A DNA stretch of 36,515 nucleotides from an uncultured Alphaproteobacteria bacterium (GTDB lineage: Bacteria; Electryoneota; RPQS01): NCBI GenBank assembly GCA_964529255.1, contig CAZGVT010000001.1, forward strand, positions 31,403 to 67,917, given 5' to 3'. This document shows positions 1-36,515 of this stretch, piece after piece (position 1 is the stretch's first letter; each line of letters begins with the position of its first letter). The notes under the pieces are model-generated. The model saw only the letters and a program-made list of their open reading frames with translations, was not told where the DNA came from and ran no database searches. The position numbers were made by a program, and so were the translations under genes.

Positions 1-9
1 CGAAATGAA

Positions 10-38
10 GGGCTGGCCGAAGGGTCAGTCCTTTTTTT
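10..38 (+). terminator. Rho-independent terminator of an off-window upstream gene
   Basis: GGGCTGGCC (10-18), GAAG loop, GGTCAGTCC (23-31): 9-bp stem with two G-U pairs, followed by T7 (32-38). Confidence 0.6.
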
Positions 39-152
39 GTGGCCTCTTTCGGGACGAAGCGGCGCACATTAACGGTCGGCGGTTATTCTAAGCTTATTAC
101 AGATTGGGGATTACCGGGCTCTTTCGGATGTAAAAAGAGCTTTTGGCATGGC

Positions 153-181
153 TTGACATCGTAGTGAAAATCGCCTAAGGT
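153..181 (+). promoter_or_regulatory. Sigma70-like promoter for the fibre-gene array
   Basis: TTGACA (153-158), 17-nt spacer, TAAGGT (176-181). GGAG (221-224) lies ahead of the ATG at 235. Confidence 0.45.
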
Positions 182-234
182 ATGTCATGCAAATCCGACC
201 TTTGCGGAGAACTAATATCTGGAGACGATCCACT

Positions 235-2181
235 ATGAAACGCATGCTACCTGTTGTCTACGGAGTGCTGCTCACTTTCCAGCTCTCGTCGGCCGTTCCG
301 CAGCTCATCAACTATCAGGGCCAGTTGACCCACCCCAATGGTTCGCCGCACGACACGACCGTGGCGATGACGTTTCGCTTGTACGGCGTGGAGTTTGGTG
401 GTGCCGCGGTATGGACGGAGAACCACGCGGCGGTTCCGGTCGTGGAAGGGCTGTTTCACGTCGTACTCGGCTCGCAGAATTCTCTCGATGACTTCTTTGC
501 GATTGATCGCTGGCTGGGAGTGACCGTTGGATCCGATAGTGAAATGACTCCTCGGCAGCAGTTGGTTTCCGTTGCCCATGCGTATCGCGTTGGGACAGTG
601 GACGGTGCGACGGGCGGATATGTGAGCGGCAAACTGAATGTGGGAAGTAACAATGACAATGCCGGGGACTATGCCAATGTGTTTGGAGAGAATAATGCGG
701 CAAGTGGATTGAACTCAGCCGTCGGCGGTGGAAAGCACAACCACGCGCGCGGACAATACAGCCTGGTCGCCGGTGGTGGTGGGCCATCGGAAGTAGATTC
801 TAACAGCGCCCTTGGATCAATCAGCACGGTCGGCGGCGGTCAACGCAACCGGGCGTCCAATAATGTCACTACGGTGGCCGGCGGATTTTCTAACCATGCT
901 TCAGGGTTAGGGGCGACCATCTCTGGCGGGAGCGAGCACAATGCCTCGGGCAACGGGGCGACCATAAGCGGCGGAGCCTCGAATCTGGCAACGGGTACAT
1001 CTGCTACTGTTGGGGGCGGATTTGCCAACGAGGTGACAAACTTTATGGCCACGGTATCCGGGGGACTTGATAATACGGCGTCTGGATCGCAATCTGTGGT
1101 TGCCGGAGGACATTTGAATCTGGCAGCGGGGGCGAATGCCGCGATTGGAGGAGGAGAGTATAATCTGGCCTCGGACTCGGCGGCAACCATCGGCGGCGGA
1201 TCTCACAACTATGCTCGCGGAAAATATAGTGTCATTGCCGGTGGCGGCAGTTCGTCACCCTCCGACTCTAATAGCACCTCCGGACTCGCATGCGTCATCG
1301 GCGGTGGAGTACGAAATCAAGCCACTAACACTCTGGCAGTCGTTGCGGGCGGCGCCGATAATCTTGCGTCCGGATTTGGAGCTGCAATCGGTGGCGGCTA
1401 CAACAATCGCGCAACCGGGCAATTCGAGCCGACCGTGGGCGGCGGCAATGGCAACAACGCTACCAACTCATCTGCCACCGTGTCCGGCGGCGAAGATAAC
1501 ATGGCAGGAGGCTATGCGGCCACCGTCTCGGGCGGATACCAGAATACCGCTTCAGGACAATACGCGACCGTTACGGGCGGCTATCAAAACGCGGCCGCGG
1601 GATTCAACTCTCTCGCGTGCGGGAACTGGGCCCGCGCGGATCATCCGTGGTCTTTTGTTTGGGGGAGCAGCAGCACGGGCAGCCTCACCCAATCTCCCGG
1701 AGATTACACGGTAAGCTTTCGCTGCGAGAATGGCGCGCGTTTTTATACCGCAGCTTCCGGCGGAGCCAGCGGGGTAGGGCTGTCCCCGGGCGGCGGGGCG
1801 TGGTTCAACCTGAGTGATTCCACTAAAAAAGAGAATTTCAGTAGCGTGAACACGCAAGAGATTCTCGACAAGGTGACCCGGCTTCCGTTAACCGAATGGA
1901 ATTACAAGACACAAGACCCTAACACTCGTCACATCGGCCCCATGGCCCAGGACTTCTGGAATGCGTTTCATCTCGGAGAGAGCGACACAACCATTTCCAC
2001 GCTCGATCCGGATGGAATTGCGCTGGCGGCGATCCAGGAGCTGGCGAAGGAAAACGACCTTTTGAAAAGTGAACTGGCGTCGCAAGCGACGCGCTACGAT
2101 CGGGATATGGCCGAGCTGCGGAAGATGGTGCAGACACTGATGGCGGATAGACAACAGTCGTCGCAGACGACAAAGGAGTGA
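235..2181 (+). CDS. Secreted fibre protein 1: conserved N-domain, GGxxNxA beta-roll repeats, C-terminal peptidase S74 (intramolecular chaperone) domain
   Basis: ORF 187-2181. The ATG at 235 gives signal peptide MKRMLPVVYGVLLTFQLSSA/VPQ and has an SD. N-domain motif INYQGQLT..PLDTTVAMTF..W.E.H..V.V..GLF. About 14-15-aa repeats (ATVGGGxxNxASG). S74 hallmark LSDSTKK (Ser-x4-Lys, from ~1813) plus HIGPMAQDFWNAF...DPDGIALAAIQELAKEN. Confidence 0.85.
   Translation: MKRMLPVVYGVLLTFQLSSAVPQLINYQGQLTHPNGSPHDTTVAMTFRLYGVEFGGAAVWTENHAAVPVVEGLFHVVLGSQNSLDDFFAIDRWLGVTVGSDSEMTPRQQLVSVAHAYRVGTVDGATGGYVSGKLNVGSNNDNAGDYANVFGENNAASGLNSAVGGGKHNHARGQYSLVAGGGGPSEVDSNSALGSISTVGGGQRNRASNNVTTVAGGFSNHASGLGATISGGSEHNASGNGATISGGASNLATGTSATVGGGFANEVTNFMATVSGGLDNTASGSQSVVAGGHLNLAAGANAAIGGGEYNLASDSAATIGGGSHNYARGKYSVIAGGGSSSPSDSNSTSGLACVIGGGVRNQATNTLAVVAGGADNLASGFGAAIGGGYNNRATGQFEPTVGGGNGNNATNSSATVSGGEDNMAGGYAATVSGGYQNTASGQYATVTGGYQNAAAGFNSLACGNWARADHPWSFVWGSSSTGSLTQSPGDYTVSFRCENGARFYTAASGGASGVGLSPGGGAWFNLSDSTKKENFSSVNTQEILDKVTRLPLTEWNYKTQDPNTRHIGPMAQDFWNAFHLGESDTTISTLDPDGIALAAIQELAKENDLLKSELASQATRYDRDMAELRKMVQTLMADRQQSSQTTKE
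2045..2156. repeat. Near-identical tract shared with 6486-6597 (3' tails of fibre genes 1 and 3)
   Basis: 81 nt are identical (2045-2125 = 6486-6566), then about 3 mismatches over the next ~30 nt. The rest of the two S74 domains is clearly more diverged. Confidence 0.85.
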
Positions 2182-2185
2182 AGCG

Positions 2186-4210
2186 GTGATGAATTACGTC
2201 TCTATGATCTGTGCGATGTTGGTCGCAACGATGGCATGGTCAGTTCACGCCGTGCCGCTGCAGATCAACTACCAGGGCTCCCTGGCAAGTCCTGTCGGAG
2301 TACCGCTGGATACATCGGTAGCGATGACATTCAGAATGTACAACAATTCCGTTGGCGGAGCGCAACTCTGGGCTGAGACTCACCCCTCGGTCACGGTTAC
2401 GAACGGTCTTTTTCTCGCGCAGCTTGGTTCGCTCGCTAGTCTAACGGACGTCATTTTCAATCAATCACAGGTCTGGCTGGGGGTCACCGTCGGGTCAAAC
2501 AGCGAAATGACTCCGCGGACTCAAGTGGCATCGGTCGCCTATTCCTACTACACCAGCACTGTACACGCGGCTACGGGAGGCGCCATCACCGGCAACGTCA
2601 ATATTGTGGGCAAGGGAAACATCGGAACCGGGAACTCCAATGGCGGAGGAAACGCTTTTGTGGTTGGCTCCAATAATAATGCGAGCGGGCCAAATTCTGT
2701 GATAACGGGAGGAGAGAACAATGTTGCGTCAGGGAATCATGCCGCTGTTGTGAGCGGATCATACAACCGGGCAGAATCCATGTATACTCACGTTGCTGGT
2801 GGAGACAGCAATGTCGCGCTGGGCGACTTCTCAACCATCAACGGAGGGCAGCTCAATCAAACCAGCCTGCCGTACAGCGTAATCAGTGGCGGACTAAATA
2901 ACTCCGCAACCGGGTTCAATTCAACGATCGGCGGCGGGTACGACAATGTGTGTGGGGGTGCCGGAGCCTTTCTGGGCGGAGGCAGTTCCAATAGTTCCAG
3001 CGGAACAGCGTCCTTCTTGGGTGGCGGCGGTTCAAATGCCGCAAGTCAAAACTTTTCAGCGGTGGTCTGCGGATCGGGTAATCAGGCCACGGGGCGTAAC
3101 TCGGCGCTTGTCGGTGGTGAATCGAATATCGCTATCGGCGATTTTTCGTTCGTCGGCGGAGGCGGCTACAATCGCGCCCATGCAGCTCATTCGGTAATCG
3201 GCGGTGGCGGTGGTATCGCTGAATTCGACTCGAATTCTATTGCCCCGTCGGGCGCGTACTGCTTCATCGGAGGGGGCCACCGAAACTACATCAGCAATCC
3301 CGAAGCCGTTGTCGTGGGGGGAACTTCAAACCATGCCGATGGCCACGCTTTTGTCGGCGGAGGGTACGGCAACGACGCCTCAGGCAACTACTCAACGATC
3401 GGAGGTGGGGCCCTCAATACTTCAGCCGGTGCCTACTCAGTAATCGGCGCCGGGCGAGAGAATGCAACGAACGATACTGCTGCAACGGTGGCGGGCGGAC
3501 GGAATTGCCGTGCTCTCGGTCGCTACTCCGCAGTACTCGGGGGCGGAGGGCCTTCCGCCGCCGACTCAAACACGGCGTCGGGCGGCTGGTCCACGGTACT
3601 GGGCGGGCGCGCATCGAGGGCGACGGCTGACTATGCCGTGGCATTGGGTCGCAAGGCGTTGGCCATGCACACGGGCAGCATTGTGATTACTGACGGCAAT
3701 GACATCGCGTTCAACTCCACCGCGGACAACCAGTGTATCATCCGGGCCAGTGGCGGAACAACAATTTACTCCGCCGCATTGCCGTTCTCCGGGGTTTCAC
3801 TTTCCGCCGGCGGAAACGCGTGGGTTGGAGTCTCCGACAGCACGAAGAAACGGGATATTCGGTTGACAGATACGAAGGCCGTGCTGGAGAAGTTTGCTGC
3901 GTTACCGATCAAGAACTGGGAGTACAAGTCGGAAGCGGAAGGGATTGAGCACATCGGCCCGATGGCCCAAGATTTCTGGAATGCGTTTCGCTTGGGGTCA
4001 GATTCGCTGGGCATCGCGACGAACGATGCGGACGGAGTCTTGTTCGCGGCCGTGCAGGAGCTGGCGAAACAAAACGACAAACTGCAAACGTCAAATGACA
4101 ATCAAGAAGCCACAATTGCGGGAATGAAGGTAGATATCGCCGAGTTGCGGAAGATGGTGCAGAATTTGATGGCGGAGAAACAGCAGTTAAATTTCACAGT
4201 GAAGGAGTGA
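2186..4210 (+). CDS. Secreted fibre protein 2 (paralog), S74 C-terminal domain
   Basis: GTG 2186 / ATG 2189 lie 7-10 nt after AAGGAG (2173-2178). Signal peptide ...MAWSVHA/VPLQINYQG. Same repeat body. VSDSTKKRD (~3833) plus HIGPMAQDFWNAF. Confidence 0.85.
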   Translation: MMNYVSMICAMLVATMAWSVHAVPLQINYQGSLASPVGVPLDTSVAMTFRMYNNSVGGAQLWAETHPSVTVTNGLFLAQLGSLASLTDVIFNQSQVWLGVTVGSNSEMTPRTQVASVAYSYYTSTVHAATGGAITGNVNIVGKGNIGTGNSNGGGNAFVVGSNNNASGPNSVITGGENNVASGNHAAVVSGSYNRAESMYTHVAGGDSNVALGDFSTINGGQLNQTSLPYSVISGGLNNSATGFNSTIGGGYDNVCGGAGAFLGGGSSNSSSGTASFLGGGGSNAASQNFSAVVCGSGNQATGRNSALVGGESNIAIGDFSFVGGGGYNRAHAAHSVIGGGGGIAEFDSNSIAPSGAYCFIGGGHRNYISNPEAVVVGGTSNHADGHAFVGGGYGNDASGNYSTIGGGALNTSAGAYSVIGAGRENATNDTAATVAGGRNCRALGRYSAVLGGGGPSAADSNTASGGWSTVLGGRASRATADYAVALGRKALAMHTGSIVITDGNDIAFNSTADNQCIIRASGGTTIYSAALPFSGVSLSAGGNAWVGVSDSTKKRDIRLTDTKAVLEKFAALPIKNWEYKSEAEGIEHIGPMAQDFWNAFRLGSDSLGIATNDADGVLFAAVQELAKQNDKLQTSNDNQEATIAGMKVDIAELRKMVQNLMAEKQQLNFTVKE

Positions 4211-4217
4211 CCGAGCT

Positions 4218-6632
4218 ATGATACGCGCGAGTTTGATTTCAATGATCTTTATAGTCAGCAGCGCGCTGGCAGTTCCGCAGCAGATCAATTATCAGGGACA
4301 GCTCACCCGCCCTGACGGCACGCCGCTCGATACAACCGTGGCGATGACGTTCAAACTCCATACGGATTCGCTTGCCGGCAGTTTGCTCTGGTCGGAGACG
4401 CATGGTGCGGTATCCAGTACGGCAGGGTTGTTCAGCGTGCGGCTCGGCGAAAGTGTATTGCTTGGCGATGATCTTTTGAATTTTCCTGCGGTATGGCTGG
4501 GAGTGACGGTGGGTACCAACAGCGAAATGACGCCGCGCACACGTATTGTTTCGGTGGGATATGCTTATCGAGTGGCGACCATTGACGGAGCCAATGGCGG
4601 TTTAGTGTTGGGAGATGTCAGAATATCGGGAAGGCTTAACGTGGGGACTTCCAATGCCAATACAGGAGTACTCGCCAATGTGCTTGGCACAGGGAACAGT
4701 GCACTGGATTCGGGAGCGACAGTTACTGGCGGAATGTGGAATTATGCCTTGGGCGCTTACTCCACTGTTAGCGGAGGAAAAAGTGATTCCGCTTTGTGGC
4801 ACTACGCTACAGTCGGTGGCGGATTCAGCAATGCAGCGCGGGATTTCTTCGCGACCGTGTGCGGTGGCGACCACAACTCAGCCGGGGGCGGAGCGTTTGT
4901 CGGCGGCGGTTCCTCGAACACCGCGCAAGCAGCCAATTCGATGATAGGCGGCGGGTATGGAAATTTGGCGGCCGGAAGTGCTTCTGCAATCGGCGGCGGA
5001 CAATACAACATGGCCCGGGGGAATTATGCCGTCGTTGCCGGGGGCGGCGGACCGGCTGTAGCCGACTCGAACTCCGCAGGCGGCGGCTATTCCGCGATCG
5101 GCGGCGGCATTCGCAACACGGCTTCGGGATGGTATGCCACGACGGGTGGAGGACAGGAGAATTCGGCAGGCGACTATGGGGCAGTGGGCGGAGGCTATAG
5201 AAATGCCGCCACGCAATTCGGCGCGACGGTTGGCGGGGGTTACATTAATACTGCTTCGGCTAATGTTGCGACTGTGAGCGGCGGAACTCTTAACGCCGCC
5301 TCGAACGCCGGTGCGACGGTGAGTGGCGGAACTGACAACATAGCGTCGGGCCAAACGGCGACAGTGGGCGGCGGAGACGGGAATGTGGCTTCAGGCCAAA
5401 CGGCGACAGTGGGCGGAGGAGATCGGAACGAAGCATCGAGCAACTATGCGACGGTGGGCGGTGGTTCCCTGAACTCGGCGTCGGATATCTCAGCGACGGT
5501 GGGCGGTGGCCTTTCCAACACCGCCTCAAGTCCCAGTACAACCGTGAGCGGTGGCTACAGCAACACGGCCTTGGGCTGGAATTCAACGATTGGCGGTGGT
5601 TACGGCAATACGGCCCAGGGTGACGGCGCGACGGTGGGCGGCGGCGGATATAATTTTGCGCGCGGCAGTTATTCGGTTGTGGCGGGAGGTGGGGGCGGAT
5701 CGGCGACAGACTCCAACTCAGCCAAAGGCACCGGCTCTGTAATCGGCGGCGGAGCGCAGAATCTCACCAATGACGATTACAATGTGATCGGTGGAGGGTT
5801 GGACAACACAACCAGCACCGATTACGCCACCATCGCAGGTGGCGCGGACAATGTCGTCCACGGTGTCTACGGTTTCATCGGCGGTGGCCATGAGAATGCT
5901 GCGGGAATAGACGGCGTAGTCGGTGGCGGTCACTATTGCAAAGCACGCGGCAACTACTCCGTCGTGGCCGGCGGGGGTGGGGGTACGTTTGCCGATTCCA
6001 ACTCTGCGGCGGGAACCTGCGCGATGATTCCGGGCGGTCAAGCCTGTCAGGCGGACGGAAACTACTCCTTCGCGGCGGGCAGAAAGGCGAAGGCCTTGAA
6101 TCAGGGGAGCTTTGTGTGGGGGGACGGCAATAATGCGGTGATTCAGGACAGTGCATCCAACCAATTTCGTGTACGCGCATCGGGCGGAGTCTGGTTTTAC
6201 TCGAACTCGGGTCTGACGTCCGGCACGCGCCTGCCGTCCGGAGCAAACGCATTCACCACGCTTTCCGACTCGACCAGAAAACGAAACATCAGAAACGTGG
6301 ACACGAAACGGGTGCTTGAAAAAGTGGCCGCGATGCCCGTGAAGCAATGGAGCTATGACACGCAAGATCCGGCTATCGAGCACATCGGCCCGATGGCACA
6401 GGACTTCTGGAGTGCATTTAAATTGGGCGATGATTCACTCTCAATCTCGACGATTGATCCGAGCGGGATAGCTCTGGCGGCGATTCAGGAGCTGGCGAAG
6501 GAAAACGACCTTTTGAAAAGTGAACTGGCGTCGCAAGCGACGCGCTACGATCGGGATATGGCCGAGTTGCGGAAGATGGTGCAGACGCTGATGGCGGATA
6601 GGCAAGAATCCTCAAATGCGAAGAAGGAGTAA
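4218..6632 (+). CDS. Secreted fibre protein 3 (paralog), S74 C-terminal domain
   Basis: ATG lies 10 nt after AAGGAG (4202-4207). Signal peptide MIRASLISMIFIVSSALA/VPQQINYQG. Repeat body with an internal near-exact 45-nt duplication (5349-5371 / 5394-5416). LSDSTRKRN (~6264) plus HIGPMAQDFWSAF. Confidence 0.85.
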   Translation: MIRASLISMIFIVSSALAVPQQINYQGQLTRPDGTPLDTTVAMTFKLHTDSLAGSLLWSETHGAVSSTAGLFSVRLGESVLLGDDLLNFPAVWLGVTVGTNSEMTPRTRIVSVGYAYRVATIDGANGGLVLGDVRISGRLNVGTSNANTGVLANVLGTGNSALDSGATVTGGMWNYALGAYSTVSGGKSDSALWHYATVGGGFSNAARDFFATVCGGDHNSAGGGAFVGGGSSNTAQAANSMIGGGYGNLAAGSASAIGGGQYNMARGNYAVVAGGGGPAVADSNSAGGGYSAIGGGIRNTASGWYATTGGGQENSAGDYGAVGGGYRNAATQFGATVGGGYINTASANVATVSGGTLNAASNAGATVSGGTDNIASGQTATVGGGDGNVASGQTATVGGGDRNEASSNYATVGGGSLNSASDISATVGGGLSNTASSPSTTVSGGYSNTALGWNSTIGGGYGNTAQGDGATVGGGGYNFARGSYSVVAGGGGGSATDSNSAKGTGSVIGGGAQNLTNDDYNVIGGGLDNTTSTDYATIAGGADNVVHGVYGFIGGGHENAAGIDGVVGGGHYCKARGNYSVVAGGGGGTFADSNSAAGTCAMIPGGQACQADGNYSFAAGRKAKALNQGSFVWGDGNNAVIQDSASNQFRVRASGGVWFYSNSGLTSGTRLPSGANAFTTLSDSTRKRNIRNVDTKRVLEKVAAMPVKQWSYDTQDPAIEHIGPMAQDFWSAFKLGDDSLSISTIDPSGIALAAIQELAKENDLLKSELASQATRYDRDMAELRKMVQTLMADRQESSNAKKE
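6486..6597. repeat. Partner copy of the 2045-2156 tract
   Basis: See 2045-2156. Both encode ...QELAKENDLLKSELASQATRYDRDMAELRKMVQTLMADRQ. Confidence 0.85.
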
Positions 6633-6638
6633 GGAAAA

Positions 6639-9635
6639 ATGAAGTGCGCGCTCACATTTTTGATGCTGGTGGTTTCCGCTGCGGCGTTTGCCGTCATGCC
6701 CGAGCCGGTGAGCTATCAGGGATTTCTGACACGACCCGATGGCACACCGCTCGATACGACCGTGCAGATGACGTTTCGACTGCACGATGAATTGGGCAAT
6801 CCCGGCGATTTCTGGAGTGAAACGCATCCGGCGGTTGTGGTGCAGAATGGTCTGTTCAACGTGCGGCTTGGCTCGATCAATTCGCTGGACTATAACAACA
6901 TCGCGGATATTGCTTCAATTGACGGTGGCGCATTGAGTATCCAAGTGGGCAGCGACGCGGTGATGACGCCGCAGATTCCGCTCTCGTCTGTTTTCTATTC
7001 GCGTTTTACCGGTACGGTGGACGGCGCGCAGGGCGGATCGGTGCTCAGCGCGCTCTTTGTGAGCGATCGCCTGACGGTCGGCACCGGAGCCGTTGCGCAG
7101 GGAACCACCAGCGTGGCCTTTGGCACATTCACACAGGCGCAGGGGAATTTTTCGAGTGTGCTCGGCGGGCAGAACAACAAGGCTCGCGGCGACTACTCGG
7201 TGGTGGCGGGCGGCGGTGGGCCACTCGCCGGGGACTCGAATTCCGCTACGGGGGCCAACTCGTTTGTCGGCACCGGTATCGAGAATCTCGCCTCAGGTCC
7301 CTATTCAGTGGTGAGTGGCGGGCTTGGCAATACGGCCTCGGGCGAGAATGCGTGGGTGGGGAATGGATTCGAGAATGTCGCGGATGGACCTTATGCAGCG
7401 ATTGGCGGCGGGTATCAGAATTATGCGTCGGGAGAGTACTCGATCATCGGCAATGGCGTCTTGAATTATACCACCGGTTATGAGGCTGTGATCGGCGGCG
7501 GAAACAATAACTACGTGGGCGGCGCGGTCGGCACGATTGGCGGCGGGAGTGTTAATTCGATTGCCGATACCGCCGAGACCGGCACTATCGGCGGCGGCAC
7601 ATCAAATCTCGTTGCAGCTCGTGACGCCACTATTGGCGGCGGCAATGGAAACACGGCCTCCGGCGGCCACGCTACAGTTGCAGGCGGTTCGCTGAATAAC
7701 GCCACGGCGGGCGATGCCACAGTGGGCGGCGGTTCGTTCAATTTCGCGAGCGGAGAATGGTCCACAGTCTCGGGTGGAATTGACAACCATGCGACCGGGC
7801 AGAGCAGCAACGTCGGCGGCGGCGAGGTAAATAACGCGACCGGGATAAACAGTACGATCGGTGGCGGGGCCGACAACGTTGCGTCGGCCAATTCGAGTGT
7901 TGTTTCGGGAGGAAGATACAACAAAGCTCGAGGGAATCACTCTGTCGTAGCCGGTGGTGGCGGCAGCGTACCTGCAGATTCGAACGCCGCGCTGGGAACG
8001 AATTCTGCAGTCGGCGGTGGACGGCGCAATATTGTCGGCGGGTTTTACAGTAGCATCGGCGGCGGCGATTCCAACCGAGTGGCCGGCGGTTTTTCATTTG
8101 TCGGCGGTGGATTCGGCAATCTCGCAGAAGACCCGCTTACGACGATTGCCGGAGGTCAGAGCAACATCGCTACCAATTCGCTGGCGACGGTCGGCGGTGG
8201 ACAATCCAACGTCGCATCCGGGTTGCGCTCTGTAATCCCGGGCGGTCTCGCCAACACTGCTTCTAACCAAAGTGCGACCGTCGGAGGCGGCGCGAACAAC
8301 GAAGCTTCTGGAATTTCTTCGGTCATCGCGGGCGGACAGTTCAACCGCGCGCAGGGCAATCATGCGGTCGTAGGCGGCGGCGGCGGCACGGCCCTCGCCG
8401 ATACCAACACAGCCTTGGGCAACCACAGCACTGTCAGTGGTGGCTCGCGCAATTTTGCCGGAGCCACGGGTGCCACGGTGGGCGGAGGCATTTACAATCG
8501 TGCACGCGGACAGTATTCAGTTGTGAGCGGTGGCGGCAGCAATCTTCCTGCCGACTCCAATTCGGCATCCGGCGACCAAAGCACCATCGGCGGCGGAGAA
8601 AGTAACGTAGCCAGCGGGGCAAATTCCACGGTCGGGGGCGGTGACTCCAACGAGGCAACAAACACAGCAACGACCGTGGGTGGCGGGATAGGCAATCAAG
8701 CAACAATCTCATTTGCAACGGTCGGCGGCGGAGCGGGCAATGTGGCTTCCAATCAGCTTGCCACTGTGGGCGGAGGAGGAGCCAATACCGCCAGCGGTTT
8801 TCAGTCCACAGTCGGCGGTGGCGGGAGCAATCAAGCAACACAGAATAACACGACGATTGCAGGCGGCGCGAGTAATTCGGTGACGGTTGTCGGCGGAACT
8901 GTCGGCGGTGGCGAATCCAACGAAGCGCGCGCACAGTATGCGACGATCTCCGGCGGGCGCCACAATAAAGCTCGCGGCGAGTTCTCCGTCATCGGCGGCG
9001 GCGGCGGCACTACCGACGTGGATTCCAACAACACAGCAGGGCAGGCGTCGGTGGTTCCCGGCGGTCGCCGCAATAGTGCCGCGGCGACTTTTGCATTCGC
9101 GGCCGGTTATCGCGCGAAGGCCAATCATGCAGGCGCATTTGTCTGGGCGGATTCATCGGCTTCTGACTTCGCATCAACAGCGGTGGATCAATACAATGTG
9201 CGTGCATCGGGCGGATTCCGGTTGTACTCAAACTCCACTTTAACGCAAGGCGTGACGATGGCGGCGGGAGCTTCGGGTTGGACCAATGTGTCGGACAGCA
9301 CGCTCAAGCGCAATCGCCGGAATGTGGACACTCGACTCATTCTGCAGCGAGTGAATGAATTGCCGATTCAGCAATGGAGTTACAAGGCGCAGGATGCAGG
9401 CATCGAACACATTGGACCGATGGCTCAGGATTTCTGGAGACTGTTCGGGCTCGGCGATGACAGCTTGGGTATCAACCAAATTGATCCCGATGGCATCGCG
9501 CTGGCAGCAATACAGGAGCTGGCGAAGGAAAACGGCAAACTGAGCGCAGAGGTCGCCGAGCTGCGGGCGACGGTGCAGACATTGATGGCGGCGCGCCAGG
9601 AGTCGCGGTACGTACTCCCGGCCGGCAGGCGGTGA
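6639..9635 (+). CDS. Secreted fibre protein 4 (longest paralog), S74 C-terminal domain
   Basis: ATG lies 9 nt after AAGGAG (6624-6629). Signal peptide MKCALTFLMLVVSAAAFA. About 750 aa of GGxxNxA repeats. VSDSTLKRN (~9291) plus HIGPMAQDFWRLF...IALAAIQELAKEN. Confidence 0.85.
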   Translation: MKCALTFLMLVVSAAAFAVMPEPVSYQGFLTRPDGTPLDTTVQMTFRLHDELGNPGDFWSETHPAVVVQNGLFNVRLGSINSLDYNNIADIASIDGGALSIQVGSDAVMTPQIPLSSVFYSRFTGTVDGAQGGSVLSALFVSDRLTVGTGAVAQGTTSVAFGTFTQAQGNFSSVLGGQNNKARGDYSVVAGGGGPLAGDSNSATGANSFVGTGIENLASGPYSVVSGGLGNTASGENAWVGNGFENVADGPYAAIGGGYQNYASGEYSIIGNGVLNYTTGYEAVIGGGNNNYVGGAVGTIGGGSVNSIADTAETGTIGGGTSNLVAARDATIGGGNGNTASGGHATVAGGSLNNATAGDATVGGGSFNFASGEWSTVSGGIDNHATGQSSNVGGGEVNNATGINSTIGGGADNVASANSSVVSGGRYNKARGNHSVVAGGGGSVPADSNAALGTNSAVGGGRRNIVGGFYSSIGGGDSNRVAGGFSFVGGGFGNLAEDPLTTIAGGQSNIATNSLATVGGGQSNVASGLRSVIPGGLANTASNQSATVGGGANNEASGISSVIAGGQFNRAQGNHAVVGGGGGTALADTNTALGNHSTVSGGSRNFAGATGATVGGGIYNRARGQYSVVSGGGSNLPADSNSASGDQSTIGGGESNVASGANSTVGGGDSNEATNTATTVGGGIGNQATISFATVGGGAGNVASNQLATVGGGGANTASGFQSTVGGGGSNQATQNNTTIAGGASNSVTVVGGTVGGGESNEARAQYATISGGRHNKARGEFSVIGGGGGTTDVDSNNTAGQASVVPGGRRNSAAATFAFAAGYRAKANHAGAFVWADSSASDFASTAVDQYNVRASGGFRLYSNSTLTQGVTMAAGASGWTNVSDSTLKRNRRNVDTRLILQRVNELPIQQWSYKAQDAGIEHIGPMAQDFWRLFGLGDDSLGINQIDPDGIALAAIQELAKENGKLSAEVAELRATVQTLMAARQESRYVLPAGRR

Positions 9636-9704
9636 CGAGGCGTGCGGTGTCATGGGCCGCCCCTTCAGCGCGGGGTCAATTCCAAAACTCTTGAAAAACA
9701 AGGA

Positions 9705-9740
9705 GCGACGGTCTTTCGGGGCCGTCGCCTTCGTTTGTTT
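9705..9740 (+). terminator. Terminator after the fibre array
   Basis: GCGACGGTC (9705-9713), TTTCGG loop, GGCCGTCGC (9720-9728), then T-rich CTTCGTTTGTTT. Confidence 0.55.
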
Positions 9741-9881
9741 ATGATTGCGAGTTTCTTTTAGGGCATGGCTCAAAACGTTGCAAAGCTGGACAATCGGGCA
9801 TATATTATTTCGTATAGACCACGATGCGTTGCGGCGGTTGAGTTCGGTTTTTCCACTAACCGTGAGGATGGGAGGTTGGCC

Positions 9882-12800
9882 ATGAACAGGAAGTTTGAAC
9901 GTTGTTGGATTGGGCTCGCATTCGTTGCGGCCCTTTTTCTTGGACAGGAAGTCCGTGCACAGGGCGGCGAAACCTGCGCCACCGCAACTGTAATCTCTGC
10001 CTTGCCTTATTGCGACACGGGCACGACAGTCGGTCACGTAAATGACTACACTCCGCCGTGTGTGACAGGCGTGGCCGCACCGGATGTGGTGTACAGCTAC
10101 ACTCCGGTGACGACGCAAGTGATTACTGTATCTCTTTGTTTTTCAGCCTACAACACTGCACTTCACGTTTGGCGGGGCTGTCCGGACGCCGGGGGAGCCT
10201 TGTTTTGCTGTAATGACAACTTGTGCGCGTTGCAGAGTTGTTGTCAGAATCTGACAGTGGCACCGGGATTCACGTACTATTTCATCGTGGATGGGAGCCT
10301 GAACGGCGGGGGAGCCAGCGCCGGTCAGTACCTGATCCAAGTGGTGAACGGGCCGCAATGCCCGACGCAGCCGTGTGATCCGGACATCTGTCCATTCCCG
10401 GATCGGGACTTCGAACCCGCAAACAACACATGCACCGGGAACGTGCCGGTGCTGTCCTGCGATGACACGCTGTGCGGGGAGATCAATCCGACGAACGATC
10501 AGGATTGGTATTCGATCGACCTTCCGCAACCGGACTGCGTCATCCTGACGATAGACGTCTATGCGGATGATACTCCGGGGTGGTGGCCGTTCGGGATGGG
10601 ATTGAATCCGAAAGTCTGGCTGGTGGGAATTGACTGTGCGACGGTGCTGGCGATGGACGATGACGGCGGCGTGGGAACGGATTCGCGGCTGGTATCGCCG
10701 TGTCTGGTGCCGGGGCGCTATAAGATCATGGTTCAGAATGCGAGCGCGACGCAGCCGGGCGGTCCGTACGTCTTACGGACATCGTGTGAGACCTGTCAGT
10801 GTCCGGCGGACTCCTGCAATTACCGGAACGGCGACATTGAGCCGAATAACACGTGCGCAAGCGCGGGTGTGATGCCGTTTTGTCCGGACACGGTCTGCGG
10901 GTTGATTGACAATGCAAATGACGGCGACTACTACCAGTTTCAGATCCCGAGCGGGACCTGCGCGGTGGTAACGATTGACGTCTTCGGCGATGACACCCCG
11001 GGCTGGTGGCCATTCGGGCAGGGTTTGAATCCGCAGTTCTGTCTCTATGACGGCGGTTGCACGATGACAATTAGCTGCCGGACCGTGGGCGGCGTGGGGG
11101 ATGATCCGCGCCTGGTGACCCCATGCCTTCCGGGCGGACTGTACAAGCTTCGCGTGGCGTCGGAGGGCGGGACGATCGGGCCGTACATTCTGGCGTTGGA
11201 CTGCGAACCGTGTCCGTGTCCGGTGGACACTTGTCCTTATCCGGATTTGGATTTTGAGCCGGTGAACGATTCGTGTTCGACGAACATCCCGATTTTCCAG
11301 TGCGGGGATACGTTGTGCGGCGAGATTGACGCGCTGGGCGATGAAGACTGGTATTGCGTGCAGCTTCCGGGACCGGAGTGCAATCGCATTGTGATAGATG
11401 TCTTCGGGAATGACACACCGGGGTGGTGGCCGTTTGGCCAGGGCTTGAACCCGCTGGTACGGTTGATCGGTCCGGATTGCACGACACTGCTGGGATTCGA
11501 TGACAACGGCGGCGAGGGCACCGACAGCCGGTTGGTTTCGGACTGTCTGCCGCCGGGGCTTTACCGGATACTGATCGAAGGGACGGGGACGATTGTTCCG
11601 ACCATCGGACCGTATATTCTGGCGACGTATTGCGAGCCGTGTCCGTGTCCGTGCGATCTGACCTGTCCGGCCAATGCAATCCCCGAAGGCGAGCCGTGTC
11701 CGAACATTCCTGATAATTTCAATTCCGGATGTTTAAGCACGCCGCCGTCGTTCAGTCCGATTCAGTGCAATTCGGTGGTTTGCGGGACTTCGTTCGCCGC
11801 AGCGGGTGCCAGCCGGGACACCGACTGGTATTTGTTGCAGTTGACGGCGCGGGACAGTGTGTACTGGTGGGTGACGGCGGAGTTCCAGTTCGAGATGGCG
11901 GTGTTCGATCTCTCGGGCGGCTGTGCGAATCTCGACACACTCATCGTGGCGACGGGCGACACCTGTGATACGGTTTGCGTGGTGGACTGCTTTGAGCCGG
12001 GCGTGTATGCCCTCTACGTGGCGCCGCTGCCGGGGACGATCTGGCCGTGTTCGGAATATATCATGTGGCTGCAGTGCCGTCCCTGCGCGATGGACACGTG
12101 CCCCTATCCGAGCCGGGACTTTGAAGCGGTGAACAACACCTGTGAGACTTTCAACCCGCAATTGACATGCGATGACACGCTGTGCGGAGATATTCAGCCC
12201 GTCGGCGATCGTGACTGGTATCTGCTGTTCGTTCCCGATCCCTGTGCGATCGTAACGATTGACGTGTTTGGCGACGACACGCCGGGTTGGTGGCCGTTTG
12301 GTCAGGGGCTCGATCCGCGGGTGACGCTGGTCTCGCTGGATTGCGGAACGGTGATTACCTTTGATCTGAATAGCGGCATCGGAGAGGATCCGAGATTGGT
12401 GAGTCCGTGCTTGCCCGGCGGGCTGTATCATGTGCTGGTCGAGGGCGAAGGTGCGGCGGCGCCGTCGACGGGACCGTACATCATTGCGGTTCACTGTGAT
12501 CCGTGTGACTGCACACCCTGCGATATCGATTGCGTTGTCGGCGATACTCCCGAAGGAGAGCCTTGTCCGAACTACCCGGATGCCTTCAATTCCGGGTGTG
12601 ACAGCCCGATTGGCGGAGTGCCGCTGCGGCCGATTCAATGCGGGCAGACGATTTGCGGTCATCTGCAGGCGGACACGAATCGCTATGACCGCGATTGGTA
12701 TCAGTTGCGGACGAACGAGAACGACACCTTGATGTGGTGTGTCTGGTCTGAGGTTCCGATCCGGACCTATATCATCGCCGCCGGACCGGGCGGCAATCCG

Positions 12801-13256
12801 TGTATCTTCTCCGATACGCTGGTCTGCCGCCGCACGTCCGGACCGTGCGACACGGTGTGCATGGGAGTTTGCGTGCCGCCGGGCGAGTACTTGTTCAAGA
12901 TCGAATCCAACGTGGACAGCGCACCGCCTTACCCGGTGATTCCGTGCTCGACCACCTACCGTGCGCGCTTGCTCTGCACGATCTGTTCGCCCGCCCTGCC
13001 GGAGACACCGGACAGCGTGGTGATTCATTATCCGACGATTGCGGTGGACGACATGAATCTGCACTGGCCACCTGTGCCCGGCGCGGAGTCGTATTTCATC
13101 TACCGCTCGACGAATTCGGAAGTGATTCCCAGCCCTGCCACGTACATCGGCATGACTGCGGACACATTCTACGTGGATCCGGCCATTGTCGGCGGAGTTG
13201 ACGAGCGGAATTTCTATGTGATAAAGGCTTCGATTCGCGTGAACGGGTGTAGGTAA
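9882..13256 (+). CDS. Large secreted Cys-rich modular protein (PPC-like beta-sandwich modules, C-terminal FN3-like domain)
   Basis: ORF 9765-13256. The ATG at 9882 follows GGAGG and gives signal peptide MNRKFERCWIGLAFVAALFLGQEVRA. Four ~140-aa modules start at ~10389, 10815, 11232 and 12099, with C.YP..DFEP.N..C, D.DWY and DDTPGWWPFGQGLNP. Two modules of a second type start at ~11664 and ~12531 (PEGEPCPN.PD.FNSGC ... RD.DWY). FN3-like tail. No T9SS CTD. Confidence 0.8.
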   Translation: MNRKFERCWIGLAFVAALFLGQEVRAQGGETCATATVISALPYCDTGTTVGHVNDYTPPCVTGVAAPDVVYSYTPVTTQVITVSLCFSAYNTALHVWRGCPDAGGALFCCNDNLCALQSCCQNLTVAPGFTYYFIVDGSLNGGGASAGQYLIQVVNGPQCPTQPCDPDICPFPDRDFEPANNTCTGNVPVLSCDDTLCGEINPTNDQDWYSIDLPQPDCVILTIDVYADDTPGWWPFGMGLNPKVWLVGIDCATVLAMDDDGGVGTDSRLVSPCLVPGRYKIMVQNASATQPGGPYVLRTSCETCQCPADSCNYRNGDIEPNNTCASAGVMPFCPDTVCGLIDNANDGDYYQFQIPSGTCAVVTIDVFGDDTPGWWPFGQGLNPQFCLYDGGCTMTISCRTVGGVGDDPRLVTPCLPGGLYKLRVASEGGTIGPYILALDCEPCPCPVDTCPYPDLDFEPVNDSCSTNIPIFQCGDTLCGEIDALGDEDWYCVQLPGPECNRIVIDVFGNDTPGWWPFGQGLNPLVRLIGPDCTTLLGFDDNGGEGTDSRLVSDCLPPGLYRILIEGTGTIVPTIGPYILATYCEPCPCPCDLTCPANAIPEGEPCPNIPDNFNSGCLSTPPSFSPIQCNSVVCGTSFAAAGASRDTDWYLLQLTARDSVYWWVTAEFQFEMAVFDLSGGCANLDTLIVATGDTCDTVCVVDCFEPGVYALYVAPLPGTIWPCSEYIMWLQCRPCAMDTCPYPSRDFEAVNNTCETFNPQLTCDDTLCGDIQPVGDRDWYLLFVPDPCAIVTIDVFGDDTPGWWPFGQGLDPRVTLVSLDCGTVITFDLNSGIGEDPRLVSPCLPGGLYHVLVEGEGAAAPSTGPYIIAVHCDPCDCTPCDIDCVVGDTPEGEPCPNYPDAFNSGCDSPIGGVPLRPIQCGQTICGHLQADTNRYDRDWYQLRTNENDTLMWCVWSEVPIRTYIIAAGPGGNPCIFSDTLVCRRTSGPCDTVCMGVCVPPGEYLFKIESNVDSAPPYPVIPCSTTYRARLLCTICSPALPETPDSVVIHYPTIAVDDMNLHWPPVPGAESYFIYRSTNSEVIPSPATYIGMTADTFYVDPAIVGGVDERNFYVIKASIRVNGCR

Positions 13257-13285
13257 CGGCGAACACGTCTTGCGATGATTGAAGT

Positions 13286-13317
13286 GCGGCCCCGGGAAAC
13301 CGGGGCCGCTGATTTTT
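13286..13317 (+). terminator. Rho-independent terminator
   Basis: GCGGCCCCGG / GAAA / CCGGGGCCGC perfect 10-bp stem (13286-13309), then TGATTTTT. Confidence 0.75.
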
Positions 13318-13403
13318 CGATGGTCTCGACTGTCAAAATCGCAGATCGCTCCGCGGAGGCCTGTAAACATTCTGAGTCATCAGAAGCATTGTTGTAAAGT
13401 TTT

Positions 13404-13523
13404 GTGTTTTATGCGTTTATAATATTTCACCGGGTTTGACTCCCGGTTTTTTTTTTGCGTATCTTGTCTTGGGGCCTTGCGGATCAGGCCGAAGTTCTTT
13501 AACATCAAGAGGAGGGTACGGTC
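13404..13523 (+). promoter_or_regulatory. Conserved promoter/leader of cassette A
   Basis: About 120 nt nearly identical to 15673-15788. TTGACT (13436-13441), 18-nt T-rich spacer, TATCTT (13460-13465). A TATAAT also lies at ~13418. Leader hairpin GGCC-ttgcggatca-GGCC, then SD AAGAGGAGG. Confidence 0.5.
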
Positions 13524-14000
13524 ATGAAATGCGGGATTCAAGTCGTGCTGGTTTTGGTCTGTTGTTGTGTGGGCTGGGCACAGGGGCCGGATGCTTGTGT
13601 GCAGTGTGTTTGCGTCGCAGACAATACGTGCACGACCCACAGTGGATGCGGGCAGCTTGACGGGTGTGCGGGCGTGAACTTCACATCGATTTGCGGTGGC
13701 CAGTATACAATCAAAGTTGTACTGAAATGCGACTCGGATGAAATCTGCGAAGATTGTTTTGCTTGCGGCTTGGTATCACAGAACGGCCAGCCGCTTTGGA
13801 ACATCGCGCAGGCAGGGTGCAATACAACTTGCGAAGGGACTACCACAGTGAACCTGACGTACAACCAGCAGTATACCCTTCACGCCTGTCTGCGCGCATG
13901 TGCAGGGGTTGACTGCCGCACGTGCGAGTCGTGCACGGTACGGGCGTACATCTACAAGGCCTGGTCCGATTGCACGCCGATTCCGCCGTGCGATCCATGA
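13524..14000 (+). CDS. Small secreted cysteine-rich protein (cassette A; 20 Cys in the mature part)
   Basis: Signal peptide MKCGIQVVLVLVCCCVGWA/QGPD. Family motifs shared with 15789-16298 and 27657-28163: FT..C...Y.[IL][KR][VI]...C.....C..C.AC, and Y.L..CL..C.....C..C..CT....[VI]Y. No match to any family I recognise. Confidence 0.8.
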   Translation: MKCGIQVVLVLVCCCVGWAQGPDACVQCVCVADNTCTTHSGCGQLDGCAGVNFTSICGGQYTIKVVLKCDSDEICEDCFACGLVSQNGQPLWNIAQAGCNTTCEGTTTVNLTYNQQYTLHACLRACAGVDCRTCESCTVRAYIYKAWSDCTPIPPCDP

Positions 14001-15592
14001 GAGGTTGTATGAAGATGGTGGCAAGCCTCGTGGCATGGGTTGCAGCGGATGCATTCGCCGCCACGCTGAGAGTGCCGGCTGAGTATCCGACGATTCAGTC
14101 CGCTATAGACGCGATGTCCGAGCGGGATACCATAGTCGTTGACACGGGAGTGTATGCGGAGGCGCTGATTGCGCCTCCGCTTTCGTTTAGCCTATTCGGC
14201 ACAGAAGACTCGACGTCGGGGCGTGTCACGGGCACGGTAGTGGATCCATCTTCACTCGAGAATCCGACCGGTTTGACCTGCCTTCAAGTGTCCGGCGACA
14301 GTGTTGTCATTGACCGGATGACTTTTCGAAACGGCGCCGCGATGTATCCTCGCGAACCCGATGTCTCCGGAGGCATCCAACACGCGGCCCGTGTTCTTGA
14401 TCTGCGAAACTGTGTATTCGATTCGACTCACCGGAGTGTGCAGGGCTTCGGTGAGCGGCGCACGGTGCTCGCGGCTTGTCAATTCCGTTACAGCAGTGGA
14501 GCCTGCGTACTGACGCAGTTGGGCGTCGTGGAGGCGTACGATTGTATTTTCCAGAGCGACAGTGCGGACTGGGGCCTGGTCATGTCGCGCGGGAGTAGTA
14601 GATTTGAACGGTGCCACTTTACCGGTTACCACTGGTTTGGCTGGGACATAATGTTTCAAGGCGAGACTCTGGTCGTTCGCGATTGTCTGTTTGGGCCTTC
14701 CGGGCCCAGCTTATTGGCAACGATAAGTCTGCGAGCTCACAATGTAATCATTGAGGGAAATGAGTTTGTGAATATACGGCGCGGAACGGTGGTTGTAATT
14801 GAGGCGCGTTGTCCCGGAGAGATTGTTGTTCGAGACAACCATTTTCATCGAGTCGGCCCGCTGCCTGCAGGTGGTGGCCTGTGCATGAGCGCACTCGTGA
14901 ATTTCGAGCAGGATACTTGCCGGGAGTTTTCCACCGCAGTCGTCTCGGACAATCGTCTCACTGACTGTACGGCGCAATTGACATTTAAGGCGATCGTCTA
15001 CGCGGGCCGCGGAATGGAGATCGTGCACAACGAATTTCGCGATCTGAGTCCGCGCGAATGGCCCGCCATCGGATTTGGTTTAGGTTGGGGGACCATTCGA
15101 GATAACTTCATCCAAAATACGGGTCTCGCAGTACGAATGGACTCGACTCTTGACGGCGAAGCCGATGCGGCATTCAACTGGTGGGGGGATTCGACGGGGC
15201 CCTATCATCCGGTGTTGAATCCTGACGGATTGGGCGATGAAGTCAGCGACCGCGTGATTTTTGAGCCGTGGCATACGGACACGAGTTTCTTTGCCGACGT
15301 GCCGGAGCGGACTCCGGCAGGCGTTGCAAGCAACGCGCTACAGGTGTTCCCCAATCCGTTCAATGCGACGGCCACGCTGCGGCTCACCGTTCCGGCGCCG
15401 CAGATCGTGCGCATCGAGCTGTTCGATCTGCTCGGCAGGCGCGTGCGCGAGATATTCGTCGGGCCAGTGGCTTATCAGCGGGAATTTTCTTTGGACGCGG
15501 ATGCGCTAGCGTCGGGCATTTACTTTGCCCGCGCACAGAACACGATCACGCGCCAGACGCTGGCGATCACCAAGCTCGCGTTAGTGAAGTAA
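13997..15592 (+). CDS. Right-handed beta-helix protein with T9SS C-terminal sorting domain (cassette A)
   Basis: The ATG at 13997 overlaps the TGA of the small gene (ATGA); an alternative ATG is at 14009. Signal peptide ...VAWVAADAFA/ATLRVPAEYPTIQSAIDA...DTIVVDTGVYAE. End-of-helix motif FNWWGDSTGPYHP. CTD FPNPFNATATLRL...GIYFARAQ...LALVK. Confidence 0.85.
   Translation: MRGCMKMVASLVAWVAADAFAATLRVPAEYPTIQSAIDAMSERDTIVVDTGVYAEALIAPPLSFSLFGTEDSTSGRVTGTVVDPSSLENPTGLTCLQVSGDSVVIDRMTFRNGAAMYPREPDVSGGIQHAARVLDLRNCVFDSTHRSVQGFGERRTVLAACQFRYSSGACVLTQLGVVEAYDCIFQSDSADWGLVMSRGSSRFERCHFTGYHWFGWDIMFQGETLVVRDCLFGPSGPSLLATISLRAHNVIIEGNEFVNIRRGTVVVIEARCPGEIVVRDNHFHRVGPLPAGGGLCMSALVNFEQDTCREFSTAVVSDNRLTDCTAQLTFKAIVYAGRGMEIVHNEFRDLSPREWPAIGFGLGWGTIRDNFIQNTGLAVRMDSTLDGEADAAFNWWGDSTGPYHPVLNPDGLGDEVSDRVIFEPWHTDTSFFADVPERTPAGVASNALQVFPNPFNATATLRLTVPAPQIVRIELFDLLGRRVREIFVGPVAYQREFSLDADALASGIYFARAQNTITRQTLAITKLALVK
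15286..15556. repeat. 271-nt near-identical tract (T9SS CTD of cassette A), partner at 17569-17839
   Basis: I count 5 mismatches in 271 nt at a constant offset of 2283 nt. The upstream parts of the two genes are far more diverged. Confidence 0.85.
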
Positions 15593-15672
15593 CGGAACCT
15601 ATCACCGAAGAACTGTACACTGCCGACATACATAAATATCCTGATCCGCATGACTCCATGTCATAATTATTC

Positions 15673-15788
15673 GTGTTTTATGCGTTTATAATATTTCGCT
15701 GGGCTTGACTCCCGGTTTTTTCTGCTATCTTGCCTTGGGGCCTTGCGGATCAGGCCGAAGTTCTTTAACATCAAGGGGAGGAGATATC
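15673..15788 (+). promoter_or_regulatory. Conserved promoter/leader of cassette B
   Basis: Homologous to 13404-13523. TTGACT (15705-15710), 15-nt spacer, TATCTT (15726-15731). Same GGCC...GGCC hairpin. SD AAGGGGAGGAG. Confidence 0.45.
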
Positions 15789-16298
15789 GTGAAGCTCGGA
15801 ATACTTGTGTTTTTACCTCTGATGCTTTGCGGCGGTCTGACGCTTGCGCAGTCGCCTGAATCCTGCACGCAGTGTATGTGTGCGGCGGACAGCGACTGCA
15901 AGCTGCTTGGCGACTGTCCGGATGAGAGTGACTTGGATGGCTGCAAGCTGCAATCGTTCACGGCAGGCTGCAACGGCAACTATACAATCAGGATTGATCT
16001 GCAATGTCCGGGCGGCTCGAATTGCCGTCACTGCCTTGCCTGCGCCGTACTGTATGACATGGATTCGGGGAGCGAGATTGCACGCTGCCATACCACGTGC
16101 AATGCTAATGAGTGCACGTACGTCTGCACGAACATCGCGGCGCTCAGTTCCGGCCATGATTACAAGCTGTATGTCTGCCTAAGCAACTGCGCAAGCGAGG
16201 AGACCTGCGACGATTGCGGGCAGTGTACCGCTCGCGGCTATGTGTATGCAGGCTCGTTTGCAACTGCGTGCGACAACATTCCGGCTTGCAATCCTTGA
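15789..16298 (+). CDS. Small secreted cysteine-rich protein (cassette B; 22 Cys)
   Basis: The GTG at 15789 follows the SD; the track's TTG at 15705 sits in the conserved leader. Signal peptide VKLGILVFLPLMLCGGLTLA/QSPE. Same Cys scaffold as cassette A. Confidence 0.8.
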   Translation: MKLGILVFLPLMLCGGLTLAQSPESCTQCMCAADSDCKLLGDCPDESDLDGCKLQSFTAGCNGNYTIRIDLQCPGGSNCRHCLACAVLYDMDSGSEIARCHTTCNANECTYVCTNIAALSSGHDYKLYVCLSNCASEETCDDCGQCTARGYVYAGSFATACDNIPACNP

Positions 16299-17875
16299 GT
16301 TGTTTCAAGCGGCTGGCTGCCGTCCTCGCCCTGGCTCCCTTGGCTGTATTAGCCGCCACGCTGCGCGTGCCCGGGGAGTATCCGGATATCCAGTCGGCGA
16401 TTGATGCATGCAGCGGCGGTGATACGGTCCTTGTGGCCGTGGGAGTCTACCACGAATCGCTGCTGCTGGCGTTCCACACAGTGACGCTGCTGGGCGAGGT
16501 CGAGCCGGATTCGGGGGAATACGCGCGCCCGGTGATTGATCCTTCCACGCTGGACAATCCGGGTACGAGACGCTGCATAACGATCAACGGCGGATTGGTG
16601 ACGATCGCCGAATTCGGATTTCGCAATGGCGCTGCGATGTACCCGAGATCGGGGAACAACAGCGGCGGCATCGTCAATCACAACGACTCGCTGGTGTTGT
16701 CCGGCTGTGTGTTCGATTCCGTATACATTCCCGTGCTTTCCGAAAACGAGCCTTGCGTCGTGGAGCGCTGCATTATGCGGAATGCGCAGGGCAGATGTAT
16801 TGATACGGGCGAGTCGTCTTTGCGGTTGGTGGATAGCTGGGTATCAGGGCAGAGCGGTTGGGGGCTTGTGGATTGTGGCCGCGGTTCGTTTTTCTTGCGC
16901 AGCCGGATCGGTGACAACGTCTCGGGCGGCCATTTGGTACTTGCGGCGGGCGGTGACCATTTGTTTCAGGATTGCGTGTTCGAGAGACTTGGCGCAACCC
17001 CGGAGCCCGCAGTATGGGGTTTTTTCGGCGGATCGCTGATCGAGCGGTGCATATTCCGCAGTTGTACGACTGGCGGATCGCTGATCATGGCGACTGCCTG
17101 CGATTGCGGACGGCCGCTGCAATTTCGCGACAATCTGTTGCACCAAAACGGAAATGCAAGCGGTCGCGGTCAGGGAGGGGGGCGCGTGATGATTGGCTGC
17201 GCGGACAGTGCGAATTGTCACGTGCTGATTGCGGAGAACAATGTGTTCGTGGATGGCTCGGTGCTGGCCGGCATAAAGGCATTAGGTGTGTCCGGGGTTG
17301 CTCAGGTGCGTCACAATAGATTCGAGCGGCACACTCCGGTCGGATCTCCCGCAGTGTTTGCCGGTCTCAACGGTCTCCAATGCCGGGAGAATTTTTTTCA
17401 CGACAACGGATTCGCAGCGGACGCTGACGTAAATTTTGCGATCAGCATGGACGCGCGCTTCAACTGGTGGGGCAATACCTCCGGACCGCGATCCACGTTC
17501 AACCCGAACGGCACAGGTGACTCGACAGGTTTGACAGTGGACATTTCAGATTGGTATGCAGACACGACTTTCTTTGCCGACGTGCCGGAGCGGACTCCGG
17601 CAGGCGTTGCAAGCAACGCGCTACAGGTGTTCCCCAATCCGTTCAATGCGACGGCCACGCTGCGGCTCACCGTTCCGGCGCCGCAGATCGTGCGCATCGA
17701 GCTGTTCGATCTGCTCGGCAGGCACGTGCGCGAGATATTCGTCGGGCCAGTGGCTTATCAGCGGGAATTTTCTTTGAACGCGGATGCGCTGGCGTCGGGC
17801 ATTTACTTCGCCCGCGCACAGGACACGATCACGCGCCAGTCCCTCGCCCTGACCAAGCTCGCGGTGGTAAAGTAA
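16295..17875 (+). CDS. Right-handed beta-helix protein with T9SS C-terminal sorting domain (cassette B)
   Basis: The in-frame TTG at 16295 overlaps the small gene's TGA (TTGA), giving SCFKRLAAVLALAPLAVLA/ATLRVPGEYPDIQSAIDA. There is no in-frame ATG between the small-gene stop and the ATLRVP motif. FNWWGNTSGP. The CTD is 98% identical in DNA to that of cassette A. Confidence 0.8.
   Translation: MSCFKRLAAVLALAPLAVLAATLRVPGEYPDIQSAIDACSGGDTVLVAVGVYHESLLLAFHTVTLLGEVEPDSGEYARPVIDPSTLDNPGTRRCITINGGLVTIAEFGFRNGAAMYPRSGNNSGGIVNHNDSLVLSGCVFDSVYIPVLSENEPCVVERCIMRNAQGRCIDTGESSLRLVDSWVSGQSGWGLVDCGRGSFFLRSRIGDNVSGGHLVLAAGGDHLFQDCVFERLGATPEPAVWGFFGGSLIERCIFRSCTTGGSLIMATACDCGRPLQFRDNLLHQNGNASGRGQGGGRVMIGCADSANCHVLIAENNVFVDGSVLAGIKALGVSGVAQVRHNRFERHTPVGSPAVFAGLNGLQCRENFFHDNGFAADADVNFAISMDARFNWWGNTSGPRSTFNPNGTGDSTGLTVDISDWYADTTFFADVPERTPAGVASNALQVFPNPFNATATLRLTVPAPQIVRIELFDLLGRHVREIFVGPVAYQREFSLNADALASGIYFARAQDTITRQSLALTKLAVVK
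17569..17839. repeat. Partner copy of the 15286-15556 tract (T9SS CTD of cassette B)
   Basis: See 15286-15556. Confidence 0.85.
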
Positions 17876-17910
17876 AGACGAAATTGCAGGCACAATACGA
17901 CGGAAACATG

Positions 17911-17936
17911 CGCGGCCCCGGGAAACCGGGGCCGCG
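17911..17936. terminator. Hairpin between convergent genes (possible bidirectional terminator)
   Basis: CGCGGCCCCGG / GAAA / CCGGGGCCGCG. The core 24 nt are identical to the 13286-13309 terminator stem-loop. There is no clear U-tract on either strand. Confidence 0.4.
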
Positions 17937-17964
17937 TAGTTTACACGATGACTTCAGCTCGACG

Positions 17965-18366
17965 TTACATGCCCACCGTCAACCCGACTCCCGCTCGCTC
18001 GAACCAGATCCAGAGGGCGGAAACGCTGAAGAAGTCGCCCGCGAAGTTGGCGATCAGGTGAGGTTTGCGGCCGTCGTTCATGGGAATGACGGACCAGCGG
18101 CGATGGAGCTGAATGTTTGCACCGAAGGGGAAGTTCAGGCGTTCATCCCATTCGCTGTAGTTCACGGACGCATACGGCGCCACGGGCAGACGGGGCAGCG
18201 ACTTTCCGAATGTCACATAGTAGCACTGCTTGCCTTTGGGCGATCCGATGCGGTCGCTGGACGTGCCGAAGGCAATTTTGGGAACATATTTGGATTCCGG
18301 AATGGGCTCCCAGGAGAGTCTTGGTCCGATTTCCTCCACCACCGGATTGTACTCGAGTCCCAGCAC
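17965..18366 (-). CDS. Hypothetical beta-strand-rich (barrel-like) protein; 5' end unresolved
   Basis: The track ORF starts at GTG 18366. The same frame stays open and looks coding (RWRFTLDWRPTFYRALVLGLEY) up to 18504, with no ATG/GTG/TTG and no signal peptide. It is in frame with the YHS ORF across two TGA codons. Confidence 0.5.
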   Translation of the reverse strand: MLGLEYNPVVEEIGPRLSWEPIPESKYVPKIAFGTSSDRIGSPKGKQCYYVTFGKSLPRLPVAPYASVNYSEWDERLNFPFGANIQLHRRWSVIPMNDGRKPHLIANFAGDFFSVSALWIWFERAGVGLTVGM

Positions 18367-18513
18367 CAGCGCGCGATAGAAGGTTGGCCGCCAGTCGAGA
18401 GTAAAGCGCCAGCGCGGACGGTCTTGCTCGGTATCGGCGAAGCGCGCGCCGCCAGTGATTCCCGTTTGTAAACCGCTCGAACCGAGCAGTTGGCCTTCGC
18501 CGGGTCAACCCGT

Positions 18514-18783
18514 TCAAGACGGGAAAGCTGTCGAGGTCAGTCCGGTTCCGCCCGACTCAACCGGATCGACGGACCAGATAGATGGTTCAACGAGGAATTC
18601 TTCTTTGCATGCCGTAGAGCAAAAGTAGAACATCTTGCCATTGTATTGGACCGAATCAGAAATCGGTTCGGGCCCGGCACCGTCGCGGATCCAGCAAGTT
18701 TGGCAGCGATCGGTTGTTGCAATCGGTGTCGCAAATGCTGTGGAAACAATAGAAAAAATACAAAGCCCGAGAAAGAATTTCAC
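18514..18783 (-). CDS. Secreted YHS-domain protein (putative metal-binding)
   Basis: Signal peptide MKFFLGLCIFSIVSTAFA. YNGKMFYFCSTACKEEFLVEP matches the YHS motif (Y.G..YYFCS..C...F). The GTG start overlaps the TGA of the upstream gene (GTGA). Confidence 0.75.
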   Translation of the reverse strand: MKFFLGLCIFSIVSTAFATPIATTDRCQTCWIRDGAGPEPISDSVQYNGKMFYFCSTACKEEFLVEPSIWSVDPVESGGTGLTSTAFPS

Positions 18784-21700
18784 TTAAGCAGGACCATTTT
18801 TCTGAGGTGGAATGAGCGTCCATCCTCAACCCTCGCGAAATAGACACCTGAACTGAGCTTGGAACCGTCGAAACTCAGTTTGTGTGTACCAGCATTCATC
18901 GTCTGATCGGCGAGGATTGTGACTTGCTGCCCGAGCGTGTTCAGAATCGAAAGCTTGACCCGTGACATGCGCGGGAGAGTGAATTCGATCGTCGCCGCCG
19001 GGTTGAAAGGGTTGGGATAAATCGAACTGATGCTCAAGTCGCTGATTGTCGCTGGTGGTCCGCCTTGCCCGGCGGACAGGCTGACTTCGGAGAGTGTTTG
19101 CGCGTAGATATTATTGAAGATGTCGCCGACAGAGCCGGCACCGCAGCAGCGGCCGGGGTTGGAGGAGCGCTGGTCCATCCAGACTGCAACTGCCGAACCA
19201 ACGATCCAGGAGATCAGTTTCACCTCGCGGGAATGCGTTGGAACGTCGCAGAGTGGAAACCCCTCGGCGGGCCAGACAAACCCGGCGATGTTGGCGGGAT
19301 TTCCTGCCGCATCGAGATGTGTTGCGTAGAGGTCGAATTCAGGATAATCATCGTTGTTACGCTGATCCTCCCAGACAGCCCAAAGCCCGCCCGAGCCGTC
19401 GGCGGTCATGGAGAGTCCACCCTGTTCGTTATCGTCCGTGCTGATCCGAACTCCCGCCTGGTTCCAGAGTGCGTTTCCGTTGGCATCGAATCGGGTGCAA
19501 TAGATGCGGGCATATTGAGTCGACCTGTAATCATCCCAGCCGACAAAGAATCCGCCCAAGCCATCGGATTCGATAGCATAGCCGAATATTCGCGGCTCTT
19601 CGCCGAGCAGGTTGCGCGGCAAGGGGCCCCAGAGTGCCGATCCGCTCGCCGAGTAAGCGGTGGCACGCAGAGAGTACATGGATGCGCCGTCCACTTCTCT
19701 TCCATAGGTGAGCACTACACCGCTTCCCACGAAGCAGACTTGAGGGAAAGCATCCCGCACCCCGTCGGAGCTGAACTCAAGCCCTTCATCCGACCAACCC
19801 GTCCCGGCGGTTCCATCCGCAGCAAGATGATAGAGCCGAATGTCCGTATCTTCCCACGGGCCGACGGTCATGGTGAGGAATAGTCCGCTCGCGCCATCGG
19901 TTGCGACGGATTCGAGTGACATGTCGCTGGACATAGGACCTGTGAGTTCCCGTGTTTCCGGAGTCCAGGCGATCTGCCCTGATGAGGTGATTCGGGTGAC
20001 GCGTGAGCGCGTGATATAATTGGAGTTGTACTCCGTCCGCGCGAAATACACTCCGGCATCGTCGGACACGAGGTAACTGTTACCGTAAAACCCGATCGGC
20101 GAGGTGAGTATGACAGGATCCGGCCAGACTTCATTGCCCAGATCGTCAATACGCATCACATTTGCAAAATAAACACCGCTTGAGAGATAACCGCGCCACG
20201 CAACGTAGACCCCGCCATGATGATCTGCGGCCAGTGCGAGGGACTCCATTAGGGACCCGTTGCTGCGCGCAATGAGTTTCCCATTGGGTTCGAGAAGCGG
20301 CTGGCCGAAGCGGTCGACAATCTGGAGGTAGAGGTCGCGCTCGATTCTTTCACGGGTATCGCTCCAGAGAATGGCAAAGTGCTCGTCATCGATCCGTACA
20401 ACCTGCTTGTCAAAAACATCGTAGGTTATCCCGCTGCCGAGTAACTCTGGGGATTGTGCAAACTCGCCATCCGATGCCAACGCCACGGTCCACAGGCTTT
20501 CGGGCCGTTCGACGCTCCTGCCGGTGAGCAGTGCTAACCGTGCCGCACCGGTCAGTGGTTTAACCAAATCGGTGCGCAACTCTTTGTTCACGCGGACAAA
20601 GACATCCGGTGGCAGCAGTTCACTAAGCGTGGTCGGCGACCAGCTCTTCGCGAGTCGCAGACGATGTGTGCGGATATTGTCAACCTCGGTCCGCTCGACC
20701 CAAGCAATCAGCAGCGTGTCGCCTCCGGCGTTCACGAGATCGATGGGAGAAACTCCGGCGGCCACATTGGTCATACCGACCGCGCCCAACAGTTCGCCGG
20801 CGAATGAGACGGCACCGACGGACGCGATGGATTGGTTGACATCGAGGTCATAGTTGACCGCCGCAACCTTGAGCACACTCCCGTTCACAGGTACGAGACC
20901 GACCGTGGCGGCATGGGGATTCCCCACGGCCAAGAGCAATCCGTTTTCACTCCAGCCGGGGAGGTCATTCAGTTCGAGGTCAACACACTTGACGTAAGCA
21001 TCTTCCTGCGGGAAGTCGCATGAAGTGTAGCCGATCGCGAGACCGCCGGGAATGACGGCAATGATCGGAGGCGGTCCGCACTCGGTTGTGACAATGGCGG
21101 GGTCCTCGGGCCAGGCAATGGATCCGTCCGGGAGGATTTTCTGAATGACGATATCTTCCTGAGCGGTGGTAGCCATACTGACCAGCGCATAGCCGTTTCC
21201 GTCGACGGCGACGATACCGGCGGAGATATTCCAGCCGCGGTATCTGTCGACAAGCACGAATCCGTCGGCGGGGCCGATGCGATTCCCATTCGGACCGACG
21301 ACTTGAGCATAAGCGCCTAATCGCGTATTTTCTCCGCCGCCGGATTCGCGGTCATCGGTGAAGACAATGAAGGTAGTGCCGTTCTCTGCGATTGCGATAT
21401 GCGGGTCGAATTGATCATGGTCAGCTTCGACGATCGCGACTCCGGTTGACGGTGTCCAGAGCGGAAGACCGTCGGCGGTGTATCGCTGTGCGTAGAGGTC
21501 GCGATAGCGACCCGCAACATAGTCTTCCCACACGAGCAGCATCGTCCCGTCCGGATAGAGTGCGCTGACCGGAGAGCGCTGCTCGGACTCGTGCGGCGTG
21601 ACCAGCAAGCCCTGCTCTCCCCACAGACGGTCACCCTCGGCGGTGAGCTTCTCGGCCCATACGTCGCGCGTGCCGTCTCTGCGGCAATCATTGTAGAACA

Positions 21701-21863
21701 TGGCCACGTCTTCACCGAGCGGTTGCATGGCGCCGTTCCAGCCGAGATGCAACCCCTGACGGATGGGAATGCCATCTTCGGCCCAGAAGTATTGCGCGTG
21801 GGCGCTACAGGCTATCAGCGTGGCGAGCAATAGTGCGGTCAGAGGTCGTGTCATTGAGCTCAA
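18780..21863 (-). CDS. Large T9SS-sorted repeat protein (propeller-like W-x-D-x-R ... Y-A-Q repeats)
   Basis: Signal peptide MSSMTRPLTALLLATLIACSAHA. At least 7 repeats, e.g. LLVWEDYVAGRYRDLYAQRYTADGLPLW, WAVWEDQRNNDDYPEFDLYATHLDAAGNP, FVGWDDYRSTQYARIYCTRFDANGNALW. CTD IYPNPFNPAATIEF...GVYFARVEDG...KMVLLK. Confidence 0.85.
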   Translation of the reverse strand: MSSMTRPLTALLLATLIACSAHAQYFWAEDGIPIRQGLHLGWNGAMQPLGEDVAMFYNDCRRDGTRDVWAEKLTAEGDRLWGEQGLLVTPHESEQRSPVSALYPDGTMLLVWEDYVAGRYRDLYAQRYTADGLPLWTPSTGVAIVEADHDQFDPHIAIAENGTTFIVFTDDRESGGGENTRLGAYAQVVGPNGNRIGPADGFVLVDRYRGWNISAGIVAVDGNGYALVSMATTAQEDIVIQKILPDGSIAWPEDPAIVTTECGPPPIIAVIPGGLAIGYTSCDFPQEDAYVKCVDLELNDLPGWSENGLLLAVGNPHAATVGLVPVNGSVLKVAAVNYDLDVNQSIASVGAVSFAGELLGAVGMTNVAAGVSPIDLVNAGGDTLLIAWVERTEVDNIRTHRLRLAKSWSPTTLSELLPPDVFVRVNKELRTDLVKPLTGAARLALLTGRSVERPESLWTVALASDGEFAQSPELLGSGITYDVFDKQVVRIDDEHFAILWSDTRERIERDLYLQIVDRFGQPLLEPNGKLIARSNGSLMESLALAADHHGGVYVAWRGYLSSGVYFANVMRIDDLGNEVWPDPVILTSPIGFYGNSYLVSDDAGVYFARTEYNSNYITRSRVTRITSSGQIAWTPETRELTGPMSSDMSLESVATDGASGLFLTMTVGPWEDTDIRLYHLAADGTAGTGWSDEGLEFSSDGVRDAFPQVCFVGSGVVLTYGREVDGASMYSLRATAYSASGSALWGPLPRNLLGEEPRIFGYAIESDGLGGFFVGWDDYRSTQYARIYCTRFDANGNALWNQAGVRISTDDNEQGGLSMTADGSGGLWAVWEDQRNNDDYPEFDLYATHLDAAGNPANIAGFVWPAEGFPLCDVPTHSREVKLISWIVGSAVAVWMDQRSSNPGRCCGAGSVGDIFNNIYAQTLSEVSLSAGQGGPPATISDLSISSIYPNPFNPAATIEFTLPRMSRVKLSILNTLGQQVTILADQTMNAGTHKLSFDGSKLSSGVYFARVEDGRSFHLRKMVLLK

Positions 21864-21920
21864 CTTTTTGTACCTCGCACGTCAGGGTTCCGGCGGGGTG
21901 AGGGCACCCCGCTCGGCGAA

Positions 21921-22118
21921 TCAGGTCTTCAGTCTCTCTATACAGCCTTCCACCGGGCATAGTTCCACGCACTTGGGCGTTTCATAGTGACCCTCGCAGT
22001 TGTTGCAGATACTGGGGTTAATTTCAAAGATTACAGGCCCTTCGGTTATCGCGTTGACGGGGCAGGCAGGCAGGCAGAAGTTGCAGGCGATGCACGTGTC
22101 GTTGATGGCGTGGGGCAT
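21921..22118 (-). CDS. 2x[4Fe-4S] ferredoxin (YfhL/Alvin-like spacing)
   Basis: CIACNFCLPACP (CxxCxxCxxxCP) and CNNCEGHYETPKCVELCP (CxxCx8CxxxCP). 65 aa. Confidence 0.85.
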   Translation of the reverse strand: MPHAINDTCIACNFCLPACPVNAITEGPVIFEINPSICNNCEGHYETPKCVELCPVEGCIERLKT

Positions 22119-22168
22119 GGATTCAATTTACGGAGAAACGGGCGGGAGCGCAACAGAGGATCGCTCCG

Positions 22169-22596
22169 TCTATCACAATCAGGCACCTAATTCCGGGTGA
22201 AGAGCGTGAATTCTTGCGCGGTTTGGCGACTTGGCACTTCGGATCGGTGGACTGAGAGATCTGTAATTGATTGATTGTATTGCTTTTGCGTTGCGAGCTG
22301 GTGGTTGCACGGACAATTGTCGATTTTGCCCCAAGGCCTTGACTCACCCCCCCCTGTGTCTATTATATTATGACGCAGAGTCGACATGGGTGGGACCCAT
22401 TGACGAGTGGGCGGATGTTGTCAGCGGACAACATTCACTTCGAGCGCCGGAAGTTCATATCACGTGCGAGCACATAATGGATCCGAAGCTTACACGTGCG
22501 GCCCGGCGACAGGGAAGCTTTCCAACACGACCCTTAACTGCTCTGGGAGTTGAGCTTTGTTCGGAGTCAATATGCAGAACCATCGCAGAGTCATAG
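22169..22596 (+). pseudogene. Possible decayed relic of a cassette-type small Cys-rich gene
   Basis: TATCACAATCAGG (22170-22182) resembles TATACAATCAGG of cassette B (YTIR). Frame-shifted pieces: NSCAVW (compare CAVLY), GGCTDNCRFC (compare GGSNCRHC and CTDANCAYC), CLLYYDAES (compare CAVLYDMDS), and terminal LCSESIC (compare SCTATAC). No signal peptide and no intact frame. The 3' end overlaps the beta-helix gene start, as in cassettes A-C. Confidence 0.35.
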
Positions 22597-24281
22597 GGCC
22601 GTGCTTTCAGTGGGTGCAAACCTGTGTGATCACGGTGGTTCTGCTTATTATCGTAGAAAGCAAGGCAACTGTATTTGTCGTCCCGGACGATTTCACGATG
22701 ATACAGGCTGCGGTCAATGTCACATCTCCGGGAGACACTGTGCGTGTCAGTCCCGGAGTGTATCATGAAGTCTTGATCCTGCCGCCGCATGATCTCTGTC
22801 TGTTGGGAGATTACGTCTTCACGGCGGACTCGGCGGATCTGCTGGGAACCGTAATCGACGCGGAGACCTTTTCTCAACTCGATACGGCCGCAGTGATCAC
22901 GATGATCGGCGGCATCAGCCGAGATACTCATATTTCGGGTTTCGTACTTCGACACGGGACCGGAACCGACCTGCCCCAGCGGGGAAAGAACGGTGGTGCG
23001 ATTCACATGCGAGACTCGTCTCCGCGAATTACTGCGTGCATACTGGAAAACAACAGTAGTGCAACCGGAGCGATCCTTAGTTTTGGCGGCGGCCCAGACG
23101 TTCGGCAGTGCAGATTTTTCGGCAATTGGTGCGGTTCGGACTGGTTGTGCCTTTTCTTGTCAAATCTCACTTATGAACCGATAAGATTTGAGTGGAACCG
23201 GATCACGGGAAACAGCGGACCGAGCGCGGCAGTGACGGAGTTTTCTTACGCTGATGCGAATGTACGCTATAACCGTTTTCATCAACTCGGCACCCCCGGC
23301 ACCTGGTGCTTGACAATGCTTGAATCCAATGGAGAAGTTCGTGGTAATGTCTTTGAAGAAATCGACGGCTCCGCCGTCGGACGACCCGTATGGTACCTTG
23401 ACAGGCATGTGTCGTCCGTATCGGAGAATACTTTTCGAGACATCGTGCTGTCGGGCGGCCGTTGTATTGTGATACAGAGGAATCACCCCGGTGGAACGCA
23501 ATTGATCGAGCGAAACCTGTTTCAGAACCTCGTGCAACCTGATCCGGTCTCGGGCATTGCCTTGTTTCTTCAGCATCCGGATGCAGTTATCGTGGAGAAC
23601 ACGTTTGTAGATTGTCAGGGAGGCGGGAGGGGAGTGATTTTCCTTTCACTATCGTCTCCGGAATGGTGCAGCCAGGTGGTTATCCGGCGGAATCTGTTCC
23701 TGCGGAACTCGGCCCCGGTGGATTCCTGGGGAGCCATTTCTGTGTATCCCTATGGACCTTGTACGATGCAGGAGAATTGGTTTGAGGGGAATATGCCCTT
23801 GGCGGTGGGACAGTATGAACTCAATCATGATTGGGACGTCTCCGGCAACTACTGGGGTCACCCAAGTGGCCCCTTCCATCCGGCGGAAAACCCCTCTGGC
23901 GAGGGGGATACGATTCAGATTGGTTGCCACGCCACCCCGTGGCTGACCGAGCCGCCTCAACTTGTAGCTCACTTGCGTCCTTCGCCGGGAATTCCCGGAG
24001 GCTTCTCGCTTTACTCCGTGTACCCCAATCCTTTCAATAACTCGGTTCACATTTCGTTGACAGCGAGCCGGGTGACGGCCCTTCGGCTTGAGGTTTTTGA
24101 CATCACCGGCAGATTGGTGCGGGAGCTTTGGCAGGGCGTGCTTCCCGCACAAGGGCAGCGGACCGTAATTTGGGATGGTCGGGACGCCCGTGGCGATGCA
24201 CCTACTGGCATGTATCTGATCGCGGCCTCTGAACTGGGTTCAGCGAATCGTCAATTCAGAAAAGCCGTGCTGCTGAAGTAG
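22557..24281 (+). CDS. Right-handed beta-helix protein with T9SS C-terminal sorting domain (fourth family member)
   Basis: Start is TTG 22557 or ATG 22572; MQNHRRVIGPC parallels MRIPQHVRVPC of cassette C. TVFVVPDDFTMIQAAVN...GDTVRVSPGVYHE. GNYWGHPSGPFHP. CTD VYPNPFNNSVHISL...GMYLIAAS...KAVLLK. Confidence 0.85.
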   Translation: MFGVNMQNHRRVIGPCFQWVQTCVITVVLLIIVESKATVFVVPDDFTMIQAAVNVTSPGDTVRVSPGVYHEVLILPPHDLCLLGDYVFTADSADLLGTVIDAETFSQLDTAAVITMIGGISRDTHISGFVLRHGTGTDLPQRGKNGGAIHMRDSSPRITACILENNSSATGAILSFGGGPDVRQCRFFGNWCGSDWLCLFLSNLTYEPIRFEWNRITGNSGPSAAVTEFSYADANVRYNRFHQLGTPGTWCLTMLESNGEVRGNVFEEIDGSAVGRPVWYLDRHVSSVSENTFRDIVLSGGRCIVIQRNHPGGTQLIERNLFQNLVQPDPVSGIALFLQHPDAVIVENTFVDCQGGGRGVIFLSLSSPEWCSQVVIRRNLFLRNSAPVDSWGAISVYPYGPCTMQENWFEGNMPLAVGQYELNHDWDVSGNYWGHPSGPFHPAENPSGEGDTIQIGCHATPWLTEPPQLVAHLRPSPGIPGGFSLYSVYPNPFNNSVHISLTASRVTALRLEVFDITGRLVRELWQGVLPAQGQRTVIWDGRDARGDAPTGMYLIAASELGSANRQFRKAVLLK

Positions 24282-24346
24282 CCTTTCGCGTATACCCCCT
24301 TGATTCCCCCACAGAGTGGGGGGAAATACGACTGGGATAGATAATG

Positions 24347-24384
24347 ACAAAAGGCTGCTCCGGAATCCGGAACAGCCTTTTTTG
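24347..24384. terminator. Bidirectional rho-independent terminator between convergent genes
   Basis: A-run, GGCTGCTCCGG (24353-24363), AAT loop, CCGGAACAGCC (24367-24377; one mismatch), then T6 (24378-24383). Confidence 0.7.
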
Positions 24385-24402
24385 AATTGCTGCGGCGGGA
24401 AC

Positions 24403-24909
24403 TTAGCCTTTGGACAGGTGGCCCTGGATCAGCGCGTTCATTTCGAACATCGTCACCTTGGACTTGCCGAAGACGGCGCGGAGCTTGTCATCGGCATTGA
24501 TCTGACGGCGGTTGGTGGCATCCTGAAGGCCGTTCTTCTTGATATAGTCCCACAGCTTCTTGGTGATCTCCGTGCGGGGCATAGCTCTTTCGCCAACGAC
24601 CGCGCCCAGAATGGAATCCGGCTGCATGGGAGCCATGAATGCCGCATTGGGTTTACGCTTGGTCTTCGGCTTGGCGGCCTTCTTGGTGGTCGCCTTCTTG
24701 GCAGTAGCCTTCTTCGCCGGAGCCTTCTTGGCGGTGGCTTTCTTGGCCGGCTTCTTGGCTGCCGGCTTTTTCGCGGTTGACTTCTTCGCCGTAGCCTTCT
24801 TGGCCGGCTTCTTGGCTGCCGGCTTTTTCGCGGTTGACTTCTTCGCCGTGGCCTTCTTTGCGGGCTTCTTGGCGGTCGACTTTTTGGCCGTTGCTTTCTT
24901 GGTGGCCAT
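24403..24909 (-). CDS. Histone-H1-like Lys/Ala-rich tail fused to a SWIB/MDM2 domain
   Basis: The N-terminal ~90 aa are AKKxTAKK repeats. The C-terminus [49 protein letters not shown] matches the SWIB motif. Confidence 0.85.
24745..24858. repeat. 57-nt tandem duplication inside the Lys/Ala-rich tail
   Basis: 24745-24801 and 24802-24858 differ at one position. Each encodes [19 protein letters not shown]. Degenerate partial units flank them. Confidence 0.85.
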
Positions 24910-24974
24910 TTCCGTTCTCCTTACTTAGCGGGTGTATCGGTTAGCTGATTCCATTCGAAAATTCACACCGTGGT

Positions 24975-25004
24975 AATATACAGAAGGGGAACTCTCTCTG
25001 TCAA
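24975..25004 (-). promoter_or_regulatory. Sigma70-like promoter for the SWIB gene
   Basis: On the minus strand: TTGACA (25004-24999), 18-nt spacer, TATATT (24980-24975). Confidence 0.45.
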
Positions 25005-25260
25005 GCGTTTTTCTGCAAATAGGACGGCGTGATTCAAGCGATGTTGCGCCGCCGGGACTCCGCTCTCCCATAGCGGATTCCCCACTTCCGCACTCCGGAA
25101 GCGCGGACTCAACCTCCTCCGATTGCTCAACTTGGCTATAGTGGGATAGTCGACGTGTTACCTGTCGGAGGAGTGATTTCAGCTTTGGCGCGGGCTGAAA
25201 TCTGCGTACTTCCACTATGAAAAGAGAGGCATTGACGGCGCGTTGAGCACTCCTCTACTG

Positions 25261-25602
25261 CTACTCGGCTATGGGGCCGCCGCGGAAGACGAGAAACGCA
25301 CCCAAAGCGATGAACATGAAACCGAGTACGGTGTTCCAGCGCATGGGCTCCTTCAAATAGAGCAGGGAGAAGGCGGCGAAGACGGTAAGCGTGACGACCT
25401 CCTGGATCGTTTTGAGCTGTGCTGCGCTGAACTGCCCGTAGCCCGCCCGATTTGCCGGTACCATCAAACAGTACTCGAAGAAGGCGATTCCCCAGCTTGC
25501 GAGGATCACCTGCCAGAGCGGAAATCTCGTATATTTCAGGTGGCCGTACCATGCGAAGGTCATAAAGACGTTGGACAGAATCAGCAACAGAACGGTGGTC
25601 AT
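25261..25602 (-). CDS. DMT-superfamily small membrane protein (DUF486 type)
   Basis: MTTVLLLILSNVFMTFAWYGHLKY... is characteristic of DUF486. 113 aa with about 4 hydrophobic helices. Confidence 0.8.
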   Translation of the reverse strand: MTTVLLLILSNVFMTFAWYGHLKYTRFPLWQVILASWGIAFFEYCLMVPANRAGYGQFSAAQLKTIQEVVTLTVFAAFSLLYLKEPMRWNTVLGFMFIALGAFLVFRGGPIAE

Positions 25603-25660
25603 GGCGGTCTGCGGGTTTCGTGGAGGTGAAAAGCTGCGGGAAAATAGGTATCTTTCCTCT

Positions 25661-27448
25661 ATGAATCAAGTGGAAGTTCCGGTTACCGCCTGGGTGGAAC
25701 TGCCCGCCGCCGGGGAACGACCGGCGGGTCGCTTCATCTTTCGCCGACCTCTGGACTGCTGGTCCGCCTCGGCGCTCGACGAAGTCCGTCACTCGCTGGA
25801 GCGGGTGGAGGAGTATCAGCGTCAAGGCTGCTATGTGGTGGGCTGGGTTGGTTATGAAGCAGCGCCTGCGTTCGACCGCGCGATGAAGACTCCGCCTGCC
25901 GGAGAGATTCCGCTCTGCTGGTTTGCGGCCTTTCGGGAATACGATTCAAGTTTGGGCGATGCGCAGCGGAAGCCCACGCGTCCAACAGTTAGCTTGGGCA
26001 TCAGCGAGTCGGATTATCTTGCACGGGTAAGACGATCATTAGAGCATATCGCAGTTGGGGATATCTATCAGGTGAACTACACGGTACGGTCGGGTGTGGA
26101 TAACTTGGGCGATCCGTTGGCTTTGTTTTGTGATCGCATTCGCGCGGTGCCGGTTCCGCACGCTGCGTTTATCGATGCCGGCGAGTGGCAGATCATTTCG
26201 CTGTCACCGGAGTTGTTTCTCCGGCGGGGCGGGAATGTGATCGAGTCGCGGCCAATGAAAGGAACCGCCGCCCGTCGCCCGTCCTGGGATGAGGACGAGG
26301 CGGCGCGCCTTGCTCTGGAACAGAGCGGCAAGGAGCGGGCGGAGAATACGATGATCGTGGATCTTGTGCGGAATGATCTGGGACGGGTCTGCCGGTCGGG
26401 GACAGTGCACGTGCCGGAACTGTGTACGGCGAGCCGCTTTCCGACTGTCCACCAGATGACCAGTTTGGTTCGCGGGGAACTGAGGGCGGGGGCGACTCTG
26501 TTCGATATCTTTGAAGCGCTGTTCCCTCCGGGATCGGTCACCGGTGCGCCGAAGATTCGCGCAATGGAGATCATCGCCGAATTGGAACCGGAACCTCGCG
26601 GGATCTATTGCGGGACGATCGGCTTGTTCTTTCCGGGAGGGGATTTCGAGTGTAATGTGGCGATCCGCACCGTGGAAATCCAAAGGCGGAAGTCCAAAAC
26701 CCAGGGCACCGCCGACGAATTGAGCATTGTGCATCGGTCGTGGTTGGGTTTGGGTTCGGGGATCGTGGCGGACTCCGATCCGCAAGCGGAGTGGGCGGAG
26801 ACGCTGCTGAAAGGAAGATTCCTGACTCAGGAGCCGCCGCCGGAGTTTTCGCTAATCGAAACTCTGGCATGGATTCCCGATGAAGGCTTTCGGAATCTGG
26901 ACAGACACTTGCGGCGTTTGCGGAACTCGGCAGCCTATTTCGGCTGGACGCGGTCGAAGTCCAAAATTCAGAATCCGGAATCCAAAAGTGATGTACAGAA
27001 AGTCCGTTTGATCTTTTCCAGAGGCGGGGCACTGCAAATGGAGTTTGCGCCGTTGGACGCGTGGCCTTCGGGCGGCATTCGACTCTATATTTACCACGAA
27101 GAGTGCGTGGATCCTGAGAATGTACTTCTCTATTATAAGACGACGGTGCGGGGAATATACGAGCGGGCAATGGCGGCAGCGAGACGCATGGGAGCGGAAG
27201 ATGCGGTGCTGGTAAATTCGCGAGGCGAAATCACCGAGACCACGCGGGCTAATCTGTTGGTGAAACTGAATGGGGAGTGGCTAACACCGGCTTTGACTTG
27301 CGGATTGTTGCCGGGAGTGTGGCGGGAGCTTCAGTTGGAGACGGGACGTTGCAGGGAGGCCGTGGTCTCAGTGGAGGATTTCTCGCGCGCAGACGAGATC
27401 ATCGTGGGGAATAGCGCGCGAGGGGAGGGGGGCGCAGGAGTTCTGTAG
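25661..27448 (+). CDS. pabB: Fused aminodeoxychorismate synthase component I / aminodeoxychorismate lyase-like (fold-type IV) protein
   Basis: The ATG at 25661 avoids overlap with the divergent gene. Chorismate-binding motifs: SPELFLRR, RPMKGTA, KERAENTMIVDLVRNDLGR, PPGSVTGAPKIRAMEII, RGIYCGTIG. C-terminal ~185 aa: NLDRHLRRL...YYKTTVRGIYE...EITETTRANL...GLLPGVWR (class IV aminotransferase / PabC-like). Confidence 0.85.
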   Translation: MNQVEVPVTAWVELPAAGERPAGRFIFRRPLDCWSASALDEVRHSLERVEEYQRQGCYVVGWVGYEAAPAFDRAMKTPPAGEIPLCWFAAFREYDSSLGDAQRKPTRPTVSLGISESDYLARVRRSLEHIAVGDIYQVNYTVRSGVDNLGDPLALFCDRIRAVPVPHAAFIDAGEWQIISLSPELFLRRGGNVIESRPMKGTAARRPSWDEDEAARLALEQSGKERAENTMIVDLVRNDLGRVCRSGTVHVPELCTASRFPTVHQMTSLVRGELRAGATLFDIFEALFPPGSVTGAPKIRAMEIIAELEPEPRGIYCGTIGLFFPGGDFECNVAIRTVEIQRRKSKTQGTADELSIVHRSWLGLGSGIVADSDPQAEWAETLLKGRFLTQEPPPEFSLIETLAWIPDEGFRNLDRHLRRLRNSAAYFGWTRSKSKIQNPESKSDVQKVRLIFSRGGALQMEFAPLDAWPSGGIRLYIYHEECVDPENVLLYYKTTVRGIYERAMAAARRMGAEDAVLVNSRGEITETTRANLLVKLNGEWLTPALTCGLLPGVWRELQLETGRCREAVVSVEDFSRADEIIVGNSARGEGGAGVL

Positions 27449-27470
27449 GGGCGGCTCTCTATGGCCGCCC
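27449..27470 (+). terminator. Hairpin after pabBC (weak terminator candidate)
   Basis: GGGCGGC (27449-27455), 8-nt loop, GCCGCCC (27464-27470). No U-tract. Confidence 0.3.
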
Positions 27471-27566
27471 GACTTGATTGCCCCGCAGGCAAACGATGCT
27501 TTTACGACCATCTGGCCCCATGGCTCGCCATTTCACGGATTCTTGGTGATTTTTGGCTGTCACACC

Positions 27567-27656
27567 TTGACATGACCCTTTTTTTGTGCTTACTTTAGGC
27601 GCACCCCCGCCTGACGGGGCTTTCGTGGCTGATTCAATTCCATCAAGAGGTGCGAA
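27567..27656 (+). promoter_or_regulatory. Promoter/leader of cassette C, homologous in layout to the A/B leaders
   Basis: TTGACA (27567-27572), 18-nt T-rich spacer, TACTTT (27591-27596). Leader hairpin CCCCG-cctga-CGGGG. The shared string CATCAAGAGG lies before the ATG. Confidence 0.45.
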
Positions 27657-28163
27657 ATGAAATGGCGTACTTGTGCACTAATTGTTGTTCTGATTGCTTT
27701 CGACGTCGGGGCGCAGGGAGGGCCGGATGCATGTGTATTCGCGGTAAGCGCAAAGGATGCGACCTGCAGTGGCTTTTTAAGTTGCGATGCTTCGACAACC
27801 ACGGACTGTGGCTCAAAAACATTCACGGTGGCGTGTACTGACACCTACTATTTGAAAGTCAATGCAAGTTGCACCGACGCGAATTGCGCCTATTGTGATG
27901 CTTGCGCGTTTGTCTACGGACGAGGTGCATATATCACGGAGTCGATTTGTGATCTGCCGAGCTGCGCTGAAGGAGGGTGTGCTTACGACTGCAGCGCCGG
28001 CCACGGCTTCAATGGCTTTGCGCTTTCCACCGGCATCACATACACGCTGTATGTATGTTTGAGACCATGCGGCGGCGGCGCACAAGAGTGCGGGGCCTGT
28101 AACAATAGCTGTACTGCAACAGCATGCGTATACCTCAACACGTCAGAGTGCCCTGCGCCGTAG
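27657..28163 (+). CDS. Small secreted cysteine-rich protein (cassette C; 20 Cys)
   Basis: Signal peptide MKWRTCALIVVLIAFDVGA/QGGPDAC. FTVACTDTYYLKVNASCTDANCAYCDACAFVY and YTLYVCLRPCGGGAQECGACNNSCTATACVY align with A and B. Confidence 0.8.
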   Translation: MKWRTCALIVVLIAFDVGAQGGPDACVFAVSAKDATCSGFLSCDASTTTDCGSKTFTVACTDTYYLKVNASCTDANCAYCDACAFVYGRGAYITESICDLPSCAEGGCAYDCSAGHGFNGFALSTGITYTLYVCLRPCGGGAQECGACNNSCTATACVYLNTSECPAP

Positions 28164-29713
28164 CGGCCGGAATTCTCGCCATCGTGATGGCAGCTCGAGT
28201 TGGTGAGGCCCGCGCGATTCGGGTACCGGGCGAGATTCCGACTATCCAGGGCGCCTTCGACATTCTGCTGCCGGGAGATTCCGTACTTGTAGATTCCGGC
28301 GTCTACGCGGAGTCGCTGGTCGGGCCGGATTTTCAGTTTGTGCTCATGGGTGTCGGAGCCGCGCCAGTGCTTGATCCATCGTCCGTCGCCGGCTCGGACA
28401 CGCTGCCGTGTCTCATCTTGCCGGAGGGTAGCGCTGCGACGATAGAAGATTTCACGTTTCTCAATGGCGCCGCGATGTATCCACGCGACCCGCCCCGACC
28501 GGGCGGGATACGATTGTTTGGTCAATCTCTGATCCTCAGGCGGTGCGAATTTGATTCTGTGTTCCAGGGAATCATCCGGGGCGAGTTCGACGTCGCGACA
28601 ACACTCATTCTCGATCAGTGCCGTTTCGTCGATTCTCAGTACGGCTGTGTGTATTCGCCCTTCAGTTCACTTGAGGCCACCGATTGCTTATTCAGCGGAG
28701 CGAACGGCTATCTTGTCGTATGCGGAAATATGCGCGTTGAGGGTTGCCGCTTCGGGGGTGAGACATCCGGTTATCTGTTGCTTGGCTTCGATGGCGGCCA
28801 GATACGGAATTGTCTGTTTGGCCCGCACGGACCGTCCGGGTTTCAATCGGTGCGCCTGTTGCATTTTTCGGGAGTTGTCGAGAATAATGTCTTCACAGAC
28901 TGCGCTGCGGGGCACCATGTGCTGCACATCCAAATGCCATGCCACGGGGAATCGCTACGGGTAGCGAACAACGTTCTTACCGAAAACTCCGGCGGATCAT
29001 CCACGAGCTTCGGCTTTGGCTGCGATTCCTTTGTTGTTGAGACGCCCGTCCTGGAGGTGCGTGACAACGTCGTGGAATTCTCCCGCGCGAGCGGCGGGGG
29101 TTCCAGGGGACTCTTGACCGCCGTTCCAGGGATGTTTACGCGTAACCGCTTTCACCGCTTGGAGCCGGACACACCGGCGGCCACAAGATCGAATTATTCT
29201 GAGGGTGTCGTGCTGCGGGAGAATATATTCTCGGAGACTGGGCTTGCAGCGGCAGTGCACAGACCGGACATCTATCCGTACCGCATGGACGCACGATGGA
29301 ATTGGTGGGGCCATGCATCAGGGCCTTACCATCCACTCCTCAATCCGCAGGGATTGGGCGATGCGGTTGGTGACAGCATTCCGTTCGATCCTTGGTATCC
29401 CGACACGTCGTTTTTGGAAACGCCGGTTCGCACACGACCGAGCGTCGCAAGCGCCGCGCTACAGGCGTTTCCGAATCCGTTCAACGCCACCGTAACCCTG
29501 AAATTCGAAATCCCCGAGCCGGGGATTTTCAGGATGGAATTATTCGATCTGTTGGGGAGAAGAGTGCGGGAATTATGGGCCGGGCCGGTGGCGTGCGAGA
29601 AGACCATTCGTGTGGACGGACGCGATCTGGCCTCTGGAATCTACTTCGCGCGCGTCTGGCAACCCCTGCACAACCGCCCGGTGGCGACCGCGAAGTTGGT
29701 GTTGATCAAGTAG
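28124..29713 (+). CDS. Right-handed beta-helix protein with T9SS C-terminal sorting domain (cassette C)
   Basis: ATG 28124 (alternative GTG 28148) overlaps the small gene's 3' end. ...AARVGEA/RAIRVPGEIPTIQGAFD...GDSVLVDSGVYAE. WNWWGHASGPYHP. CTD FPNPFNATVTLKF...GIYFARVW...KLVLIK. Confidence 0.85.
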   Translation: MRIPQHVRVPCAVAAGILAIVMAARVGEARAIRVPGEIPTIQGAFDILLPGDSVLVDSGVYAESLVGPDFQFVLMGVGAAPVLDPSSVAGSDTLPCLILPEGSAATIEDFTFLNGAAMYPRDPPRPGGIRLFGQSLILRRCEFDSVFQGIIRGEFDVATTLILDQCRFVDSQYGCVYSPFSSLEATDCLFSGANGYLVVCGNMRVEGCRFGGETSGYLLLGFDGGQIRNCLFGPHGPSGFQSVRLLHFSGVVENNVFTDCAAGHHVLHIQMPCHGESLRVANNVLTENSGGSSTSFGFGCDSFVVETPVLEVRDNVVEFSRASGGGSRGLLTAVPGMFTRNRFHRLEPDTPAATRSNYSEGVVLRENIFSETGLAAAVHRPDIYPYRMDARWNWWGHASGPYHPLLNPQGLGDAVGDSIPFDPWYPDTSFLETPVRTRPSVASAALQAFPNPFNATVTLKFEIPEPGIFRMELFDLLGRRVRELWAGPVACEKTIRVDGRDLASGIYFARVWQPLHNRPVATAKLVLIK

Positions 29714-29975
29714 CGTACGTTGTGAGGGGGGGGGCAAGACCGAAGACTGAAAACGAGTAACCACCGCCGCATTAGAGGAACAGAGAGTTCACAGACTATT
29801 GGTAAACCCCATCGATTCTTGAGGTCCTTGACTTGAGAGCCGCGAGGTGACTCTCAAATCGCCACAAGAGCACTCACTCGTTCTCGAACATGCTCGGCCC
29901 GGCGGTCGGCTGCAAGCAGCCAACACGGCTCGGGCGTTTGTCAGCAAGCCGAGTTCCTTTATTAGTTTCCCGTCT

Positions 29976-30653
29976 TTAATCTTCGGTCTTCGGTCTCCTG
30001 CGCTTCCCTTCTTTCGCCGTCAGTGCATAGCTGAGAGCTTCAATTTCGATGGCCATATTCTCGTTGCGTACATGTGCGCCGTCGGGGACGAGGATGGTAA
30101 TCGGTGCGAAGTTGAGGAACGCTTTGATCCCGGCATTCGCCAATCGATCTACGACTCTCTGCGCCGCGGTGGCAGGCACGGCAATAACGGCAATCTTGAT
30201 TTTCTCTTCCTCAATGAACTGCTCGCATTGATCGAAATTCTTGACGATGAGATCACCGATCCGCATGCCGTGTTTGCGGTCGTCGCTATCCAGAATAAGC
30301 TTTATAAGGAATCCTTGTTCCTGAAATTGCCGGAAGTGCACGAGTGCGGTACCGATATTTCCCGCTCCGATCACGGCGACATTCCAGGTGCGATGCAGTC
30401 CGAGAATGTGGCTGATGCTGCGATGGAGGTCAATGACATTGTAGCCGAGTCCGCGCCGGCCGAAGGCGCCGAAGAATGACAGGTCTTTGCGAACTTGCGC
30501 AGCGGTCAGGCCGTTCAGATCGGCGATCTCTTCGGAGGAGATGGTTGGCCGGTCCCGGAGAATTGCGTGGTGCAAGGTGCGATAATAACGAGACAGACGC
30601 TTGACGGTGGCGTCGGAGATTCTGGGATCGGGTTTTTTGGATTTGCGTGGCAT
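29976..30653 (-). CDS. rex: Redox-sensing transcriptional repressor Rex
   Basis: VKRLSRYYR...ISSEEIA...QVRKDLSFFG.FGRRG.GY, plus Rossmann VIGAGNIG and ...IKAFLNFAP. Confidence 0.9.
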   Translation of the reverse strand: MPRKSKKPDPRISDATVKRLSRYYRTLHHAILRDRPTISSEEIADLNGLTAAQVRKDLSFFGAFGRRGLGYNVIDLHRSISHILGLHRTWNVAVIGAGNIGTALVHFRQFQEQGFLIKLILDSDDRKHGMRIGDLIVKNFDQCEQFIEEEKIKIAVIAVPATAAQRVVDRLANAGIKAFLNFAPITILVPDGAHVRNENMAIEIEALSYALTAKEGKRRRPKTED

Positions 30654-30685
30654 GGGAAAGAAAATAAAGAAGACCTGAAACGTGA

Positions 30686-30701
30686 AACTTGAAACCTGAA
30701 T
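30686..30701. repeat. Left arm of a 16-bp perfect inverted repeat
   Basis: AACTTGAAACCTGAAT is the reverse complement of 31109-31124. It sits in a run of three TGAAAC units (30675-30695). Confidence 0.8.
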
Positions 30702-30706
30702 CGCGC

Positions 30707-31056
30707 CTATGCGATTGCGCGCTTGGACTTTCTTGCCATACTTACGAGGATGGACATGTGTTCATCGGTTTCCCGGCTGAGTGCGGTTCGTCGCGGTGGA
30801 TTGACGAGCTCCAGCTCTCTGGCTGTCTCAATCCAGAAGTCCACCTCTTCAAGCTCTTGTGTAATTGCTTCACACTTACTGATAAAGTCCGGTGTTGGAC
30901 TGGCTCGGAATGCTTCCGCATATTGCGCCGCACTGACGTACCGCAACGTAGAATCTGTTTGCCGATGACCCGTGCTACCGTATGTTTGGGCAGCGCTGAG
31001 TACAGTTTGACAATGCGCAACGCCTACTGCAGCGTTCTTGCACGCAAGTCTGCTGC
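30707..31056 (-). pseudogene. Decayed four-helix-bundle protein gene (23S rRNA intervening-sequence protein family)
   Basis: One frame gives ...ALRIVKLYSALPKHTVARVIGKQILRCGTSV (31020 down). Near 30940 the sense continues in another frame: AAQYAEAFRASPTPDFISKCEAITQELEEVDFWIETARELELV. There is an in-frame TAG at 31026-31024, and the N-terminal part is missing. Confidence 0.55.
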
Positions 31057-31108
31057 TTATTGATTGTTGCCGGTTGAAGCGGATTCCTGTTTCAGCTTTG
31101 GCGGGGCA

Positions 31109-31124
31109 ATTCAGGTTTCAAGTT
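31109..31124. repeat. Right arm of the 16-bp perfect inverted repeat
   Basis: ATTCAGGTTTCAAGTT. Confidence 0.8.
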
Positions 31125-31143
31125 GGCGGTTTGCTGTCGGCCG

Positions 31144-32592
31144 TCACATCGCACCTTCGCCTTTGATAACGGCGATAACGGTACGGAGGAGGATGCGGAT
31201 ATCCAGCCAGAGGCTCCAGTTCTCGATGTAATAGAGGTCGTACTCGGTTCGGCCTTCAATCGTGGAGTCGCTGCCGCGGAATCCATTGACCTGTGCCCAG
31301 CCGGTAAGCCCGGATTTTACGCGATGACGGTCAAGATATTGGGGGATATATTGCGAGAATTGTTCGACGAAGTGCGGCCGCTCGGGTCGTGGTCCCACCA
31401 GTGACATGTGCCCGCGAAAGACACTCCAGATTTGCGGCAGTTCATCCAGCGACCAGCGGCGGAAAAAGCCGCCGACTCGCGTGACCCGGGCATCTCCTTT
31501 CACGGCCCATACCGGGCCGCTTTTCATTTCGGCATCGGTGCGCATGGTGCGGAATTTTATGATGTCAAATTCGCGGCCGTCCATTCCGATGCGTTTTTGC
31601 CGGTAGAAAATCGGCTTGCCGCTGTCCAGATAGACAATCGCCGTGAGCAGCGCATACAGCCAACTGAACAGGAGCAGGAAGAGTCCGCTGAAGCCGAAGT
31701 CCAAGAGCCGTTTGACCACGTACCGCCAGCCGCTCATGGGGATCGTTTTCATTCGCAGAATGGGCCGCCCGCCGACTTCCGTCACGCGAATGCGCGAGCG
31801 GGTGATTTCGATGGCCGCGGGGCAGTAGAGCATCTCCACGGCAATGCCTTCGGTGGCTTTGAGCAGCTCGTTCATCTCTTCTTCCTCTCCTGCGGGAGGC
31901 GCCATGACCACAAGGTCCAACGCATGCTCGAATACGAGGCTCTTCAATGCCGACGCTTCACCGAGCGATGCTCCGCCTTCAACCGGAGGTCTTCCGATGG
32001 CACCGACCAGTTCAAACCCCTGCGTCCGGCCGCGTTCAAAATCCTTCCATAGCTTGGCGGCGACCTCACCTTTTCCCCACACCGCGATGCGTTGAACTCC
32101 CACGCCGCGCTTGAACATTGCGATTTGAAGTCTCTGATAGAGCGTGCGGGCAAAGATCAGCGCCGGCATCATGAGCACCAGCGTCATCAGGAAAATCGCC
32201 CGCGAATAGTCGAATTCGCGGAAGAAGAAAATCCCCGCCATCACCACACCCATGGACAGGAGTGAGCCGCGCAGAATCCGCCCGACTTCCTGTTCCAGCG
32301 GGACCAGCAGGCGCGATGCATAACCCTTGTAAGACCAGGATACGACCACGTATACCGTTCCAAGTACCAATCCAAACATCACGTAGCTTCGAATGCTGGG
32401 TTGCCAGTTGGGGGGCAGCCAGGTGTTCATCGGAGTATAGAAACGGATCCAATACGAGAGGATTGCGGCCAGTGTAACGGCGGCCACATCGATGGTGCCG
32501 GCAAAAGTTGGCAGCCAGAACGTGGTCAGGAGTTGGCGTTCGCCCGGCCTGTTCTTCTGTAGATTCGGTTTGTGTGATTTCACTCTGTTCAT
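31144..32592 (-). CDS. Polyprenyl-phosphate glycosyl-1-phosphate (initiating EPS/undecaprenyl-phosphate sugar) transferase
   Basis: N-terminal TM segments. C-terminal bacterial sugar-transferase motifs: IKFRTMRTDAE, RVTRVGGFFRRWSLDELPQIWSV, MSLVGPRPERP, TGWAQVNG, DLYYIENWSLWLD. ATG 32592 preferred; TTG 32622 also possible. Confidence 0.88.
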   Translation of the reverse strand: MNRVKSHKPNLQKNRPGERQLLTTFWLPTFAGTIDVAAVTLAAILSYWIRFYTPMNTWLPPNWQPSIRSYVMFGLVLGTVYVVVSWSYKGYASRLLVPLEQEVGRILRGSLLSMGVVMAGIFFFREFDYSRAIFLMTLVLMMPALIFARTLYQRLQIAMFKRGVGVQRIAVWGKGEVAAKLWKDFERGRTQGFELVGAIGRPPVEGGASLGEASALKSLVFEHALDLVVMAPPAGEEEEMNELLKATEGIAVEMLYCPAAIEITRSRIRVTEVGGRPILRMKTIPMSGWRYVVKRLLDFGFSGLFLLLFSWLYALLTAIVYLDSGKPIFYRQKRIGMDGREFDIIKFRTMRTDAEMKSGPVWAVKGDARVTRVGGFFRRWSLDELPQIWSVFRGHMSLVGPRPERPHFVEQFSQYIPQYLDRHRVKSGLTGWAQVNGFRGSDSTIEGRTEYDLYYIENWSLWLDIRILLRTVIAVIKGEGAM

Positions 32593-32622
32593 GATCTCGC
32601 CCCCGTTCACTGCAGTCAACAA

Positions 32623-33330
32623 CTACTTTCCGGTCTCAAAAATGCGATCATGCAGATCCTTTCCCGTCTCCGGATCCATGCGGGCAACCAATTCATACTG
32701 CAATCTCGCTTCGGAGGCTCGACCGGCCCTTGCATAGGCTACGCAGAGGTTGTACTGCGCGTCCATGTGCTCGGGATTGATTTCCACGCAGTGCCTCAGG
32801 GATTCGATGGCGGCCTCATCATGGCTGAGAAAAGCGAACATGATTCCTTGCCAGTAGTGGGCGTCCGCGAAATCAGGATGGTAGGTAATGGATTCGCTGA
32901 AACAGCGCAACGCTTCGTTGTAGTTTTCGGTCTCCTGGTAGCTCAAACCGAGAAAGTAGTGATAAAAGGCATTCTCCGGTTCGAGCTTGACCGCCGCAGT
33001 GAGCATCTGAATCGAATCCTCGAAGTGCTTCACTTTAGCGAGTATGATGCCGAATTTCGCGTAGGCGTCCGCATGATCGGGAAAGTGAGCGAGATACTCC
33101 TGCCAGGCCTCAACCGACTCGGGCAATTGCCGGTTCATGCCATAGGCGGATGCCAGAAAATAGAGCCATGCGGGTTGTGACGGTTCGAGACGCACGGCCT
33201 TTTCAAGGGCGCTGACGGCTTGGCCGAACTCCTGCTCATGCAGCAGCGCGCGCCCGAGTTCAAACTGTGCCTCGCCGTCTTCCGGGTTTTGATCCGCTAT
33301 CGTTTGCAGTTGCAGGGTGTTTTGGTCCAT
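32623..33330 (-). CDS. TPR-repeat protein
   Basis: About six 34-aa TPR-like units, e.g. AQFELGRALLHEQEFGQAVSALEKAVRLEP and AFYHYFLGLSYQETENYNEALRCFSESITYHP. Confidence 0.8.
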   Translation of the reverse strand: MDQNTLQLQTIADQNPEDGEAQFELGRALLHEQEFGQAVSALEKAVRLEPSQPAWLYFLASAYGMNRQLPESVEAWQEYLAHFPDHADAYAKFGIILAKVKHFEDSIQMLTAAVKLEPENAFYHYFLGLSYQETENYNEALRCFSESITYHPDFADAHYWQGIMFAFLSHDEAAIESLRHCVEINPEHMDAQYNLCVAYARAGRASEARLQYELVARMDPETGKDLHDRIFETGK

Positions 33331-33366
33331 ATTTCAGCTTTGTGTTTCAGCGTGTAGGCCTTTTCT

Positions 33367-34827
33367 TCAGAGCGTCATCTCGTGTTTGCGTTCGAGCGTG
33401 TCAATGGTATGATCGATCACTCTCGCAGGGAACACATCACCGGCCTCGAAGACGTCACGATCTCTGCGGAGCGCGGCGACGACTTCATGAAATCCTTTGG
33501 GAATTCCTACTCGGTTGTTGTTGCCGGCTGACGCTCGCTCGACCTCGGTTTTCTCGATCCACTCGCGCGAGTCTCCGGATTCCCGGGCCGCGCAGATGGT
33601 TTGAGCGATGGCAGCGAGCAGAAGTTGCGGATGGGCGGAGCCGTCGGACAGGCGGAATTCAATGGTTTCGGGCGAGACCAGTCTGCCTTTCTCATCGGTG
33701 GCAACGATGGGCAGCCGCACGAGCGCTTTGCGATTGAATCTTCCCCAAGTTACTGAGCTTGGGGCTTCTTTTGCTTGTGATAATCTCAAGAACGACGTGG
33801 ATTCGCGATTTCCGAAGGCCATCAGCGTTCCGCCGTAGCGAACGAGTCCGGCGATGACGTGGAGTGCGCTGTCGGGAAACTTCGCCTGATCCTCGCCGAT
33901 GCGCAGGTGTCCTTTGGCAAGATAAGGTGAGAAGTGAAAGTGCAGACCGTTGCCGGGATGCCCCTGCTGAACAACGGGATCGAGCGAGAGTCGCATGCCT
34001 TCCCGATACGCGAGATTTCTGAGCACCCAATGGGTGAGGGTGACGGCATGCGCGGCTTTATCGAGAGGGGTCAAACCCATTTCGATTTCGTGTTGCTCCC
34101 AGATGCGCTCTTCCTTTTCGCCTGTGGGAACGTAGCCAACTTCACTGTGACCGTATTTTATGGGAACGCCCATTCCGGATAGTGTGCGGATGGCATCGCG
34201 GCGCACACTCTCGCCGAAGACGAACGGCGCGCTGGCATGATAGCCGCGATCGCTGGCGCCGTAACAATCCTGCTCTTCGGGTTTCTTGCCGAGAAAGTAC
34301 TCGACTTCACCCAATGCGTACAGTTCGAATCCACAAAGTTCTCTCAAACGCGCGTACGCCCGCTGCAGAATCGTATCCGGTGACTCGGGCAGCGGATTTC
34401 CGTTGCGGCCATAGTGACTGCACAGCACGCAGAGCACGGGGCCTTCCGCGAACGGATCCATGAATGCCGATTGCAGATTGGGCCGCAGGACGATATCGGA
34501 CGCTCCGGCGGCGATGCCCATCATTCCGAACAGCGAGGAGCCGTCGGCGCGTTCGCCGCCTTCGAGCACGGCCTGAAAATGTGCCAGATCGCGGGGCGCG
34601 AAATCGAGTGTTTTGAGATGGCCGTCGCCGCCGACGTGCATGAGGGCGATGTGCCGGATGCCGATGGCATTCGCCAGTTCGACGAAATCGCGCGCAGTCC
34701 AGTCGTCGGCGCTCTTTCCCAGCACGCGTTCGAGAAACGATGCGGGCCACTGTGACGGCGGCGCGTAGTTATCGAACTCGTCCGGTGGTTCGATGAAAGG
34801 GGGTATGATGGTTTTCGATTTGGGCAT
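33367..34827 (-). CDS. Glutamine synthetase family protein
   Basis: GEVEYFL, KYGHSEVG...EQHEIE, GNGLHFHFS (GS catalytic-domain motifs), FGNRESTSFLRL. 486 aa. Confidence 0.75.
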   Translation of the reverse strand: MPKSKTIIPPFIEPPDEFDNYAPPSQWPASFLERVLGKSADDWTARDFVELANAIGIRHIALMHVGGDGHLKTLDFAPRDLAHFQAVLEGGERADGSSLFGMMGIAAGASDIVLRPNLQSAFMDPFAEGPVLCVLCSHYGRNGNPLPESPDTILQRAYARLRELCGFELYALGEVEYFLGKKPEEQDCYGASDRGYHASAPFVFGESVRRDAIRTLSGMGVPIKYGHSEVGYVPTGEKEERIWEQHEIEMGLTPLDKAAHAVTLTHWVLRNLAYREGMRLSLDPVVQQGHPGNGLHFHFSPYLAKGHLRIGEDQAKFPDSALHVIAGLVRYGGTLMAFGNRESTSFLRLSQAKEAPSSVTWGRFNRKALVRLPIVATDEKGRLVSPETIEFRLSDGSAHPQLLLAAIAQTICAARESGDSREWIEKTEVERASAGNNNRVGIPKGFHEVVAALRRDRDVFEAGDVFPARVIDHTIDTLERKHEMTL

Positions 34828-34847
34828 GGGTCGGAACTAAAGTGCTC

Positions 34848-35077
34848 TCAGAGTTCACTTAGGAGTTCTGCAACTGATAACTTCAAATGCGCTGATGCCT
34901 CACTCGGAATGCCATGCAATGTTCCTATTCGAAGAATACGGTGCCTGGGTACAGTCAAGTGATGCTGCGGTGGCCCGGCGTGAGTAAACCGCGTATGGCT
35001 GCCGCGCTGGCGGGAGGGTGGTAGCCACGACTTTCCAGTAGTCTCACGAGACGCTGATAACTGACCTCCGGCGTCAT
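34848..35077 (-). pseudogene. hicA: HicA-family toxin gene with a 1-nt frameshift
   Basis: Not in the ORF track. ATG 35077 overlaps the upstream TGA (ATGA). It encodes MTPEVSYQRLVRLLESRGYH.., then the frame changes near the C-run at 35010-35020. The sense continues as ..SRQRGSHTRFTHAGPPQHHLTVPRHRILRIGTLHGIPSEASAHLKLSVAELLSEL* (GSH...PRH...GTL is HicA-like). The span is 230 nt, i.e. 3n+2. Confidence 0.55.
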
Positions 35078-35301
35078 GCGTCTACAAGCACGGTCTGCTC
35101 TTTCATCAGTAGAAGGCGAATGACCTTGGGCCGCTTCTCGTCCTCATCGAAATGACAGATCACGGCATCGCGCGCCATCGCAATGAGTTCGTCCCACGTG
35201 CCTGCTTCCGTGACAATACTCTCGCCCAGCGCTTTCGCCCAATAGCCGCCTTCATCCGCCTCGCGGACTTCAAAAATGATCTCAGTGCCTGTGGACGTCA
35301 T
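35074..35301 (-). CDS. hicB: HicB-like (UPF0150-type) antitoxin
   Basis: EIIFEVREADEGGYWAKALGESIVTEAGTWDELIAMARDAVICHFDE resembles the small HicB-fold proteins. The ATG overlaps the gyrA TGA (ATGA). Confidence 0.55.
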   Translation of the reverse strand: MTSTGTEIIFEVREADEGGYWAKALGESIVTEAGTWDELIAMARDAVICHFDEDEKRPKVIRLLLMKEQTVLVDA

Positions 35302-36515
35302 GCTCCATCCTCTCCATTCTCTTCGATCATCCCGCCGTTTTCCTCATCTTCTTTGACGACTTTTCCGACGGCGCTCACTTTGTCGCCTGCATCGAGCTTG
35401 ATCAAGCGCACTCCTTGCGTCACGCGGCCCATTTCGCGGATATCGGCCATGGACTGACGAATGACGACGCCGCTGGTGGTGATGATGATCAGGTCGTCGT
35501 TTTCGCCGACCTCTTTCATCGCGATGAGTTGGCCGGTTTTCGGAGTCGTCTTGATCGTCAACACTCCCTGCGCGCCGCGCTTGGTCATGCGATAATCCTC
35601 ACTGGCCACGCGTTTCCCGTAACCGAGTTCGCTGATCGCCAGAATGCTCGCGTTTTCATGCGCGACGATCATGCCGATGGCGCGAGCGCCCGCTTTGAGC
35701 ATAATGCCGCGCACACCGGTGGCATTTCTTCCCATCGCCCGCACGTCGCTTTCCGAGAAGCGCACGGCTTTGCCCTCGCTGGTGCCGATGATCACTTCAT
35801 TGCTGCCGTTGGTGATCGCGGCCTCGATCAATTCATCATCGTCTTCAATGTTGATGGCGATGATGCCCGTCGATCGTGGATTCGAGAACCCCGACAGCGC
35901 GGTTTTCTTTACGGTTCCGTTTTTCGTACACATCAGCACATACTTGTCATCGGCGAACTCCTTCACCGTAACGAAGGCCCGCACGTTCTCCTCGGCAGTG
36001 CGCTCGATCAGATTCACCAGCGCCTTGCCGCGTGTGCCGCGTCCCAAGGATGGAATCTGATGCACTTTCAGCCAATAGCACTTGCCCTTGTCGGTGAAGA
36101 AGAGAATGTAATCGTGCGTGGAAGCGATGAATAGGTGCTCAATGAAGTCATCGTCCTTCGTGCTGGCGCCCTGCACGCCGCGTCCGCCGCGGCCCTGCTT
36201 CTTGAAACCCGAAACCGGGAAGCGTTTGATGTAGCCCGAATGGGAAATGGTGACCACCATGTCTTCCGGCGCGATCAGGTCTTCGATGGAGATTTCGGTT
36301 GTATCCTCGACGACTTCCGTGCGGCGGGCGTCACCGAATTTGTCGCGAATCTCTTCAAGCTCTTTCTTGATCAGATTCATTCGCAGCTCTTTCGATTCGG
36401 AAAGCGCGGTCAATTCGGCCAGCGTCGCCCTCAACGCTTTAATTTCGTCAGCGAGTTTCTGTCGCTCGAGTCCGGTCAAACGCGCGAGACGCATGTCGAG
36501 AATCGCCTTGGCCTG
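35298..36515 (-). CDS. gyrA: DNA gyrase subunit A, C-terminal part (5' end off-window)
   Basis: The frame is open to the window edge (QAKAILDMRLARLTGLE...). GyrA-box QGRGGRG. Beta-pinwheel repeats. Acidic tail EDEENGGMIEENGEDGA. Confidence 0.92.
   Translation of the reverse strand, partial: QAKAILDMRLARLTGLERQKLADEIKALRATLAELTALSESKELRMNLIKKELEEIRDKFGDARRTEVVEDTTEISIEDLIAPEDMVVTISHSGYIKRFPVSGFKKQGRGGRGVQGASTKDDDFIEHLFIASTHDYILFFTDKGKCYWLKVHQIPSLGRGTRGKALVNLIERTAEENVRAFVTVKEFADDKYVLMCTKNGTVKKTALSGFSNPRSTGIIAINIEDDDELIEAAITNGSNEVIIGTSEGKAVRFSESDVRAMGRNATGVRGIMLKAGARAIGMIVAHENASILAISELGYGKRVASEDYRMTKRGAQGVLTIKTTPKTGQLIAMKEVGENDDLIIITTSGVVIRQSMADIREMGRVTQGVRLIKLDAGDKVSAVGKVVKEDEENGGMIEENGEDGA

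Follow-up and report, generated by a model that had tools for sequence, protein, structure and literature searches.

Cysteine-rich secreted proteins encoded directly upstream of type IX-sorted beta-helix proteins are candidate cognate partners

Results

Gene pairs and their transcription units

The window, as we call the whole 36,515-nucleotide stretch of DNA analyzed here, contains three complete two-gene cassettes, A (13524 to 15592), B (15789 to 17875), and C (27657 to 29713), in each of which the gene for a small protein with a Sec signal (∼160 amino acids [aa]) comes first and is followed by the gene for a beta-helix protein of ∼525 aa that bears a type IX secretion system (T9SS) type A sorting domain (Table 1). 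The unit of a Cys-rich secreted protein and a T9SS beta-helix protein, which the original prediction had described for A and B, is therefore present as C as well, and the motifs quoted for the large proteins (ATLRVP.EYP.IQSAIDA and FNWWG..SGP) were found in them. A family of four members had also been proposed; the paired copy at 27.6 kb (C) belongs to it, but the copy placed at 22.1 kb is a lone, distant beta-helix gene (D), and the tally is three pairs and one orphan. No small gene was detectable before D in a profile search: a match at 22404 to 22550 (8 bits) was not significant, and the idea of a small-gene remnant, for which its position was suggestive, was dropped at E = 0.1. The only Cys-rich ORF near D (21921 to 22118, minus strand) contains two ferredoxin-type motifs (CxxCxxCxxxCP), as read by eye. 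Kinship of the small family with the Cys-rich repeat protein encoded upstream (9765 to 13256) was rejected, an HMM match being absent. Four genes in the neighborhood of the cassettes encode Peptidase_S74 domains, which are intramolecular chaperones. The window also encodes a glutamine synthetase whose nearest affinity is to candidate division KSB1.

The predicted start/stop coupling is clear in B, where the TTG start of the large gene overlaps the TGA of the small gene (TTGA, 4-nt overlap), but not in A, where the ATG of the ATGA overlap (13997) is one of three candidate starts, with 14009 and 14015; the gene model of the collection (525 aa) uses 14015, and, depending on the start, the two genes overlap by 4 nt or are separated by ≤14 nt. 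The two ORFs of C overlap by 40 nt, and in the other intact loci the junctions range from −4 to +35 nt.

Table 1. Positions of the genes and regulatory features in the window
Feature	Coordinates	Strand	Description
Terminator hairpin of the gene upstream of A	13286..13309	+	GCGGCCCCGGGAAACCGGGGCCGC, 24 nt; identical copy at 17912-17935
Cassette A promoter module	13429..13465	+	Hairpin and T-run; −35 TTGACT (13436-13441) inside the loop; 18-nt T-rich spacer; −10 TATCTT (13460-13465)
Cassette A 5'-UTR stem-loop	13473..13490	+	GGCCTTGCGGATCAGGCC, then Shine-Dalgarno GAGGAGG; identical in B
Small protein A	13524..14000	+	158 aa; Sec signal peptide; 20 mature Cys; predicted beta-sandwich
Large protein A	13997..15592	+	Signal peptide, predicted right-handed beta-helix, T9SS type A sorting domain; alternative starts 14009, 14015
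Sorting-domain DNA of A	15269..15568	+	95% identical to 17552-17851 in B; putative gene-conversion tract
Cassette B promoter module	15698..15731	+	Hairpin with −35 TTGACT (15705-15710); 15-nt spacer; −10 TATCTT (15726-15731)
Cassette B 5'-UTR stem-loop	15739..15756	+	Identical to GGCCTTGCGGATCAGGCC of A
Small protein B	15789..16298	+	169 aa (P0002); GTG start; 22 mature Cys
Large protein B	16295..17875	+	526 aa (P0017); TTG start; predicted beta-helix and T9SS sorting domain
Terminator hairpin after cassette B	17912..17935	+	Copy of GCGGCCCCGGGAAACCGGGGCCGC; closes the A+B tandem
Large protein D	22572..24281	+	Lone sister-clade beta-helix/T9SS gene; 25% identical to A; without small partner
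Cassette C promoter-like site	27567..27595	+	TTGACA, 17-nt T-rich spacer, TTACTT; read directly from the sequence
Small protein C	27657..28163	+	168 aa; 20 mature Cys
Large protein C	28124..29713	+	529 aa (P0022); predicted beta-helix and T9SS sorting domain

Sequence patterns give good support for every cassette being its own predicted transcription unit, in which a promoter and a 5' stem-loop precede two genes coupled in translation. The promoter of A was assigned from promoter-like and terminator-like pattern matches, the same layout is found before B, and the A-type layout also precedes two cassettes of GCA_964631675.1. The promoter hairpin of B probably doubles as the terminator of A. The hairpin GCGGCCCCGGGAAACCGGGGCCGC occurs twice, against 0 occurrences expected by chance, and the 5' stem-loop has a counterpart in another locus, L007 (GGCCTTGCGGATGAGGC). 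As predicted, the leader is conserved: 13400 to 13520 is 82 to 92% identical to the leader before B, compared with 35 to 60% for the coding bodies (DNA). A riboswitch or similar RNA element was considered for the leader and rejected, since Rfam contained no matching family and the conserved parts correspond to the −35 box, the T-rich spacer, the −10 box, and the 5' stem-loop. Covariation within the leader was essentially none, with only four sequences compared.

The small proteins form a Cys-rich family

The small proteins A, B, and C are 34 to 40% identical to one another and contain 24, 23, and 21 Cys, respectively, of which 20, 22, and 20 lie in the mature part, i.e., after the predicted signal peptidase I site (A-x-A/Q, with the slash marking cleavage). 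Their signal peptides, which end in GWA/QG, TLA/QS, and VGA/QG, are of the Sec and not the Tat type, and a lipobox ([LVI][ASTVI][GAS]C) is absent from all three. Across the family, the mature protein has ∼135 residues, ∼15% Cys, and recurrent CxxC and CxxCxxC spacings, and 16 Cys are invariant in a 12-member alignment. A full HMMER profile search (E ≤ 1e-3) retrieved 265 clusters at 50% identity, in which the number of Cys has a median of 20 and is mostly even; a word-indexed protein search had understated the family at only 12 members. The clusters looked up carry no annotation other than "hypothetical protein." Between the small-gene orthologues of loci L001 and L006, pN is 0.17 and pS is 0.80. 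The 265 clusters, the shared Cys content, and a pN far lower than pS establish the small ORFs as real genes and the family as real.

The claim that the small protein lies outside any described family was upheld by searches of Pfam, NCBIfam, PADLOC, PHROGs, and PDB sequences, all of which were empty; the profile of 12 small proteins retrieved 0 PDB chains at E ≤ 10. PKD-domain homology was rejected: a 3,311-aa PKD-repeat protein (P0168) matched profile positions 44 to 96 nine times, which we took as a likeness of strand pattern (YT.T.TV...C..C). An Fe-S or metal protein, suggested by two ferredoxin-like CxxCxxC motifs, was rejected because the signal peptide is of the Sec and not the Tat type, Cys numbers are mostly even, and the model (described below) is a compact beta-sandwich.

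AlphaFold modeled the small protein as a confident beta-sandwich (pLDDT 82.8, pTM 0.76), which is probably stapled by 9 to 11 disulfides and on whose surface almost no residues are conserved in the family. The best Foldseek matches (PDB and BFVD) were C1q/TNF-like jelly-rolls, with E values of 5e-5 to 1e-3 but TM-scores of only 0.3 to 0.5. Like the small protein, C1q/TNF-like heads (C1q, cerebellins, the Chlamydia Pgp3 C-terminal domain, and phage tail-fiber tips) are compact beta-sandwiches of ∼130 residues; however, sequence identity is only 10 to 18%, the heads have no counterpart to the disulfide load, and the small protein has no Pfam C1q/TNF match.

The large proteins are predicted T9SS cargo with a beta-helix body

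The T9SS type A sorting domain (TIGR04183) scored 31.7, 30.0, 24.7, and 23.8 bits in large proteins A, B, C, and D, respectively (cut-off, 23). Beta_helix (PF13229) scored 33.3, 32.8, and 47.2 bits in A, C, and D (cut-off, 25.9), and large protein B is 46% identical to A. In the AlphaFold model (pLDDT 89.6), short strands are stacked over residues 23 to 390, with a helix at the N-terminal end and a beta-sandwich at the C-terminal end (residues 447 to 529); in this model, the large protein adopts the pectin-lyase fold, a right-handed parallel beta-helix. With a sorting domain above the cut-off and an N-terminal Sec signal, it is predicted to be secreted as T9SS type A cargo.

Foldseek returned generic pectin-lyase-fold proteins at TM-scores of ≤0.35 (tailspikes, pectin methylesterases, PL6 lyases, and AlgG). 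An enzyme assignment was rejected, since the PDB profile search gave E ≥ 0.35 and the structural matches were generic beta-helices only, and no catalytic site is recognizable in the beta-helix. A peptidase domain was sought in Pfam, NCBIfam, and Foldseek and was not found, Beta_helix and Por_Secre_tail being the only domains, and searches of Pfam, NCBIfam, and PADLOC revealed no toxin domain. In the core clade of large proteins, most of the invariant residues are Phe, Asn, and Cys of the ladders; D142-S143, N112, and D83 are also invariant. Periplasmic beta-helix proteins of the NosD/CASH type have the N-terminal cap (TIQ.AI..A..GDT..V..G.Y.E) and the beta-helix repeats in common with the large proteins, but the NosD model (TIGR04247) scored only 12.5 to 21.5 bits, far under the cut-off of 300; moreover, the nos gene context is absent here, and the large proteins end in a T9SS sorting domain.

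The pairs are old and diverge together

A and B are indeed adjacent units, but the description "tandemly duplicated" understates their age, as for each cassette type (A, B, and C) a closer relative exists in another genome than in the window. Identity between A and B is a mosaic with sharp edges, at 82 to 92% in the leader, 35 to 60% in the bodies, and 87 to 100% in the sorting domain, for which protein identity is 93% and DNA identity 95%; pS is 0.106 in sorting-domain DNA and 0.74 in the gene body. The three cassettes are, from these comparisons, old paralogues, and the leader and sorting-domain DNA of A and B appears to have been homogenized by gene conversion.

A beta-helix/T9SS gene lies directly 3' of the small gene in all 26 readable loci of the window and other assemblies (at least 10 assemblies, down to ∼30% identity), so that the strict 1:1 pairing originally proposed extends beyond a local accident. 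In the core clade of large genes, a small gene is found upstream in 23 of 24 readable cases, L012 being the gene without one; in the sister clade (10 genes, D included), it is found in none. As the sister clade is never paired, the partner appears dispensable for generic beta-helix folding and T9SS export. The suggestion that the small protein might be a cap is unlikely, since the modeled beta-helix is already capped at both ends, by a helix at the N terminus and by a conserved NWWG..GP motif at the C terminus, and sister-clade proteins retain these ends without any partner.

The divergence of the two partners is correlated (Pearson r = 0.71, falling to 0.56 when near-identical pairs are left out; Mantel p ∼7e-4), and in 11 of 17 pairs the small and the large protein have the same nearest neighbor. 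No fused small-large protein was seen among the 150 best matches of the small family or ∼60 full-length large homologues. By the sequence evidence, the small and large proteins very probably work as a cognate pair.

Discussion

T9SS cargo proteins are normally treated as single polypeptides with their own sorting tag. To our knowledge, the only small partner gene described before T9SS cargo belongs to the potempin/KLIKK system of one oral pathogen, in which the cargo proteins are proteases. In Tannerella forsythia, the potempin ORFs overlap the T9SS protease genes or sit ≤5 bp upstream, are co-transcribed with them, and encode 1:1 nanomolar inhibitors (PMC9890683); the KLIKK proteases have a nearly identical sorting domain in common (PMC4404884). 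In cassettes A, B, and C, a small ORF likewise lies upstream of T9SS cargo and is coupled to it. Potempins (98 to 132 mature residues) and the small family are small all-beta secreted proteins encoded directly upstream of a T9SS cargo gene, several diverged pairs occur per genome in both systems, and KLIKK proteases resemble the large proteins in being paralogues with a near-identical sorting domain (A and B here) and differing bodies. However, potempins are lipoproteins with a lipobox, whereas the small family has a signal peptidase I site, no lipobox, and ∼20 cysteines; the partners of potempins are peptidases of known families, whereas the large proteins have no peptidase or other assignable catalytic domain. 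The small family shows no sequence similarity to PotA-E (0 PDB chains), and potempins are absent among the 50 PDB fold matches listed. Staphostatins and serralysin inhibitors are also co-transcribed protease inhibitors (PMC9890683). Such inhibitors and the periplasmic immunity proteins of secreted effectors that degrade cell walls share with the small family their small size, Sec export, an adjoining secreted partner, co-evolution, and multiple diverged pairs; their partners have demonstrable toxic or enzymatic domains, unlike the large proteins. Immunity genes are usually located downstream of the effector gene, whereas the small gene is upstream here, and we know of no immunity or inhibitor protein for a T9SS beta-helix cargo.

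By analogy with potempins, our tentative reading, possible rather than probable, is that the small protein binds its cognate beta-helix 1:1 and neutralizes it. Just as each potempin acts on its own neighbor, each small protein would act on the product of the adjoining gene. Coupled translation would bring both proteins to the periplasm together, where the small protein would bind its own beta-helix 1:1 through variable, co-evolving surfaces and mask or neutralize the face with which that partner binds or catalyzes, until its display or throughout it, serving as a cognate inhibitor or as a safety catch akin to an immunity protein. The sorting domain would route the beta-helix from the periplasm via the T9SS to the cell surface, and several diverged cassette types would be maintained per genome, presumably for different targets. 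Several points speak against neutralization: the beta-helix has no recognizable catalytic site, and there may be nothing to inhibit; unlike potempins, the small proteins have no lipobox, and a soluble protein of great stability that is produced at a ratio of at least 1:1 to an exported partner would accumulate in the periplasm if left behind; and such heavy disulfide bonding is found more typically in extracellular proteins.

Co-export of the small protein as a tag-less subunit ranks slightly lower than neutralization and is nearly as likely, although we consider it unlikely on balance. The small protein would dock on the folded beta-helix in the periplasm and be carried through the T9SS translocon by the C-terminal domain of its partner, much as Tat "hitchhiker" subunits are exported by riding on theirs; the product, to which we give an equally low probability, would be a two-subunit surface complex, e.g., a beta-helix stalk or enzyme with a jelly-roll recognition head. 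Strict pairing, translational coupling, and co-divergence are consistent with co-export, as is the lack of a membrane anchor or lipobox; the 9 to 11 probable disulfides suggest a design for the cell exterior, and the C1q/TNF-like heads and phage tail-fiber tips that the fold weakly resembles are receptor-binding modules. Folded proteins pass the T9SS through a very large barrel (PMC9251779). Nevertheless, a literature search on T9SS hitchhiking or piggybacking found no precedent, the fold matches are weak (TM-scores, 0.3 to 0.5), and a plain recognition module would be expected as a cargo fusion, the usual T9SS cargo architecture, of which none was seen. The most specific version, also built on analogy, in which the pair would be the first heteromeric T9SS cargo, a tailspike-like device whose disulfide-knotted jelly-roll head rides without a tag on a cognate beta-helix stalk and co-evolves with it, is a little more doubtful still.

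A gene that is upstream and coupled yields its product first and in amounts at least equal, which would suit a periplasmic assembly factor, i.e., a private holdase or foldase that would keep its beta-helix competent for export, or a template of its folding or oligomerization, released before or at export; the cognate, co-diverging pairing would suit it too, and the four Peptidase_S74 genes nearby make chaperone-assisted fiber or spike assembly a theme of the locus. We nonetheless regard such a factor as improbable, because the beta-helices of the sister clade, whose caps and sorting domain are the same, do without it, as does L012 in the core clade, and because chaperones seldom depend on 10 disulfides or change as quickly as the surface of a client. 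The small protein might instead never contact the beta-helix and be a merely co-regulated, independent secreted factor (lectin, adhesin, toxin, or metal/redox protein), and metal binding through its CxxC and CxxCxxC spacings is possible in principle. Against this, partner phylogenies match, the adjacency holds in 26 of 26 loci with codons overlapping or nearly so in at least 10 assemblies down to ∼30% identity, the mostly even Cys counts and the confident compact fold favor disulfides over metal clusters, and a Sec-type signal speaks against export of a pre-assembled Fe-S protein; independence of the two products thus seems more improbable again. Least probable, and by a low estimate, are polymorphic surface-toxin/immunity cassettes in which the leader and sorting-domain DNA would serve as homology arms for swapping an immunity gene and toxin body between strains. 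The sharp-edged identity mosaic, the contrast in pS between sorting domain and body, and the several diverged cassettes per genome are in line with that scenario, but ordinary gene conversion between tandem paralogues explains the homogenized ends equally well. Moreover, the bodies are all homologous beta-helices and not the varied toxin folds of such systems, a toxin domain was not detected (Pfam, NCBIfam, PADLOC, and Foldseek), and the cassette types are old, with orthologues across genomes at ∼50% identity, and not recently swapped.

An unrelated, unannotated family of at least 265 clusters holds a potempin-like genomic place for beta-helix surface proteins. If its members are inhibitors or immunity factors, as in the tentatively preferred neutralizer reading, the logic of a private neutralizer would reach beyond proteases; if they are co-exported, they would be the first case of T9SS hitchhiking. 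The disulfide-dense scaffold (∼15% Cys) with hypervariable surfaces may be of interest to protein engineers, and the family merits a name and a profile model to replace its "hypothetical" annotation. Its members occur in uncultured environmental bacteria, from wastewater and marine assemblies according to the record names.

Three two-gene cassettes and a lone beta-helix gene

Inspection of the ORFs and of the raw sequence confirmed the cassette arrangement of the original prediction: on the plus strand there are three cassettes (A, B, and C), each with a gene for a small cysteine-rich secreted protein followed by a gene for a large beta-helix protein with a type IX secretion system (T9SS) sorting domain. 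The original prediction had also counted a family member at 22.1 kb; the beta-helix gene with a sorting domain (D) does exist there, but it stands alone, and neither HMMs nor sequence inspection revealed a small gene upstream of it (best match 8 bits, insignificant, at 22404-22550).

Coordinates of the cassette genes and promoter hairpins
Feature	Position	Strand	Remarks
Cassette A small gene	13524-14000	+	158 aa; ORF list and raw sequence
Cassette A large gene	13997-15592	+	ORF list and raw sequence
Cassette B small gene	15789-16298	+	169 aa; GTG start
Cassette B large gene	16295-17875	+	TTG start
Cassette C small gene	27657-28163	+	168 aa
Cassette C large gene	28124-29713	+	ORF list and raw sequence
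Lone beta-helix gene D	22572-24281		Fourth in the window; ORF list and raw sequence
Promoter hairpin with -35 box in loop	13429-13465, 15698-15731; L007 (locus from another assembly) ~5352-5390, 9391-9428

The start/stop overlap predicted for A and B is clear in B (TTGA, without a Shine-Dalgarno sequence), but in A the ATGA overlap at 13997 is only one of three candidate starts of the large gene, the others being 14009 and 14015; the gene model in the protein collection (525 aa) starts at 14015. In cassette C, the two genes share 40 nt. The match just 5' of D (C.TTFT....SY.V.A, E = 0.1), the best of those below threshold that the small-family HMM has in the window, lies in a 48-codon ORF that might be what is left of a decayed partner gene. 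Between D and the 1,027-aa T9SS gene, an ORF of 65 aa (21921-22118, minus strand) resembles a small ferredoxin in its two cysteine motifs of ferredoxin type (CxxCxxCxxxCP, identified by eye); it has no relation to the small cysteine-rich family.

In domain searches, the T9SS type A sorting domain was above threshold in all four large proteins and Beta_helix in A, C, and D. The AlphaFold model of large protein A (pLDDT 89.6) consists of a signal helix, a right-handed beta-helix (residues ~23-425), a linker, and the sorting-domain sandwich (447-529). Fold and sequence searches with the large protein returned generic pectin-lyase-fold matches only. Conservation is concentrated in ladders of Phe, Asn, and Cys and in the two caps, and the only invariant polar candidates are D142-S143, N112, and D83. 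The motif NWWG[DH][SA][TS]GP at the end of the beta-helix recurs, often in several copies per protein, in beta-helix proteins of archaea (Bathyarchaeia, Thermoplasmatota) and Chloroflexota (loci L039, L048, L052, L054, L058, L074, and others) and looks like a widespread C-terminal cap or module-boundary signature.

The small proteins form a family not previously described

The small proteins A, B, and C are 34 to 40% identical to each other. In each, a basic residue at the N terminus is followed by a hydrophobic run and then by an A-x-A|Q cleavage site; the part behind this predicted signal peptide has 20, 22, and 20 cysteines, respectively. In line with the original prediction, which recognized no family in them, searches of Pfam, NCBIfam, PADLOC, PHROGs, and, with a profile, all PDB sequences gave no match. 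A word-indexed search among 5.8 billion proteins found 12 members, in whose alignment 16 cysteines are invariant and the remaining conserved positions are mostly core hydrophobics. The AlphaFold2 model from this alignment is a confident all-beta sandwich (pLDDT 82.8, pTM 0.76), for which Foldseek, a comparison proposed with the original prediction, found only loose jelly-roll relatives (TM-scores 0.3 to 0.5): C1q and cerebellin heads, the TNF-like Pgp3, a collagen-binding domain, and phage and giant-virus fibre heads.

The homologue search, proposed likewise, was extended to an exhaustive profile search and yielded 265 clusters at 50% identity (E ≤ 1e-3; 219 of them at E ≤ 1e-10), nearly all 145 to 190 aa long and with a median of 20 cysteines per protein. 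Most mature proteins have an even number of cysteines (18, 20, or 22), the last of which is usually only a few residues away from the C terminus, and all retrievable names read "hypothetical protein." The family is real and larger than the first search indicated, and it has not been described previously. Comparisons of orthologues (pN 0.17 and pS 0.80 for L001 versus L006; dN/dS ∼0.2 for L087 versus L092) indicate that it is under purifying selection.

Small and large genes are linked and co-diverge

Loci were gathered by exact homologue look-up, by scanning genomes with an alignment of the large proteins, and by scanning metagenomes with a sub-alignment of the small ones, and each locus was then searched in all six frames with the HMMs of the two families. 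Each of the 26 small genes (23 distinct) directly precedes a large-family gene on the same strand, in at least 10 assemblies and down to ∼30% identity, so the proposed 1:1 pairing and its link to beta-helix/T9SS genes hold beyond the window. A small gene lies upstream of 23 of the 24 large genes of the core clade (profile E < 1e-100) that could be read; the exception, locus L012, has a ferritin/Dps-like gene there instead (3269-3814). None of the ten full-length genes of the sister clade (E ∼1e-65 to 1e-77), which includes D, is preceded by a small gene. No fusion of the two proteins was present among the 150 best small matches or ∼60 full-length large homologues. Several genomes carry multiple cassettes, with at least five in GCA_964631675.1. 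At L019 (1659-3529), from the long-read MAG Skiv_18-Q3-R9-52_BATAC.286, only the C-terminal half of the small gene is present and the large gene is split in two frames, reflecting either joint decay or assembly frameshifts.

For 17 non-redundant pairs, identity matrices of mature small proteins and beta-helix bodies were correlated (Pearson r 0.71, or 0.56 without near-identical pairs; Mantel p ∼7e-4), and both partners have the same nearest neighbour in 11 pairs. For each of A, B, and C, GCA_964631675.1 has a closer relative (L007:9477, L005, and L004, respectively) than the window does, which indicates that the three are old paralogues; A and B are adjacent and alike in architecture, as predicted, but did not arise by recent tandem duplication. 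Cassettes A and B are 82 to 92% identical in the ∼120-nt leader, 87 to 100% in the last ∼300 nt (sorting domain), and 35 to 60% everywhere between. Their synonymous sites diverge by 0.106 in the sorting domain and by 0.74 in the body, which suggests gene conversion and not constraint alone. The L007 tandem pair shows a like mosaic pattern, with sorting domains 81% identical.

In the leader, a TTGAC -35 box lies within the loop of a terminator-like hairpin, the T-run behind the hairpin doubles as promoter spacer, and the -10 box is TATCTT or TATGAT; a 5'-UTR stem-loop (GGCCTTGCGGAT[CG]AGGC) and a strong Shine-Dalgarno sequence follow. This layout, which is shared with the L007 cassettes and more loosely with L008 and L018, can be read as a compact terminator/promoter followed by a 5' hairpin that might stabilize the mRNA. 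The promoter hairpin stem differs by genome (CCGGG/CCCGG versus CGGAAG/CTTCCG) with pairing kept; the comparison comprises four sequences only, with no useful covariation, and Rfam gave no match to the leader. An identical 24-nt GC-rich terminator hairpin (GCGGCCCCGGGAAACCGGGGCCGC) at 13286-13309 and 17912-17935 brackets the A+B tandem, the adjoining sequences being different.

Possible roles of the small protein

Both proteins of each pair are predicted to be exported. The strict and tight linkage, the co-divergence, and the dispensability of the partner for the sister clade argue for a physical partnership specific to these pairs and not for a general requirement in export or folding; what the small protein does in it is inferred. 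Overall, the interpretation given with the original prediction is partly supported. In Tannerella forsythia, potempin genes lie directly before those of KLIKK proteases secreted by the T9SS; the neighbours are co-transcribed, and potempins act on these proteases as 1:1 inhibitors (PMC9890683); the proteases are described as sharing a near-identical sorting domain (PMC4404884). A small partner gene just upstream of the T9SS cargo is common to both systems, and by this analogy the cassette can be regarded as a variant of an arrangement so far known only from potempins. We tentatively favour the possibility that the small protein would be the cognate neutralizer of its own beta-helix protein, but, in contrast to potempins, it has no lipobox, the beta-helix has no recognizable active site to block, and it is hard to see what would become of a soluble, hyper-stable protein that stays behind in the periplasm.

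A close rival, itself rather doubtful, is that the small protein leaves the cell with its partner as a tag-less subunit; this is the more novel reading, because a literature search found no precedent for such co-export via the T9SS. We consider it improbable that the small protein is a private chaperone, slightly more so that it functions independently of the beta-helix protein, and very improbable that the pairs are recombining toxin/immunity cassettes.

Genomic neighbourhood

The chromosomal flanks encode glutamine synthetase (74% identical to one labelled candidate division KSB1), a GyrA C-terminal domain, a putative Rex-like repressor (CoA_binding and Put_DNA-bind_N), and an ORF read as PabB. 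Distant relatives of the large family were found by genome scan in WOR-3, TA06, Latescibacterota, Fibrobacteraceae, and Cloacimonadota, which belong to the FCB group, where the T9SS occurs. Placement of the organism from these flanking genes and relatives is tentative. The window encodes at least five T9SS cargo proteins, since the 1,027-aa protein (18780-21863, minus strand) also carries a sorting domain (46.7 bits), its only Pfam domain.

Four tandem paralogous genes at 187-9635 (664 to 998 aa) have Gly-rich repeats with a 45-nt period and C termini conserved in all four; Peptidase_S74 (endosialidase/tail-fibre intramolecular chaperone) was detected in both of the two scanned. By appearance, all four are tail-fibre-like surface proteins, here encoded in a bacterial chromosome. 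At 9765-13256, a 1,163-aa secreted protein contains at least four cysteine-rich repeats of ∼140 aa (DTPGWWPFGQGLNP...GPYIL..C.PC), with no Pfam match and no HMM relation to the small cysteine-rich family. In a 168-aa protein (24403-24909, minus strand), an N-terminal tail encoded by 15-nt repeats, rich in Lys and Ala and resembling histone H1 (HC2-like), is fused to a SWIB/MDM2 domain.
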